DNA of 64,000 nucleotides from a virus. Taxonomy: Duplodnaviria; Caudoviricetes. The notes below the pieces were generated by a model. It searched no databases, had not been told where the DNA came from, and was given only the letters and a program-made list of their open reading frames with translations. A program made the position numbers and the translations under genes. Shown here piece by piece: positions 1-64,000 of the stretch; within the stretch, counting starts at the first letter, position 1, and each line of letters opens with the position of its first letter. The DNA lies in the IMG/VR virus record IMGVR_UViG_3300028886_000042, one strand, 5' to 3'.

Positions 1-203
1 GAAATCCGATAATGACGGACGAGGCGAAGGAACTGATGGATTCTATGATGTATTCCCCTATAGACCCCGAAGGAAGGAGTTTTGATAATCTGTACAAAAT
101 ACTCTGTGATGAAGGTATAGAAGAACTTACAGACCCGTCGAAATTCAGTAATTTTTTCATTGAATATGCATATCTTATAGAAAATGAGAAAAAAAACTGT
201 TGA
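1..203 (+). CDS. 3' end of a gene truncated by the window edge; possibly a 5'-3' exonuclease/RNase H-like protein
   Basis: Open frame from the window start to TGA at 203; lies upstream of the helicase region. The function is a weak guess from context. Confidence 0.3.
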   Translation, partial: NPIMTDEAKELMDSMMYSPIDPEGRSFDNLYKILCDEGIEELTDPSKFSNFFIEYAYLIENEKKNC

Positions 204-209
204 ATTTAT

Positions 210-242
210 TTTGACGTTTTGAGTTTAAGACGTATATTTGCA
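210..242 (+). promoter_or_regulatory. Bacteroidetes sigmaA-type promoter (-33 TTTG / -7 TATATTTG)
   Basis: TTTG 210-213, 19-nt spacer, TATATTTG 233-240, followed by CA. Confidence 0.75.
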
Positions 243-296
243 AAAGAAAATCTATAAAAAGAAATTGTTTAACCATTTTTAAAGAACATTTTAATA

Positions 297-1175
297 ATGT
301 CAGAAAACAACAACAACTTTAAGAAAGAGCCTAAAGTTTTGGATAACGAGGCTTATAAGGAGAGATTTCAGTTTCTGCTGTGGGTAAATGACAACATTAT
401 CTGTCAGCGTTACTTCAGAATTAACGGTTATAACAGTGATTCGCTTAAATCACTTCAGTTCAAGAACACAATGGACGAAGTTGTTAAGATGATTCAGGAT
501 GACCTGGTATCTAAGAGCAGAATCTTCATGTGGTATACAAGAAACGAGCCCATGAAGCTTTGCGGTTTCGTTAATAAGTACGAAGGCCTTAAGGATTCAG
601 ACATATTGATGCTGTCTTCACCTGACTATGACGGTGAAGTGGAACTGTCTGACGGTGAAACTGTTGAAAAGGAATATTTCAGTTATCCCGAAGGTATGGA
701 GGATTCATATTCGGATAACGAGAATCTGCCCAAATGGGAAGTTACGTTCAAATTTCAGATGGTTGTGGATGAACACACTGTCTATGAGAAAATTTGGGAC
801 GGCGGTGTATATCCCAAGTATGTAAGGAACGGTGTAGACCTTACGAATTCAGATATCATGTACCGTGACAAGGAGCCTTCTTCCCTTCATTTTGCCTACG
901 CCATTATCCGTCACATGACCCTTGGCAAGATTGACCTTGTATATCACATTATCAGACAGATATGCGAGGTTATGAGTTACAAGTTCGAGGACAGCAACAA
1001 GTATATCAAGAGAGACAGGTACAGTGACAGAAACTATATTCTCTCAACCTACAACAAGGATTGGGTTGACAACGCAAGACAGTCATGCCTTCAAAAGACA
1101 AGAGAATATTTCAATAATTTCGATACGTTCGGTTTGACACCCGGACAATTTGACTATATTGAGAACCGTTTATAG
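297..1175 (+). CDS. hypothetical phage protein (292 aa)
   Basis: Long ORF with a promoter upstream and a terminator downstream; no recognisable motif. Confidence 0.8.
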   Translation: MSENNNNFKKEPKVLDNEAYKERFQFLLWVNDNIICQRYFRINGYNSDSLKSLQFKNTMDEVVKMIQDDLVSKSRIFMWYTRNEPMKLCGFVNKYEGLKDSDILMLSSPDYDGEVELSDGETVEKEYFSYPEGMEDSYSDNENLPKWEVTFKFQMVVDEHTVYEKIWDGGVYPKYVRNGVDLTNSDIMYRDKEPSSLHFAYAIIRHMTLGKIDLVYHIIRQICEVMSYKFEDSNKYIKRDRYSDRNYILSTYNKDWVDNARQSCLQKTREYFNNFDTFGLTPGQFDYIENRL

Positions 1176-1201
1176 CATTCTCAATTCTCCATTCTGTCTA
1201 T

Positions 1202-1232
1202 AGCCGCTCTGTATAATCCGGGCGGCTTTTTT
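1202..1232 (+). terminator. intrinsic terminator
   Basis: agccgctc...gggcggct hairpin followed by a T run. Confidence 0.7.
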
Positions 1233-1271
1233 AAAAAGTTCCGTCTAATATTTAAAATATATATATTTTTC

Positions 1272-2705
1272 ATGTCTAAAGCAAATTTAAATGACAGAAG
1301 TAATTTAGGTTATCTTGGCGAGGAATTTCAGGTTAAGCTTGTAAAGTGTTTTTTCGAGGACAGGAAGTTTTTTGAAAGAATAGAGGAAATTGTTGACCAG
1401 AATATGTTCAGTAATGAACACCTCAGAAGAATTGTCGGATTCATGAAGGACAGGTACAACTTCAACGAAACTGTTACGACTTATTTCGAAATTGAAACCA
1501 TAATAAGAAGCAAGGTTTCCGATGCAATTTCCGTAGAACAGCTTCTTGCCTATATAGAAAGGATAAAGGGGATGAGTTTGGAAGGTATGGATTTGGTTGA
1601 GGACGAATCCGAAAAATTCTTCAAGCAGCAGAATCTTACCAAGGCTATAAATAAAGTCCGTGATATAGTTAAAAACGGTGATTTCAGCAACTATTATGTT
1701 ATTGAGGATATCATAAAGAAATCACTTGAGGTAAATACCAAGGAAGACAGTGCAAAAAGGCTTTTTGAGAATGTCGAGTCTGTTTTGTCTGAGGATGAAC
1801 GTCTGAGAATACCTACCGGTGCAGATAAGCTGGATGCTACGCTCAGAGGTGGGTTAGGTAAGGGTGAATTAGGTGTTATAATAGCACCAAGCGGAACAGG
1901 TAAAACGTCTGCCACAACAGGTTTTGCGGCAAATGCGGCTACATATAAGTGTGAAGCGAACAATTTCAACGGCTATAACGTACTTCATTACTTCTTTGAG
2001 GATGAGGAGAACAATATAGAGCGTAAATATTATGGTTTTCTTACAGGATTTGATGCCTGTGACCTTCATTTACCTGAAATACGTCCTCTTGTACTCGAAA
2101 AACTAAATGAGGACACTGAAATACGCAAGATGCTTCGTAATAACATAAAATACGAGCGTCTGATAAGCGGTGAGGTTACGGCATCACAGATTAAGAACAA
2201 GATACGCAAGGAAATAGCCCTTGGTTTCAAGCCTGACCTTGTCATAATCGACTACTTTGAATGTCTTAAGACAGAGAAGGGTGACAATACGGACAGTGAA
2301 TGGTCTAAGGAAGCCCTTACCATGAGAAAATTAGAGGCTATTGCACATGAATTCAACGTAGCCATATGGGTTCCTGTTCAAGGTACACGTGATTCTATCG
2401 GTGCTGAACTTGTAGGACTTATGCAGGCAGGCGGTTCTATCAAGAAGGTACAGATTGCCCACGTAATCATTACTTTTGCAGCAACGGACAATATGAAATT
2501 ACAGGGTAAACTTAATATTTCACTTGGAAAATTCAGGGCAGGCCGTATTGACAGAAACAAGTTCTTCAATGTCAGTTTCAATAACGGTACATGCAGATTC
2601 GATATGTCTGAATGTGATGACGGTACGGGAAATACTTATGAGAATGATTATCAGTCTGCACAGTTTAACATCGCCAAACGAACAAAGCAGATGTACAACA
2701 GTTAA
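1272..2705 (+). CDS. replicative DNA helicase (DnaB / T4 gp41-like, SF4)
   Basis: IPTG..LD..L.GGL..GEL, Walker A APSGTGKT, Walker B LVIIDY, Q-x-x-R motif (VQGTR), K-x-R finger (GKFRAG). Confidence 0.9.
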   Translation: MSKANLNDRSNLGYLGEEFQVKLVKCFFEDRKFFERIEEIVDQNMFSNEHLRRIVGFMKDRYNFNETVTTYFEIETIIRSKVSDAISVEQLLAYIERIKGMSLEGMDLVEDESEKFFKQQNLTKAINKVRDIVKNGDFSNYYVIEDIIKKSLEVNTKEDSAKRLFENVESVLSEDERLRIPTGADKLDATLRGGLGKGELGVIIAPSGTGKTSATTGFAANAATYKCEANNFNGYNVLHYFFEDEENNIERKYYGFLTGFDACDLHLPEIRPLVLEKLNEDTEIRKMLRNNIKYERLISGEVTASQIKNKIRKEIALGFKPDLVIIDYFECLKTEKGDNTDSEWSKEALTMRKLEAIAHEFNVAIWVPVQGTRDSIGAELVGLMQAGGSIKKVQIAHVIITFAATDNMKLQGKLNISLGKFRAGRIDRNKFFNVSFNNGTCRFDMSECDDGTGNTYENDYQSAQFNIAKRTKQMYNS

Positions 2706-2708
2706 TTG

Positions 2709-2740
2709 AGGTTATAAATAGCGAGATAACCTTATTTTTT
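2709..2740 (+). terminator. intrinsic terminator
   Basis: aggttat/ataacct stem followed by tatttttt, directly after the helicase stop. Confidence 0.5.
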
Positions 2741-2875
2741 AGTAGAAAAAAAATTAATTTTTTTCTTCTGTGACTATCAGACAGTTATGGTTTTATTTCT
2801 GTTATTTTATATTTTCACCCAACCTTTTTAAAATTTGTAATGATAGGTATATTATACCTAAAACATTTATAAACT

Positions 2876-5089
2876 ATGCGTATTAAGAAAAGAGACAATA
2901 CAACAGAAGATTTTCTGTTTGAAAAAATTGAGAATGCTATAATAAAGGCATTCAATGCGTGTGATGTTCCTGTAAACCAAAGGGTTATAGAGTGTATGAG
3001 AAATAAGTTCGATGTTGACTCGGACACTGTTATCAGCGTTGAGGAAGTACAGGATGAAGTTGAGGATTGTTTAATGCAGTGGTGTCCGCCTGTAGCCAAG
3101 AAATATATAATTTATCGTTACGAACATAAGGTAATACGTGATACAAACGATAAGCTTTACAAGGATATTACAAAGAAACTCCTCGCTAATGATGCACAGA
3201 ATCAGAATGCGAATCTTGACGAACATTCATTCGGTGGAAGAATGGGGGAAGTTAACAGACTTGTACTTAAAGACTATGCATTAAAGTACTGTATGTCAAG
3301 AAAGTCGCGTAACAATCACTTGAATAATGAGATTTACATTCATGACTTGGATTCTTATGCTGCCGGGATGCATAACTGTCTCTCAATTCCGTTTGACGAA
3401 CTGTTGGCTAACGGTTTCAATACAAGACAGACTGATGTCCGTCCGGCAAACAGTATAAATACTGCATTTCAGCTTGTAGCAGTATTGTTTCAGTTACAGT
3501 CACTTCAGCAGTTCGGCGGTGTAAGTGCAACACATCTTGACTGGACAATGGTTCCATATGTCAGGAAGTCATTTTATAAGCATTTCAGTAATTGTGTTGA
3601 GGCAATTACAGGCAATACCGTAAATGAGGGTGAATATAATGACTCAATGAAGATTGATGATGAAAAATACAAGGCATATGGTGAGAAGTGTTATGAATTT
3701 GCACTGAAAATGACAAACAAGGAACTGAAACAAGCTGTTGAGGGTATGTATCATAATCTTAACACATTACAGTCAAGAAGTGGAAATCAGTTGCCTTTCA
3801 CGTCGATAAATTACGGTACTTGTACATTACCTGAAGGGCGTATGGTAACAAAGGCGTTGCTTGAAGGGTCAATAGCCGGTGTTGGTAAATTGCATAAGAC
3901 CCCTATTTTCCCATGCGGTATATTCCAAATGATGAATGGTGTCAACAGAAAGGAAGGTGAGCCGAACTATGATTTGTTCAAACTTGCACTTAAGTCAACT
4001 TCAAAGAGACTATATCCTAACTATGCCAATTGTGATTGGAGTGGAAATGCCGGATATGATAAGAATGACCCGAAGACATATTTCTCGTCTATGGGGTGTC
4101 GCACGATTAACGGTTTGGATATCAATGGGTTAGGTCAACAGAAAGATGGAAGAGGTAATATTTGTCCCGTCACTATTATTATGCCTACACTTGCCATGCA
4201 AGCTAAGGAAAAAGTTAATGAAAGAGCCATTAAGGAGGATAGAAAATACAATTATGATGAAGTTATCACTGAATTCATGAAACTTCTTGACAAGAAGATA
4301 GGCGAGGCAAAGGATATGCTACTTGAAAGGTTTGAATGGATTTGCAAACAAAGTCCGTCTTCTGCTAAGTTCATGTGGGAAAATAATACTATGACCGGTT
4401 ATGTACCTGAAGAAGGTATAAGGTCTGCACTGAAACACGGTACTATTGTAATAGGTCAGTTAGGTCTCGCAGAAACACTTCAGATTCTCATAAATAGAGA
4501 CCATACTACGGATGAAGGTATGGAGTTAGCGAAGGAGATAGAGGGGCTGTTCAAGAAGCGTTGTGCTGAATATAAAGAGAAGTACAAGTTAAATTTCGGT
4601 GTATATTATACCCCTGCCGAAAATTTGTGTTATACGGCAATGAAGAAATTCAGGGAAAAATATGGTGTTATAAAAAATGTATCTGACAGAGAATACTTTA
4701 CGAATTCAATGCATGTTCCTGTATGGCATAAAATAACACCTTTTGAAAAGATTGACATTGAATCACAATTAACAGGTTATTCATCAGCCGGATGTATAAC
4801 ATATGTTGAGTTAGACAGTAGTGTAATCCACAATACAGAAGCCCTTGAAGAGATTGTCGGTTATGCTATGGATAAGGATATACCTTATTTTGCCATAAAT
4901 ATTCCGAATGACCTTTGCGAATGCGGATATACAGGAGAAATAAATGAAGAGTGTCCTGTTTGCGGCAGTCATAACATACTGAGACTCAGAAGAGTAACCG
5001 GATATCTATCAGGTGACTACCTCCGAAGCTTTAACCACGGAAAACAGTGTGAAACAAATGACAGAGTAAAGCATATAAAGGAGGTCTGA
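2876..5089 (+). CDS. nrdD: anaerobic (class III) ribonucleoside-triphosphate reductase with N-terminal ATP cone
   Basis: ATP-cone start (IKKRD...F..EKI..AI), IYIHDLD, HNCL, SMGCR, TPAENLC, YFTNS.H, C-terminal Cys cluster (C-x-C...CPVC) and glycyl-radical loop RRVTGYL. Confidence 0.97.
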   Translation: MRIKKRDNTTEDFLFEKIENAIIKAFNACDVPVNQRVIECMRNKFDVDSDTVISVEEVQDEVEDCLMQWCPPVAKKYIIYRYEHKVIRDTNDKLYKDITKKLLANDAQNQNANLDEHSFGGRMGEVNRLVLKDYALKYCMSRKSRNNHLNNEIYIHDLDSYAAGMHNCLSIPFDELLANGFNTRQTDVRPANSINTAFQLVAVLFQLQSLQQFGGVSATHLDWTMVPYVRKSFYKHFSNCVEAITGNTVNEGEYNDSMKIDDEKYKAYGEKCYEFALKMTNKELKQAVEGMYHNLNTLQSRSGNQLPFTSINYGTCTLPEGRMVTKALLEGSIAGVGKLHKTPIFPCGIFQMMNGVNRKEGEPNYDLFKLALKSTSKRLYPNYANCDWSGNAGYDKNDPKTYFSSMGCRTINGLDINGLGQQKDGRGNICPVTIIMPTLAMQAKEKVNERAIKEDRKYNYDEVITEFMKLLDKKIGEAKDMLLERFEWICKQSPSSAKFMWENNTMTGYVPEEGIRSALKHGTIVIGQLGLAETLQILINRDHTTDEGMELAKEIEGLFKKRCAEYKEKYKLNFGVYYTPAENLCYTAMKKFREKYGVIKNVSDREYFTNSMHVPVWHKITPFEKIDIESQLTGYSSAGCITYVELDSSVIHNTEALEEIVGYAMDKDIPYFAINIPNDLCECGYTGEINEECPVCGSHNILRLRRVTGYLSGDYLRSFNHGKQCETNDRVKHIKEV

Positions 5090-5091
5090 AG

Positions 5092-5586
5092 ATGAGAATA
5101 CATAAGATAACGTATCCTGATGTCAATAACGGTTTAGGATGCCGTGCGACTGTTTGGGTTTCAGGCTGTTCACATCACTGCAAAGGGTGTCACAACAAGG
5201 AAACGTGGTCTTTTAACTGCGGAAAAGTATTTGATGAGGGTTATAAGGAAAAACTCTTCGAAATCCTATCACTTCCTTATATGAAAGGACTGACATTATC
5301 AGGTGGAGACCCGTTGGACAGTTATGAAGATGTTCTTGCACTTACTAAAGAAGTACGAGAGAAGTTCGGTAATACAAAGGATATTTGGCTTTATACCGGA
5401 TATACTATGGAAGAAATAAACAAAAACGGATTCGGTGAAATTTTAAAATACGTTGATTTTGTCGTTGACGGAAGATATGAAGAAAAACAAAGGGATGTTA
5501 CTTTGGCATTCAGGGGTTCCGTAAATCAGTGTATATATGAGAAAAAAGACGGTAAATTCGTCATTTCCGATTTAATGCAGCCTTAA
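5092..5586 (+). CDS. nrdG: anaerobic RNR activating protein (radical SAM)
   Basis: NGLGCR..VWVSGCSHHCKGCHN, GLTLSGGDPL, DGRY, FRGS.NQ; directly follows nrdD. Confidence 0.96.
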   Translation: MRIHKITYPDVNNGLGCRATVWVSGCSHHCKGCHNKETWSFNCGKVFDEGYKEKLFEILSLPYMKGLTLSGGDPLDSYEDVLALTKEVREKFGNTKDIWLYTGYTMEEINKNGFGEILKYVDFVVDGRYEEKQRDVTLAFRGSVNQCIYEKKDGKFVISDLMQP

Positions 5587-5602
5587 CGGTTGCATTTTTT
5601 TT
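5574..5602 (+). terminator. intrinsic terminator
   Basis: aatgcagcc-ttaac-ggttgcatt stem followed by a T run. Confidence 0.65.
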
Positions 5603-5669
5603 ATCTAATTATTTCAATAATAAACTTGTCGGGTTATATTTATAATATATATTCGATTTTTTGTCTGAT

Positions 5670-6056
5670 ATGCCTAAAACACAGAAATACGGTATTAAGT
5701 TTCCGATAAACATAACAAGTGACGAGAAAACGTTTTTCGATTTGGACAGTACACAGGAAGAAGCCATAAAATCCGAAATAATGCATCTTATCTTCACTCC
5801 TATGGGTCAGAGATTAAGAAAGCCGCTGTTCGGTTCAAAACTGATTCAGTTCATATTCAATCCGAATGACGGACAGACATGGTCTGATGTCGTAAGTGAA
5901 ATAAAGGATATGGTTTCAAGAAACATACCGAACTGTTCGATTGACAACGTAAATGTATATGAAATTAATGACGGTTTAGGGTTGGTTGCCTCCATAAAAT
6001 ACAGTGTGACATCCAACGGACAGACAAAGCAGTATCAAATAATGACGAATTTGTAA
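5670..6056 (+). CDS. baseplate wedge protein, gp25/GPW-like
   Basis: YGIKFP, I..LIFTP.GQR...P.FGS.L..FIF.P pattern typical of gp25; ATG at 5670 preferred over TTG at 5661. Confidence 0.85.
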   Translation: MPKTQKYGIKFPINITSDEKTFFDLDSTQEEAIKSEIMHLIFTPMGQRLRKPLFGSKLIQFIFNPNDGQTWSDVVSEIKDMVSRNIPNCSIDNVNVYEINDGLGLVASIKYSVTSNGQTKQYQIMTNL

Positions 6057-6067
6057 GGAAAAACAGT

Positions 6068-8116
6068 ATGGCTGAGAATAAGATACAATACAGTGCAAGA
6101 ACATATGATGATTACAGAAAATCACTTCTTGACATATCAAGGAAATATTATCCTGACATGGCTGACAGTTTCAATGATGCGAGTGTCGGTCAGTGGCTTA
6201 TAGAATTATGTGCAAGCGTGGGTGACGAACTCAGTTATCATATTGACAGAACGTATCAGGAAACATCCGTAACAGCAGCAGGACAGCGAAGTTCGCTTAA
6301 CAGCATAGCAAGGAATAACGGTATAAAGATACCGGGTAAGAAGGCTGCTATTGTCGAGATAGAACTGTCATGTGAACTGCCTTTAAAGGCAAGCGGTGAC
6401 AATTCGAACGGTAATCTTAGTGAAGCCGATACAGCTTATGCTCCCATCGTTAAAAGAGGCGCGTTATTCTCAACCGGACTTGTGACATTCGAACTTGTGA
6501 ACGATGTTAATTTTGGTGAGCAGTTTGATGAGAACGGTATGCCGAACAGACAGATAATACCTAACCGTGATTCAAACGGAAACATCATAAGCTATACATA
6601 CAAGAAGCTTGCTATTGCAGTTGCAGGACAGAGCAAGGTATATAAGAAAATAATAAGTAACAGTGATTTGAAGCCGTTTATGTCAGTACTGTTACAGGAT
6701 AATGACATACTTGGTGTAGAGAGTATCTTGGTCAAGGAAGGAGGTAATCTCTCAGTCAATCCGCAACTTTACGAATACAGTGTAGATGAAGAGGAATTCG
6801 AGGCTTCGGGTCAGGTAAAGACAAGCCGTTTCTTTGAAGTTGACAGTCTGATTGACCAGTATAGATTCGGGTATGAGACTGAAAAGTGTGAACAGGAAGA
6901 AGGTGAAGAAAAAAAGACTTGCATTTATAATCCTAAATGGTACACTGAAACTGAGCAGTATGAAGTAGGCGAGGGTGATGACAAGAAAACTGTAACATTA
7001 GATATAAGAAGGGTTGTACACGGAAAGTGGAAACGTCTGAAAAACAAGTTTATTACTGAATTCACAGACAATAATTCATTGAAGATTACATTCGGTTCAG
7101 GCATAAGGAACAAATACGGCACTATACCTGATGATGCAAGGTCGTTTACAAAATATGTCATGTCACGTATGGAGGCTAACGATTATTTGGGTGTTTTACC
7201 GGGTTGTGATTCTTCGGGTGACTCAACCATGTACATTCTTTACCGTGTAGGCGGCGGCGAACAGAGTAATATAGCAGCCGGCAGCCTTACGAACATAATA
7301 AATATAAGTTTGTGTATTGAAGGTGAAGATGCAAGGAAGAAGAGGGATGTTACAAATTCAATCAGAGTTACCAACACAACACCTTCATATGGAGGTAAGG
7401 ACGAGCCTTCTGAAGAGGAAATGAGACAGATTATAAAATACAACTCAGGTTCAAAGAACCGCTGTGTAACACTGCATGACTATATAGAACGGATTGCACA
7501 GATGCCTCCGAAGTACGGAACACCGTTCAGATGCGGTGCTGTGGAGGAGAATAATAAGATTATCATTTATGCACTTGGCCTTGACTCTGAAGGCCATTTG
7601 GAGAGCAAACTGTCAGAATTTGTTGCAAAAAACATGACAGAATATCTGTCAATGTACAGAACGGTTAATGACTTTGTTGAAATACATTCCGGAAAGATAA
7701 TAAACATTTCATTTGAAATTGACGTATGCATTGACAAGACATATGAGAAGTCAGAGGTTGTAAAGAGGATTATAGAACTTGTTACCGACTATATGGATAT
7801 AAGGAGACATGTAATGGGTGATGAGTATTATGTCGGTGATATAATGAAGGAAATATCAAAGCTTGACGGTGTAAAGAACCTTATTGACATAAAGGTATAC
7901 AACAAAGTAGGAGACGGTTATTCAGATGATGAAACGACACAGCAGCTTATCGAGGCAACTGACTGCTGTTATGAGGAATATAATGAAGGTCAGGAGAATT
8001 TCGACAGACGTATAGACCTTAAGGCAAGTGACAATATACTGTTCACTGATGCAAACAGTCTCCTAGAAATCAGATATCCTAACAAGGATATAAAAGTAAA
8101 TGTACGTCAAAGATAA
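6068..8116 (+). CDS. baseplate wedge protein, T4 gp6 / Baseplate_J-like
   Basis: Y..R.YD..R..L, LSYHID...QE, ITFG.G, YRVGGG..SN, GG.D.PS.EE.R, R.VT..DY motifs; follows the gp25-like gene. Confidence 0.85.
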   Translation: MAENKIQYSARTYDDYRKSLLDISRKYYPDMADSFNDASVGQWLIELCASVGDELSYHIDRTYQETSVTAAGQRSSLNSIARNNGIKIPGKKAAIVEIELSCELPLKASGDNSNGNLSEADTAYAPIVKRGALFSTGLVTFELVNDVNFGEQFDENGMPNRQIIPNRDSNGNIISYTYKKLAIAVAGQSKVYKKIISNSDLKPFMSVLLQDNDILGVESILVKEGGNLSVNPQLYEYSVDEEEFEASGQVKTSRFFEVDSLIDQYRFGYETEKCEQEEGEEKKTCIYNPKWYTETEQYEVGEGDDKKTVTLDIRRVVHGKWKRLKNKFITEFTDNNSLKITFGSGIRNKYGTIPDDARSFTKYVMSRMEANDYLGVLPGCDSSGDSTMYILYRVGGGEQSNIAAGSLTNIINISLCIEGEDARKKRDVTNSIRVTNTTPSYGGKDEPSEEEMRQIIKYNSGSKNRCVTLHDYIERIAQMPPKYGTPFRCGAVEENNKIIIYALGLDSEGHLESKLSEFVAKNMTEYLSMYRTVNDFVEIHSGKIINISFEIDVCIDKTYEKSEVVKRIIELVTDYMDIRRHVMGDEYYVGDIMKEISKLDGVKNLIDIKVYNKVGDGYSDDETTQQLIEATDCCYEEYNEGQENFDRRIDLKASDNILFTDANSLLEIRYPNKDIKVNVRQR

Positions 8117-8150
8117 TCTTTTTTATCATAATAATTATCATTTAATTTTT

Positions 8151-8183
8151 ACCGTCCTGTTCGTGAGAATCGGGCGGTTTTTT
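8151..8183 (+). terminator. intrinsic terminator
   Basis: accgtcc...gggcggt stem followed by a T run. Confidence 0.65.
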
Positions 8184-8186
8184 ATG

Positions 8187-8219
8187 TTTGTTGTTTTCTG
8201 ATAAAGCAGTATATTTGCA
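8187..8219 (+). promoter_or_regulatory. Bacteroidetes sigmaA-type promoter
   Basis: TTTG 8187-8190, 19-nt spacer, TATATTTG 8210-8217, then CA. Confidence 0.75.
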
Positions 8220-8291
8220 ATAATATAATCCTTCATTGACAAAAAAAGGAAAAAGGGCTAATTTAATATAAACAGAAAAGCATAAAATTTT

Positions 8292-8555
8292 ATGGGATGC
8301 GGTTGCAAAAGTGAAATAAGCAAATTTGAGAAATATACGGGATATCATTCTAACGGAGAATCCGGCAATAATAAGGAAAAGCTTGGAATATTCAGTAAAA
8401 TTATGAAGTTTTTCCTTCAATTATTCTTCGGAATTTTCTGTGGTGCTGTAATTATAGTTATGATAGTACCAATGCTGTTGTATATCATTATATGTTTGAT
8501 GACCGGCAGACAGGCACACTTCACTATTAAGAACTTGTTAAAGAAGAAGAACTGA
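8292..8555 (+). CDS. small membrane protein with MGCGCK N-terminus
   Basis: 87 aa with a ~30-residue hydrophobic stretch; stop overlaps the next ATG (TGATG). Confidence 0.75.
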   Translation: MGCGCKSEISKFEKYTGYHSNGESGNNKEKLGIFSKIMKFFLQLFFGIFCGAVIIVMIVPMLLYIIICLMTGRQAHFTIKNLLKKKN

Positions 8556-11500
8556 TGGCAGATAATTGTAAATCTTACAGAATAAGGACGAATGTGGGTC
8601 AGGACACACCTAACGTCATTAACGTAAAACTTGACCAGACATATGATGAATTTCAGATTCTGTCTCTTAAGATAGAAGAGGAAAATGCATATAAGTTATA
8701 CCAGTCCGAAAAGGGTGTTGTTGTAGGGCGTGTTTTGGCTAACGGCGGTGTAGGTGTATCAAATGCAAAGGTATCTGTATTCATAAAGTCCGAGGACGGA
8801 ATGGACATAAAGGATATGATATTATATCCCTATAAGTCTGTAACTGATACGAACGATGACAGTGTAAGATATAATCTTCTGCCTGATTTCATAGATGAGA
8901 CATGTCATCAGATTGTCGGTACGTTTCCGAACAAGAGGCTTGTTCTTGACAATGAGGATGTGATAGAGATTTTCGATAAATACTGGAAATATACAACCGT
9001 AACAAACAGCAGCGGTGACTATATGCTGTACGGTATTCCGGTTGGTGAGCAGACCATGCACATGGATGTAGACCTGTCGGATATCGGTTTTCTGTCACAG
9101 AAACCCAGGGATTTGGTCTATAAAGGCTATAATATTAATCTTTTCGAGAATCCGAACAAATTCAAGCAGGACACGAACCTCAACAGCCTTGCACAGATAA
9201 AGTCACAGGACAAGAGTGTATATGTATATCCTTTTTGGGGTGATACAAGTACGGACAACTCAAATGACATAGCAGTTACACGCTGTGATTTTCAGATTGA
9301 CTACAAGTTTGAGCCTACCTGTATTTTCATGGGAAGTATTATTACCGATACAGGTTCAAACGCAATCGGAAAGAACTGTTCGAGTACCGACAACGCAGGT
9401 AAGATGTCGGATTTGGTTTCGGGTGAAGGCTCAATCGAAATGATACGTAAGACGATTGACAACAAGGTAGAGGAATTTCAGGTAAAGGGAAACCGTGTAA
9501 TTGACGGTGACGGTGTATGGTGCTATCAGATACCCATGAATCTTGACTATGTCATGACGGATGAGTTCGGAAACCTTGTACCTACTGACAATCCTGACAA
9601 AGGTATTCCTACAAGGACGAGAGTAAGATTCAGAATATCATTGTCTGATAATCCTGCTGACAGTGCAGCGAGGAAAAGATGTAAGTATTTAGTACCTAAC
9701 AATCCGAGATTCGATGAGAAACTTTATCCTGAGTTCACAGCAGATAAGATGCACGAACCTGATTATGAATTCGGTACGAATACGAGGGAGGAAAGCTACT
9801 GTGACCTGTTTTGGAATAAGGTGTATACTGTCAAGAACTATATTCCGAGGTTACAGAAGAACAACAGGATAACAAACAGAAAGCATACCGGAATTAAGCT
9901 GATTAACCATTACGGTAGCAACAATCCCATGCCGTACAACAATCTTAGTGTTAAACTGTCATTCCTTTACAGATTCATTTGTGTACTTGTGACGATTTTC
10001 ATCATGCTTGTCGGCTTCCTGAACAATATCATTTCGATATTAGGTGCAATACCGTGCCAGATAGCAAGATTCTTCAGAGCGATTGCAAGTATTTTCATAT
10101 GGCCTATCAAATTCCTTGGTTATCCGTTCAAGGCTGCTGCTGCCGTGTTTGACCTGTTAACACCTCCATGTATAGCAATTTCTTCAGAATTCTGTTCTGA
10201 GGACGTTACGCATCCTTATACATTCTATCCCGGATGCGGAATGAAGGGTTTGGCTTATGTACTTGGCCCTCTGGCTGAATGTGTATGGGACAAAACACGT
10301 GACAACCACTTTGAAGATATGGAGAGTGTTCCGCAAGAAGACAGAACCTATCCTACGAACAATGAGGGTGAACTTTACAACTGTGTAGAGTCACAGCTTG
10401 CAAACGACAATGACGTAACTTCGTTCAATTTCCACAACGACTGGATAAACGGTACACTTTATGCACCCATGTGGTTCAGAAAGGTAGAGGCAAAGAAAAC
10501 ATATTTCTTCGGTCTGGTAAAGCGTAAGTCAAAGGATGAGTGGTGTTCTGTTGACCATCCGTATAACGGTTTGCTAAGGCTGTTCCAACCGTGTAGTGTG
10601 AAACGTAATGCATCCAAATCCTATACTTCGCACGAAGGTAATACACAGACGGCATACTACATGGGCAGTAATCCTGAGTGTGACAGGGACTGCCATGATA
10701 CAAAAACTACGGTAGGGCTTAACAACGGACTTATAAAGTCAAAGGACAGTATGTTAGGTCAGACGATTTACTATTACAGACCGTTTGAAATCGAGAAGGG
10801 TAATAACAACCTCATGACAGACGGTGTTGACGGTACGTTAAAACTGTTATTTGCAACGGATATTGTTTTACTGGGAAGTCTGAATGACTGTGATTTGAAC
10901 GGTGTTCCACAGTTCTTCAAGCATCTTGAGTCCTCAACATTCAAACTGCCTACAAATATGCTGTTTGCTGATAATAACATGATTCAGAAGTTCAATGAGG
11001 ACGGTACATTGTCTACTGAATACGACCTTGTCAGCAAGAGTGAAATGACGGGTAATGACTGGGGTAACAGTAATGCCGATATGTGCGGCGAGCCTGATAC
11101 AGGTCTGTTTTACAGTGTAGGATGTTCTACGATTGAAATGAGACCTAAGTCGTGTATAAATCTTCAAAGAATATGTGAATTCGGTGTATCGTTGGATGAA
11201 TCAAAGGAAATACCGACTAATATAGCTTATGTGGAAAGCGGCGGTGACAGTGTATTCGAGACTTTAAGGCCGGACGGTTATATTTCAAAGGATGAACTTT
11301 ATAATATAGATGAACGCAGTATGTTCGCTACGATGAACGGTAACGAACTGCAAACAAAGGTGAATATTGAAAACGGTTTGAAGGAGTATGATTTCCGTCA
11401 CCTATATGTTGACAATTTCGACAATTCACTGTATGATTCAATGAGAATGAGGCAGAAGCGATGTGGTGATTATTCATACCGTAATAACTTCAACCTTGAA

Positions 11501-14500
11501 GAGTTCAGTCCCGGTTATTATGATTTCAGAATGGGTAAGAAACCGTTCTATTATGACGGTGCCAGAAAATTTCCGCGTTATGAGAATTCATTCTATTTCT
11601 ATTTCGGATTAACAGTCGGAAAAACAGCGATAGACAAGTTCAACAACCTCTTTTTCGCTGAGTGTTACAACCCACAAGAAGCCGTAAGTCCCATCGCCAT
11701 TGAGACATTAGGCAACACGTGGTGTTCCGAGGCAGATATCACGGATATATATAATGAGAAGAATGACGGCTATGTTAAAATAGACCTGTCAAACATTGAA
11801 CGTCCGTGTGATATCATAATACAGGACAAGAACAGCAAATTTCAGATTAATTTCGATAATGTAATAAACGAGAAGATTATACTCTCAAACAAGGACAGTG
11901 AAGGGTGGACGAGAAAATGCATACAGTCAAAGGATGAGCATGACATTCTCAGAAGCATGTGTGCCTTGGACAACGGAAACTACACAATGACCGTAACTGA
12001 CAGCAGCGGTGAGATTACCGTTGCGGACTTTGATTTGATGTCACCCTATCTTAAATTCGAATATATAAGCACACCGTTCAAGTTCCCGTATAATGTGCTT
12101 GTTACAAGATACGAGGGTGAATTAACAGAGGAACAGTACCTTAAGAAGATAGCCGAAGACAAGGACGGTGTCGATTCGACTGAAAAAACACTGAATACGA
12201 GAACAATCGGTGGTACTATTACTTTGGAAAATGTCGTTGACAGTCTTGAAAACACGGCTTTGGAGTCATATAACATCAATATCACATCAAGCAGTAAGAT
12301 ACCACACTGGTTCAACGGCCTAAACAGCAGTACAGGTTCAAGTGAAACAGAGGAAACAGGTGAAAACTTCATTCTGGACATTGAGGTAAGATATGATTCG
12401 GAAACTAAAACCTGGGCTGTGGATAACCCGTCCGATTATTGGCTGAATGCCGAAAACTACACTGAATCAGGCGGAAGAAGGATAAGCGGTACACAGTTCA
12501 AGTTCATAATCGGCGTACCGAAGGGTGATGAGAGATATAAGGTAACGGTTACACAGTATTGTCCTGTTGAAAACGGACAGGGTACGGTTGAGTTTTACAA
12601 AACGAACAATACTTACACGGAAACTGTATTTGTCAGTGATGTTGTTCCCTACAAACTGTATATAAACGATATAATCGATTATGAGGTTATCAGTCACTGG
12701 GGTTCCGGTTACAAGTTGGAGAATATAAAGGACAAAACGGGTACTGTAACAAAGATAAAACTTGTCAGCAATAACACACCGTCCTCATTTGACAGAAATT
12801 CATTCAGTGATAACTGGCTTAACATATCTGATTTTGACGGTAAGAACGGTGATACTTACAGGTACAAATGGGATAAACTGGTATCATATCAGAAAGCACT
12901 GAAATCATTAAACAACGGATTAAAGGAGGGTTTATATTCCGGTATCTATGATGATTTCACTTATAAGATTAAGACATTAGGTGAAATACAACAGATTAAT
13001 CCGAGAGTTACGGATGCTATATATAATATGTTTGCAAAGGAAGTGCTGCCTGATACATATGAAGGTTTCGAGGAGGCAGTACCTGATGCAGATACATTAT
13101 ATAAGGAGTATTATAATGCCGGAACATATCAGATTAAGACATTACCCCAAATACAGCAGATTAATTCATCTGTAACACAGGAGATATATAACACATTCCC
13201 TGCTACGGTTTCAGCAGAAGAATACAATAGTTTGGATAATATACCTGATGCTAATGTCATATACAAAGCATATTATAATGAGAGTCATGTGGACAAGTAT
13301 TATGAATACAAGGTAATAGAGACTTACAGCATATTCCATGAAGCTGTCTATGATGAAGCAGGAAATGAAATAGAACCTGCATATTACGAGACTAAAGTCG
13401 TAAATGAAGATGGTTTTACATGCAAAGGTTTCCCTCTACGTGATGTTGAAGGCTTCAAGCGTTATATATACAGAATGGATGAAATGGCAGATACGTTACT
13501 TAAGACAAAAAGGTTAAGTGACGGTAATACATGTGTATTCATTGAAGGCATACTGACAAATGACATACTTAACGACCATATTTCATTCATAAGTGAAACT
13601 GACAGTAACAGGGATTCTATTATAGATTTCCTTTATAAGATTAAGAATGCACTGGCTAATGACGAGAATATTGAGGCAAGGGACATTGCAGATACATGTG
13701 ACACAGTAATCGAGGCTTGTGAACGTATTCTTGAAATAAAGGCAGAATTCATTTCGGAAATGAAGAATGCATTTTGGAAAACCTGTCCTGATGAAGAGAA
13801 GAGAGTCAAGTTCAAGGCAGTTACGGAAGATATGCCGGTTGCATTCTATATAGCACATCGTTCTGAAAAGAGTGTTGAGGAAGGTAGTGGAAATACCCTT
13901 GAATACGGTGATGCCAGAACACTTACCTATTCATTCAATCTTGAACGTGACATTGACAATATAACAATACCGTCAATCAGTTATACATCAAGTAAGAACT
14001 ACGGTGCTTATAGAGACAGAGAAGACAGCTACATGGTTGACACCGTCAATTATCCGAATGTCTGTCTGGCACTTGATAACAGTTCACCGTTCCGCGACAA
14101 GCAGAAATATGCATTCTTTGTAGGTGTAATAAATTCATCTGAACAGAGGGTGAACAAACTAAATAAGGAAGAACCGATACCGTTCGGTGATACAGTACCG
14201 GTTGGTATTAAGAATAATGCTGCAAATTCAAATACAAGCAGACTTTTCGGATTCCATGTCATTGACAAGGTAATGGAACTGAAACTTATAAGTTGGGCTG
14301 CATTCAACGGAATACCCTACTATAATCCGAGGAATACGGTAAATGATAAATATGTCACTGACATTGACAAGGTAGGAAGGACAGTTGACATGTGCGGTCT
14401 GCTGTCAGGTAAGATATACAACGGAGTGATAAGTTCTATTGTATACGGTGAAAATAGTCGTAATATAGGCAGTACATTCTTCGAGTCACAGAATGTAGGA

Positions 14501-16324
14501 AGATTCGATATGGAGATAGCAACTCCTATGACTTATAAATCCAGGACTTCTTCCTCAGCAGAACTGGTTGACATAAACAATACCGAGGATTCACTGCCGA
14601 CTTACAGATTCATTTCGGGTTCTACTAATGCTGATAAATCGTATTATTCATGGGATAACTATTACACTGACGAAAATAATGTATTCTCAGATACAAAATC
14701 AGCAGGCGGTAAAACGAGACAATACATACCGCTTCTACCGGCAACAGTATCACTGAACATTACTGATACGAGTTTCTGTAATATGACAAAGGAAATATAC
14801 GGAGGTATGTCTGTTGTATTACGTGACAATAGCGTGAATAACTGTGACCATAAGGATAAAAGTATCTTAAGTGTTACTATTTCAGGCGGGCCTACTGAAG
14901 GTGTTGTATATTTCGGTTATCATGCATATAGTTCAAATGAAGATGGTAAATATTTAGATATTAATCTTATATGCCGACAGAAGGCAGGTGTTGACACTCT
15001 GAACTATCCGTTGAACTTCGTACCGATAAAGGGGTTTGATGAAGAAGGAAAAGAAAATGCATTCAATGTACTTGACATAGGTGAACTTCGGAATAAATAC
15101 GATGAAGGTACATTTATGAACTGCAATCTTGACGGATGGAGGCTGTTTGATACAAACATAAACATATGGAATATGCTGTTTGCAACAACGAGCTATATTA
15201 AGAGTACGTGCCGTAACGACAATAATGAAGAAATAACCAGATGTGAATATTTCGGTTTAGACTGTACTTTGGGTAGCGGAGATGAACGTATTAGGAATAT
15301 GATAGAAGACCAGCTGCATGAACTTGCAATAGGTACTACCGGATATTTCAACAAATGGGAAAATGAATGGTCAGGTGAATATTATATAGTTGCCATGACC
15401 AAGGACGGAAGCTATGCCGTTTCACCTGTATATTCATTCAACAATGTTGTCACAACAGCTGAATGCGGTATTTTACGAACCAAGGAATACGTTACTGAAA
15501 CAGTAAAAGACACTGTAACGGGTATAGAAACAAATATTTCATACTGGAAGGAAATATTGACTCGCACGGCAGTTGTGTTTGTACTTAATACTGTGTATGA
15601 TAACGGTAATCCCGATTTCAATTCTACGGATAATTGCAGACCGCTTTATTACCTTGATTACTTTGACTATGAAATGGAGGTAACATGTAAGTTGGATTCA
15701 GGAACGATAAACCAAAGCGGTACTGTTTCACCTCAGAAGAGGGTAGTACATAAGGGTTCGGAACCTGATTCAGACAGGGAGATACAGACAATGAAAGTGT
15801 TTAACGGAATATGGTTTGAGCTTAATGATACGGAATACGGTGCATTTACAAGAGAGGCAAAGGGTGAAGACCTTGATGACATACTTAAGGTAAAGGTAAG
15901 GGATGTAACCGGATTACTTCATGAAACACATGTATGGGGTGGTGGAACCCTTTCGGAGGGTGCTGTAATACCTATAGTCACGACTAATGTAGGGCATGAA
16001 TGGTATAATGTGACATGTTCACTTGAGGGGGGTTACTGGCCAAACTATAAAGATACGACTGATAACAGTGATACGGAAGCAAGGTCGGTTAATGTCGAGC
16101 CGATTCCGAGACAAGGGAAAACCGCATTTACTTTATTCGAACTGTTCGGTGATGAACCAAAGAGAGACCCCGTAAAGGCCAACAACAGAACCACGATATA
16201 CCGTTTCGAAGGGTGGAAGGAAGTAGAAAACGAAGATGCTATTGTTAATCACAGAAGAGACGCTGTGAATATTGACAGGGCAAAGATATTTAAAGCTGTA
16301 TGGAGCGAGCAAATACAAGATTAA
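8555..16324 (+). CDS. giant baseplate/tail-associated structural protein (2589 aa)
   Basis: Lies in the baseplate module; N-terminal beta-sandwich-like motifs (VVGRV...NAKVSVF, TVTNSSGDY.LYGIPVG), internal hydrophobic segment, many Cys. Confidence 0.7.
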   Translation: MADNCKSYRIRTNVGQDTPNVINVKLDQTYDEFQILSLKIEEENAYKLYQSEKGVVVGRVLANGGVGVSNAKVSVFIKSEDGMDIKDMILYPYKSVTDTNDDSVRYNLLPDFIDETCHQIVGTFPNKRLVLDNEDVIEIFDKYWKYTTVTNSSGDYMLYGIPVGEQTMHMDVDLSDIGFLSQKPRDLVYKGYNINLFENPNKFKQDTNLNSLAQIKSQDKSVYVYPFWGDTSTDNSNDIAVTRCDFQIDYKFEPTCIFMGSIITDTGSNAIGKNCSSTDNAGKMSDLVSGEGSIEMIRKTIDNKVEEFQVKGNRVIDGDGVWCYQIPMNLDYVMTDEFGNLVPTDNPDKGIPTRTRVRFRISLSDNPADSAARKRCKYLVPNNPRFDEKLYPEFTADKMHEPDYEFGTNTREESYCDLFWNKVYTVKNYIPRLQKNNRITNRKHTGIKLINHYGSNNPMPYNNLSVKLSFLYRFICVLVTIFIMLVGFLNNIISILGAIPCQIARFFRAIASIFIWPIKFLGYPFKAAAAVFDLLTPPCIAISSEFCSEDVTHPYTFYPGCGMKGLAYVLGPLAECVWDKTRDNHFEDMESVPQEDRTYPTNNEGELYNCVESQLANDNDVTSFNFHNDWINGTLYAPMWFRKVEAKKTYFFGLVKRKSKDEWCSVDHPYNGLLRLFQPCSVKRNASKSYTSHEGNTQTAYYMGSNPECDRDCHDTKTTVGLNNGLIKSKDSMLGQTIYYYRPFEIEKGNNNLMTDGVDGTLKLLFATDIVLLGSLNDCDLNGVPQFFKHLESSTFKLPTNMLFADNNMIQKFNEDGTLSTEYDLVSKSEMTGNDWGNSNADMCGEPDTGLFYSVGCSTIEMRPKSCINLQRICEFGVSLDESKEIPTNIAYVESGGDSVFETLRPDGYISKDELYNIDERSMFATMNGNELQTKVNIENGLKEYDFRHLYVDNFDNSLYDSMRMRQKRCGDYSYRNNFNLEEFSPGYYDFRMGKKPFYYDGARKFPRYENSFYFYFGLTVGKTAIDKFNNLFFAECYNPQEAVSPIAIETLGNTWCSEADITDIYNEKNDGYVKIDLSNIERPCDIIIQDKNSKFQINFDNVINEKIILSNKDSEGWTRKCIQSKDEHDILRSMCALDNGNYTMTVTDSSGEITVADFDLMSPYLKFEYISTPFKFPYNVLVTRYEGELTEEQYLKKIAEDKDGVDSTEKTLNTRTIGGTITLENVVDSLENTALESYNINITSSSKIPHWFNGLNSSTGSSETEETGENFILDIEVRYDSETKTWAVDNPSDYWLNAENYTESGGRRISGTQFKFIIGVPKGDERYKVTVTQYCPVENGQGTVEFYKTNNTYTETVFVSDVVPYKLYINDIIDYEVISHWGSGYKLENIKDKTGTVTKIKLVSNNTPSSFDRNSFSDNWLNISDFDGKNGDTYRYKWDKLVSYQKALKSLNNGLKEGLYSGIYDDFTYKIKTLGEIQQINPRVTDAIYNMFAKEVLPDTYEGFEEAVPDADTLYKEYYNAGTYQIKTLPQIQQINSSVTQEIYNTFPATVSAEEYNSLDNIPDANVIYKAYYNESHVDKYYEYKVIETYSIFHEAVYDEAGNEIEPAYYETKVVNEDGFTCKGFPLRDVEGFKRYIYRMDEMADTLLKTKRLSDGNTCVFIEGILTNDILNDHISFISETDSNRDSIIDFLYKIKNALANDENIEARDIADTCDTVIEACERILEIKAEFISEMKNAFWKTCPDEEKRVKFKAVTEDMPVAFYIAHRSEKSVEEGSGNTLEYGDARTLTYSFNLERDIDNITIPSISYTSSKNYGAYRDREDSYMVDTVNYPNVCLALDNSSPFRDKQKYAFFVGVINSSEQRVNKLNKEEPIPFGDTVPVGIKNNAANSNTSRLFGFHVIDKVMELKLISWAAFNGIPYYNPRNTVNDKYVTDIDKVGRTVDMCGLLSGKIYNGVISSIVYGENSRNIGSTFFESQNVGRFDMEIATPMTYKSRTSSSAELVDINNTEDSLPTYRFISGSTNADKSYYSWDNYYTDENNVFSDTKSAGGKTRQYIPLLPATVSLNITDTSFCNMTKEIYGGMSVVLRDNSVNNCDHKDKSILSVTISGGPTEGVVYFGYHAYSSNEDGKYLDINLICRQKAGVDTLNYPLNFVPIKGFDEEGKENAFNVLDIGELRNKYDEGTFMNCNLDGWRLFDTNINIWNMLFATTSYIKSTCRNDNNEEITRCEYFGLDCTLGSGDERIRNMIEDQLHELAIGTTGYFNKWENEWSGEYYIVAMTKDGSYAVSPVYSFNNVVTTAECGILRTKEYVTETVKDTVTGIETNISYWKEILTRTAVVFVLNTVYDNGNPDFNSTDNCRPLYYLDYFDYEMEVTCKLDSGTINQSGTVSPQKRVVHKGSEPDSDREIQTMKVFNGIWFELNDTEYGAFTREAKGEDLDDILKVKVRDVTGLLHETHVWGGGTLSEGAVIPIVTTNVGHEWYNVTCSLEGGYWPNYKDTTDNSDTEARSVNVEPIPRQGKTAFTLFELFGDEPKRDPVKANNRTTIYRFEGWKEVENEDAIVNHRRDAVNIDRAKIFKAVWSEQIQD

Positions 16325-16336
16325 ACAGGAACGTAC

Positions 16337-19300
16337 ATGGACAGCACAAAGATAAGATTAGGCAGGACAGATTCAGTCAATTCAACTGACAGAGCGAATT
16401 ACTTGGATGTGGAGTTAAGGAACACATCCAAGATGATTCATTTTACTGACATAAAAACAACAGTAGACAAACTCGAACAGTTCAAGAAGGAGCGTAACAG
16501 CGGTACAAAATACCGTCTGATAACAACAATAAACCCATACTGTAGTAATGTACTGTTCAATCCGTTTACTGAAATGGTTTATGCTGAGGGTTCAGTCCCA
16601 TATAAGGACGGAACAACAGATTTCAAGGGTTGTGACGGTGTTGTGGACGGTGAATCATTCTTTGACGGTAAGGAATCTGGAAGCGGCAGGACAGATAAGC
16701 CTTCAATGATTATAAAGAAGTCTGTCTATAGCGACAATGAGAAGCCTAACCGTATAGAAATGATAATGAATACTGAATATTCACGTCCCGGTTGTGCTTA
16801 TGACAGTTATGACATAAACGGTAATGTGATTACGGGTGAAAATTATGTATATCATCCGGGATATGACATTTTCGACAATCACATACTGAGAAACAATTCA
16901 TTCAAGATTGTCAATTTCTCAAAGGCAAAACTGTCAGCAAACGAGAAATCGCTGTTCAACACTATAGCCGATAAAATGCGCTATGCTGACGGAAAAATAG
17001 TACAGTACAGAAGAAGAGAGGAATTCAGTGATGACGGAAACGGTGAGAGTCAGGTTTCAAAGGGTAGGGACAAGCATCTGTACAACCACGGTGACATAAC
17101 GGAATTCGGAAACGGCGATGCCATAAATGCTGCATTATATGAAGAGGACGGTTGGTACGGTTTTATAAACAGGTCAACAATACAGTCTAATTCATTCAGG
17201 CAAATCGGTGCTAATGTCAAACCGACAGTACTTAACATAGGCTATGTGATGAATGACAGGAAACCTTGTGAATTTGTCGATATGTACCCTGACAGGACTC
17301 TATATTCATTCAACCCCAAATACAACAGATATCAGCATAGGGAGGAATACAACTGGGAGGTTATACTTACCTACCCTTACAGACATACCAACGATTATCT
17401 GGTTGTAGAGCCTATTAATGTTATTACAGGTACTAGGAAGGAAGGTGAAGAGACTGTTGAGATTACGGAAGAGAGAAGCGGCCTTATGATATTGTCGGCT
17501 GTCAAGACAACAGCACCTAACGGTGAAACGGTTGTTTTATTCAGGAGCCTTACAAAGCACGGACTTAAAGGAGGTGATACCATACGTTTCTATTATCGTA
17601 AGCGTAATACGGAAGGCAACTGGAAACAATACGAGAAGAATTTTGTAGTAAGAAACACAGGTGACTTGAAGAACAACGGAAAGGATTTCTATTTCTATAT
17701 TAATGATTTGGATTTCATACGACTGTTGAACGAAAACTATAATAATACGGATTCAGAACTTAATACTGATAATGTCGATGACAATGACTACCGTTTCAGC
17801 AGGGTTGTCGGAAACGTAACGTCAAAGTACTATATAAGGGTTTTCAGGAAACTCCCTAATTTCAAGTATGCAACAAGTAAATTTCCGGATGACGGAAGCA
17901 AGACCATTGAAGAATATATCGAGGAAAACTCGAAATATCCCGATGATTTCATTGACGAGGAAAAACGCGGAAAAACGGTGCTTTTCGACAAGGAACAGTA
18001 CAAGTTGGCATTTGAATCAACAATTTACAGTGATGCAAGTACACAGGTCACGTTTACTGATTCAATCAACATAGAAAACCTTAAGGATGACAGGGGTTTT
18101 CCGTTAACCGAACTTTATGTAACTGTTATCAAGACAAATTACGGTCATGAGAAATGGTACGGTATAACCGAAGAAGGATTGAATCCTGACAGGATAATAC
18201 GTAACGACAAGGATATAGAATTTTCCCACTGTTTCGGAAAGGTATCTGAGGGCTTGCAGTTCTCGCAGACGAATATAGACCTTAGTGATGAATACATAAG
18301 GGATATAAGGCAGTCATGCGGTGATATCTCGATGATATACAACAATTACAACTACAAATACAAGGAAGAGGGAACAGATAAGGTACGTGCTGAATATTCT
18401 TCACCTTACGGAACGGATATAACGGTTAATGATGATGAGTTCCTTGGTGATATTGTCGAATATAATCAGAACGAGTGTATTGAAAAGATAATACAACCGT
18501 TTATGCACCGTTTCAACACGGCACAGAGGGAATTGAACGATGAAAGGAAATTCAGATGGCGTGAACTGTACACTGATGACTTTGACAAGAATCCCGATAA
18601 TACGGATAATCTGATTAACGGTTTCGAAGTTGATGATAGCAAGTGTTCGTTCAGTGTAAAGGAAGAAGCAGCTGATACGGACATAATTTCACCTACAAGC
18701 CGTTCGGAAGGGTACTATTACCAGCCGCATTACAGGATAGCATTAAGGGAGTTCGGAACCATACTTCAAGACCAGAACAAGGATATTATACTATCTTCAA
18801 TTACACCTGTTCAGTCTAATTCAATTTATCTGAAACTGACAACCGTAAGGAGAAGCGGTGTCAACATAGGTGATATAGTATATATGTACAACCGTAAGAA
18901 TGATGACAGATACAGTTTTACCGTAACTTATATTGAAAGTCCTGTATCATTTTACATAATACCTTATATGGACAGTGACAATCCATGGCACGAACTGTTT
19001 GAAAAATGTAAGATGAACTGGTTGGATATATGCAATCTGTCATTACCGAAGGAAGAAGGTGAACAGTCACAGATTTTCTTCAGGATAAAGAACAATGAAA
19101 TTCCGGAATATGCCGAAAAAGTAGGAAGCAACAAATACCTTTGGAGGGAAGTTCTGAATCCCGGTGATGATAATACAGTAAATCTGCCGGAATATGCATA
19201 TTCAAACGGTACGTTCTATATAACAAATGAGATAAATTTCTTCATGAGAAGGCAAGACCCTCATGGATGGAACGGATTACTGTGCAAGGGAAGTTTCCCT

Positions 19301-19372
19301 AATGACATTTCCGGTAATATCAGCCGTGAATCTAATTATGTATACAAGGACGAAAGGGAAAAGGTATGCTAA
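16337..19372 (+). CDS. putative baseplate/tail structural protein (1011 aa)
   Basis: Tightly packed in the structural operon; no specific motif. Confidence 0.6.
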   Translation: MDSTKIRLGRTDSVNSTDRANYLDVELRNTSKMIHFTDIKTTVDKLEQFKKERNSGTKYRLITTINPYCSNVLFNPFTEMVYAEGSVPYKDGTTDFKGCDGVVDGESFFDGKESGSGRTDKPSMIIKKSVYSDNEKPNRIEMIMNTEYSRPGCAYDSYDINGNVITGENYVYHPGYDIFDNHILRNNSFKIVNFSKAKLSANEKSLFNTIADKMRYADGKIVQYRRREEFSDDGNGESQVSKGRDKHLYNHGDITEFGNGDAINAALYEEDGWYGFINRSTIQSNSFRQIGANVKPTVLNIGYVMNDRKPCEFVDMYPDRTLYSFNPKYNRYQHREEYNWEVILTYPYRHTNDYLVVEPINVITGTRKEGEETVEITEERSGLMILSAVKTTAPNGETVVLFRSLTKHGLKGGDTIRFYYRKRNTEGNWKQYEKNFVVRNTGDLKNNGKDFYFYINDLDFIRLLNENYNNTDSELNTDNVDDNDYRFSRVVGNVTSKYYIRVFRKLPNFKYATSKFPDDGSKTIEEYIEENSKYPDDFIDEEKRGKTVLFDKEQYKLAFESTIYSDASTQVTFTDSINIENLKDDRGFPLTELYVTVIKTNYGHEKWYGITEEGLNPDRIIRNDKDIEFSHCFGKVSEGLQFSQTNIDLSDEYIRDIRQSCGDISMIYNNYNYKYKEEGTDKVRAEYSSPYGTDITVNDDEFLGDIVEYNQNECIEKIIQPFMHRFNTAQRELNDERKFRWRELYTDDFDKNPDNTDNLINGFEVDDSKCSFSVKEEAADTDIISPTSRSEGYYYQPHYRIALREFGTILQDQNKDIILSSITPVQSNSIYLKLTTVRRSGVNIGDIVYMYNRKNDDRYSFTVTYIESPVSFYIIPYMDSDNPWHELFEKCKMNWLDICNLSLPKEEGEQSQIFFRIKNNEIPEYAEKVGSNKYLWREVLNPGDDNTVNLPEYAYSNGTFYITNEINFFMRRQDPHGWNGLLCKGSFPNDISGNISRESNYVYKDEREKVC

Positions 19373-21399
19373 AATACAGATTTAACATAAACGACGTTAA
19401 AAACAGGCTTGCATGGTTGGAATTGTCCGATTTCACTGTAAGCAGACTGTTCGGTGACGGTAATGAAGAAAAACTGATGCTGTCATGCTACTGTAAAGAA
19501 GAACTCCCGTTCCGTGAAAAGGGTAAGTTACTTGCAAGTTACGGTCAGGATGTACTTGATGACAATTCACTGACAAGAACGGCTTACAGGTTCAATACAT
19601 CATTCATTCCATCCGGTATAAACTTCGAAAACAGGTCGTTTTCACTGATTTTTGACCGTTTCTATGATACTGCCATAAGAATGTTGGGTATCTATGAGAC
19701 TGAGGAAGAGACCGAAGGAGGTGAAACGGTAAATACAAAGTGGTGGCTTCTGTATTTCAACGGGAAGCATCTGTTTGATGTTACAAACGGTGAAATATAC
19801 AAACTATACATAACATACGACTGTCCGGGCGGTTTTCCTTCTGTCATAGAGGAAGAGTATGAAGATAATATTCTTCCTGACGGCCTTGAAATACTGTATG
19901 TAAGTGATAAGATAGGAAAGGAAGTAAAGGAAGGTGTATATACAAATGCAGAGGTACTTACCGGAACTATTATCCGTGTAAAATACGATGTCCTTTTTAA
20001 GGATGATACACCGACGCTTCTGTATAATTCCCTATACTATACAGAAAACGGAGTATTGAAGTATAATCTCTCAAATGCAAGGTTTTTCCGTGACAACTTC
20101 ATTTTCACAACCGGTATGTTCGATTTGTACTACGACAAGCCGATGACCTCATTATCATTACCGTTAAGCAGTACTTTTTCAACTGATTTAATGGAGGATG
20201 ATGCCATAAGGACTGATTTTACGAATGCTGAAATAAGAAAAGCGATAAACAGTTCACCTGACATGGAGAAGGATGTATATCATCCTGTAATATGGAAAAC
20301 AGAGATGTTTTTGGACAAATATGTGTTAAAGTCAGGTGAAACCGGCAAGGATTACCTTAATGAAAAGGAATACAGCAGCCTTACTGAGGCAGAAAAGGAA
20401 AAGTATACTGTAAATGACAGTCCTGAAATACCTGATGACAATTACGGATATATAAAGGACAGGATATATAAGATACGATTCAATTTTCATTTCAGATGTC
20501 ATGAGGGTGAAGACTGGATAGCTGACAACAATTCTTTTTGGAACGGTGTTACTGTCAATGCAGAAGGTAAGCCTGAATTCGTTACGGATTATTTCGGAGC
20601 AGGTTTTACAAACAGGGAGGAGTTGCATTCGGATTTGCTATATTATCTGGGTTTCAACAACAAGGACGTAAGGTACCAGAAAAACAAACTTAAGAAATCA
20701 TTTATAAGGCTCATGTTTTTCGATTCGGTAAATCCGGCAAATCAGAATCTGTTGGCTTATTCCACGGTATTCCTTGACAGCGGACTGTATTTCAGCAAAT
20801 ACGCAAGGTATATTGAGAAGGAAGGCTATACATCAGTAGAGAAAAACGAGGATGACGGAAATTACATTGTTAAAAAGGACTTGACCGGTATAAAGGTTGA
20901 CAGGGAGCCTACCTCAACTTCACAGGAAGAAAAGATAACGAACAGAACAGATACGGACAAAATAGAGGAAGTGAGACTGAGTTCACAGATAACGGTAAGG
21001 GACAAGTATTCTTCCGATTCTTCAAGCGAGGGATTCTACCTGTATCTTTGGAAGGAAAATTTCCTTGGTACATATCCCCAGGACCTGTACATGAAGATTG
21101 AATTCAACCATGCGGGTTTCGGAAGGACGATACCGTTTATGTGTCCGTTCAATGAAGATATAAAGGGTTTCAAGTCATTCAGGGAAATACTTAAGGACTG
21201 GGATAATACAGTAAACGGTGAAGAAGCCGGTTATGGTATAAGGAAATTCCTTAAGTATTCATACATACATTTCAAGTATAAGTATGACAAAGTATCAGGA
21301 CAGCATCTGTATTACCTTGATGATGAGTTTTATGGTGATTCCGTGTACTTTAAGGACAATGCTATAACAATAAACCTCTACGAGGCCAAAATAAATTGA
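19366..21399 (+). CDS. putative structural protein (677 aa)
   Basis: Overlaps the previous stop; structural operon context. Confidence 0.6.
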   Translation: MLKYRFNINDVKNRLAWLELSDFTVSRLFGDGNEEKLMLSCYCKEELPFREKGKLLASYGQDVLDDNSLTRTAYRFNTSFIPSGINFENRSFSLIFDRFYDTAIRMLGIYETEEETEGGETVNTKWWLLYFNGKHLFDVTNGEIYKLYITYDCPGGFPSVIEEEYEDNILPDGLEILYVSDKIGKEVKEGVYTNAEVLTGTIIRVKYDVLFKDDTPTLLYNSLYYTENGVLKYNLSNARFFRDNFIFTTGMFDLYYDKPMTSLSLPLSSTFSTDLMEDDAIRTDFTNAEIRKAINSSPDMEKDVYHPVIWKTEMFLDKYVLKSGETGKDYLNEKEYSSLTEAEKEKYTVNDSPEIPDDNYGYIKDRIYKIRFNFHFRCHEGEDWIADNNSFWNGVTVNAEGKPEFVTDYFGAGFTNREELHSDLLYYLGFNNKDVRYQKNKLKKSFIRLMFFDSVNPANQNLLAYSTVFLDSGLYFSKYARYIEKEGYTSVEKNEDDGNYIVKKDLTGIKVDREPTSTSQEEKITNRTDTDKIEEVRLSSQITVRDKYSSDSSSEGFYLYLWKENFLGTYPQDLYMKIEFNHAGFGRTIPFMCPFNEDIKGFKSFREILKDWDNTVNGEEAGYGIRKFLKYSYIHFKYKYDKVSGQHLYYLDDEFYGDSVYFKDNAITINLYEAKIN

Positions 21400-21407
21400 A
21401 AAAAAAA

Positions 21408-23348
21408 ATGGATAAAATACAGAAAACAATATGCCGTGAAGAACTTAAATCACGTATATGCGGTTTATTTGCCTATTTGGAGGAAAATGACGCGGGTGTA
21501 TTCAGGCTGCATAAGGCAACTGATTCATCTGACGGCTGTTACGGCAAGATTATCGAGAATATAAAACTTCCCGAAAATGTAAAACTTGATGTCGGAAATG
21601 AAGTGGTATTAATGTCCGGTGGTACTTATTCATACCGTACACTTATGAATTACTATTATCAGTACAAGGACTATGACTTCAGTCTAAACGGAGGTGATAA
21701 CAGTTTCATATTTTTCATTGAAAAAGCAATAGGTAAGATAGCAGTCAATTTCACTGAACTTGGGCTTAATGACGAGGATAACGACCTTTTACCGGTTGTG
21801 GTGTACCTTGCAAATGTAAGGAATCTGATTAACACCTATCAGAAATTAAAGGTTGTATATGATTACTATACGGGCGGCTATACAGAAGAAGGCGGTAAAC
21901 TTGTTCCGAGTAAAAAGGATATAAATACTCTTGAGCCTGAAATATGCTGTACATGTTCAAAGTATGTCAGAATGGGAGGAACAATTATATATAACTGGTT
22001 GTTTAGTCTATTACCCCTTGCAGATGAAACAGCGACAGAATACTACGGATATGCTGATTCCGGTACATCATCCCTTAATTTTGACATAATGCTCAGACAG
22101 TCGGTATATGATATCGGTTATCTGTCATGCTATCTTAATGAATGGGTCGGCGGTGAACTGCATCATGAAGGTGAACTGTACACTTATAACGGAAACACCT
22201 ATGTATGTGTAAAGGACAATACCGATGTCTATAACAAGGAACTTATGAGGTTTGAGTTTGTGGAAGATGACGCACATTTCAGACGCATTGGTACGGGCAA
22301 TACATCGGATGACAGTGAAAATGACGATAAGCCTTGGTGGGAAAAATACAGCAGGATAATATCTTCTGACAACCGGTTCGGTAATGTATTCAATATTGTT
22401 GAATATGATAGTGACAACAATCCGAAAATAGCTGACGATTTCGTGCTTGAAGGTTCGTCAGACAGCAAGCTCGTCTCAATGAGAAGGTTCAAGACATACC
22501 TTAATGCTTCAGACACGGTTGAGACACCGGAAGATGGTGAAGACTGGCTTTATTATTACAGAATAGGTACTGTAAACGGGTATAAGGCCGTAACGGATGA
22601 CTTAGGTAACATACTTGATGCAGACAAACTTGAAGAAGGTATAGTACAGCCGGCAATAAGCAGTCCTACAACACTTGCAGCATACGGTAATGTAATAACT
22701 GCCATAACAGCAAACGAGAGTCTCAGGACAATTACGTTTGAATATGTTATAAATGCACATCTGATAGCCGAGAAAACCGAAATTGTGAAGGATGATGACG
22801 GTAATGAACTGTACAGATACAGTGATTTCATATATGACCCCTCTGACAGATATCACGGTGTAAAATATACGGAAACATACAGTTATGACGAAGGAAGCGA
22901 GCTTGATGAATTAGTAAAGAGAAAACCGGTAACTCCTAACACAGATAATGACGAGGAAGAGGAATATGTCGAGAAGTTCACATTTGACGAATATGTAAAT
23001 GACGTTAACGACAACTGTACGACATTCGGAAAATTTGCATTCAATACAACGAATTCAATAACAAGTTACAACAGGACAGTAAGTGATGAAAAAATGACAT
23101 TTTCATATATAAAAAGTGATTTTACGACAACTATAAAAAACGAAGCCGACTATTTATTTGCAGAAGTCTACAAAACGGATTATCTTAACGGTATAACATA
23201 TAAGCCGGAAGTTGAAAACAACGTAAGGATAGACAGAGGTAACTATTCTGCTTTTGAGCGTCACATAAAGCTGTCAGAGGTGAAAACGATGGAAGATATG
23301 GAAAACTATGCAAATAATTCGTTCTTCAATGTCCAAAAAACAAGTTAA
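21408..23348 (+). CDS. putative structural protein (~646 aa)
   Basis: ATG at 21408 after an A run; C-terminal V.IDRG..SAFERH.KL.E segment; operon context. Confidence 0.6.
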   Translation: MDKIQKTICREELKSRICGLFAYLEENDAGVFRLHKATDSSDGCYGKIIENIKLPENVKLDVGNEVVLMSGGTYSYRTLMNYYYQYKDYDFSLNGGDNSFIFFIEKAIGKIAVNFTELGLNDEDNDLLPVVVYLANVRNLINTYQKLKVVYDYYTGGYTEEGGKLVPSKKDINTLEPEICCTCSKYVRMGGTIIYNWLFSLLPLADETATEYYGYADSGTSSLNFDIMLRQSVYDIGYLSCYLNEWVGGELHHEGELYTYNGNTYVCVKDNTDVYNKELMRFEFVEDDAHFRRIGTGNTSDDSENDDKPWWEKYSRIISSDNRFGNVFNIVEYDSDNNPKIADDFVLEGSSDSKLVSMRRFKTYLNASDTVETPEDGEDWLYYYRIGTVNGYKAVTDDLGNILDADKLEEGIVQPAISSPTTLAAYGNVITAITANESLRTITFEYVINAHLIAEKTEIVKDDDGNELYRYSDFIYDPSDRYHGVKYTETYSYDEGSELDELVKRKPVTPNTDNDEEEEYVEKFTFDEYVNDVNDNCTTFGKFAFNTTNSITSYNRTVSDEKMTFSYIKSDFTTTIKNEADYLFAEVYKTDYLNGITYKPEVENNVRIDRGNYSAFERHIKLSEVKTMEDMENYANNSFFNVQKTS

Positions 23349-23401
23349 GGCTTCCAAAACTATCAAAAATAAGGTATATTGAATATAAATCTGATTTGTC
23401 A

Positions 23402-24316
23402 ATGAACAGTACTTACGGAGTTGTTCGGAGTTCACTTATAGACCCTGCCCAAGATGTGCAGATTTACTATCATTACAGACCCAGCAGGAGTTCTGAAGAT
23501 TCGTCGTTCAAGAATTTCAGGGAGATAACGGATGTTAATTCGGTTCTGACTAATTCAAGCCTTGAAACGGACGAGAATGGAGCAGATAAACGTTTACCGG
23601 GTATGTATAACCTAAATTTGCCGCTTTCCATATTCGGCAAGAAGGGTATATATACCATATTCATAAAGCCGAAGGAATACAGATTCACAATAAAGGATGT
23701 AGGTTCGTTGGCTGCATATCCCGACATAAAGGGTATTGTCATTGACATGAATACGGTTGACAACCAGAGTCTGTTCGCCGAGGACAAGCTTGTAGGCTAC
23801 CGTATAGAATACTTTGAATATTCCGGTTCTTCACTTCAGAGACAGGACTATTACCGTCTGATTACGAGTAACAATATGTGCGAACCCGTATCACAGAACC
23901 TTACTTCTGCCAACACGAATTCAAACGGTTACAGATTCAACGGAAGCGGAAGCCTGTGCTTCATTACGGTAACACCTTCTACAAGTCCGGATTTCAAGAG
24001 TAATTCAGTCCCCTACATAGGAACGCCTAATCAGGAGATTGTCATAACGAATACGAAGTTTGACCCTGTAATGCTTGAGGTTGAAATGGTTGAACATGAC
24101 ATAGAGACGCTGAGTATCATGCAGGAGGGTAATATGGTAAGGAACCTTGACAAGGGTATTGTTTCATACTACAACTTCAATAATGAAATCTACAGACAGT
24201 ACGAGTTCTCAACCATTAAGGACAACTATAAGAAAACAAATGTTGCAGAGACTAAGTTCAGCAGGGACAACAACATCGACAACAGTTTGGACATAAATGA
24301 ATTGATGCAGGTTTAA
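23402..24316 (+). CDS. putative structural protein (~304 aa)
   Basis: Long ORF in the structural module; start is ATG 23402 or TTG 23396. Confidence 0.6.
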   Translation: MNSTYGVVRSSLIDPAQDVQIYYHYRPSRSSEDSSFKNFREITDVNSVLTNSSLETDENGADKRLPGMYNLNLPLSIFGKKGIYTIFIKPKEYRFTIKDVGSLAAYPDIKGIVIDMNTVDNQSLFAEDKLVGYRIEYFEYSGSSLQRQDYYRLITSNNMCEPVSQNLTSANTNSNGYRFNGSGSLCFITVTPSTSPDFKSNSVPYIGTPNQEIVITNTKFDPVMLEVEMVEHDIETLSIMQEGNMVRNLDKGIVSYYNFNNEIYRQYEFSTIKDNYKKTNVAETKFSRDNNIDNSLDINELMQV

Positions 24317-24325
24317 AAGAAGCAT

Positions 24326-27300
24326 ATGGCGAGGTACAGCAAATATCACAGTAACTATATTCTTAGCAGGGTACATCAGAATACTAAGCTTGGAAAAATT
24401 TGGCTCAGAGACTGGGTTACAATAGGAAGTCAGCATCAGATTGAAAAGGGTAAGAAGCCCTATTACAGCGATACTAACTTCCTGTTCACGGACAACTCAT
24501 ACCCGTCATATCATAAGAAGCACAATTTCGGAAAATGGGTTGCACACTGGATATACGATGACGTAAAGGATTCAAAGGAAGAGGCAAACAAGGTAAAGGT
24601 AAATACCTCAAGTAACGATATCCGTGACTTTGCCTATTATGGTTCTGCTGTCGAGTTGGTAAAATCATCTGTTTCGGATATTATAAACAGATTTCCTGCA
24701 AGTATCTCCATTTCAGTGGATAATGTTACTGTTCCGGACGGTAAGGGCGGGTTTACACCGGTAGACAGTTACAAGTATGTCGATAATCCGTTCAACCTTG
24801 ATTTCATACATACACTCTCAGATAAGGAAAAGGAAACGAACAATCCTGACAGGTTTCTTGCCGAGTCATACGAGAACTACCTTATAGACGGAAACCCCAT
24901 TACGAAATATGAAATACTTACAAGGAAGTTCGTGTATACTTCAGTTGGAGGTAATGATTATAAAACTACTACAAAGTATGTAAGTGACAGTTTTACTTTC
25001 AATAAGGACTATACTGAGGAAATAGGGTATACTATAGTACCTAAAAGCCTTAAGCACGGTAATGTTGAACTGCTTAACAATAAGGTTGAAATAACTGAAT
25101 TAAGTTATGTCAAGGATAATGTCACTGATGATATTACTGTTAAAACATACAACAGAAATACAGGTGAGGTAGTTATTGACAGTGATACGAAAACTTTACC
25201 TGACATAAGTGAAGTTGAGCATAGTGTTGCAGTAAAGAATACTGTAAGTGGTTATGGATTCAGAAGGATTCTTAATGAACTTCAGTATAACGGTACTGAT
25301 ATATCTGTTACCAGAAACACAAATTGGTCACAAGACCTTGGTGAAATCACATTGAATCCTAATTTCTACTATTATGTTGGGGATAAATGGATAGAGCCTA
25401 TTCCGGTATTAAAAACTGTACATGTGACATATCATACACGTATAAATCCTGACCCGCTTCATCCTGAAAAACCTTTAAGATACCTAAAGATTGAAGGTTA
25501 TGATGAAGAATTTAATATATTACCTGACAGCAAAGCCGACATAAATGAAATTGTTGAAGATTATACGTTTTACGGTTATACTCAACCTGATACTGAAAGA
25601 GAAACGGCTGACACAATAACCATTAGAACAGCAATAAACACAAATGGTTCAACAAAAATAGGAAGTGACAAATATACATTTACGGGTAATTATAAATTCA
25701 TTGTTTGGAATAGTACAGAAGGAACATACACTGGTGGTATAAAGGAATTACGTGTTAATAACAAGGAAGTTTATTACAATCAAGGCTCAAATACAATTGC
25801 ATTCGAAAATGATACTACCGGTAGTGGTATTTATTTAGGGTTTGAAGGCATTACAAATAACAATTTTACAGTTTCTTTTTTAAAAGAACATACTAATACA
25901 GATTTTGATTACTCGTTTACAGTACATCCCTGTTTATTACTTGACATAACAGATTACGGGAAGTACTATTTCGAGGTAAACGGACAAAGATACGGTTTTA
26001 CGACAACTTGCTATAAAACAAGTGACAGTCCGTATACTGTTAATTCAGATTTGGTTGTAAGCTGGCATGGTAATAGTTTAAAGTTAATTCAGAACGGTTC
26101 CGCGTTAGTAACAAGTACTATAACAGATGAAACCGCTAATGTATTGTTATACAAGGAGAATGTAACCTATCCTGTATATACATTCATACAGTGCACAAAG
26201 GACGGTGTACCGCAAGGATGTTATCCTCTTGACTGTAAACCTTCAAACTGGATGCCTAAATTAAGTATACCTGTTTCATGGGATGTATATGTAAAGGACT
26301 GTTCTGACTGTACTGACGGTGAATGTTATGTACCTGTACTTATGAGTAAGGAAATACAACCGGAGGGTAAGAATGAGAACATGGCACTATATGAGGTAAC
26401 TGTAAACGATACCTATAAATTCTACGGTTATATCAAGGACGGTGAGGAGGTTATACTTACTGACAACGAAAATGCAGTAATAACCCCTAAAAGGGAAATG
26501 GTTGACGAGTTTTTCTCAAACCTTGACGGTTTCGAGAAGCAGTTGCTTACGCTTGATTCAAAGCCCGTATATTCTAATTCATTCCTTACTCCTATTGAGG
26601 GTGAACTTACCTACAAATATGTATACCGCGACTACACATGGCCTTCAAAGGAGGTGATATATAATACAGAAGAACAGAACGCGACTGAGGGAATAACATA
26701 TCACCTTATTGACATAGGTTCTGAAGTATATGCTGAATATCTGTCAAAACTCCTGGATATGGCAGGTGTATTCGATGAATTGTGGTGCGACAATCTGTAT
26801 AAGAACATGACGCATGAATCTATCAAGAATTTCGACTGGACTTATACAAGGGAATATAATGAGGGCGATGAGGAAGATAATATTGAAGGCGGCAACAGGA
26901 TGCAGAAACTTATACGTGTATACGGACGTTTCTTTGATGATATCAAGCGTAATATAGACGGCATAAAGTTTTCGGCAAACAATACTTATGACGGTAACAA
27001 CAATGAACCGGATGCCGAGATTTCAGACAGACTCGAAACAAGCGGATGGGATATAACCTCTGTAATACCTGATATAAATGACAATAATCAGGGCTATATT
27101 AATAAGGAAACACGTATTCTGATAACGGAAGAGGAGTGGAGTAAACTTGACACCGGTGAACAGGCAAATTATGAACCCGCCTATTATGATGAAACAAACC
27201 TTGTATTCTTAACAGAAACAGAATATAATGATTTGGAAGAAGGTAAGGAAAGATTCATGAAGTATTATCCTGCCCTTGATTTAACAGGTGTTACGATTGA

Positions 27301-30300
27301 CAAGAACTTTATTGAAGGGTATAATCTTCAGGGAGAAAAGAACAAGTTGGAGTGGTTCGGTTCGTTAAGTTCTGAAAACCTTACATGTACGAAGTCTGAG
27401 ATAGATTTCATGAAAAAACTGTTGTTATGTTCTGACAGAATATTCAACACAAAGGGTACGAGACAGTCAATTGAAATGGTAATGGGTATGTTCGGACTTA
27501 CTGATGAGAAATTAAGTGAAGAAGATGAACCGGATTATGAGATTGAGGAAGGCTATTACACAACAAAACCTATAAGTTATGATGATAATTACGAAAATAT
27601 AGCTGAGATTAATTCATCTAAGAATTATCCTAGACAGTATGATGATGCTTACAGCGGTATTCCCCTTAATGACATTTTTATATGGGTTAAAAAAGATGAT
27701 GATGAGGACGAAAAAGAACTTAAACGCTATATAATACCGTATTATACCCAGAAACGTAAATACGACGGTGATTTCGTATTCGAGAGCAAAGGCGGTTGGG
27801 GTAAGATGAACAACGTCATCGAAACAGAGGATGAAGGAACCAAAGTAATTGAAGGTGAATACATGGAAACAATGTCATATCTCCATGTTGTAAGCAGTTT
27901 CGGTGATTTACTGTCACTTAATCCTAATTCACTCAATGAAGGTGACATATATTATGTTGCGGACATATCCACATATTCAGGATATGTAGCCGTTCTTCCT
28001 GATAATGTTTCGCATTTCTTCCATCTTAAGGAGGAAGTGACTGACGGTGATGAGATAATCTCAGAGAGCGGTATATATAATCCGCAGTTGCCTGAGTCGT
28101 GGGAAAACGTAGATATAAACGATAAGGAAGGTACTGTAAGTAAGAAGGCAAGATATCTGAACAGCCTTATTTCAACTAATACAGGTAACAATCCCCATGT
28201 AGGGTATGGACTATATGACGGTGGTAATGAATACAGACAGTACATGGAAAAACCGTTCAAGTATTCACTGGATGAATATCTGCTGCCTAATGACATGGCT
28301 GAAGAGGCTGAGAATATAGGTTTCGAGTTAAAAGAGGAGTTCACAAGAAAATATAACGGTAAGGTGATGAACCTTATAGATACATATAATACGGCAGATA
28401 ACAGCAGTGCTGAGGATAACAATGAAGATGAACCCTTAAAATATTACCTTAACCGGAAATATCTGAAAATAATAAATAAAAAAGGAAAGGACAACGAAAT
28501 GTTCAAGAAGTATTTCATAGACGTAATACTGAAATTTATCATGCAGATTATACCTTCAAGTTCAATTCTGATACTTGAGAATTTCAAGTCAAGCGGTAAG
28601 ATTGTTGAATACGGTGATATACATATCACATACAATTATACTGATAAGATAAAATGGGATGGAAGTAATAGCATAAAACCTGTATTTGACTATTACGTAG
28701 ATGTAACATATGAAGATGGTTCAACCGGAACTATCAGACCTGAAGATGCCACTATAAATTTCACGACTACTTTGGGTCAGATTGACAATAAGGGTGTTAT
28801 AACCGTGAGCGAGAAAAACGAAAACGAGGAAGATAAGGACGGTACGGCAACTGTTGTTGTGGCATATAAGGATAAAACAGAGAGTGTAGATGCTGTTTTC
28901 TCACAAAGCGGTAAGAAGATTGACAGTTACAGTGATATGAAGATAACATATAAATACAAAGAAACCGGTTACAACATTTTCCCGCCAGGTGAAGTTTCCG
29001 GCCAACCTTTCATCGAAATAGAACAGACATTCTACTATACTGATGGAACTGTGGAAACTGTAATCTGTAATACATATGGTGAAATTACCGATTATTATGA
29101 CAGTGTAGAATACGAAGTCATCAGAGGTGCTGATAATGTCGATGTTGAAGATACCGGTTTTATTAACATTCATGCCAACCATAACAAGGAAATCAGACTT
29201 GCAGGAATCGTAAAAGTCACTATTAAAAAGGGTGAAGAAGAATACTCAAGTACTGCTGAAATATGGCAGAACGGTTTACTTGTCGAATATGGTGAGGTGA
29301 CTATTGAAACATTCGAATATGACACCATACCTTCAAGCGGTGGAACTGTCACGCCTAAACTATCATGGAAACAGGATATAATTTACAAAGATAAAGAAGA
29401 AAGTCCTGCATATACAGAAACCGTAACAATAACAAATGACCCGTCTGCAACTGTTACATACAGCGGTGATTTTGTTACAAGCGGTAAAAGCGGAGTTGTA
29501 GTAAAGAATACACCTAACACTTCGGAAGAAGAAACTGAGGTAGGTACTGTGACTGTTACTATTATTTCAAACGGTAAGCAAAATAGTAAACCTACAACAC
29601 TGAAACAGGAGAAAAAGGACATTGCCGGTTATGGTAATCTTGAAATTACCGAGTTCACTTATCCGCAGATTTCCGTAAAGGGTTCTGAGGAAGCTGTTAA
29701 ACCGACGATTAAGGTAGTTGAGTATGAAATCTATACTGACGGAAGCCGTGTTAAGAAGGAATACAACAGCATTGAGGAAATCAGGGCTGTTGAAGGTGCG
29801 AATGTTGAATTTACTGATACAGAGGGTATTGTTGAACAGACAGACGGTGGAGTAAAGAAGGAAACACCTAATCTTACACCTGATACTGTAATTGTTGACA
29901 GTGTAAACGTGAAGGTTACACTCCATGATAATGTAATAACCGCTAATTACTTGGTTACACAGGGTTCAAGGGTGATAGAAAGTTATGGTAATGTTGAGTT
30001 GTTGACAGGTATTGACAAAATATATGAAATTGCAAGTTCAGCAAGCGGAAGCAGTACATCCCCACATTTTGAATATAGACAACCCATAGTTTATACTGAC
30101 AGTTCAACTGAATATGAATATAACAATCCGAAAGCCTTGATTTCATACACTGCTGAAGGTACACTAATCGGTAACAGCGAAGTGGATATCATAACCGGTA
30201 AGGTAACGGTAAATGAAGCAAATACTAATGTAGGAGAAGGCTCAAGGGAAATCGGACGAATCAAGATAAATATGAGTTGCAACGGAAAGGGTTGGGATTC

Positions 30301-32542
30301 AGATAAGATAGTAACTGTTAAACAGAAGAACAATGCCATAAGCGGATATACTGATATTTACGATATTGTATTGACTTATAACTACATACCTTCTTCAGGT
30401 GGTAGTGTAACACCTGTATTGTCATATAAACAGGACATAATATATAAAAACGGAACAAGCGAACAAAAGGAATATACAGGAAGTCAAGCTATTGAACACA
30501 GCCGTTTCTATAGCGTGAATAATTTAGTCAATACTACAACCGGTGTTATAACCAAGGGTACGGTAAATGAATCATCTGTACCTGAAATAGTCGATACTGT
30601 AAGTGTATTAATAGATTTGAACGGTAAAAACGGAAGGCAGGATACTTCTGTCTACCAGTCACCTAATGAGGTTACATACGGTGAAATCGTAATAGACGAA
30701 TTCAGTTATCAGAAATTTGCTCCATACGCAAACAGCTCACTTACGCCTACTGTAAAATACAGACAGAAGGTAACATACAGTGACGGTACTGAGAGATGGC
30801 TTACACCGGAAGAGATGGTTTCTGTAACAGTTACATTCCAGGGGATATCAGTAACAGAAGCAAAACTTGACCGTTATACGGGAGAAGCCACTGTGGTAAA
30901 AGCAAACACTCTTACAACGGAAAGAATTATATTCGATTATATTGACTTAAATATAGTAAATAAAGGTCAGTCAGCAACTCGTAAGGCATATGATATTAAA
31001 CAGCTTGGAAAAATCATTACTTACTACGGTGATATTGTAATAGATAAATTCAAATTTGACGGTAGAATACCTTCAAAGGGTAATACTGCTGCCACTCCTC
31101 TATATGCTATTCTTGAATACAGTCAGGATGTAACATATAGTGACGGTTCTACAGAAAATCTGACAAGTGCAGTAAGTGGTGGTAGTATGGTTTATGACAA
31201 TATCCATTCAAAGGTTCAATTCGCATCTGACCCTGACGGAATACTTGACGGTGACTTCGGAAATGTTGTTAAAACAACACCTAACACATATGATTCTGAT
31301 TTACTTGTTGGTAATATAACCGTTATGATAAAATGTACGGAACCGGGTGCTGTAAATGTTCCTATAGCAACAGATTCTGAACCTGTTTATCAGTTAGCGA
31401 GGGAAATAACAGGTTATGAACCGATACGTATCACTAAGTTCAGATATGATGACATACCGAGTCAGGGCGGTTCTGTATGGCCGGCGTTGGAATATGAAAT
31501 GGACATAAAATATGACAACGGTACTACTGTTACATGGAAGTCAACTGACGTGGATTTCGCAACAAAGAGTTTCATGGATATACCTGAACCAGGAATGTCA
31601 GTACAAATAAATTCTTTAACCGGTGTTATTACGAAGAACACACCTTCTGACAGCAGAGTTCCGATATTGGTTGCAACGGTTAAAGTATCTTTATCCTATA
31701 CAGACGGTACTTACAGTTCATCAGGCGAAAAACGTACATCTGTCAGACAGATTGACAAGATTATAATAGGCTATGGTGAAGTCATAATAACGGACTTTGC
31801 ATATTCACCTGCAAAAGTTTCCGGTAATGGTGGAACCGTTAACCCAACTACACTGTCATATAAGCAGGACGTTTACTATGATGACGGAACAAGTGAAACA
31901 CTTATAAATGAAGTTACATCAGACAAGAATATCCTTTACACATTTGACAAGAACAGTTCCATTGAAGATGTAATTAACTTCGACAGTATAAGCGGCGAAC
32001 TGTCAAAGGCAACAATAAATACGACAGGAAGGCTTCTTGACTTAGGTAATGTTACCGTTGAACTTACCCTTCATGAGAAGGTAGGTACTAAAACACTGCT
32101 TATACAACAGGAAGTCGGTGAAAAGCGCATAGTCGGTTACAGTGACGTAAGAATCAGCAAATTTACATACCCGACGCTGTTAATTGACGGCGGTTCAAAT
32201 ATGCCTCCAACTTACCTCGAATACAGTCAGGACATAATCTACAACTTCGGCCCGAATGAAACAAGGACAAACAAGGAACATAACGGTGCTATGGAACAGG
32301 AGGAAATCCCTGCAAGTGAGATAACAAAGATATTCAGTGCAAACGGAAACGATATAACAATATCGACAGACGGTAAGATTACCAAAACGACGCGCAACAC
32401 TTCAACGAACATGATTGTGGGAGATGCCAACGTCAATATCACAATAAACATGAAGTCATTTGACAAGAGTACAAACATATACCAGTTTACATACAACGGA
32501 CAGATAACACCGCCAGACCCTGATACGCCGGTTAATCCATAA
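24326..32542 (+). CDS. giant baseplate/tail protein with 11 C-terminal Ig-like repeats (2738 aa)
   Basis: IF.TKGTR.SIE segment reminiscent of baseplate wedge proteins; C-terminal ~1300 aa made of ~110-125 aa beta-rich repeats. Confidence 0.7.
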   Translation: MARYSKYHSNYILSRVHQNTKLGKIWLRDWVTIGSQHQIEKGKKPYYSDTNFLFTDNSYPSYHKKHNFGKWVAHWIYDDVKDSKEEANKVKVNTSSNDIRDFAYYGSAVELVKSSVSDIINRFPASISISVDNVTVPDGKGGFTPVDSYKYVDNPFNLDFIHTLSDKEKETNNPDRFLAESYENYLIDGNPITKYEILTRKFVYTSVGGNDYKTTTKYVSDSFTFNKDYTEEIGYTIVPKSLKHGNVELLNNKVEITELSYVKDNVTDDITVKTYNRNTGEVVIDSDTKTLPDISEVEHSVAVKNTVSGYGFRRILNELQYNGTDISVTRNTNWSQDLGEITLNPNFYYYVGDKWIEPIPVLKTVHVTYHTRINPDPLHPEKPLRYLKIEGYDEEFNILPDSKADINEIVEDYTFYGYTQPDTERETADTITIRTAINTNGSTKIGSDKYTFTGNYKFIVWNSTEGTYTGGIKELRVNNKEVYYNQGSNTIAFENDTTGSGIYLGFEGITNNNFTVSFLKEHTNTDFDYSFTVHPCLLLDITDYGKYYFEVNGQRYGFTTTCYKTSDSPYTVNSDLVVSWHGNSLKLIQNGSALVTSTITDETANVLLYKENVTYPVYTFIQCTKDGVPQGCYPLDCKPSNWMPKLSIPVSWDVYVKDCSDCTDGECYVPVLMSKEIQPEGKNENMALYEVTVNDTYKFYGYIKDGEEVILTDNENAVITPKREMVDEFFSNLDGFEKQLLTLDSKPVYSNSFLTPIEGELTYKYVYRDYTWPSKEVIYNTEEQNATEGITYHLIDIGSEVYAEYLSKLLDMAGVFDELWCDNLYKNMTHESIKNFDWTYTREYNEGDEEDNIEGGNRMQKLIRVYGRFFDDIKRNIDGIKFSANNTYDGNNNEPDAEISDRLETSGWDITSVIPDINDNNQGYINKETRILITEEEWSKLDTGEQANYEPAYYDETNLVFLTETEYNDLEEGKERFMKYYPALDLTGVTIDKNFIEGYNLQGEKNKLEWFGSLSSENLTCTKSEIDFMKKLLLCSDRIFNTKGTRQSIEMVMGMFGLTDEKLSEEDEPDYEIEEGYYTTKPISYDDNYENIAEINSSKNYPRQYDDAYSGIPLNDIFIWVKKDDDEDEKELKRYIIPYYTQKRKYDGDFVFESKGGWGKMNNVIETEDEGTKVIEGEYMETMSYLHVVSSFGDLLSLNPNSLNEGDIYYVADISTYSGYVAVLPDNVSHFFHLKEEVTDGDEIISESGIYNPQLPESWENVDINDKEGTVSKKARYLNSLISTNTGNNPHVGYGLYDGGNEYRQYMEKPFKYSLDEYLLPNDMAEEAENIGFELKEEFTRKYNGKVMNLIDTYNTADNSSAEDNNEDEPLKYYLNRKYLKIINKKGKDNEMFKKYFIDVILKFIMQIIPSSSILILENFKSSGKIVEYGDIHITYNYTDKIKWDGSNSIKPVFDYYVDVTYEDGSTGTIRPEDATINFTTTLGQIDNKGVITVSEKNENEEDKDGTATVVVAYKDKTESVDAVFSQSGKKIDSYSDMKITYKYKETGYNIFPPGEVSGQPFIEIEQTFYYTDGTVETVICNTYGEITDYYDSVEYEVIRGADNVDVEDTGFINIHANHNKEIRLAGIVKVTIKKGEEEYSSTAEIWQNGLLVEYGEVTIETFEYDTIPSSGGTVTPKLSWKQDIIYKDKEESPAYTETVTITNDPSATVTYSGDFVTSGKSGVVVKNTPNTSEEETEVGTVTVTIISNGKQNSKPTTLKQEKKDIAGYGNLEITEFTYPQISVKGSEEAVKPTIKVVEYEIYTDGSRVKKEYNSIEEIRAVEGANVEFTDTEGIVEQTDGGVKKETPNLTPDTVIVDSVNVKVTLHDNVITANYLVTQGSRVIESYGNVELLTGIDKIYEIASSASGSSTSPHFEYRQPIVYTDSSTEYEYNNPKALISYTAEGTLIGNSEVDIITGKVTVNEANTNVGEGSREIGRIKINMSCNGKGWDSDKIVTVKQKNNAISGYTDIYDIVLTYNYIPSSGGSVTPVLSYKQDIIYKNGTSEQKEYTGSQAIEHSRFYSVNNLVNTTTGVITKGTVNESSVPEIVDTVSVLIDLNGKNGRQDTSVYQSPNEVTYGEIVIDEFSYQKFAPYANSSLTPTVKYRQKVTYSDGTERWLTPEEMVSVTVTFQGISVTEAKLDRYTGEATVVKANTLTTERIIFDYIDLNIVNKGQSATRKAYDIKQLGKIITYYGDIVIDKFKFDGRIPSKGNTAATPLYAILEYSQDVTYSDGSTENLTSAVSGGSMVYDNIHSKVQFASDPDGILDGDFGNVVKTTPNTYDSDLLVGNITVMIKCTEPGAVNVPIATDSEPVYQLAREITGYEPIRITKFRYDDIPSQGGSVWPALEYEMDIKYDNGTTVTWKSTDVDFATKSFMDIPEPGMSVQINSLTGVITKNTPSDSRVPILVATVKVSLSYTDGTYSSSGEKRTSVRQIDKIIIGYGEVIITDFAYSPAKVSGNGGTVNPTTLSYKQDVYYDDGTSETLINEVTSDKNILYTFDKNSSIEDVINFDSISGELSKATINTTGRLLDLGNVTVELTLHEKVGTKTLLIQQEVGEKRIVGYSDVRISKFTYPTLLIDGGSNMPPTYLEYSQDIIYNFGPNETRTNKEHNGAMEQEEIPASEITKIFSANGNDITISTDGKITKTTRNTSTNMIVGDANVNITINMKSFDKSTNIYQFTYNGQITPPDPDTPVNP
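28598..32500 (+). repeat. 11 tandem ~120-aa protein repeats (Y[GS][DE]..I..F.Y..IPS.GG.V.P.L.Y.Q...Y.DG[TS])
   Basis: Repeat heads read directly from the translation: KIVEYGD, KIDSYSD, LVEYGE, IAGYGN, IESYGN, ISGYTD, VTYGE, ITYYGD, ITGYEP, IIGYGE, IVGYSD. Confidence 0.8.
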
Positions 32543-32555
32543 TCAGTGAAAAATC

Positions 32556-33704
32556 ATGATACACTCTATAACAGTAGACAAAACGAACATAAACTTCCCT
32601 TCATCATGGGATGAGGGGAGCAGTGACAACAGACAGGAATTCACCGTAACTGTTGACCAGATGGAAAATACAGCCGGTGGATTCAGATATGAATTCAAGG
32701 ATAATGAATGGTTCGATGTCACGGTTAACGGAAACACCTTTGTAATAACCGCAAGGGAGAATTTCAATGTATACGGAAGAACCGGCTACATAATACTTCA
32801 CCATAACTGCATACAGGGTGAGGACGGTGAAATAACAGTATATGTTGAACAGGACGGTATTGTCTGTAAGATAGAGAGTTCACAGTCTGAAGTTGTTTTT
32901 TCGTCCGTGCTGAACAACCGTACAGAACCGAACGACGAAGAACCGGCAGAGAAGAAGGAAACTGTTGAAATTGACGTTACCGTTACGGGAGGTGACGGAA
33001 AGTTTTTCATAAAGTCGTTTAAGGAGTACAGGACAGTCTCAAATTCATCCGGTAGTATAAATGTACTTACAGCAAACGATAACGCAGTGAAGGTCGTGAA
33101 AACGGAAAACAGTAAGGTTATACTTACGAGTTACGGAAGGCTGTCAAAGGAAAACGGACGTTATTACGAACTTATTCTTGCACATAACAGCAATCCGAAG
33201 GTTACAGCCTCGATTCTGATAAAGTATGATGAATATAATGTGCTGAATGATATACCGTCTGATGAGGAAAACAGAAGAAGCTTTGCAAGAAAGCGCGGAA
33301 AAGCCATAAGGAGACATATACCTACATTTGAGGAAACCATTATTTCTTCAGGTAATTTCATAGAAAGTGAAATTAACGTAATCGGACTGAATACACCAGT
33401 TGTATCATATACGAAGAACGGACGTAAAAGAACAAGGAAAGCAGATGATAATATACAGTTTACTTCAGAAGGTGGTACTGTTGAATATGCCATAGACATG
33501 AAACCCGAAACGGCAGAGCCTTATGTAAGGCTCAGTTCCGGTTTTGTTTCATACAAGATAAACAAGGGAAGGATAATCCTTACGGCAGAACCTAACACAT
33601 CAGGGGAAAGAAGGCACTGTGTAATGGTTATACGTCATCCTTATAATCTGTTCGTCAATCTGATAAAGGACATATATCAGGACGGAAGTACCGTCAGAGA
33701 TTAA
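32556..33704 (+). CDS. BACON/Ig-like domain protein
   Basis: W..V......F.ITA.EN.....RTG.I...V.V.Q and F...GG......A.PN.SGE.R motifs typical of BACON domains. Confidence 0.65.
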   Translation: MIHSITVDKTNINFPSSWDEGSSDNRQEFTVTVDQMENTAGGFRYEFKDNEWFDVTVNGNTFVITARENFNVYGRTGYIILHHNCIQGEDGEITVYVEQDGIVCKIESSQSEVVFSSVLNNRTEPNDEEPAEKKETVEIDVTVTGGDGKFFIKSFKEYRTVSNSSGSINVLTANDNAVKVVKTENSKVILTSYGRLSKENGRYYELILAHNSNPKVTASILIKYDEYNVLNDIPSDEENRRSFARKRGKAIRRHIPTFEETIISSGNFIESEINVIGLNTPVVSYTKNGRKRTRKADDNIQFTSEGGTVEYAIDMKPETAEPYVRLSSGFVSYKINKGRIILTAEPNTSGERRHCVMVIRHPYNLFVNLIKDIYQDGSTVRD

Positions 33705-34524
33705 TCAGTATTTCCTCATCATTTGATACATCTTCAAATGAATTTATCTCGAACTTATACATTCTGTATTTGTTTTCAACCTCATGCAGTGAGTATTTCA
33801 TTGTTTCAGTGTCCCATATGACAAAGCCGTGACCGGTAGTATTTTCCCCACAGTCATGTTGGAATACGGAACCGGAATACACAATAGGTACGCCGTTTTT
33901 CTTTATCGTCTGAAACTTGTGTATATGTCCTGCCATAACACAGTCACAGTCCTTGAAGTAGTCCGTATTTATGCCCTTTTCGGACATTCTACCCGAATCA
34001 GTGACAGCACCCACTACTTCACCGTGATACAGACCTATTATCCTGCTGTCAGGATATTTTTCCCTAAGTCCTTCCATTTCAGGCTTTGCGAACTTGTCGA
34101 ACATGGAATATAATACCCATACTATGTTGTCATCCACGATATATCCGCTTTTATAGCCGAGTACCTTGTCTGCATATGTTATGTTAGGATATACGCCCTT
34201 TATCGAAAATGTAGGTGATATCGAGTCCATTCTGTCCTGATTGTTCTCAAGCATGTCATGATTACCGGCTATTATTACAGTCGGTGCTATGGCATCAAGG
34301 TAGTTAAGCAGTGTGTGGAACACCTCCTTGGATTCATTGTCAGTTTTAATTTTCTTCTCGAAGATGTCACCAGATACGACAATCCTTACTTCATTTCTGT
34401 CACATCCCTTCACTTCCAACGCTATCTCCCCTGCAAGCTGCTTAATCATTTCATCAAACGGTCTGTCATTTGAAGATGTGTTCGGTATGTGTATATCAGA
34501 TAAATGTATGATTTTCCTTACCAT
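33694..34524 (-). CDS. SbcD/Mre11 (T4 gp47-like) metallophosphoesterase nuclease
   Basis: HLSDIH, GDIF, AGNHD, LYHG, AGHIH, YSGS..Q...GE; start moved to ATG 34524 because a promoter lies at 34545-34575. Confidence 0.88.
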   Translation of the reverse strand: MVRKIIHLSDIHIPNTSSNDRPFDEMIKQLAGEIALEVKGCDRNEVRIVVSGDIFEKKIKTDNESKEVFHTLLNYLDAIAPTVIIAGNHDMLENNQDRMDSISPTFSIKGVYPNITYADKVLGYKSGYIVDDNIVWVLYSMFDKFAKPEMEGLREKYPDSRIIGLYHGEVVGAVTDSGRMSEKGINTDYFKDCDCVMAGHIHKFQTIKKNGVPIVYSGSVFQHDCGENTTGHGFVIWDTETMKYSLHEVENKYRMYKFEINSFEDVSNDEEILINL

Positions 34525-34542
34525 GTAGAAATATGATTTTTC

Positions 34543-34575
34543 TGCAAATATACGTATTTTATACTGACAGTCAAA
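34543..34575 (-). promoter_or_regulatory. Bacteroidetes sigmaA-type promoter for the SbcD-like gene
   Basis: Minus strand: TTTG (34572-34575), 19-nt spacer, TATATTTG (34545-34552), then CA. Confidence 0.75.
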
Positions 34576-34642
34576 ACGAAAACTTGACAAAAACACATAC
34601 AACCACTATTATTTAATAATATATAACATTTTTTAATTCACG

Positions 34643-35407
34643 ATGGAAACTGAAAACGGCAAGATTGTTTTAGGCATAGATATTTCCACAAAGTGCATAG
34701 GCTCTACTATAGCAATGATTGAGGGTGACGGTAACATAAAGGTACTTGAGGTAAGCCACCTTAAACTGAGGGCGCACGGTAAACACGGGCATGATGAGGA
34801 ACTTTTCGTGAAAAGCGAACTGTTCAGGGAAAAACTCAGGACGAAATACAGCAAGTACTACATAAGCGAGGTTATAATAGAGGAACCCCTTATCATGAGC
34901 AACAATTCTGTAACTGTTGCAACACTGATGAGATTCAACGGAATGATTTCACAGCTTGTAAAGGACGTGTTGGGTGTTATACCGAAGTATATTTCTTCCT
35001 ATGATGCGAGGAAGTATGCATTCCCTTCGCTTATGTCGGTAAGGAAGTACAACAAGCACGGGGAGAACTATTCATACGACAAGATACTCAAGTCCATATC
35101 GAAGAATGAACTGGTACTGTTCGGCTCATACCCCTTTGACTGTGCAAAGAAATACATTCTTTGGAATATGGTTTCGGATATATTTCCGGACATAAAATGG
35201 GAATATGATGACAAGAACGAACTTAAGGACGAGAACTTCGATGCAAGCGACAGCCTTATTTGCATCATGGGATATGTGAACAAGTGCAAGTACGGTAATA
35301 CTGAACCGGAAATCATCTGCTGCAACAGTACGGACAGTGAATATATCGAATATACTGTAAAGTTCTGCGGAGATACGTTTACAAAGAGAATAAGTTTCGA
35401 GGAATAA
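34643..35407 (+). CDS. RuvC-like Holliday junction resolvase
   Basis: VLGIDIST..IG, VIIEEP, L..FNG.I and D..D (FDASDS) acidic catalytic pattern. Confidence 0.7.
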   Translation: METENGKIVLGIDISTKCIGSTIAMIEGDGNIKVLEVSHLKLRAHGKHGHDEELFVKSELFREKLRTKYSKYYISEVIIEEPLIMSNNSVTVATLMRFNGMISQLVKDVLGVIPKYISSYDARKYAFPSLMSVRKYNKHGENYSYDKILKSISKNELVLFGSYPFDCAKKYILWNMVSDIFPDIKWEYDDKNELKDENFDASDSLICIMGYVNKCKYGNTEPEIICCNSTDSEYIEYTVKFCGDTFTKRISFEE

Positions 35408-35509
35408 TACTGATTTGTTCTACATATATAAAAGAAAAGGCGGCTTGTATGTTGTATACTTACCACCTTTTCAACATTATTATATATATTGAGAAGAAAA
35501 AGTTACTGT

Positions 35510-37429
35510 TTATGATGCATCTTGTACTGTCCAACCGGAAGGTATTCCGTCTACATTTCTTGGCCAATCGTTCATGGATGCTGCTTTTACGAATGTACCG
35601 GTTAAGGAAGTTTGATATACCCAGTCTTTTGTACAATTAGTTGCTGATATATCAGTTGCAAGACATTTTATGTAGTTCAAATGCCAACAATACCAAAACA
35701 TAGAATTATAACAACCTTGCACTAATGTTGTGGCAGGTAAATCCGGCCCATTGGTTAATTTTTTACAGTTATCGAACATATGTCCATAACAACCTTTCAT
35801 TAATGTTGTGGATGGTAATAACGTACTTGGTATGGTGGTTAAAGCACTGCATTGATAGAACATATTTAAATAACAATAATCTGCTAATGTAGTAGCAGGC
35901 AAATCAGGTACATTAGTTAAACCGGTACAACCACTGAACATACTTTCATAACAATAAGTTGCTAATGTAGTTGCGGGGAGTAACCCACTTGGTATACTTG
36001 TTAAACCTGTACAATTCCTGAACATTTCATAATAACAATTATCTGTTAATGTTGTGGCAGGTAACATATTAGTTGGTATAGATGTTAAACTTGTACAATT
36101 CATAAACATCTGATAATAATCATTTCCATATAAGGTAGTTGCAGGAAGTTCTGGGGCATTTATTAATGACGTACAACCATAGAACATTTGGTAATAACAA
36201 TTTTGCGTTAATGTGGTAGCTGGTAGTAAATCCGTTGGTATACTTGTTAAACCGGTACAACCATAGAACATTTTTAAATAACACCTCATTACTAACGTAG
36301 TAGCAGGTAAATCAGGAACATTTGTTAAACCGGTACAACCATAGAACATTTCTTGATAACACTCCATTGTTAACGTAGTTGCCGGCAGTAAATCCGTTGG
36401 TATACTTGTTAAACCGGTACAACCATAGAACATCTGTGTATAACACTGTTGTTTTGTTGTTGTTGCAGGTAACAGATTGGTCGGTATGGATGTTAAGCCA
36501 TTACAACCATAGAACATACTGCGATAAATTCCGGTTACTAATGTAGTTGTATGTAATAACCCACTTGGTATACTTGTTAAACCCGTACAACCTCTGAACA
36601 TATATGCATAACAATATGAGGGTTCATTACTGTAAGTACCACTAAAATCAGTAGCAGGTAAAAAGTTAGTAGGTATACTTGTTAAGCCCGTACAACCATT
36701 GAACATATATGCATAACAATATTGATATACTTTATCTGCCGGTAATAAATCAGAAGGTATGTTTCTTAAACCGGTACATTGAGAGAACATATAGTAATAA
36801 CAATAAGTTGCTAATCTAGTAGCAGGTAAATTAGGTACATTTGTTAAACCACTGCAACCTCTGAACATAGAATAGTAGCAATCATATGCTAATGTAGTAG
36901 CGGGGAGTAAATCAGAAGGTATAGTTGTTAAACCTGTACAACCTTGGAACATACTGGCATAACAATAACCTGATAATGTAGTAGCCGGTAATAATATGGT
37001 TAATATATCTACCACACCAGTACAGTTTTTGAATAAATTGGCAAATGCGCCGTTCTTTCCTGATAGGCTTGTTTTACCACTGAAATTATTACCAAAAAGT
37101 AATGACATTACATTACCTGATACTTCAAATGTACCATCTGTTGAGGCAAATGTACCAATACCATTATTAGCAACTGTTGTGCTTGATATTGGAGTACATT
37201 CCCCTCTGAACATAATTGTATCACCAGTACTAAGTGAAATATATGTATCATCAGGTAGTTCCTGTGCGGTAGTACCACCATCTAAAGAATACATCAGTTT
37301 ATTCAATGTACCTCCGGTAGGTGTTTTACCCGTAAATTTAACCTGACAAGCACTATTAGCAGTGAATGTCAATGCACCTCGTTCTATATATTCACTACCG
37401 GTATTATCTTCTAACAATCTTCTTCTCAT
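35510..37429 (-). CDS. BspA-like leucine-rich repeat protein (16 repeats of mostly 26/28 aa)
   Basis: LPATTL...CY..MF.GCT.LT.[IV]P repeats; C-terminal cap GIPSGWTV. Confidence 0.9.
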   Translation of the reverse strand: MRRRLLEDNTGSEYIERGALTFTANSACQVKFTGKTPTGGTLNKLMYSLDGGTTAQELPDDTYISLSTGDTIMFRGECTPISSTTVANNGIGTFASTDGTFEVSGNVMSLLFGNNFSGKTSLSGKNGAFANLFKNCTGVVDILTILLPATTLSGYCYASMFQGCTGLTTIPSDLLPATTLAYDCYYSMFRGCSGLTNVPNLPATRLATYCYYYMFSQCTGLRNIPSDLLPADKVYQYCYAYMFNGCTGLTSIPTNFLPATDFSGTYSNEPSYCYAYMFRGCTGLTSIPSGLLHTTTLVTGIYRSMFYGCNGLTSIPTNLLPATTTKQQCYTQMFYGCTGLTSIPTDLLPATTLTMECYQEMFYGCTGLTNVPDLPATTLVMRCYLKMFYGCTGLTSIPTDLLPATTLTQNCYYQMFYGCTSLINAPELPATTLYGNDYYQMFMNCTSLTSIPTNMLPATTLTDNCYYEMFRNCTGLTSIPSGLLPATTLATYCYESMFSGCTGLTNVPDLPATTLADYCYLNMFYQCSALTTIPSTLLPSTTLMKGCYGHMFDNCKKLTNGPDLPATTLVQGCYNSMFWYCWHLNYIKCLATDISATNCTKDWVYQTSLTGTFVKAASMNDWPRNVDGIPSGWTVQDAS

Positions 37430-37440
37430 CGTTTAAACTA

Positions 37441-37477
37441 AGTTTTAATAACAATATTTAATATTGTTATTAAAACT
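37441..37477. repeat. perfect 37-bp palindrome (18-bp arms)
   Basis: agttttaataacaatatt-t-aatattgttattaaaact. Confidence 0.95.
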
Positions 37478-37541
37478 AAAGTACCCGCAAAAATACCTGA
37501 AAAATCCAACAATTTTTTTATTTTCTTTTAACCTTATAAAA

Positions 37542-37575
37542 TTTGTCTCTTTTCCCAAAAAGCAGTATATTTGCA
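37542..37575 (+). promoter_or_regulatory. Bacteroidetes sigmaA-type promoter
   Basis: TTTG 37542-37545, 20-nt spacer, TATATTTG 37566-37573, then CA. Confidence 0.75.
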
Positions 37576-37590
37576 TAAAATTCATTAGAT

Positions 37591-37983
37591 ATGCTGATAG
37601 AGTTGGAGCTGATAGACCGTATATACTACGATATTAAGGATTACTGCGAATCAAAGGGAACTGATATAACGGAATACATTATAAATACCGTTGAGGACAG
37701 GTTCTATATCGACAAATACGGTGATTTGAACGACAAACTGACAAAAAATACAGACAGGTATAAAGTATCTGCCGATGTATCTGACAAGGAGGACAAGGCA
37801 GTTGTAACGGAGATAAAGTTCGAAGAGGAAAACAAGCCTGTAATCATATCACAGACTGAGGTAAAGAAGGAAGAACCTGTTATATCAGCAGAAGAAAAAC
37901 GGTCGGAAAAATCTGAAATAATTCCGACCAAAAAAGAGGTTGAAAAACCGGTGAGAAAGAAACGTACATTAGTAAGTAAATAA
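37591..37983 (+). CDS. hypothetical protein (possible N-terminal ribbon-helix-helix-like region, charged tail)
   Basis: ORF directly after a promoter; the IELEL...IY..IK.YC......ITEYI pattern is only suggestive. Confidence 0.6.
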   Translation: MLIELELIDRIYYDIKDYCESKGTDITEYIINTVEDRFYIDKYGDLNDKLTKNTDRYKVSADVSDKEDKAVVTEIKFEEENKPVIISQTEVKKEEPVISAEEKRSEKSEIIPTKKEVEKPVRKKRTLVSK

Positions 37984-38002
37984 CAGAGAATCAGACATTT
38001 AT

Positions 38003-40423
38003 ATGATAAACGTAAAACCGACGGACAGGCTTGTATTTGATTTGAAGATGCTTCAGATTGACTACAATGAGCAGAAGAAGGAATCTTTAAGGAAGGAAAT
38101 CTCAGAGAAGTACGGTGTACCCTTGAAGAATGTGGAGGTAAATTTCATCCCTATAACAGTTGACAGGGACGGTAACAGGATTTCCCTTACGAATGACATT
38201 ATAACGAATATTCAGGACCCGGCTTTTCAGGTGGAACTGTTCGGTGAATATCTTGAGCAGAAGGGTATAGATGATGTTGACTTTGAGGAGATTAAGAAGA
38301 TTGACAGTCAGGTAAATGCCTTTGTTGACTTTGACCAGTATTCAAAGTATAAACAATATAAATTCAAGTATGTGAAGTGGGACAACTATCTGTCATACGG
38401 AAAGGGGAACTACTTTGATTTCACGAAACTTAAGGGTATGGTACTGCTTAACGGTGAACCTGAGAATCAGAGCGGAAAAACAACGTTTGCCATTGACCTT
38501 TTAAGATTTGCACTGTTCGGAAAGGCTCAGAAATCACCGAACCTTGACAGTGTATTCAACATATATCATCCGGAGGAAACAGAGGTTATGGTTGAAGCCG
38601 GTATTGAGATAGACAGTGTTGACTATGTAATCAGGAGAACAATAACGAGACCTTCATTAGAGAAGCGGACAAAGAAAAGCAAGTGCAAGCAGAAGATTGA
38701 GTATTTCAAGCTGTTGAACGGTGACTATGAACTTATTGAGAACTGTGAAGGTGAAACCGGTGCTGAGACCAACAATATCATACGTGAATCAGTCGGCAGT
38801 GTCGATGACTACAACCTTGTTATTTCGGCAACGTCAAAAACATTAGGTGATTTGCTTGACATGGGTCAGACTGACAAGGGAAAACTGTTTTCAAGATGGC
38901 TTGGCCTTCTTACTATAGAGAAGAAGGAAGAGATAGCAAAGGAACTGTGGAAAAAGAAAATATCACCATCCCTTATGTCAAATACCTATAACAAGGCCAC
39001 GATTGAGGGCGAGATTAAGGATTACGAGGCTGCTTCAAAGGGTGATGCCGATGAAATAGCAAAAACACAGTTGAAGTTGAATGAGTCCAACGAACGGATA
39101 AACAGCCTTAATACTGACAAGGTAAACGTGCTTATCGGAAGAAAGGAGATAAAGGACGGTCTGGATAAAACTGATGTTGTGACGATTGAGAACATGATTT
39201 CCAAAAACAGCGAAACCCTTACGTTGCATCGTGGGCAGATGGCAAAATACAAGGAAGAATACAAGCTTGTAAAGGATTCAGTATTTGACGAAGAAGAACT
39301 GAAGAAAGTCAGGAATGAAATCGAGGTCAGGAAACAGGCTCAGAAAGAGTATTCGGACAGCAACATTGAGATAAAGGTCAAGATAAGTCAGTTAAGGGAA
39401 GATACAAAGCGTATAAGGGGACTTATAGATAATAAGGTATGCCCTACTTGCGGTCATCCCATTGAACTTGATGAACAGAACGGTTTTATTGAGAAGAATA
39501 CTGAGGCTGAGAACCGGCTTATAGAAGAAGGAAAGAACAATAAGGCGAGGATAGATTCGATTCAGTCAGAGATTGAAGTCATGGAAAAGAAAGTTTCCGA
39601 AATGGAACAGAAGAAGGAGGAAGTAAGGAAAAAGGCTGAACTTGAACTCAGGATGACTGCCATAAAATCGAACATTGACACTGTAAAGTTAAAGATAGCC
39701 GATTTGGAGCGTAAGAAAAATGAAATCGAGACGAACAGGGAAAACATAAGGATAAACAACGAGATTGACCTTAAGATAAGGAATATTGATGAAGCCATAA
39801 AGGTGGAAACCGGTATAAAGGAAGGTTTTATAAAGGAAATAGAATCACTCAATAACGAGATAAAGCTTTACACTAAGGAAGTTGAGAAAAGAAACGCACT
39901 GATAACAAAACTGACTGAAGAGGAGAAAATTATAAGGACATGGACTATTTATCAGCAGTTGGTAGGAAAGAACGGCATTGTGAAGATAGTATTGAAAAAG
40001 GCACTTCCTATAATAAACAATGAAATAGCACGCATTCTTAAAGGATTATGCGATTTTGAAGTAAAACTGTCAGTTTCGGATGACGGAAAGGTGTGCATGG
40101 ATTTGGTAAGGGACGGTGTTAATTTGGATTTGGGTACCGGTGCTTCCGGTTTTGAAAGTGTAATGGCTTCACTTGCGATAAGAAGTGCGTTGGCTACCGT
40201 ATCGAATATATCCCACAGTTCGTTCCTATGTATAGATGAAGTACTTGACGGTGTTGCCGTTTCAAACCATGATAGTGTACATGAACTGTACAGGCGAATA
40301 ATCAGAAACTATGATTTCATACTGCATATTACGCATAATGAGCTGATAGCAGACTGGCATGATATGTTCATAACTGTTACGAAGGACATTAAGAACAACG
40401 TTTCAAGAATCGAGACCAAATAA
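38003..40423 (+). CDS. SbcC/Rad50 (T4 gp46-like) SMC ATPase
   Basis: NYLSYG, Walker A NQSGKTT, long coiled coil with zinc hook CPTCG, signature ASGFE, Walker B LCIDE, H-loop ITH. Confidence 0.92.
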   Translation: MINVKPTDRLVFDLKMLQIDYNEQKKESLRKEISEKYGVPLKNVEVNFIPITVDRDGNRISLTNDIITNIQDPAFQVELFGEYLEQKGIDDVDFEEIKKIDSQVNAFVDFDQYSKYKQYKFKYVKWDNYLSYGKGNYFDFTKLKGMVLLNGEPENQSGKTTFAIDLLRFALFGKAQKSPNLDSVFNIYHPEETEVMVEAGIEIDSVDYVIRRTITRPSLEKRTKKSKCKQKIEYFKLLNGDYELIENCEGETGAETNNIIRESVGSVDDYNLVISATSKTLGDLLDMGQTDKGKLFSRWLGLLTIEKKEEIAKELWKKKISPSLMSNTYNKATIEGEIKDYEAASKGDADEIAKTQLKLNESNERINSLNTDKVNVLIGRKEIKDGLDKTDVVTIENMISKNSETLTLHRGQMAKYKEEYKLVKDSVFDEEELKKVRNEIEVRKQAQKEYSDSNIEIKVKISQLREDTKRIRGLIDNKVCPTCGHPIELDEQNGFIEKNTEAENRLIEEGKNNKARIDSIQSEIEVMEKKVSEMEQKKEEVRKKAELELRMTAIKSNIDTVKLKIADLERKKNEIETNRENIRINNEIDLKIRNIDEAIKVETGIKEGFIKEIESLNNEIKLYTKEVEKRNALITKLTEEEKIIRTWTIYQQLVGKNGIVKIVLKKALPIINNEIARILKGLCDFEVKLSVSDDGKVCMDLVRDGVNLDLGTGASGFESVMASLAIRSALATVSNISHSSFLCIDEVLDGVAVSNHDSVHELYRRIIRNYDFILHITHNELIADWHDMFITVTKDIKNNVSRIETK

Positions 40424-40444
40424 ATACGCTTTTCCATTTTTCTG

Positions 40445-41149
40445 ATGAAAAAAACACAGAACTACGATAAGATTGAAGAAATTGACCTGTATTTCAAGGA
40501 TATAGAAAAATACGTACCGCTTACTTCAAAGGAGGAGAGCGAGTTGGCAGCTAAAATAAAGAACGGTGACAAAAAGGCACTGGATAAGCTTGTAAAGGCT
40601 AACCTTAAATTTGTTGTCAATCATGCAAAACAGTACCGCAAGAGCGGAGTACCCTTTTCAGACCTTATTTCAGAAGGTAATATCGGCCTGATGAAGGCAG
40701 CGGAGAAATTCGACGGTACAAGGGGTATAAGGTTCATTTCATATGCCGTATGGTGGATAAGGAACTCCATACAGGAATGTATTGAAAGGTATAACGGCAG
40801 TACTGATGAAGTTTCGGCAGAAGATTATGTAATGGAGAAGGGAAACAACAGCGAATACGAATATTCTTCACAGATTGTCAACAATGAGTTCGAAGAAGAA
40901 CTTACCAACATACAGAGCAGGGAAAATACGATAGCAGAACTCATGAAAACACTTAAGAAACGTGAAATAAAGATACTTTCGCTTTATTTCGGCCTTTATG
41001 ACGGAAAGGAAATGACACTTGACGAAATAGGGCAGGAAATGCAACTGACAAAGGAACGTGTAAGGCAGATTAAGGACAAGGCACTGGTAAAACTAAAGGT
41101 CAATGCACTCTCTTCGGATGAGTTCTTCACATTCAGGGAATTAAGATAA
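40445..41149 (+). CDS. phage sigma70-family factor (regions 1.2, 2 and 4; region 3 reduced)
   Basis: Y..DI....LT..EE..LA, LVKANLKFVV..AK.Y, DLISEGNIGL.KA.EKFD...G.RF.SYAVWWIR, TLDEIG....LTKERVRQI. Confidence 0.92.
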   Translation: MKKTQNYDKIEEIDLYFKDIEKYVPLTSKEESELAAKIKNGDKKALDKLVKANLKFVVNHAKQYRKSGVPFSDLISEGNIGLMKAAEKFDGTRGIRFISYAVWWIRNSIQECIERYNGSTDEVSAEDYVMEKGNNSEYEYSSQIVNNEFEEELTNIQSRENTIAELMKTLKKREIKILSLYFGLYDGKEMTLDEIGQEMQLTKERVRQIKDKALVKLKVNALSSDEFFTFRELR

Positions 41150-41182
41150 TTATATAATAATACATATTCTATATATAGAGCT

Positions 41183-41728
41183 ATGGCAAGAAAAAAAGGA
41201 CAGATAACAACGAAACGACAGTCAAACAAGAAGGCTGAAGCAGAAAAGAGCGAAGAAACAAAGAAGAGTGTTTCTGAGATGTTTATTTCAGAGTCTAAGG
41301 ATTCGCCTATAACGGAAGAAGATATAAAGGAATTCGAAGAAGAAAAGGCTGCAAGGATTGAACTTGAAAAATCCGCTAATGAGCCGGCAGCAACTGAAGA
41401 TGAAACACCGGCGGAAAATCCGTCTGTTGAAACTGTTGTTGAAGGAAAAGAAGTATATCACATACCGTTTTTACAGGAAGTTAAAGATGATACCGAAACA
41501 GTTTCAAGTGACGAAGGGGATTCTTCATATACATGTACAAGTTACAGTATAACAGTCTCTAATAACGAAGAAGAAACGGTAACTGCTACAAGTGCAGATA
41601 CAGAGGCTATTGTTTCAGACGGTGCGGAAGTTGTGGTACAGGAAGAAAGTAAACCTGAAAAGCCGAAGAAACGCAAAACCACAAAGGATATATACGGATA
41701 TCACTGGATGGGGATGATTTTTGACTAA
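41183..41728 (+). CDS. acidic low-complexity protein
   Basis: E/T/S-rich and probably disordered; basic ends and an aromatic C-terminal tip (YGYHWMG). Confidence 0.7.
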   Translation: MARKKGQITTKRQSNKKAEAEKSEETKKSVSEMFISESKDSPITEEDIKEFEEEKAARIELEKSANEPAATEDETPAENPSVETVVEGKEVYHIPFLQEVKDDTETVSSDEGDSSYTCTSYSITVSNNEEETVTATSADTEAIVSDGAEVVVQEESKPEKPKKRKTTKDIYGYHWMGMIFD

Positions 41729-41754
41729 TAAAAAATTATTTTTGAATTTTTTCA

Positions 41755-42201
41755 ATGAAGGCAAAAGATAAGGATTATGTTGACATAACTGAAACCATAC
41801 GTACTATACGTAAGATAAACGAAGGCAAGGAAAAGGAAGAATCAGAAGAAAATAAGGGTGATGCCGTACCATATACCATGCAGGATGAGATAATGGCAAA
41901 CATTACCCAAACGGCAAAGGCCCAGTTCGGTGCTGATTTTTCAAAGTCAAAAACACCCATGCTATATTATCCCGATGACGGTGATGTTGTACTTAGCGGT
42001 GTAATAGGAGACCTGAATGATGCTAAATTCCAGTTCAGATACAAGGATGCTTCGGGTAACGGATGCTATCTCTTCACTTCACCCGTACAGCTTACGGATG
42101 AGACGCTTAAGAAAATGAATGTCATTCTTGGCGTGTTCAAGAACTGGAAGAAAGACCTGTCATCTCTTGAGGATATAAAACCTATGGGTTACAGAGGCTA
42201 A
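41755..42201 (+). CDS. hypothetical protein (possible head-associated)
   Basis: ORF followed by a terminator. Confidence 0.65.
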   Translation: MKAKDKDYVDITETIRTIRKINEGKEKEESEENKGDAVPYTMQDEIMANITQTAKAQFGADFSKSKTPMLYYPDDGDVVLSGVIGDLNDAKFQFRYKDASGNGCYLFTSPVQLTDETLKKMNVILGVFKNWKKDLSSLEDIKPMGYRG

Positions 42202-42225
42202 GGTTGCATTTCAGCAACCTTTTTT
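42200..42225 (+). terminator. intrinsic terminator
   Basis: aggttgc-atttca-gcaacct followed by a T run. Confidence 0.7.
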
Positions 42226-42261
42226 CCTTATATACCATATTTATAAGAAAGTATTTTTCCC

Positions 42262-42480
42262 ATGAAAATAACCGAGAGTCAGATAAGAAGAATAATCCGC
42301 GAGGAACTTACAAAGCAGGAAGTCCGTAGTATGATTGACAGTCAATTGTCATCATATTCGAACGGACGTGATTTAAAGAAGGCTATAAGAAACGTTGCAG
42401 TTGACATTATAGATGAATTCTTCCATGAAATGTGGATGAAGAACGGTTTTTGGAAAAGTTCACTTAAAAACAAGGGGTAG
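42262..42480 (+). CDS. small protein with N-terminal KITES.IRRIIREE motif
   Basis: 72 aa; ATATTTATA box at 42237-42245. Confidence 0.75.
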   Translation: MKITESQIRRIIREELTKQEVRSMIDSQLSSYSNGRDLKKAIRNVAVDIIDEFFHEMWMKNGFWKSSLKNKG

Positions 42481-42487
42481 GTAGGAG

Positions 42488-43699
42488 ATGAATGACGTTG
42501 TAAAAGCGAATTTAGACAAGTTCAAGGTAATCGAACGTAACAAATGCTACGCATTAGCGAACTGGATAACCCGTAAATCAAAGGATTTCAGCTTGAATGA
42601 TGCATTGTATTATCTGTATATGTATACCGGTGGTGATTATAAGGAAATGGCTAAGATTATAGGTCAGTTATCGGAAAAGAAGAAAATGTTCGGAAGAACA
42701 CAAGTATATAATACGGAACAGACAGATGACATCACATTAAGGCTTAATGATGACGGTAAACTTGAACTGATAGGCTATAAGCCTGACAAGGAACCACAGA
42801 GAAAGGGTCAGCATATACAGCGTAATCCTAAGATTTTCAGGAAAGGAGACGGTCAGACGAATGTGACGTTCAAAAACTCAGAGGAGAGAATAATGGATTT
42901 CGGAAAAAAGGTCAGGGAACTTTATCCTGATGCTGACAACCAGTATCTGACACATGCTATGATAGCCATAAAGAGATTTTCGAATGACAGGAAAATCAGT
43001 CCGGAAAAGGTTATGAACAGACTTGCAAAGGGTACTCTGAAACTTCTGGACTATGATTATAATTCATTCAGAGTTGTACCTGTTGCAAACGAATCAAGGA
43101 TTATCGTCATAACAGAATCGGTTTTTGATGAAATAAGCAAAGGCATGGGTATCAGTGAATACAAATTCTACAACAATGTCAAATCATTCCTCTCTTCACT
43201 GCTTGCAGACCCGGTAAATACAAAACCTTCGGATTTGCTTCTAAGCTACGGTATAACGAAGAAGGTTCTCATAAATCAGATGATAAGCCTTGGTATGCTT
43301 GAAAGAAGTGTAAGGATTTCAGACAAGGATGAAAACGGTGAACCGAAGGAAGCGACGATGATGGTAAAATACAAGGTTCCGAAGAAGAATTTCGAAAGGA
43401 AACTAAACAGACTTTGGATTAGGCTGTTTGAGAAGAACCTGCCTCCGAGAAAACAGAGAACACCCAAATCAGATGAATTGAACGAGGAAGGTGAAGGAGC
43501 AACCAGTGCAGTTTCTTCAGGTGAAGTAGTAACTCCGCTGTTCCCCATACAGAGAAGAAAAATGCCTACCGAAGTGGAAGAGGCAACAGCAACGACAACA
43601 GCCGGAAATTACGAGTATGACGTACCCTTTGCAGGTGATGAGGAAACACTGGCACGTCACAATGGAAAAGGAGGTTCTGTTTCTGTTAATTTAGCATAA
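42488..43699 (+). CDS. hypothetical protein (403 aa), possible internal head protein
   Basis: Internal IVITES motif; two C-terminal EE-[AT]-rich-G...PF segments. Confidence 0.65.
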   Translation: MNDVVKANLDKFKVIERNKCYALANWITRKSKDFSLNDALYYLYMYTGGDYKEMAKIIGQLSEKKKMFGRTQVYNTEQTDDITLRLNDDGKLELIGYKPDKEPQRKGQHIQRNPKIFRKGDGQTNVTFKNSEERIMDFGKKVRELYPDADNQYLTHAMIAIKRFSNDRKISPEKVMNRLAKGTLKLLDYDYNSFRVVPVANESRIIVITESVFDEISKGMGISEYKFYNNVKSFLSSLLADPVNTKPSDLLLSYGITKKVLINQMISLGMLERSVRISDKDENGEPKEATMMVKYKVPKKNFERKLNRLWIRLFEKNLPPRKQRTPKSDELNEEGEGATSAVSSGEVVTPLFPIQRRKMPTEVEEATATTTAGNYEYDVPFAGDEETLARHNGKGGSVSVNLA

Positions 43700-43709
43700 T
43701 TTTTTGCAG

Positions 43710-43904
43710 ATGAATGATATTTATAGTTGTAAAAGTAACGAATTTTCTCACGAAGCCATAATTGACAGGCTTAATGACATATCGGGTGAGATTGAGGAAG
43801 AACAGGAAAAGCCTGATGAGGAATATGACAGGGACAAGGTGTTCAAACTCATATACAGACAGTTCATCGAAGGACTGAAACTGTCAACGGGTTACAGAAT
43901 ATAA
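43710..43904 (+). CDS. small acidic hypothetical protein
   Basis: Fills the gap between co-oriented genes; start uncertain. Confidence 0.45.
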   Translation: MNDIYSCKSNEFSHEAIIDRLNDISGEIEEEQEKPDEEYDRDKVFKLIYRQFIEGLKLSTGYRI

Positions 43905-43934
43905 TTTAGATAAAAAAAAGAAAGAATATATAAG

Positions 43935-44801
43935 ATGTTATCAAAAAGATATACGTTCAGCGAATTAAACAGTATTCTCAAGGAAAGCCAAAACGAGTTT
44001 AAACCGCGTATAGGTGATAAAGTGGAGGATGAGGATAAGAAGAACAACGGAAAGGCTGTGGACGATATTATGAAGCAATCCAAGGAGTTCGACGGTGGCT
44101 TTACCGGTGACAAGAAGAAGAATGACAACAGGGAGGATGTCTATGATTACAATAAGACAACCCTTGACTTGAATTTCGTATCTGAACCGGATGACAAATA
44201 CAAAGAAAGAGTCAAGGCAAACGTTCACGGTTTCCCTTCCGAAAACAACGAGAAGGACAGTTCGGCAAAGAACAATGATTCCCTTGATTATGAAGGGAAT
44301 GAAAAATTCTATGATGCACAGAAGAAGAAATCAAAGGAGGTAAATGACAAGGACACTGAACTTAAGCATGCAGGACTTAAGGCACGTGAACTCCCAAAGG
44401 AAAATTTCAAGAATGATACATTATATAAGGAAAGCAAAACAATGAAGCGTTTACATTTTAAGAATACAGTATTTCTGAGCGAGTCTCAGATGCTCAAGAA
44501 GGTACCGGAAGAATACAGAAACCGTGACGTAAAATTCATCATGAAGGATGCAAGTGACACTGAATATCTTGTTGAATGTTCATACAACAATGATTTGAAA
44601 TTCGGAAAACTTACAGTACTTAACAAAACCAACAAAAAGGAAATAAACGAACAGCTGAACCGTATGAAGGAATTGTCAGGCTATGACAGTTCAAAGTACT
44701 TCGCAGGTACAACTTCAGTATCGAGAAAGAACGAGACAAACGAGTTATCAGAAATGATTAGCCGTGTAAAGGAAATCGAATCTGACAGCACTGTAAAATA
44801 A
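43935..44801 (+). CDS. charged hypothetical protein (288 aa), possible prohead core/scaffold-like
   Basis: YTFSELNSILKES N-terminus, LSESQ motif, RMKELSGY motif; K/D/E-rich. Confidence 0.6.
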   Translation: MLSKRYTFSELNSILKESQNEFKPRIGDKVEDEDKKNNGKAVDDIMKQSKEFDGGFTGDKKKNDNREDVYDYNKTTLDLNFVSEPDDKYKERVKANVHGFPSENNEKDSSAKNNDSLDYEGNEKFYDAQKKKSKEVNDKDTELKHAGLKARELPKENFKNDTLYKESKTMKRLHFKNTVFLSESQMLKKVPEEYRNRDVKFIMKDASDTEYLVECSYNNDLKFGKLTVLNKTNKKEINEQLNRMKELSGYDSSKYFAGTTSVSRKNETNELSEMISRVKEIESDSTVK

Positions 44802-44823
44802 AACTAACAGTTCAGTAGACAGA

Positions 44824-45519
44824 ATGGAGGATATGGAGCATTTGGGATTTTTGGAGCGCATGATAGCACTTCTTGACAAGTACGGATTCTGGAAGATACT
44901 TCAGGCTTCACTTGTACTTGCAGGTTTTCTGTATATGATGTATAATGTACAGAATCTGCCTGAAATCGTATCAGGTGCGTTCAAGAAGCAGACTGAGATT
45001 GTACAGCTTGAACATGACGAGGCGATTGAACTCAGACGTACCATAAAACCTGATATTGACCTTATATTAAAGGAAAGTCTGTCAGACTTGAATGCAGACA
45101 GGGCATTCATCATGGAAATGCACAACGGAACAAACAATGTTGCCGGATTACCATTTATTTACGGGGAAATGACCTACGAGGAAGTAAGGAAGGACATAAC
45201 ACATGTTGACGAGGACTATACTTCAATTAATCTGTCAAGGTTCACATTCCCCATGTTCATAGAAAAACAACATATATGGCACGGAAATATAAACGGATTG
45301 AAGGAGATAGATTCAAAACTCGCTTCAAGGTTAGTCTCGAACGATGTTACATATCTGGCGATTATCATGCTAAACGGTGTATCTAATCAGCTTGGCTATT
45401 ACGGTCTGACATGGTGCAACGGAAAGGAACAGCCCAGTCCGAATGAAATTGAACATGAACTAACCGTCAATTCGCAAAAACTATCTATTCTCCTTGATTC
45501 AAACAGACTTAATTATTAA
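44824..45519 (+). CDS. putative holin (N-terminal TM plus GAF-like domain, T4 gpT-like architecture)
   Basis: Single TM (ILQASLVLAGFLYMMY) followed by an ADRAFIMEMHNG GAF-like segment. Confidence 0.5.
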   Translation: MEDMEHLGFLERMIALLDKYGFWKILQASLVLAGFLYMMYNVQNLPEIVSGAFKKQTEIVQLEHDEAIELRRTIKPDIDLILKESLSDLNADRAFIMEMHNGTNNVAGLPFIYGEMTYEEVRKDITHVDEDYTSINLSRFTFPMFIEKQHIWHGNINGLKEIDSKLASRLVSNDVTYLAIIMLNGVSNQLGYYGLTWCNGKEQPSPNEIEHELTVNSQKLSILLDSNRLNY

Positions 45520-45545
45520 TTCTTAATAAAGGGGGAGGTATAGCG

Positions 45546-45800
45546 ATGACAAAGAAACAGCAGTTAATAGTTGACATCATACAGTGGATTCTTATCGGAA
45601 TACTTGTTATAGCATGTTCCATTGTATTCATGGGTAAATGTAATATTCAGGAAAGGGAGAAAACCCTTTTAAAACAGAATACATACATCAGGATACACAA
45701 CAGCAAGCAGATTGCAACACTGACAAAGAAAAATACGGAATTATCGGATTCCATTATAGTTCTTACGAAAAAACTGGAAGAATGCTCGAAACAGAAATAA
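45546..45800 (+). CDS. small membrane-anchored coiled-coil protein (possible lysis accessory)
   Basis: N-terminal TM helix and C-terminal heptads; follows the putative holin. Confidence 0.5.
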   Translation: MTKKQQLIVDIIQWILIGILVIACSIVFMGKCNIQEREKTLLKQNTYIRIHNSKQIATLTKKNTELSDSIIVLTKKLEECSKQK

Positions 45801-45899
45801 TGGCATACATAATAACTTAGCGGAGTTATACAATACTGTTATCCGTGGCATATAAACTCACGGATTGCATATGTTGGCGATATTATCGTCAATTTTTTT

Positions 45900-45932
45900 T
45901 TTGTAGTTATACAAAAAGACAGTATATTTGCA
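45900..45932 (+). promoter_or_regulatory. Bacteroidetes sigmaA-type promoter
   Basis: TTTG 45900-45903, 19-nt spacer, TATATTTG 45923-45930, then CA. Confidence 0.75.
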
Positions 45933-45937
45933 AAGAG

Positions 45938-46915
45938 ATGGAAACAGAATGGCTTGACAGACTAATAACAGAGAAAAGGACAGCAGAAGATTTGTCCAAA
46001 CTAATAACAGAGGAACTTGGAATAAACTATAGCGTAATAGTTGAATCTGAGAAAATAACGCAAGAAATACTGTCGGATATAAAAACCCGAAAAAAGAACT
46101 ACTTTTCAAATGTACCGGGCGTATCTTATATTGATGGTAGAATTATGCATAGTACATTCGGATATAATCTTACTGTATGCTACCGTTATATAAACTTTAG
46201 GGATAAGAATTTTTTTGATGATTATAGCAGCAAAGTCCCCGTACTGAAAAACTCGTTCAATGTCAATACAAAAACACTTACACTGACAATAACAGCTATA
46301 AGCGGAAAAGTTATAGAAGATACGTTGTATGATACTATTCAACACGAACTGCATCATTTCTTTCAGGAGGAAAAAATCGGTAAACCGTTTAATGCAAACA
46401 GTTTATATAAAATTGCTTTGGCTTGTAAAAGAAAGCCTAAAAATTCGCTGACCTATATGCTTGGTGATATGTTATACATAACACTGAAATGCGAGGAAGA
46501 AGCCTATACAAACGGTTTATATGCTGCACTTGTGCATAACTACAGAAACGACAACATACCGACAAACGAAGTACTTGACAACAGTTCTGTATATAATGCA
46601 CTTCTGACGTTGAGAAAAGAAAAAGAATTTATATTACAGAATATTAACGACGATGAACTTGTTAAAACATCTGAGGTTATAAGGAAAATAACAGGAAAAA
46701 ACATCAATAACATTATCAGTTTTATCGAAAGGGGTGAAAAGGAACTTCTCAGGAGAATAGGGCGCGTTATTATAAAGGCACAAAAAGATTGTTCGGTTCC
46801 AAATGATTTTCATCCTAATGCAAACAAACTGACAGAATATACAAAAAGTACGGTTGACGAAGTTTTTTCACTTGTAAGGCTTCCTGAGTCATCGCCTTTT
46901 ACCGGTTTTCCCTGA
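45938..46915 (+). CDS. zincin-like (HExxH) protein
   Basis: IQHELHH plus downstream EEEAY; start set at ATG 45938, downstream of the promoter. Confidence 0.65.
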   Translation: METEWLDRLITEKRTAEDLSKLITEELGINYSVIVESEKITQEILSDIKTRKKNYFSNVPGVSYIDGRIMHSTFGYNLTVCYRYINFRDKNFFDDYSSKVPVLKNSFNVNTKTLTLTITAISGKVIEDTLYDTIQHELHHFFQEEKIGKPFNANSLYKIALACKRKPKNSLTYMLGDMLYITLKCEEEAYTNGLYAALVHNYRNDNIPTNEVLDNSSVYNALLTLRKEKEFILQNINDDELVKTSEVIRKITGKNINNIISFIERGEKELLRRIGRVIIKAQKDCSVPNDFHPNANKLTEYTKSTVDEVFSLVRLPESSPFTGFP

Positions 46916-46980
46916 CATATTGACAAAGAGATGAAAATATAATATATTAAGATATATAACAAATAATTCAAAAAACAATC

Positions 46981-47160
46981 ATGTTAACAAAGATAATAGT
47001 TTTTCTTCTTGTAATGGCCATACTGAATGTTATAAGGGTTGGTATAAATTTAAGTATATGTTTCATGAACAATATGAAATATGAAAGTAAATGGTATAAC
47101 ACAGTACTTTTCTTTTCTTCAGTATCATATATATTAACAATAATTTTTTGTGGGATTTAA
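46981..47160 (+). CDS. 59-aa two-TM membrane protein (not in ORF track)
   Basis: MLTKIIVFLLVMAILNVIRVGINLSICFMNNMKYESKWYNTVLFFSSVSYILTIIFCGI*; fills the gap before the next gene. Confidence 0.7.
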   Translation: MLTKIIVFLLVMAILNVIRVGINLSICFMNNMKYESKWYNTVLFFSSVSYILTIIFCGI

Positions 47161-47172
47161 CTGATTTTTTTT

Positions 47173-47706
47173 ATGGATATACAGGACAAACTCATTGAAC
47201 TGTCACAGTATGGAGTGAACTTCAATGTTGCAAACGGAAAGTTTGTGATTAAGATTAAATATAATGACAAATGGACGGTAATACAACCGGAAAAAACTGA
47301 TATTGAATTCTACCGTGACGAGAATGACGATACGGTATATTACTATGTAGCACCTATATCAGTTGCAATAGAAAACATATTCAGTGCCATAGACGAGACA
47401 ATAGAATACAACCGCGAACTTGAACTTAAAATAGTACTGTTCAAGGAAAAAATGAACGAGTTGCAGGAACTTTTCGCAAAGGAACCGCTCGAAGTACTTA
47501 ATACACTTGAATTCAGGGTAAGGAAGAGAAAGGAAAAGGCGAAGAAGGAGCCGGTACAGGTTAAGGAAGAACAACCGAAAACGGTTAAAAAAACAGTAAG
47601 GAAAAAAAATACTGAAAAGAAGAAAACCTATATCAAACCGGAGGAAGAACAGAATACGGAAGTTTGCGAAATCGATGAAAAAATATCAGAAGTATTAAAC
47701 AGTTAA
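47173..47706 (+). CDS. hypothetical protein (177 aa)
   Basis: Long ORF with a coiled coil and a basic tail. Confidence 0.7.
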   Translation: MDIQDKLIELSQYGVNFNVANGKFVIKIKYNDKWTVIQPEKTDIEFYRDENDDTVYYYVAPISVAIENIFSAIDETIEYNRELELKIVLFKEKMNELQELFAKEPLEVLNTLEFRVRKRKEKAKKEPVQVKEEQPKTVKKTVRKKNTEKKKTYIKPEEEQNTEVCEIDEKISEVLNS

Positions 47707-47710
47707 TATC

Positions 47711-48097
47711 ATGCTACTACTTATAAAATTCATAAGCTACATTTTACTTGCATACGGAATATGCGAGATTGTTGTGTTCAGCAACGGGCCTTTTCATATA
47801 TTCGAGAAATGGCGTATAATAGCACATAACATAGGGGAACATTTCGGTGAACTATTTACCTGCATGATGTGTTTCTCAACATGGGTAGGGCTTGCATTAA
47901 GCCTGATAAACAGTCTGTTACTGCCTTCTGTTGCCTTTACACCGTTCAATATGATACTTGGTACTGTTGCACCTTTCTGGTTCATTATGATACTTGATAT
48001 GGGATTTACCTGTGCAACTACATGGCTGCTCTATCAGTTGGAGGACTTAATGGAACGTAGCGGTGGAAACATAACATACGAAGAGGAAGGGGAGTAA
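47711..48097 (+). CDS. membrane protein with CxxC (DUF1360-like)
   Basis: Three hydrophobic segments; GPF.IF...R and L.TCMMC.STWVG motifs. Confidence 0.65.
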   Translation: MLLLIKFISYILLAYGICEIVVFSNGPFHIFEKWRIIAHNIGEHFGELFTCMMCFSTWVGLALSLINSLLLPSVAFTPFNMILGTVAPFWFIMILDMGFTCATTWLLYQLEDLMERSGGNITYEEEGE

Positions 48098-48098
48098 G

Positions 48099-48356
48099 AT
48101 GGAGGTGAATAGTCAGATAATAAAGGAACTCAACATAAACATGAGTGACAAGTTTTTCCTTGAAGCACAGACTGAGAAAAAGAAGAAGGAATATGCCGAG
48201 AATATAGTCAATAACGGTGTAGGCAAGGAGATAAAGTATATTCTAAAGGCTAATCTTAAACCGGCTAAGTTAAGAAAACCCCTAAAAGTACTGCTTAGGG
48301 AAAAAATACTGAATTTCACAAATAAGTTTAAAATAGTATTCGGGTATGCAGATTGA
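48099..48356 (+). CDS. hypothetical protein (85 aa)
   Basis: Coupled ORF in operon. Confidence 0.6.
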   Translation: MEVNSQIIKELNINMSDKFFLEAQTEKKKKEYAENIVNNGVGKEIKYILKANLKPAKLRKPLKVLLREKILNFTNKFKIVFGYAD

Positions 48357-48612
48357 TGATATTTTTGAAATAGCAAACGGCATTAACAATTCACTGCTGA
48401 TGCTTAACGAGAAAAGCGTTAACAACAGAAACATAAAGAAATGCCTGACAATAGGATTACAGCTGCCTATTGAGGAACTGCAACAGATAGACCGTGATTT
48501 CTACGTTATGCAGAACGGAAAAAGTGAAGGATTTACTGCAAGTGAAGAAATAAGGGTTAAGATAATGGGTATAGACTTTGTAATTATACCGGAGGAAGAA
48601 GAAGAGGCTTAG
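48346..48612 (+). CDS. hypothetical protein (88 aa)
   Basis: Overlapping ORF in operon. Confidence 0.6.
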   Translation: MQIDDIFEIANGINNSLLMLNEKSVNNRNIKKCLTIGLQLPIEELQQIDRDFYVMQNGKSEGFTASEEIRVKIMGIDFVIIPEEEEEA

Positions 48613-49652
48613 TCACCTCTCGCACATGCATTCCTTGACCAACCGGTTTTTTTCACCATTTCATTTACAAACCACAATGTCATATAACTCGTCAGACGGT
48701 CTGTAAACAGTATGTATTTGTTGAGTTTAAGTTTGGTAATACACTTTTCCATCAGCATATAGAGACGGTCAGCTTCCCTCTTTGACTTGCACGTAACGAA
48801 ATCGAAGTCACCGTCATACTGAATGACAAACTTGTTGTAGAATACAAACACCCTCTTTATATTATCATGTGAAACATCCTTAAGCAACATATTATTAAGG
48901 ATAAAATGGGCATCCTTTCTGTCCTTCAGAGGGTGATGTCCGTATACGTTGAACGACTCCTCCACAAACCACGGTTTCTTCGAGACAATCTTATAGTCAG
49001 CATCGACAATCACATTATCTATCAGTTTACCGTCGTTGTTACGTAATTTTACCACCTTATCATCACTGTCTGTTTTTTCCAAAAGCAGTATTTCATATGT
49101 AGTATCACGGTATAGTTTCTTATTTATGGCAACACCTCCGGGAGTCTGCCTTATCTTTATAGGGCACAATACAGTGGAATGATTCTTCTCTACTGCTTCC
49201 TCGTAAGCCTTGAATGCATCATTACGCCATAGGAAAACAGGCTTGCCTATATAGGTAATGCGTTTTCTGTCCTTCATGATAACAACCTTGTACCGTCCGT
49301 ATCTGTCATGCTCTTTTTTACGTTCCTCAAACAGCTTTGCACGTTTTTTGTCATAATACCGTTTATTCTGCATAGCCTTGACCTTTTTAAGATGGGCTAC
49401 GGTAGTACGCTTCCTTTTCCTTTTCACAGTGCTTTTCCGTTCTGCTTTCTCGCGTTCCTTCTCTGCCTTTATCTTTTCTTCCTTTAGCTGCTTTTCCTTT
49501 AATTTCTCTTCCTTAAGTTTCTGTTCCTTCAAGGCTTTTCTGTACTTTGCCTTTCTTATCCTGTCCTTTTCCCTGTCCTTTTTCTTCTTTGCTTCAGCAA
49601 TTTCCTCATTACGTTTTTTCAACTTAGCCAAAGCACGTTCCAGTCCTGTCAT
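48609..49652 (-). CDS. highly basic hypothetical protein (347 aa), possible nucleic-acid binding
   Basis: N-terminal ~115 aa K/R/E-rich helix followed by a globular domain. Confidence 0.7.
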   Translation of the reverse strand: MTGLERALAKLKKRNEEIAEAKKKKDREKDRIRKAKYRKALKEQKLKEEKLKEKQLKEEKIKAEKEREKAERKSTVKRKRKRTTVAHLKKVKAMQNKRYYDKKRAKLFEERKKEHDRYGRYKVVIMKDRKRITYIGKPVFLWRNDAFKAYEEAVEKNHSTVLCPIKIRQTPGGVAINKKLYRDTTYEILLLEKTDSDDKVVKLRNNDGKLIDNVIVDADYKIVSKKPWFVEESFNVYGHHPLKDRKDAHFILNNMLLKDVSHDNIKRVFVFYNKFVIQYDGDFDFVTCKSKREADRLYMLMEKCITKLKLNKYILFTDRLTSYMTLWFVNEMVKKTGWSRNACARGD

Positions 49653-49709
49653 TGAAAAATAAATGTTAGTTAAAAAGTGTTATTTTATATAAATATAGCC
49701 CATAAATAC

Positions 49710-49742
49710 TTTGAAATAAAGGCTAAACGGAGTATATTTGCA
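49710..49742 (+). promoter_or_regulatory. Bacteroidetes sigmaA-type promoter
   Basis: TTTG 49710-49713, 19-nt spacer, TATATTTG 49733-49740, then CA. Confidence 0.75.
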
Positions 49743-49788
49743 AAAGTATTATAAATCATTATTAATAAATCTTATAAAAATTTTTTCA

Positions 49789-50265
49789 ATGAAAACATTT
49801 GACTTAACAGACGAGAATCAGAATCTATTCAATGAATTGTTTCAGGAAACAGGTTATCACAATTATATGCAGCTGAGATTAATCGGACTTGCAAAGGCTA
49901 AGGAGGTGATTACCGTAAACCGTCCAAATGCCGTCGCAAAGCATGTCGGCCATCTTGCAGATGACGTAGTGACAATCCTTGTATATGAGGATGCATTTGA
50001 CAGACTTGACGAGAAGAACAAGAAACTGCTTATCAAGGATGCATTCAACCTTATTTCATATGATGACGAGAAGGATAAGATTACAATCGGTGCTCCCATG
50101 ATTACCGTTACCGTTGCCGGCAGACGTATGTGGGGTGATGACATAATTAACTGTGCTGAGATTGCAACCGCCGCCATACAGCAGATTGAGGAAGAGAAGA
50201 AGGCTGCAAAGGAAGAGGAAAAGGCACGTAAGGCTGCTGAGAAGGCTTCAAAGAAAAGAAAATAA
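49789..50265 (+). CDS. hypothetical protein resembling the putative phage metallopeptidase fold but lacking HExxH
   Basis: I.VYE..FDRLDE..K.LLI.D pattern; start ATG 49789 downstream of the promoter. Confidence 0.5.
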   Translation: MKTFDLTDENQNLFNELFQETGYHNYMQLRLIGLAKAKEVITVNRPNAVAKHVGHLADDVVTILVYEDAFDRLDEKNKKLLIKDAFNLISYDDEKDKITIGAPMITVTVAGRRMWGDDIINCAEIATAAIQQIEEEKKAAKEEEKARKAAEKASKKRK

Positions 50266-50275
50266 ACAGACGTTT

Positions 50276-50518
50276 ATGGGAAAGGTTATTGTTAAAAACG
50301 ACCCGTCAGTCAATTATCACCTTTATCTCAAGGAAATATCCATAGTTAAAGGTGATAATAAGCACTCAACGGTAAGTCATGTATTTACTTCCTGTAAGGG
50401 AATGGCGATGGTATTTGACAATGACAGATACCTTGAAATAGCGTTGGAACTGTTGAACATTAAGGACAATAACAAAGGAAATTACACCTATTCTATAGAG
50501 GAATCAGATAAAAATTAA
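50276..50518 (+). CDS. hypothetical protein (80 aa)
   Basis: ATG 50276 just after the previous stop. Confidence 0.6.
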   Translation: MGKVIVKNDPSVNYHLYLKEISIVKGDNKHSTVSHVFTSCKGMAMVFDNDRYLEIALELLNIKDNNKGNYTYSIEESDKN

Positions 50519-50523
50519 TTAAC

Positions 50524-51201
50524 ATGCTTGACAAAGATTTAAGGCTTTTTACAACAAGTAGGGGAGTTGACGGAAATACATTCGATGAATACCAGAAGTA
50601 TAACTTCAATAATATGTACATAGAACCTACTGTCATTGAGGAACGTATGAACCATTCAATGACTTCAATCTCAGTGTATTCAAGGTTACTGATGGACAGA
50701 ATTATATTCCTTGGTACTGAAATAAATGATGATGTGGCAAATATAATCACGGCACAGCTTCTGTGGCTTGAACAGCAGGGAAACAGTGACATTACACTTC
50801 ACATATCAAGTCCGGGAGGCAGTATATATTCCGGTTTGGAAATAGTTGACTGTCTGAACTTCATAAAACCCGAAATTTCAACAGTTTCTATGGGTATGGT
50901 TGCTTCAATGGCATCTGTCATAGCAAGCTGTGGTACTAAGGGTAAACGTTTCATACTTCCACATGCAAGGTTCCTCGTACATCAGCCCTTACAAAGCGGA
51001 GGCGGTGTAAAACAATGCAGTGACGTACAGATTCAGGCAAAGGAAATACAGTCACTAAAGGAGGAATTACAGCAAATGCTTGCCGATAATAGCGGACTGC
51101 CATATGATGTTATCGAAAAACTCTGTGACAGAGATACTATACTGACTGCACAGGAAGCCATTGACTATGGATTTGTTGACAAGATAATAACAAAGAAATA
51201 A
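50524..51201 (+). CDS. clpP: ATP-dependent Clp protease proteolytic subunit
   Basis: YSRLL.DRIIFLG, I.SPGG, catalytic ASMAS, HQP, DRD..LTAQEA..YG.VD.I. Confidence 0.95.
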   Translation: MLDKDLRLFTTSRGVDGNTFDEYQKYNFNNMYIEPTVIEERMNHSMTSISVYSRLLMDRIIFLGTEINDDVANIITAQLLWLEQQGNSDITLHISSPGGSIYSGLEIVDCLNFIKPEISTVSMGMVASMASVIASCGTKGKRFILPHARFLVHQPLQSGGGVKQCSDVQIQAKEIQSLKEELQQMLADNSGLPYDVIEKLCDRDTILTAQEAIDYGFVDKIITKK

Positions 51202-51209
51202 TATCAGGT

Positions 51210-51770
51210 ATGGAAGATAAGAAAACCGTAAGTATAAAACCTTCTTTTTTCACTACTGAAAAAACTGAAGAGAAAAAGAACGGTGTACTGTTCATAGAAA
51301 AAACAATAAGGGAAATTCCGCTAAGTCAGGTCGTCAAAAACAATATAAGTCTGGAACATTCAGTCGATAAACTGTTTATAGCCATAAATGGTTTCCGTCT
51401 GAATAATAAGGGTGAAATTATTACACCGAATAACAGTGTTTTGGACATCTACGGATTTACAGATTCACTGGAAGTTGTGGCTAATAAGGATTTTACCAAC
51501 GATGACAAGGATAAACAGTTTGCTACGTTCAAAGAAGGTGAAACAATACCGTTTCGTATAATAACAGAACGGCTTATCGATAATGGATATATTTTGCAGG
51601 AGAACAGATTCAGCTTCCCTATTTGCGATGACAACTTATTCATATATATCGAACTCGATTTGACAAAACCTAAAGATAATTATAATCCTTATTCTGAATA
51701 CAAATTCATAGGAATTAATCCTAATTCAATCACATCAGAAAATGACTTTAAGGTTATTTGGAAAGAATAA
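51210..51770 (+). CDS. hypothetical protein (186 aa)
   Basis: ORF following clpP. Confidence 0.7.
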   Translation: MEDKKTVSIKPSFFTTEKTEEKKNGVLFIEKTIREIPLSQVVKNNISLEHSVDKLFIAINGFRLNNKGEIITPNNSVLDIYGFTDSLEVVANKDFTNDDKDKQFATFKEGETIPFRIITERLIDNGYILQENRFSFPICDDNLFIYIELDLTKPKDNYNPYSEYKFIGINPNSITSENDFKVIWKE

Positions 51771-51775
51771 CAGCA

Positions 51776-51809
51776 AAGAGCAACCTATAATGGCTGCTCT
51801 TATTTTTTT
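51776..51809. terminator. terminator between convergent genes
   Basis: aagagcaacc-tataat-ggctgctctt followed by a T run. Confidence 0.6.
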
Positions 51810-51815
51810 CAGATA

Positions 51816-51908
51816 CTATTTCTCATCTGGTCTGTATGGATATGGATGTACTGCTCCATCATCTATACCATATTCATAGTATAAAACATAATATTCCTTG
51901 TTCTCCAT
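51816..51908 (-). CDS. possible 30-aa peptide (not in ORF track)
   Basis: MENKEYYVLYYEYGIDDGAVHPYPYRPDEK*; lies between the zincin gene and the terminator. Confidence 0.35.
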   Translation of the reverse strand: MENKEYYVLYYEYGIDDGAVHPYPYRPDEK

Positions 51909-51930
51909 GTTAGTTTATATTAATTAGTTT

Positions 51931-52446
51931 TTATTTCTTATCCGAAAAGTCGATATCCTTGTCAATGTATTCCCTTACATATTTGCTGAATGTCATGGTA
52001 AAGGCTTTTTTCCTATACTCCTTGTAATATGTTTTAAGTTGCTTAACCGGTATTTCCCTGTATGTTTTCCATCTTACAGCACCGTTAGAATACACATCTA
52101 CATAGTCAGGTACTTCCTCGTTGGCATAAGCCTCTAATTCAAACGGATTCATCTTATATGCAAACTTGCTTCCGTTGAATGTAAATAGCAGTTTAATCCA
52201 GTACCATATATACAACCAGTAAAATCTAAGCCATGAATTCTTAGTCGATACAGCCTGTTTAACATGAATCATTTCATGATGCGTAACAACCTTGTCATAA
52301 CCGGTTTCAACATACTCGTTCCATTTGTTCTTTTTGCTGTTTTTTATCCACATCCTTCCGAAGAAGGTTATAGTAATATAACTTCCGAACGGAATGAAAT
52401 TATTCCATTTCAGTTCAATTCCCATCAGTTCACTTGGTCTGTACAT
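51931..52446 (-). CDS. zincin-like metallopeptidase (DUF4157-like)
   Basis: HHEMIHVKQ and NPFELEAY; start ATG 52446 with an ATATTTATA box upstream. Confidence 0.7.
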   Translation of the reverse strand: MYRPSELMGIELKWNNFIPFGSYITITFFGRMWIKNSKKNKWNEYVETGYDKVVTHHEMIHVKQAVSTKNSWLRFYWLYIWYWIKLLFTFNGSKFAYKMNPFELEAYANEEVPDYVDVYSNGAVRWKTYREIPVKQLKTYYKEYRKKAFTMTFSKYVREYIDKDIDFSDKK

Positions 52447-52504
52447 CTTACCTTGATATAAGTCAATTTTTTTATAAATATTTGGAAAAACGAATATAAT
52501 TTCT

Positions 52505-52536
52505 TTTGAAGATATAATTATATGCAGTATATTTGC
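52505..52536 (+). promoter_or_regulatory. Bacteroidetes sigmaA-type promoter
   Basis: TTTG 52505-52508, 19-nt spacer, TATATTTG 52528-52535. Confidence 0.75.
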
Positions 52537-52587
52537 GGAACAATAAGAGAAAAACAATAAATAACTAATTTTAAAATCAAAAAGAAA

Positions 52588-52752
52588 ATGCGTAAATTTA
52601 CATTAGCTTTTATGATGCTTACCTCAATGGTAGTTGCATCTTGTTGCGGTAACTCATGCAAGGGAACTGCTGAGAACGATTCTACAGCCGTTGATACAAC
52701 AGTGGTTGACAGTGTTGTAGTTGACAGCGTTGCAGTTGACTCAGTTGCATAA
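52588..52752 (+). CDS. 54-aa lipoprotein with D(S/T)x repeats (not in ORF track)
   Basis: MRKFTLAFMMLTSMVVASC|CGNSCKGTAENDSTAVDTTVVDSVVVDSVAVDSVA*; lipobox VASC; own promoter and downstream hairpin. Confidence 0.85.
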   Translation: MRKFTLAFMMLTSMVVASCCGNSCKGTAENDSTAVDTTVVDSVVVDSVAVDSVA

Positions 52753-52816
52753 AAACCGCTATTAAGCCTCGTATTTTCATTATTTAAAGAAAATTAACAG
52801 AGACTTTAATATTTTT

Positions 52817-52851
52817 TAAACAGGGTTTTCTTTAGAATCCCTGTTTTTTTT
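52817..52851 (+). terminator. intrinsic terminator overlapping the next promoter
   Basis: aaacaggg...ccctgttt followed by a T run. Confidence 0.65.
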
Positions 52852-52863
52852 CGTATATTTGCA
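52831..52863 (+). promoter_or_regulatory. Bacteroidetes sigmaA-type promoter (imperfect -33)
   Basis: TTTA 52831-52834, 19-nt spacer, TATATTTG 52854-52861, then CA. Confidence 0.6.
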
Positions 52864-53012
52864 TAAAACCACATATAAGATAAATTATACCCGATATAAT
52901 ATAATAAGCGTGTATTTTTCTTAATTTATATCATATCTGGTATAGTTATGAATTAAACTATTAAGTACAAAAAAAACATATATAAGAGTTGTATTTAGAA
53001 CTATTATAACCC

Positions 53013-53540
53013 ATGGGAGAAAAAGAATTTAGTGAAATATCAAGAAAGCGTTTTAACAAATTTATAAACGAAACAGTTGAAGAATTACTGAAAAGGGCAT
53101 TTGGAGAATCTACTGAAATGGCTGTTCCGTTAAAATCCTATAAAACAAGGGTTGACGCATTAAGGTTTCAGCTTGTGGAAAACTGGTGTTTATGCAAGTG
53201 GTATCAGTTGTTTAATCCTGAATCAGAAAACTTCATGCACTGTGTTAATGAGTTAAAAGCATGCATTTACAATCTTAAAATCCTTGATATAAAAGGGGGT
53301 ATTGACAAAGATAAAACAGTGACAAGAATGTTAGTCAACGACTATGATTATAATAAGTCTGACATGATTGAGAGGATTATAAGAAGCAAGTTTACAAGGG
53401 AAAATATACTTAATGATAGTCAGAAAATGTGCGTGTGCGACGAATTTGCCGACAACATAGAATCTTTAATAGCAGTAATTTCAGACAATTCAGAGGATGT
53501 TGACAAATATATTTATAACACATTTGCCTATTTGACTTAA
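53013..53540 (+). CDS. hypothetical helical protein (175 aa)
   Basis: ORF with a FNKFINETVEELL N-terminal motif. Confidence 0.7.
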   Translation: MGEKEFSEISRKRFNKFINETVEELLKRAFGESTEMAVPLKSYKTRVDALRFQLVENWCLCKWYQLFNPESENFMHCVNELKACIYNLKILDIKGGIDKDKTVTRMLVNDYDYNKSDMIERIIRSKFTRENILNDSQKMCVCDEFADNIESLIAVISDNSEDVDKYIYNTFAYLT

Positions 53541-53608
53541 TAGCTGCATTTATAACTGTTAATACTGAAAAACATATTTAATCGTTTAATTTTAAACTAT
53601 TATAACCC

Positions 53609-54439
53609 ATGGAAGAAAAAACAAGTCTAAAAGAGCGTATGACCGCATTGAGGAGTGTTACCGATTATAAGCTACCGTTAAAATGCTATACTATGGTTGC
53701 CATTGACGGTCATTCATTTTCTAAACTGATTAAAAACAAGTACAAAAAACCCTTTGATGATGAATTCATCCATATGATGAACGAGGTTGCAGAATATGTA
53801 TGCAAGAACGTTGAAGGCTGTAAGTTCGCATATACCCAAAGTGATGAGATTACCTTTGTCCTTACTGATTTCGATACGGAAACGACCTGTGCATATTTCG
53901 GAAACAGACTGACAAAGATATTATCCATAATACCCTCAATGGCTTCTGCAAAGTTCAATCAGCTGGTCATGGCAAATCTGTTGAAGAAAACAGATAATAT
54001 TATGGAAGCAGAAGAACTTATACTTAATCAGAAATTAGCTGATTTTGACTGCAAGGCATGGCCGTTAGGCTCATTCAATGATGTATATGCATATATTCTT
54101 TGGAGGCAGATTGACTGCATAAGAAACTCAAAACAGCAGGCAGCACAGACATGGTGCAGTCATAAGGAGTTATCAGGACTGAATACTGACGAACAGATTA
54201 ATTTGCTGAAAATAAAAACCGGTATTGACTGGAACGAGTTTCCTGATGACAGAAAATACGGAAGGTTTATCTATAAGGAAAAGGAGACCTACTACAATAA
54301 GGATATTGACACTGAATATGAGAGAAGTATTTGGAAAAGCCATGACGCATTTCCTATAACAGGAGAGGAAGGAAAAGAACGTTTCATCAAGCTGAATGTC
54401 ATTCCTGATATCGACAAATGCAAAAATTTCTACTTTTAG
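53609..54439 (+). CDS. tRNA(His) guanylyltransferase / Thg1-like 3'-5' polymerase
   Basis: IDGHSFSK, KPFD..F, YTQSDEI, FD, WRQ.DC.RNS. Confidence 0.92.
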   Translation: MEEKTSLKERMTALRSVTDYKLPLKCYTMVAIDGHSFSKLIKNKYKKPFDDEFIHMMNEVAEYVCKNVEGCKFAYTQSDEITFVLTDFDTETTCAYFGNRLTKILSIIPSMASAKFNQLVMANLLKKTDNIMEAEELILNQKLADFDCKAWPLGSFNDVYAYILWRQIDCIRNSKQQAAQTWCSHKELSGLNTDEQINLLKIKTGIDWNEFPDDRKYGRFIYKEKETYYNKDIDTEYERSIWKSHDAFPITGEEGKERFIKLNVIPDIDKCKNFYF

Positions 54440-54441
54440 AC

Positions 54442-54474
54442 TTTGCTTGTGTCAGTAAATGCAGTATATTTGCA
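54442..54474 (+). promoter_or_regulatory. Bacteroidetes sigmaA-type promoter
   Basis: TTTG 54442-54445, 19-nt spacer, TATATTTG 54465-54472, then CA. Confidence 0.75.
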
Positions 54475-54525
54475 AAAGAGAAAAAAAATATATGTAAAAC
54501 TTTTAATTTTAATTAAGAAAAAGAG

Positions 54526-55023
54526 ATGAGAACATTGATTTTATCAGGCCGTCTGGCTGCTAATGCGGAACAGAAAACCTCAAAGAACGGGAGACAGTAT
54601 TTGGAATTCCGTATGGGTAACAATGAATACAGAAGCGGTGAAAACAGTGAGACATACTGGTTCAGGGTAACATCATTCAACCCTAATCACATGAAGTTAC
54701 TCCCTTATCTTACAAAGGGAAGAACAATTGAGGTTATCGGTGACTTAAGTGCAAGTCCATACATGAGTACGACAACAGGTAAGCCTGAAGCCGGGCTTGA
54801 AGTACTTGCAAATGACATTAAATTTGACGGTAACTTCAGCAAGGTAACTGATACTCAGAATACAGAGACACCGACTGCTGAACAGCCTAAAGTAGAGGTA
54901 AAAACTGAACCCGCAAAGCCAAAGAAAGCTGCTACACGTAATCCTTCAACAGCACCTATTGAAGCACCAAAACCTGCTCCACAGGCTGTAGCAGACAGTG
55001 ATGAGGATGACCTGCCATTCTAA
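54526..55023 (+). CDS. ssb: single-stranded DNA-binding protein
   Basis: L.GRL, T.WF.V..F, YL.KG....V.G.L OB-fold motifs, P/A-rich linker, C-terminal DDLPF tip. Confidence 0.92.
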   Translation: MRTLILSGRLAANAEQKTSKNGRQYLEFRMGNNEYRSGENSETYWFRVTSFNPNHMKLLPYLTKGRTIEVIGDLSASPYMSTTTGKPEAGLEVLANDIKFDGNFSKVTDTQNTETPTAEQPKVEVKTEPAKPKKAATRNPSTAPIEAPKPAPQAVADSDEDDLPF

Positions 55024-55077
55024 GGTCTATACTTTCAGGGGAAACATTTTTTGCTTCCCCATTTTAATTGACAAATC

Positions 55078-55965
55078 ATGCTTAATATTAAGGATATAGA
55101 AAAAAGGCTCAAGAAATACCCCGAACCGGATGAAGTAAAGGAGATAAGGGAGAATATATACAAAACATTCTCAAACCTTGAATTCATTGAGGAAGGTCAT
55201 AAATATTATCTTCATAAACCGGACGGTTCACAAAAGGAAATGACAAGTGTTACTACCATCTGTCATGACAGATTCGAGCCTCATGTTGACTGGGAGGAAA
55301 TCCTTGAACGTAAGGCGTTGAACTTAGGCATAAGTTCTGAACAGTTAAGGCGTGAATGGAAGGAGAAAAACATAACCTCAACTTCAAATGGTACTTTAAC
55401 ACATCTCTTTGCTGAGGGTTATATGCATTTCTTCATGGGTAATGTTGACCTTATACCTGAGCCTATAAAGAAGATGCAGTACGAGGACGGTTTTCTCATA
55501 CCTTACGGTAATAAGCAAAAGGCAGTTGCAAAGTATTATGAGGACTTATACCATACCGAAGGGTTATATCCTGTCATGCCTGAGGCACAGATATATATTG
55601 ACTCCGAAAATAACAAATACGGAATAAACTATGATATAAGCGGAACATTTGATGCACTGTTTGCCTTTAAGGATGCTAAAAATGAATGGAAACTGTCTAT
55701 TCGGGACTGGAAAACAAATTCTTCTTTGGAAAATGATTTCAACATCCGTAATGGAAATACACTGTTACCACCGTTCGATACTTTGGAGTTTATAGACCAA
55801 CCACAATCAGTATATACACTACAGTTAAGCCTCTATCAGCTTGGTATTGAACAGTTAGGATATAAAGTAACTGACAGGAAACTGCTATGGCTTACTGAGG
55901 ATTGTGAATACCATAAGATAAATGTAAGGGACGTAACAAAGGAACTGATAATAGGTTTAACATAA
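55078..55965 (+). CDS. PD-(D/E)xK exonuclease
   Basis: H.Y, SVTT, GT..H, E, SGTFD, DWKT, Y.LQLSLY motifs. Confidence 0.85.
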   Translation: MLNIKDIEKRLKKYPEPDEVKEIRENIYKTFSNLEFIEEGHKYYLHKPDGSQKEMTSVTTICHDRFEPHVDWEEILERKALNLGISSEQLRREWKEKNITSTSNGTLTHLFAEGYMHFFMGNVDLIPEPIKKMQYEDGFLIPYGNKQKAVAKYYEDLYHTEGLYPVMPEAQIYIDSENNKYGINYDISGTFDALFAFKDAKNEWKLSIRDWKTNSSLENDFNIRNGNTLLPPFDTLEFIDQPQSVYTLQLSLYQLGIEQLGYKVTDRKLLWLTEDCEYHKINVRDVTKELIIGLT

Positions 55966-55971
55966 GAAAAG

Positions 55972-56005
55972 AAAAATCACCGGTAATAACTACTGGTGAT
56001 TTTTT
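55972..56005. terminator. bidirectional terminator between convergent genes
   Basis: aaaaatcaccggta-ataac-tactggtgattttt. Confidence 0.75.
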
Positions 56006-57158
56006 ATATTTCTTCCAAAGGGGAATTGAGTCCTAAATTCATACCGGGTGTTAATTCAATTGAATTAGTTTCATCTTCATCTTTAGTGTTATTATATTCT
56101 TCTATATATTCCTTAATAACAGATTCTACAATAGCATTAATTCTATCTCTTGATTCTTCCATGCGATAATTATTTTTGTTGTTAATAAGATTATTTATAG
56201 CAGTATCATTAAGTTTCGGAAACCTCTCCTTTAATTTTTTGAAAAGGGAAAAATACGAAGTTGCATCGCACTCAAAGGTTCCGTTGCTTGTTTTAACCGA
56301 GAAAATTCTTTTTGGCTGTTTCTGTACAACTTCCGGTTCTGGTCTCTTTACTGATAATGTCTGACCGCTTGTTTCAGGAAGCATATTCTTCAATTCATCC
56401 AACCATGGTTTTCCTTCAAGATTCCAGTACCTCCATGTTCTAAAATTCTTTTTATATCCTTTATTGAAAAGGAAATCTATAACATCATAATCATTAGTGG
56501 TTACAACTTTATTTCCGCGTTCTTCTTCACTGGTGGATATAACATTGACAAGGTTCTGATTTGAAGTTATTGACAGTCGCACTTCACCGTTTCTATAAAA
56601 TGAAATAACTGCTGTTACGGAAGATTTCTTATTGTTAAGTCTCTTCTCCTTCCTTGCCTTCATTTCATCACTCAGTTCAAGGTTTTTCATATCTTCAGCA
56701 CTTGCCAACCTTTGTATAGTAAATAAACCGTTTGACTTCGAAGAAACTGCATAACCTATTTCCTTAAACTCTCTGCCGTGTGCCTGTTTCGGACAATATC
56801 CGTTCATGTATGTGTAATAATGGCACATTTCATGAACCAAAGTGGCTAAAAACCCCTTTTCAGTACCGCTGTAATTACCGTTTATTGAAATTTTAGGACG
56901 GCAAAGTTCAACAAAATTACTGCTGTCAACATATGTATTTTCATTCCAACCGGGAAGATACATTCTTCTTGAACTTATATTAACCCTGATTCCACTGTTT
57001 GTTACCGAAAACCAACCTAATACACCTCCTTGCGAACCGGGGCCGGTTGTAAATACAGAAAATTCACAGGGCCCTAATTCACTGTTAAAAAGCCAAGAAT
57101 TCATTTCCTGATACTTCTCAGCCATCCAACTTACGGTAGGTTTAAAACTTTTGTCCAT
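56004..57158 (-). CDS. SprT-like zinc metalloprotease
   Basis: N..LF...L, TLVHEMCH, HG.EFK; C-terminal EES...INAIVESVIKE motif. Confidence 0.8.
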   Translation of the reverse strand: MDKSFKPTVSWMAEKYQEMNSWLFNSELGPCEFSVFTTGPGSQGGVLGWFSVTNSGIRVNISSRRMYLPGWNENTYVDSSNFVELCRPKISINGNYSGTEKGFLATLVHEMCHYYTYMNGYCPKQAHGREFKEIGYAVSSKSNGLFTIQRLASAEDMKNLELSDEMKARKEKRLNNKKSSVTAVISFYRNGEVRLSITSNQNLVNVISTSEEERGNKVVTTNDYDVIDFLFNKGYKKNFRTWRYWNLEGKPWLDELKNMLPETSGQTLSVKRPEPEVVQKQPKRIFSVKTSNGTFECDATSYFSLFKKLKERFPKLNDTAINNLINNKNNYRMEESRDRINAIVESVIKEYIEEYNNTKDEDETNSIELTPGMNLGLNSPLEEI

Positions 57159-57436
57159 CAGATTTCCTCAATTTCCTCTTCCTCGGGTTCTTCTTCTTCG
57201 TCAAACAAGCCTAAATCGTAGTTACGGTCAATATGTTCGATAAATCCTTCAATATCATCTGAACTCATCCAGTTCCATAATTCGCTGATAAATGTATCAT
57301 CGCCCAACATTTCGCGTACATCATCCCACATATTGAGAGTGTTCTGATTAATTGAACCTTCGCTGATAATTCTTCTTACTGATTCTCTGATAATATCCTT
57401 TAACATTGATTCTGTTAATCTTTTTTTCTGTTTCAT
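57158..57436 (-). CDS. small acidic protein with N-terminal RLTES.LKDIIRESV motif
   Basis: 92 aa; stop overlaps the SprT start; ATATTTATT box upstream. Confidence 0.75.
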   Translation of the reverse strand: MKQKKRLTESMLKDIIRESVRRIISEGSINQNTLNMWDDVREMLGDDTFISELWNWMSSDDIEGFIEHIDRNYDLGLFDEEEEPEEEEIEEI

Positions 57437-57477
57437 TTTTTTTATAAAATCTTTTTAATAAATATGGGTAATAAACG

Positions 57478-57505
57478 AAAAAATGCGCCTATCTCTAAGC
57501 GCATT
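57478..57505 (-). terminator. intrinsic terminator
   Basis: aatgcgc...gcgcatt stem with an A run on the + strand. Confidence 0.55.
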
Positions 57506-57511
57506 ATATGG

Positions 57512-58063
57512 TTATTTCCTACCTAATTTAAGCCATTCTTCTTCCGTGTACCATATATTTTCATTATCATATGCTATATAGGTTACACCTTCCTTAATAC
57601 CCCCTCTGTCACAGAACTGATGGATAATATCTTCTATATGCTGAAGGTTATTGACAATGAATTCATCAAGTTCCCTCAAATGTTCAATTACCTCCTTCGG
57701 ATATTTAGGGCCGTCGGTATCTTCCTCAGTTCCTTTTATTACCTGTTCCGACAAACCGAGTATAAAAGCCATTTGGTCGTACCAGAAGTCGCACTGATAC
57801 AGGTCATATGTATCTATACCGTAGTATTTATCATTATCTTCGTCAGCATAAGCCTTTGATTTCTGTGAAATCCTGTCAATATTATACAGTGTTCTTAATA
57901 CATTCGGGAAGGTATCATTTTTATATCTTTCCAACTCCTTACGTATTGAACGTGTATATTTGGTAAGGTCTGACTTTTCATGATTAATCTCTATTTTTCT
58001 GACTCTGAGGTTTCTTATGAGTTTAAGATGTTCCTCAGTAAATGTTAATTTGATTTTCGCCAT
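57512..58063 (-). CDS. hypothetical protein (183 aa)
   Basis: Last ORF of the minus-strand operon. Confidence 0.7.
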   Translation of the reverse strand: MAKIKLTFTEEHLKLIRNLRVRKIEINHEKSDLTKYTRSIRKELERYKNDTFPNVLRTLYNIDRISQKSKAYADEDNDKYYGIDTYDLYQCDFWYDQMAFILGLSEQVIKGTEEDTDGPKYPKEVIEHLRELDEFIVNNLQHIEDIIHQFCDRGGIKEGVTYIAYDNENIWYTEEEWLKLGRK

Positions 58064-58074
58064 ATTTTTATATA

Positions 58075-58953
58075 TTATCTTACCATGAATTTAGTATTGT
58101 TCTTCATTTTTTTCAATGAAGATTTGATAATTTGTCTGACTCTCTCTGTTGTTATATTTCTTGAACGTGCGATTGACTCAATATGTTTCTCATCACATCC
58201 TATACCATAATACTCCCTTACAATTTCAGAATCACGTTCACCGAGGAGTTTAAGGAGGGTTTCAACAATGTTCTTATTATCAGACTTTACATTATCCTCT
58301 TCCACATTATTAGTGGATGTTATACTTTCATAGGCAAGCGTATCTTCGCTAAGGGAATGTTCCTTCGGTTCAAAGTATGAATCATCTATTGAGGACATTG
58401 TCACAGTTTCTAGGTCGCTTGCGTGTTTCACTGATATATTATATTCCTTTTTGAGGAAATCCTTAAGTTCATGTGCAGTGGGATAACGGTCATTCTCTAC
58501 AAAGAATCTGTTTCTTGCCTTCGGTACATAGGTATAGAGTTTTACTGCGTTGGAAGGAACTAATGCCTTTTCGTTGAATATCACATACTCATTTATATAT
58601 TTTCTTACCCACCATACAGCATATGTAAGGAATCTCTGTTTCTTGCTTAAGTCATAGTTGTCAATAGCCATAAGCAGACCGATATTAGCCTCATTTACTA
58701 TATCCATAAGGTTATCGCCCTTCTGCCAACGCCTGGCAACTGATACAATGAATCTCTGATTACACTCAACAAGTTTCTTACGTGCCTCAGATGATATTAC
58801 CGGATTTTTTGACTTAGCCTTTTTAAGGAGTTTTCTTTCCTCATCGCTTGTAAGGATAGGATAACCCTTAATATCATCAAAATATGCGTTAGTTAACTCC
58901 GTTCTATTCCAAAAGCCACAATCCTGTGACTTACAATCTATCAAAAATGCCAT
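58075..58953 (-). CDS. phage sigma70-family factor (regions 1.2, 2, 3 and 4)
   Basis: YF.DI..YP.LT.DEE..L, LVECNQRF..SVA, D...EANIGL..AI..YD....RFLTYAVWW.R, R.PT..EL, TTERVRQI. Confidence 0.9.
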   Translation of the reverse strand: MAFLIDCKSQDCGFWNRTELTNAYFDDIKGYPILTSDEERKLLKKAKSKNPVISSEARKKLVECNQRFIVSVARRWQKGDNLMDIVNEANIGLLMAIDNYDLSKKQRFLTYAVWWVRKYINEYVIFNEKALVPSNAVKLYTYVPKARNRFFVENDRYPTAHELKDFLKKEYNISVKHASDLETVTMSSIDDSYFEPKEHSLSEDTLAYESITSTNNVEEDNVKSDNKNIVETLLKLLGERDSEIVREYYGIGCDEKHIESIARSRNITTERVRQIIKSSLKKMKNNTKFMVR

Positions 58954-58964
58954 TTTTCTGAAAA

Positions 58965-59489
58965 TTATTTCTTCTTTTTAAGTACAACTGTACACTTATT
59001 TCCCTCTTCACGCGGAAAAGCTTCCGGTACTGATATGTCAGACAGAATATCTATGAACTCGTAAAGGCATTTTTCCGATTCTTCCCTACGTGTAAGTTCC
59101 CTTCCCTTCATAGTAAGTACAACCTTTACCTTATCACCGTCCATAATGAATTTCCTTGCCTTGTTAGCCTTAACATTGAGGTCATTTGAGGCTATGTTGG
59201 TTCTAAGCTGTATCTCCTTTACGGTTGTCTGTACCTTCTTGTTGTTCTTGAGTTGCTTTTTAAGTTCGTACATATACTTTGAATACTCCTCAATTCTGAC
59301 AATCGTAGGATTAGCCTTACCGTTTACCTCAATCAAGTCCTTACCCTCAGAAGAAGCCCTGTTCAGTGCTTCCTTAAACGGTATGATAACTGATTTGTTT
59401 TCACCTTCTGACTTGTATACAAGTCTGACTTCACTACAACCTGTAATTTCGCTGTTAATTCTTGGTTCGTCAAAACCTTTTTTCTGCAT
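58965..59489 (-). CDS. infC: translation initiation factor IF-3
   Basis: RIN.EI....VRLV, EAL..A.....DL.EV, I.EY.KY.YE.KK, KEIQLR..I...DL..K...A.KF...GDKVKV....KGRE. Confidence 0.93.
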   Translation of the reverse strand: MQKKGFDEPRINSEITGCSEVRLVYKSEGENKSVIIPFKEALNRASSEGKDLIEVNGKANPTIVRIEEYSKYMYELKKQLKNNKKVQTTVKEIQLRTNIASNDLNVKANKARKFIMDGDKVKVVLTMKGRELTRREESEKCLYEFIDILSDISVPEAFPREEGNKCTVVLKKKK

Positions 59490-59505
59490 GTTAATGTAAT
59501 ATAGA

Positions 59506-60363
59506 TTAATTTTTGAATTTTCTGATTTCAATAATTTTTATTATGTTGCCCGGTATTTTATCTTCTGTATATACACCTATATCAGAATTAGGGTCTAGAT
59601 AAAAACGGACATTATCTTCGAGTTTCATTATGTCAATGCCTAACAAAGCATATTCTCCGTTATTTCTGCTGTCACCGTTTATAGAACAAAGTTTCTGTCC
59701 TAAATTGTACAACTCAGTCGGTGTTGAATCACCCTTTATGAGGTATATTCTTGGAGGGAAGTGATAAAGAGTGTTTTTGCAGTCAGGTATTAGACCGTTT
59801 TTCAGTATGATATCAGACAGATAATGCGGTGTCCAGTGAAACAACGTGTTATATCTTAACTTTATCGCTTCTGTCTCATCTGTTTGTTTTTCTGATTTAG
59901 GTTCGAACTGTAAAACCTGAAAAGTCATTCCGTTTACTGTCTGAGGCGGCTGCTTCAAGCCTAAAAAATAACCCATCTTATCCATGTCGCGCTCAATTAG
60001 CGTAACATTTATTCCAACAAGTGCGATTATAACGTAAACAGATATCTTGTTTTCTGCCTCGACTTTTTTTACAAGGTCAGAAGAGAAATAATATTTTTTC
60101 CTTATTTTCTCAACTACCTCATCAGCCGGTAATACATCTCCGAAATTTTCATTTAAACCCGGTAAATCTGACAGTATATCATTAAAGGAAGTTACCTTTG
60201 GTGTTAATCTTAAGTCGCGGTAAGCATCCCTTAAAACATTAATGTCAATATCAGATATGTCAATATTTGTATTTGCAGTTTTCTTTTCTAATACTCTGTT
60301 TACGATTTCCGAAATGATATGCTTAAGTTCCCTTTTTGTTATATGCTTTGTTTTTTTCCGCAT
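59506..60363 (-). CDS. putative ADP-ribosyltransferase-fold protein (Tpt1/DarT-like NAD-binding domain) with N-terminal tag
   Basis: LFHWTP....I..NGLIP......PRIYL...L.ID......FY.DP....GVYT...IP...I; N-terminus ITKRELKHIISEIV. Confidence 0.6.
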   Translation of the reverse strand: MRKKTKHITKRELKHIISEIVNRVLEKKTANTNIDISDIDINVLRDAYRDLRLTPKVTSFNDILSDLPGLNENFGDVLPADEVVEKIRKKYYFSSDLVKKVEAENKISVYVIIALVGINVTLIERDMDKMGYFLGLKQPPQTVNGMTFQVLQFEPKSEKQTDETEAIKLRYNTLFHWTPHYLSDIILKNGLIPDCKNTLYHFPPRIYLIKGDSTPTELYNLGQKLCSINGDSRNNGEYALLGIDIMKLEDNVRFYLDPNSDIGVYTEDKIPGNIIKIIEIRKFKN

Positions 60364-60364
60364 G

Positions 60365-60973
60365 TTAATATTGAATAGTTTTTTTCTGTTTGGTTTGTGG
60401 AGGCATAAGATACAGTTCATTCAAAATCTGAAATCTTGCCGGCCACAACTCGTTATATTTATCGGCATCCGTTTCCCTCATTTTCCTTATCTTATCTATG
60501 TTAAAGTCAATCTCCTTGTATTTATCAATCTGAGGATAGTCATAGATATCGAGGTCAACGTCTGTCATTGTTTTATTTATGATTTCCATAACCTTTTCAC
60601 TGTCACCGTTACCGTCAAACCTTGTACAGCCCAACATTGTTGTCATGAGTTTCTTACCCCTGAATTCAGCATTAGCGGTTTCAAGTGAATGTTCAAGTGC
60701 ATCGTAGTCAAGAAAAACCCTTTTACAGTGCGGAAACTTTGCTATATACAGTAATGATATGACAGGTTTGCCTTGAATGGTCATTCTTTTGCCTAATTTA
60801 CGCTCATCACCGTATTTAGTATTGTTGTTTATATTGTCAATATAAGGGTATTTTATAGCCATCTTAGACTGAAAACCGTTAGTCAGCATACAGTATATAC
60901 TCGTACCTACCAAAACGGCATCATAGTTTTCAGTAAACCATATGGCATCCTTACCGGTTATAATGTTAACCAT
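60365..60973 (-). CDS. macrodomain protein (DarG/TARG1-like)
   Basis: I..G.D, DAVLV......M..GF......KYP, LG, DY.ALE.SL, K.L....LGC...DG.G...V..II......D..IY pattern. Confidence 0.7.
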   Translation of the reverse strand: MVNIITGKDAIWFTENYDAVLVGTSIYCMLTNGFQSKMAIKYPYIDNINNNTKYGDERKLGKRMTIQGKPVISLLYIAKFPHCKRVFLDYDALEHSLETANAEFRGKKLMTTMLGCTRFDGNGDSEKVMEIINKTMTDVDLDIYDYPQIDKYKEIDFNIDKIRKMRETDADKYNELWPARFQILNELYLMPPQTKQKKTIQY

Positions 60974-61412
60974 GCGAGTTCAAGTCAATCAGTTGTTTAT
61001 AAAACACAAGATGGGAAGGATGCGTACATTTTTCAAGGTCATCGTAATTCATCCACCTGTATGAATCGATTTCAGGATTAAGTCCGTTATCTGCCATGTT
61101 CGAAAAACACTTTGAAGGGTCGATATTCGGATAGTGCAAGGCGAATGCGGCTACTGTTTTCTTCGGATTCTGTAATACAGTACCCAACGGTATCAGCATC
61201 TTACTTTCACAGTCCTCAAGTGTAAGTCCTGACTCTTCCTTGAATTCACGAATCGCCGTAGTTTGGAAATCTTCACCCTTCTCAACACCTCCTTTAAGGA
61301 ATGCCCAGTAATTACGGTGTTTCCAACTGTTGCCACCCGGATGACCTACGAAAAATTCCATTTGATTTTTATCATTTACCCTGAACGGGATTATTCCTGC
61401 TGAGAATTTCAT
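60966..61412 (-). CDS. NUDIX hydrolase
   Basis: Nudix box GGVEKGEDFQTTAIREFKEESG; SAGII, HPGG..W, PEID...W. Confidence 0.92.
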   Translation of the reverse strand: MKFSAGIIPFRVNDKNQMEFFVGHPGGNSWKHRNYWAFLKGGVEKGEDFQTTAIREFKEESGLTLEDCESKMLIPLGTVLQNPKKTVAAFALHYPNIDPSKCFSNMADNGLNPEIDSYRWMNYDDLEKCTHPSHLVFYKQLIDLNSHG

Positions 61413-61418
61413 CCTATC

Positions 61419-62519
61419 TTAACTGAAATTTTTGCTTTTCTTTAATTTCTCTATGAGTTTACTTTCCTCATTTGATATTGACTTAGGCATTTTGTACTTA
61501 ATCAGTACCTGTAAGTTTCCGTGCGTTCCGTTTCCTCTTGAGAGTCCCTTACCTGTCAATGCTATTACACTGCCTTCTTCAATTCCGCTTTTGACTGTGA
61601 ATTTATATGTTTTACCGTCCAAATACTTAAACGTTCTCTCACAGCCTGTTATACAGTTCAAAACGGGTACTTCGTCAATAAATGCCAAATCATAAGGGTC
61701 GTTAGGTGCAATCTTATATTTACCTTCCTGTGATATTCTGAAGTATATGATAAGGTCTCCGTTAGGGCCTTCAGAGTGTTCACAGTAATTACCCATACCG
61801 CTGATTCTTATCCCTACACCGTCCGTTACTCCGTCAGGTATGTCGATTAAAAGTGCTTCCTCTGTTTTTACAAGCCCTGTACCACCGCACTTCGGACATG
61901 GATTCTTTATTACTTCACCCGTTCCGTTACAGTACTGGCATGGATGTGAATTCTGTATAATACTGAAACCGTACTGGCGTGTTTCGGTAATCATACCTGT
62001 ACCGTGACAGTGCGGACAGACTGTTGACCCTGAGCCGTCCTTAGAACCCTTACCGCCGCATTCCGAACAAGGCTTGAAACGGTCATATCTGATTTGTTTC
62101 TTACCTCTCTTATAAGCCTCTTCAACAGTCAGGGTAACCCTTACCTTAACATCAGTTCCTGACTTTACCCTATGGGTATGGAAACCTCTGAAAGCGTCAT
62201 CATCACCAAACGGACTGAAACCTGTATGATGCATGAAATGCTTAAGTATCTCATCCATTCCGAAACCGCCGAAATTTGAATCAGTAGTCCCGAATGTATC
62301 ATACTGCTGTCTCTTCTGAGGGTCTGATAATGTCTCGTATGCCTCAACTGCCTCCTTGAACCGTTCCTCAGCCTCCTTATTACCGGGATTCTTGTCAGGA
62401 TGGTTCTCCATGGCGATTTTTCTGTATTTCTTCTTAATTGCTTTTTCAAAATCATCACCTTTAAGTTTCTTCTCCTCATCGGTAATGCCTAAAATTTCAT
62501 AATAGTTTTTTTCTGACAT
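61419..62519 (-). CDS. dnaJ: DnaJ chaperone (J domain, G/F region, zinc finger, C-terminal domain)
   Basis: YYEILG, HPDKN, four CxxCxGxG repeats; start ATG 62519. Confidence 0.96.
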
Positions 62520-62544
62520 TGTTACTTGATTTTTTTTTTCTTGG

Positions 62545-62578
62545 TGCAAAGGTAACTGCTTATTTTCTTATATGCAAG
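62545..62578 (-). promoter_or_regulatory. Bacteroidetes sigmaA-type promoter for the dnaJ operon
   Basis: Minus strand: CTTG (62575-62578), 20-nt spacer, TACCTTTG (62547-62554), then CA. Confidence 0.6.
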
Positions 62579-62599
62579 AATAAAAGGTTAAAAAAGCTT

Positions 62600-62636
62600 A
62601 AAAAGCCCCTAAGCAGAATATACTTAGGGGTCTTTT
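62600..62636 (-). terminator. terminator after dnaK
   Basis: cccctaag...cttagggg stem flanked by A/T runs. Confidence 0.7.
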
Positions 62637-62637
62637 G

Positions 62638-64000
62638 TTATTTTGCATCCTGAATTTCTTCATCAGAATTTGTCGGCTGTGCTGTCTGTGTTGTCGTATT
62701 AGCACCGCCGTTCTTAAACATATCCGCGAACTGTGAAGCATCAAAGCCTCCGAACGGATTCTGACTGCCTGCATTATTCTGACCGTATGCCTTAGCGGAA
62801 ATTCCGTGCCACTTGTCCTGTATTTCCTTTTCAAGGTTATCCAGTTCAGTGAAGTCACCGCTCTCCTTCATCTTCTTAAGTTCCTCAATCTTACCTTCGA
62901 AGAAACTCTTTTCCTCATCAGTTACTTTATCCTTGAGGTTTTCAAGCGTCTGTTCGGTTGAATAGATAAGTCCCTCGCATTTATTTGCCTTTTCAAGCAT
63001 CTGCCTTGTTTTCTCATCCTCAGCTGCATGTTCTTCCGCTTCCTTCCTGATTCTGTCAATCTCATCCTGAGTAAGGGAAGATTTGTTCTCAATCGTTATG
63101 TGCTGCTCCTTGTTCGTTGCCTTATCCGTTGCACTGACTGTTACGATACCCGAAGCCGATATGTCGAAAGTAACCTCAATCTGAGGAACACCCCTTCTTG
63201 CAGGTGCGATTCCGTCAAGGTTGAACAATCCGATTTGCTTATTATCCTTAGCCAGAGGACGCTCGCCCTGTAATACATTAATCGTTACGGAAGGCTGATT
63301 ATCCTGTGCTGTTGTGAAAATCTGTGATTTCTTACACGGAATCGTAGTATTAGCCTCAATCAGTGTTGTCATAACACCGCCCATGGTTTCAATACCCAGT
63401 GTAAGAGGGGTAACATCAAGCAGCAGCAAATCGTCCGAACCTTCACCGCCTGTTATAATGTTGGCCTGAACAGCAGCACCCATACTTACGGCTTCATCAG
63501 GATTAACACTCTTATTCAAGGGAACATTGAATGTCTCAGTAAGGGCATCCTGAAACTCCGTTGAACGTGACTGACCGCCTACAAGAAGAATGCAATCAAG
63601 TTCACTGTTCTTAACGTTAGCCTTCTTCATCGCTTCAACACCACAGGCAATGGCCTTGTCAATCAGATGCTTTGTAATCTGTGCGAACTTAGCCTTTGTA
63701 AGTGTTAATACACAATGCAGCGGTTCTCCGTCCTTCACTGACAGATAAGGAAGGTTAATCTCAGTCGAAGGTGAAGTTGACAGTTCAATCTTTGCCTTTT
63801 CAGCAGCCTCCAACACACGCTGTATCGCCTGTGCCGAATCATTACCGCTCTTAAGGTCAACTCCGTTCTGTCTGTTAAACTCCTCAATTACCCAGTCGGC
63901 AATTGCATTATCAAAGTCACTACCACCGAGGAATACGTCACCGTGGCTTGCAAGCACTTCAACCATTCCATCTGACAGTTCGCATACACTAAAATCTGTA
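62638..64000 (-). CDS. dnaK: DnaK/Hsp70 chaperone (5' part outside the window)
   Basis: [66 protein letters not shown]. Confidence 0.98.

Follow-up and report, generated by a model that had tools for sequence, protein, structure and literature searches.

The minus-strand genes at positions 59506 to 61412 of the window (the whole 64-kb stretch of viral DNA analyzed here) encode a NUDIX hydrolase, a macrodomain protein, and an ADP-ribosyltransferase (ART)-like protein. The reading that we favor, and consider moderately probable, is that they are two parts of different age: an old NUDIX-macrodomain pair and a recently inserted accessory gene encoding a KptA-like protein. From folds, synteny, co-occurrence, and residue conservation, each observed directly, we infer every enzymatic activity and target proposed below.

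Three abutting genes in a putative chaperone-translation-sigma operon

The earlier note had described three abutting genes on the minus strand, and the ORF coordinates bear this out. Gene 1 (60966..61412; 148 amino acids [aa]) encodes the NUDIX hydrolase, gene 2 (60365..60973; 202 aa) encodes the macrodomain protein, and gene 3 (59506..60363; 285 aa) encodes the ART-like protein, a member of a phage family without annotation. The NUDIX stop codon overlaps the macrodomain start codon within 8 nt (ATGGTTAA, 60973-60966), and the macrodomain stop codon (TAA, 60367-60365) is separated by one base from the ART ATG at 60363. An in-frame ATG upstream, at 60420, would give an ART-like protein of 304 aa instead of 285 aa; alignment of homologues favored ATG 60363. 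All three ORFs are real genes with many homologues (101 homologue clusters for gene 2 and 69 for gene 3). The NUDIX and macrodomain genes appear to be translationally coupled, and the three abutting genes are probably cotranscribed.

Pfam matches of the flanking genes confirmed that the trio lies within a dnaJ-infC-sigma run, with DnaK/DnaJ on one flank (HSP70, E value of 1e-126; DnaJ, 5e-22) and IF3 and a sigma factor on the other (IF3_C, 4e-24; Sigma70_r2, 1e-12). IF3 most likely starts at ATG 59489, 16 nt past the ART stop codon, as in the 93%-identical relative L007, and not within the ART gene. A terminator scan placed terminator-like hairpins at 62630-62606 and 57505-57482, and these bound a putative minus-strand operon, DnaJ-NUDIX-macro-ART-IF3-sigma-p183 (57482..62630), whose genes overlap or sit tightly packed and whose module is kept in 33 related loci. 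A search for a promoter belonging to the ART gene gave no candidate: the motif TATTTAT was not enriched in the 64-kb window (36 found, 36 expected) and had no copy on the minus strand of the macro-ART stretch (60365-60973) that precedes the ART start, and sigma-70-like sites were no more frequent than in shuffled sequence. A Thg1-like tRNA repair gene (53609-54439) lies 5 kb from the trio.

The NUDIX protein resembles Ap4A hydrolases and RppH

Judged from its sequence, the gene 1 product belongs to the NUDIX hydrolase superfamily (PF00293), as the earlier note had held. It matched the Pfam NUDIX model at 3.2e-13 (50.3 bits against a cutoff of 21.1) and the PHROG nudix hydrolase family at 2e-16, and the full G-x5-E-x7-REUxEExGU Nudix box is intact at residues 41 to 63. 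By the same measures the protein resembles Ap4A hydrolases and RppH, not ADP-ribose pyrophosphatases. The closest solved structures are those of Ap4A hydrolases, NudI, RppH, and Dcp2, and RppH, Ap4A hydrolases, and NudI ranked best among the NCBIfam models and PDB entries. The NCBIfam models for ADP-ribose diphosphatase (11.7 bits; cutoff, 248) and NudE (17.9 bits; cutoff, 169) scored far below their cutoffs, and no specific similarity to characterized ADPRases (NudF/NudE/NUDT5-like) was found, a result that is compatible with ADP-ribose as a substrate. Because the protein is Ap4A hydrolase/RppH-like rather than ADPRase-like, the role of ADP-ribose recycler that had been proposed for it is unsupported.

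The gene 2 product has a TARG1/DarG-class macrodomain fold

The predicted structure of the gene 2 product is a three-layer alpha/beta/alpha macrodomain fold, with the whole domain covered. The AF2 model (pLDDT, 92.8) consists of the macro fold (residues 1 to 149) followed by a C-terminal helical hairpin (about residues 151 to 186). The best Foldseek match of the model was TARG1 (E value of 8e-8). VIA gave Z scores of 19.1 to 2fg1, 18.4 to TARG1, 18.3 to DarG, and 16.8 to Poa1p, with rmsd values of 2.0 to 2.4 Å over 134 to 143 residues, and Z scores of 15 to 19 to more than 300 macrodomain chains (132 to 143 residues aligned; rmsd, 2.0 to 2.9 Å); the closest folds were those of a Bacteroides protein, TARG1, and DarG (Z, 18 to 19). 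Sequence searches found no Pfam family at an E value of ≤1, no NCBIfam or PADLOC match, and nothing in a single-sequence PDB search, the sole sequence-model match being PHROG 335, "phosphatase" (2e-12). The DarG/TARG1 pattern that had been read from the sequence was upheld at the level of fold despite zero Pfam match.

In the macrodomain family, G23, G33, K37, G115, D120, G121, and G123 are invariant. The catalytic Lys of TARG1 is K84, with D125 as its partner Asp, and that of DarG is K80. Matched by motif to TARG1, K79 of the phage protein falls at the K84 position, and the invariant D120 lies in the loop that corresponds to the D125 loop. Position 79 is occupied by Lys in 15, Asn in 15, Gly in 11, and Arg in 4 of 48 family members; with Lys present in just 15 of the 48, the mechanism of the macrodomain is uncertain. 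Compared with the TARG1, DarG, and Poa1p macrodomains, the phage protein shares the fold (Z of 17 to 19 over about 135 to 143 residues) and the Gly-rich phosphate loops, loop 2 carrying its invariant Asp (G-x-x-x-F-D-G-N-G) where TARG1 has D125. It differs from them in being 10 to 19% identical and without a Pfam Macro match, in its variability at the catalytic Lys position across the family, and in its extra C-terminal hairpin.

The gene 3 product joins a KptA-type NAD+ lobe to a new N-terminal half

The 285-aa protein has three parts, all encoded on the minus strand. The first is a basic amphipathic leader (residues 1 to 30; 60274..60363) with the motif ITKRELKHIISEIV, conserved across the family. 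The second is a new alpha/beta domain (residues 78 to 158; 59890..60132) that ends in an invariant LQFEP, and the third is an ART-fold domain of the KptA/Tpt1 C-lobe type (residues 159 to 285; 59509..59889), assigned by VIA, profile search, and hhalign. The leader motif also opens two further ORFs of the window (42262, plus strand; 57436, minus strand), and it is N-terminally enriched (8 N-terminal versus 3 internal matches in 2,848 ORFs); the leader is common to otherwise unrelated proteins of this phage. This leader is the one feature behind the virion delivery suggested in the earlier note. The middle domain gave only weak, unspecific ferredoxin-like matches (Z, ≤5.8) and has no conserved Arg or His, with G131, Y132, and L151 to P155 invariant.

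The ART-like protein had no match in Pfam, NCBIfam, PADLOC, or INPHARED, and a single-sequence PDB search was empty. In its AF2 model (pLDDT, 83), the C-terminal approximately 125 residues superposed on residues 86 to 179 of TkoKptA with a VIA Z score of 10.3 (rmsd, 2.1 Å; 93 residues; 24% identity), and the match to DarT1 was weaker (Z, 7.7). A profile search of the PDB gave the same order (TkoKptA, 2.3e-4; DarT1, 6.4e-3). The C-terminal domain thus has the NAD+-binding ART lobe of Tpt1/KptA. The earlier note had seen a resemblance to Tpt1/KptA and to DarT-type ARTs; the fold sustains the former, and the latter is weaker. The motifs that it quoted (H-W-T, NGL.P, RIYL, and GVYT..IP) are present, and most of them are conserved family-wide. 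The winged-helix N-lobe of Tpt1 is absent: good superpositions span model residues 160 to 279 only, and the whole-chain rmsd is about 5 Å. The homologue alignment shows no Arg or His with ≥90% conservation in residues 1 to 158, and the N-terminal half is neutral to acidic.

Strict invariance in the broad family is confined to H176 and G190, and R205, N234, Y238, and D257 are each conserved there at ≥90%; R205 is invariant in the near family, and Y207 is present in 48 of 49 nearer members. Alignment by hhalign with Escherichia coli KptA placed R205 on the catalytic C-lobe residue R125 with a probability of just 38%. No family-wide catalytic Glu was found in the ART domain. One candidate, E267 as the Glu of an H-Y-E triad, was rejected; Glu occupies this position in 43 of the 49 close members, but the residue is unconserved in the broad family and aligns with a KptA Thr. 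Assignment of the protein as a DarT was also rejected, given the Z score of 7.7, the unconserved catalytic Glu, and a Pfam DarT (PF14487) match in 1 of 49 family members (E value of 0.026). Pfam KptA (PF01885) stayed below threshold (best E value of 0.015; 9 of 49 members). For a KptA-like ART domain without a family-wide Glu, phosphate-directed transfer is as good an explanation as a DarT- or Alt-like writer, or a better one.

The likeness to Tpt1/KptA therefore lies in the C-terminal NAD+ lobe, where both have LYH[GW]TP..NL..IL..GL.P, a C-terminal G-V-[WY]-x-T..[VI] strand, no catalytic Glu, and, by the low-probability alignment, perhaps the catalytic Arg. The differences are that the winged-helix N-lobe (Arg-His...Arg) is replaced by the leader and an unrelated alpha/beta domain, that the phage family does not conserve the second His of the H-H-h triad, and that the Pfam match is subthreshold.

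One reading of this likeness is that the 285-aa protein is a divergent enzyme of RNA end repair. It would use NAD+ to ADP-ribosylate a 2'- or 5'-phosphate on damaged RNA, and the macrodomain (a Poa1p-like ADP-ribose-1''-phosphate phosphatase or a remover of 5'-P-ADPr) and the NUDIX protein would clear the ADP-ribose by-products. Besides KptA/Tpt1 being nearest by both structure and sequence, with R205 tentatively placed on the catalytic Arg and a shared lack of conserved Glu, several observations agree with it. Poa1p is among the structural matches of the macrodomain; a homologue of the ART-like gene (in L055) lies 104 nt downstream of an RNA ligase-like gene (PF09414, 8e-6, just under the cutoff); another homologue follows DUF4326, a predicted remover of ribose-linked phosphates from ADPr (PMC9503650); a KptA-Nudix fusion of the Ap4A hydrolase type is known in Bodo saltans virus (PMC9503650); and the Thg1-like gene is near. 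However, the missing Tpt1 N-lobe bears three of the four catalytic residues of the Arg-His-Arg-Arg tetrad, and the half that replaces it is neutral to acidic, with no conserved Arg or His. Moreover, tblastn with the L055 RNA ligase-like protein found no homologue in the window, and the ART gene is multicopy, mobile, and leader tagged, like a conflict effector. It also lacks consistent co-occurrence with the macrodomain and NUDIX genes (see below). We regard this pathway as unlikely.

The NUDIX-macrodomain pair is kept in relatives without the ART gene

All 33 related jumbo-phage macrodomain loci in IMG/VR lie in a DnaK-DnaJ-(NUDIX or AAA ATPase)-macro-(p183)-IF3-sigma module, and NUDIX is directly upstream of the macrodomain gene in the nine closest loci as well as in L004, L007, and the window. 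By HMM search, an ART gene was present within 10 kb of the macrodomain gene in none of the 33. Many metagenomic records are fragments, in which absence of ART is weak evidence except where the record is complete; seven of the eight records that are ≥95% complete carry the macrodomain without the ART family anywhere. Where both are found, the arrangement differs: G009 has two ART copies away from the macrodomain locus, G002 has one copy far from it (in different record coordinates), and in L004 the macrodomain gene is followed directly by IF3, presumably the ancestral junction, with the ART gene 4.3 kb away. The trio occurs only in the window and in L007, a relative that is 93 to 100% identical. 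The self-contained write/erase/recycle system of the earlier note had been advanced with linkage of the three genes in relatives set beforehand as its test; outside the near-identical L007 they are unlinked, and the trio is therefore not a fixed three-part system.

A direct repeat brackets the ART gene. The left copy, ATTAACATGCGGAAAAAA (60352..60369, minus strand), spans the macrodomain stop and ART start, and the right copy, ATTAACATGCAGAAAAAA (59478..59495, minus strand), spans the IF3 start; the two are identical at 17 of 18 nt. The repeat pattern has exact matches at just two sites in 64 kb and, with ≤2 mismatches, three sites against 0.21 expected, and L007 has a similar junction pair. 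The repeat suggests an insertion; being short and overlapping start codon contexts, it could also have originated without one.

Neighbors of the ART family and the question of a circuit

The ART family comprises 2,433 50%-identity clusters at an E value of ≤1e-3 and 960 at ≤1e-10, found almost only in phage-like metagenome contigs. It has no Pfam model. tblastn of the protein against 50,697 records of isolated phages gave no match, and a profile search of genome contigs gave a single Bacteroidales MAG contig. A search for fusions or extended versions of the ART domain found none, which counts for little. Most ART loci have no macrodomain or NUDIX gene nearby. Elsewhere, the ART gene adjoins NADAR across a 2-nt gap (L006), DUF4326 (L004), or PARG and HD (L005); in 4 of 14 distinct contexts, a gene for an ADP-ribose hydrolase (macro, NADAR, or PARG) or a predicted ADPr-phosphate phosphatase (DUF4326) lies immediately beside it. 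By a rough estimate this share exceeds chance, so that writer and eraser may be truly linked. Pfam searches of about 20 ORFs neighboring other ART loci for remote ADP-ribose-related genes gave nothing, and tblastn with the relatives' copies of NADAR, PARG, DUF4326, and the RNA ligase-like gene found none within the 64-kb window.

These neighbors recall DarT with its macrodomain or NADAR partner, and together with the abutting, probably cotranscribed genes and the leader common to other proteins they speak for the reversible circuit proposed earlier, in which a possibly capsid-delivered ART writes, the macrodomain erases or protects as DarG does, and the NUDIX protein recycles ADP-ribose. A complex prediction of the macrodomain with ART residues 78 to 285 gave weak further support (score of 0.34; best of three controls, 0.05), with at least 58% contact agreement among runs and partner pLDDT values of at least 86. 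Of 80 solved complexes, 58 attained this mark, as did 2 of 110 mismatched pairs, but only 7 of the 80 did so with scores of ≤0.60, the range that held both passing mismatches; since DarT-DarG complexes have already been solved, the pass may reflect structures known to the predictor. Against the circuit stand the restriction of the trio to the window and one near-identical relative, the retention of the macrodomain and NUDIX genes without ART in complete relatives, a NUDIX protein that is not ADPRase-like, and an ART family without a conserved catalytic Glu. Furthermore, the operon of the ART gene also holds DnaJ, IF3, and sigma genes, and no TATTTAT lies upstream of the ART gene on its strand; the motif, although unenriched in the window, does precede the leader-bearing gene p92. 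We judge the self-contained circuit unlikely. The alternative in the earlier note, action of the NUDIX and macrodomain proteins alone against host ADP-ribose-based defenses, fits the synteny better.

It is very improbable that the ART-like domain is no transferase at all and works as an NADase, senses NAD+/ADP-ribose, or is an inactive scaffold, lying beside NUDIX-macro by accident. The strict invariants of the broad family are just two, the classical ART triad is not clearly kept at its second and third positions, and the position of the gene differs among relatives. However, the conservation of R205, N234, Y238, D257, and Y207 across a family that still numbers 960 clusters at the stricter threshold points to a selected active site, and the recurrent ADP-ribose-processing neighbors point to ADP-ribose chemistry.

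The favored explanation remains the old pair with a later insertion. The NUDIX and macrodomain genes would be an old coupled pair in a host takeover module, DnaK-DnaJ-NUDIX-macro-IF3-sigma-p183, common to a jumbo-phage clade, probably of Bacteroidales; the window phage is itself a jumbo phage of the gut or rumen. For the macrodomain, the most likely activity is binding of ADP-ribose and its removal from a nucleic acid, from a protein, or from a phosphorylated metabolite of ADP-ribose, like that of TARG1, DarG, and Poa1p, and the Ap4A/RppH-like NUDIX protein would cleave some nucleotide pyrophosphate. The pair presumably acts without the third gene, most plausibly in counterdefense or in cleanup of ADP-ribose adducts or signals. 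The 285-aa gene would be accessory and mobile and would belong to a large phage family in which a C-terminal domain derived from the NAD-binding lobe of KptA/Tpt1 follows a new N-terminal half; it would have been inserted between the macrodomain and IF3 genes in a recent ancestor of the window phage. Its product probably transfers ADP-ribose from NAD+ to a phosphate, a nucleic acid end, or another macromolecule. Such products would be of the kind handled by macrodomains, which may explain the persistence of the insertion site. It is possible, although rather unlikely, that the family is a new class of KptA-derived ART effectors of gut and rumen jumbo phages with a capsid-loading leader, coinjected with DNA and paired copy by copy with an interchangeable enzyme (macrodomain, NADAR, PARG, or DUF4326) that acts as antidote or processes the product, so that the takeover macrodomain recruited here would make an offensive phage counterpart of DarTG.

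Relation to known ADP-ribosylation systems

ADP-ribosylation is a main currency of phage-host conflict (DarTG, CmdTAC, T4 Alt/Mod, and phage NADAR AdfN). The trio is like DarT-DarG in that an ART of the same H-type clade adjoins a TARG1/DarG-class macrodomain and in that other family members adjoin NADAR, as in DarTG1. It is unlike DarT-DarG in its weaker match to DarT1 and unconserved DarT catalytic Glu, in a macrodomain that has no DarT-binding domain of a known type and is kept in ART-free phages, and in consisting of phage genes and not a host defense island. DarT pairs with a macro or NADAR antitoxin (PMC11543638), and TARG1-like macrodomains undo thymine/uracil-ADPr and 5'-phosphate-ADPr (PMC13036486, PMC11833690).

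Phage Macro, NADAR, Nudix, DUF4326, and KptA proteins were surveyed by Iyer, Burroughs, Anantharaman, and Aravind in 2022 (PMC9503650). Like the phage studied here, jumbo phages and myoviruses often carry ART, Macro, Nudix, NADAR, DUF4326, and KptA genes as NAD+/ADP-ribose toolkits (T4 Alt/ModA/ModB and NudE, PMC9503650; NADAR AdfN, PMC11825919), either in early regions of host manipulation or with virion-packaged products, and the trio region is a variation on these known systems. Text searches of that survey and of full-text literature yielded no mention of this KptA-derived family with a new N-terminal half or of a fixed NUDIX-macro place in a DnaK-DnaJ-IF3-sigma module. What these results add is a large family (about 2,400 clusters) in which a new scaffold carries a KptA-type NAD+ domain, and a chaperone-translation-sigma takeover module that, across a whole jumbo-phage clade, always includes a TARG1/DarG-class macrodomain. 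The attractive "operon" appears to be recently assembled and should not be taken for an ancient three-part machine. By analogy with the NADAR antitoxins that T4-like phages carry as orphans, the module macrodomain is likely a general counterdefense or RNA/DNA cleanup enzyme. Among isolated phages, tblastn with the macrodomain protein returned 25%-identity matches alone, to "phosphatase / O-acetyl-ADP-ribose deacetylase" genes of T4-like Acinetobacter phages.

Gene order and predicted transcription of the locus

The window derives from a large tailed phage and encodes a baseplate wedge protein, DnaB, NrdD, SbcC, ClpP, SSB and a Thg1-like gene; relatives of this phage are IMG/VR contigs of 88 to 413 kb. 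From ~56 kb onward the coding strand turns minus, and this strand carries DnaK (>63999-62638; Pfam HSP70), DnaJ (62519-61419; Pfam DnaJ), a NUDIX gene (gene 1, 61412-60966; Pfam NUDIX), a macrodomain gene (gene 2, 60973-60365; predicted fold), a 285-aa gene referred to as ART (gene 3, 60363-59506; predicted fold), IF3 (59489-58965; Pfam IF3), a sigma-70-type factor (58953-58075; Pfam sigma) and p183, a conserved 183-aa protein with no family match (58063-57512). Because terminator-like hairpins (62630-62606 and 57505-57482) bracket the seven genes from DnaJ to p183, these are plausibly one transcript. The earlier note had described genes 1 to 3 as abutting, and the junctions matched exactly: the NUDIX stop and macrodomain start overlap in ATGGTTAA, common to both genes, and the macrodomain stop, TAA, is followed by 1 base and then the ATG of gene 3.

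Fold assignments of the three proteins

Gene 1 encodes a canonical NUDIX hydrolase, whose Nudix box (residues 41-63) is complete. Its proposed role as an ADP-ribose recycler is possible but unsupported, because ADP-ribose pyrophosphatase models scored far under their cut-offs and its closest characterized relatives are Ap4A hydrolases, NudI, RppH and Dcp2.

Gene 2 had no match in Pfam, NCBIfam or PADLOC, and its sole library match was PHROG 335, "phosphatase." The model, built with 47 homologues, was confident (pLDDT 92.8), and in it residues 1-149 are predicted to form an unmistakable macrodomain, with a C-terminal helical hairpin (residues ~151-186) beyond it. Foldseek placed TARG1 first (E = 8e-8), followed by Poa1p and DarG, and structure superposition (VIA-align) gave Z scores of 19.1 to Bacteroides thetaiotaomicron protein 2fg1, 18.4 to TARG1, 18.3 to DarG, 16.8 to Poa1p and ~15 to viral macrodomains, in agreement with the proposed TARG1/DarG-type fold. 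The Gly-rich loops and the loop-2 Asp (D120) are invariant in the family; the strand-end position matching the TARG1 catalytic Lys by motif is Lys in gene 2 and variable across the family.

Gene 3 likewise had no match in Pfam, NCBIfam or PADLOC and no relative among isolated phages. Its close homologues form 69 clusters, and its C-terminal domain recruits 2,433 50%-identity clusters at E ≤ 1e-3. The AF2 model (pLDDT 83) has four parts: an N-terminal basic amphipathic helix, an acidic linker of low confidence, an alpha/beta domain (residues 78-158) with unspecific structural matches only, and a C-terminal domain (residues 160-279). The last can be superposed on the NAD+ lobe of Tpt1/KptA from archaea and bacteria (Z 10.3, rmsd 2.1 Å, 24% identity), the resemblance first proposed, and matches CC0527 (Z 8.4), the ADP-ribosylating toxin subunit EcPltA (Z 7.8) and DarT1 (Z 7.7) more weakly. 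Sequence profiles of the family agree with the structure, TkoKptA (E = 2.3e-4) scoring better than DarT1 (6.4e-3), and 9 of 49 members gave sub-threshold Pfam PTS_2-RNA matches. Alignment to E. coli KptA by hhalign (38% probability) placed LYH-TP onto LYHGT, G-V-Y-T-E onto G-V-W-L-T, and R205 onto catalytic R125. Across the broad family, H176 and G190 are the sole invariant residues, and R205, N234, Y238 and D257 are at least 90% conserved. E267 was considered as the Glu of an H-Y-E triad and rejected, as it is not conserved in the broad family. Although gene 3 has the KptA NAD+ domain, superposition showed that the Tpt1 N-lobe is absent, and the family alignment has no conserved Arg or His in the N-terminal half; gene 3 therefore does not qualify as Tpt1 itself, nor does it qualify as a DarT. 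In BFVD, comparable KptA-like domains that stand alone occur here and there in phages, and Bodo saltans virus has a KptA-Nudix fusion (PMC9503650). The three initial fold calls (NUDIX, macrodomain and KptA-type ART domain) were thus right; the enzymatic activities of all three proteins we infer.

Conservation of the NUDIX-macrodomain pair and probable mobility of the ART

Thirty-three macrodomain loci were taken from IMG/VR with 10-kb flanks. All had the module DnaJ-(NUDIX or AAA ATPase)-macrodomain-(p183)-IF3-sigma, the AAA ATPase replacing NUDIX in more distant relatives. The ART family was found within 10 kb of the macrodomain in none of the 33, HMM search included. Fifteen of these records were searched whole, and of the eight with a completeness of 95% or more, seven lack the family. 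One relative record (G002) has a single ART copy far from its macrodomain locus, at different record coordinates and a short way downstream of an RNA-ligase-like gene, and another (G009) has two at unrelated sites, one next to a TnpB-like gene and one next to a pyrimidine-dimer glycosylase. Among 14 distinct ART contexts, macrodomain and NUDIX adjoin the ART in one, which is the window taken together with L007, a near-identical relative; in locus L004 the NUDIX-macrodomain-IF3-sigma block is intact and the ART lies 4.3 kb downstream, right after a DUF4326 gene. Macrodomain loci, whole records and ART contexts therefore show that the ART is not linked in relatives. The trio had been proposed as a self-contained write/erase/recycle circuit; as a conserved system it did not stand, and what closer relatives keep is a genuine NUDIX-macrodomain pair.

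A 17/18-nt direct repeat brackets the ART, at the macrodomain stop/ART start and at the IF3 start, and exact matches to its pattern occur in the 64 kb at these two sites only. This is consistent with insertion of the ART into a formerly contiguous macrodomain-IF3 junction. The best reading is that an old NUDIX-macrodomain pair, part of a putative takeover module, would have recently received an accessory gene from an extensive, unannotated family of KptA-derived ART-fold proteins. For phages this theme is in general well described (PMC9503650, PMC11825919); new are the architecture of the gene 3 family and the fixed place that the macrodomain has in the genome.

The AAA ATPase gene encodes ~350 aa (Pfam AAA, 2e-10; L018-L040, about 8870-10004), and its stop overlaps the macrodomain start. 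A p183 homologue adjoins the macrodomain or sigma gene in 32 of 33 module loci (the exception, L028, is a short fragment), directly after the macrodomain gene in distant relatives (L018-L040, around 10620-11100); p183 may partner the phage sigma factor. At L059 (99-1196), from a 339-kb relative that is complete, an ART copy follows a TnpB-like gene (Cas12f1-like TNB domain, 3e-17) and overlaps its 3' end by 8 nt, which hints at how the ART gene moves.

Neighbors of the ART family

Elsewhere, immediate neighbors of the ART include NADAR (2-nt gap; Pfam 8e-41), DUF4326 (5e-11; an ADPr-phosphate phosphatase as predicted in PMC9503650) and a microbial PARG-HD protein (2e-22). Because the 14 contexts hold four different ADP-ribose-processing folds (the window macrodomain counted), plus one RNA ligase, against a back-of-envelope chance expectation of ~3% per context (for a ~250-gene phage with a few genes of this kind), the family seems indeed to favor such company, though with interchangeable partners. 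This company fits a writer with its eraser or antidote, as DarT is partnered by a macrodomain or NADAR; it also fits KptA-like phosphate-directed transfer, with ADP-ribose-phosphate by-products in need of clearing. Published specificities are mixed: TARG1-like macrodomains and PARG reverse both 5'-phosphate-ADPr from KptA-like enzymes and thymine/uracil-ADPr, and NADARs reverse the adducts on guanine/cytosine and leave phosphate-ADPr in place (PMC11833690, PMC13036486, PMC12945103). Complex prediction for the macrodomain and the ART lent weak support (0.34, versus 0.05 for the best control), a value that solved DarTG complexes may bias.

One homologue lies on an otherwise bacterial-looking contig (miaA, rubrerythrin, LysR; L005, region 5895-19530). 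The island around it also encodes an AAA protein, an LRR protein, a Ser/Thr kinase of 879 aa and a PARG-HD fusion, and includes a NADAR-like gene. A fragment of 76 aa duplicates ART residues 43-90. An RNA-ligase-like gene (PF09414, 8e-6; KLHGT motif) in L055 (2472-3398, minus) is immediately upstream of the ART copy there, and in L015 (16618-17490) and L016 (16296-17258) such a gene is 6-7 kb from the macrodomain module; by tblastn the window has no homologue of it.

The ART leader

The ART begins with the leader motif ITKRELKHIISEIV, which recurs at the extreme N terminus of two more window ORFs. The pattern [LI]T[EK]..L..II.E[SI]V marks three unrelated ORFs, at 42262-42480 (plus), 57158-57436 (minus) and 60274-60363 (minus), and small ORFs in related phages begin with the same leader (L027, 14377-14697; L046, 9258-9614). 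Among 2,848 ORFs, matches were N-terminal in eight cases and internal in three, an ~16-fold N-terminal enrichment. Because the leader holds hydrophobic-x-Glu sites resembling those cleaved by T4 prohead protease, it is a fair hypothesis that it may be a capsid-loading signal and the ART putatively packaged. No promoter motif of its own was found for the ART, which sits inside the DnaJ-IF3-sigma operon, a position that does not obviously fit late expression.

Following p92, a leader-bearing ORF with which it has one base (57158) in common, the minus-strand block ends with a 384-aa SprT-like zincin (56004-57158, minus; Pfam SprT-like, 2e-8). The Thg1-like tRNA-His guanylyltransferase/3'-5' polymerase gene (53609-54439, plus; Pfam Thg1, 2e-27) adjoins SSB (54526-55023), with ClpP nearby (50524-51201), and may serve tRNA repair in the phage.
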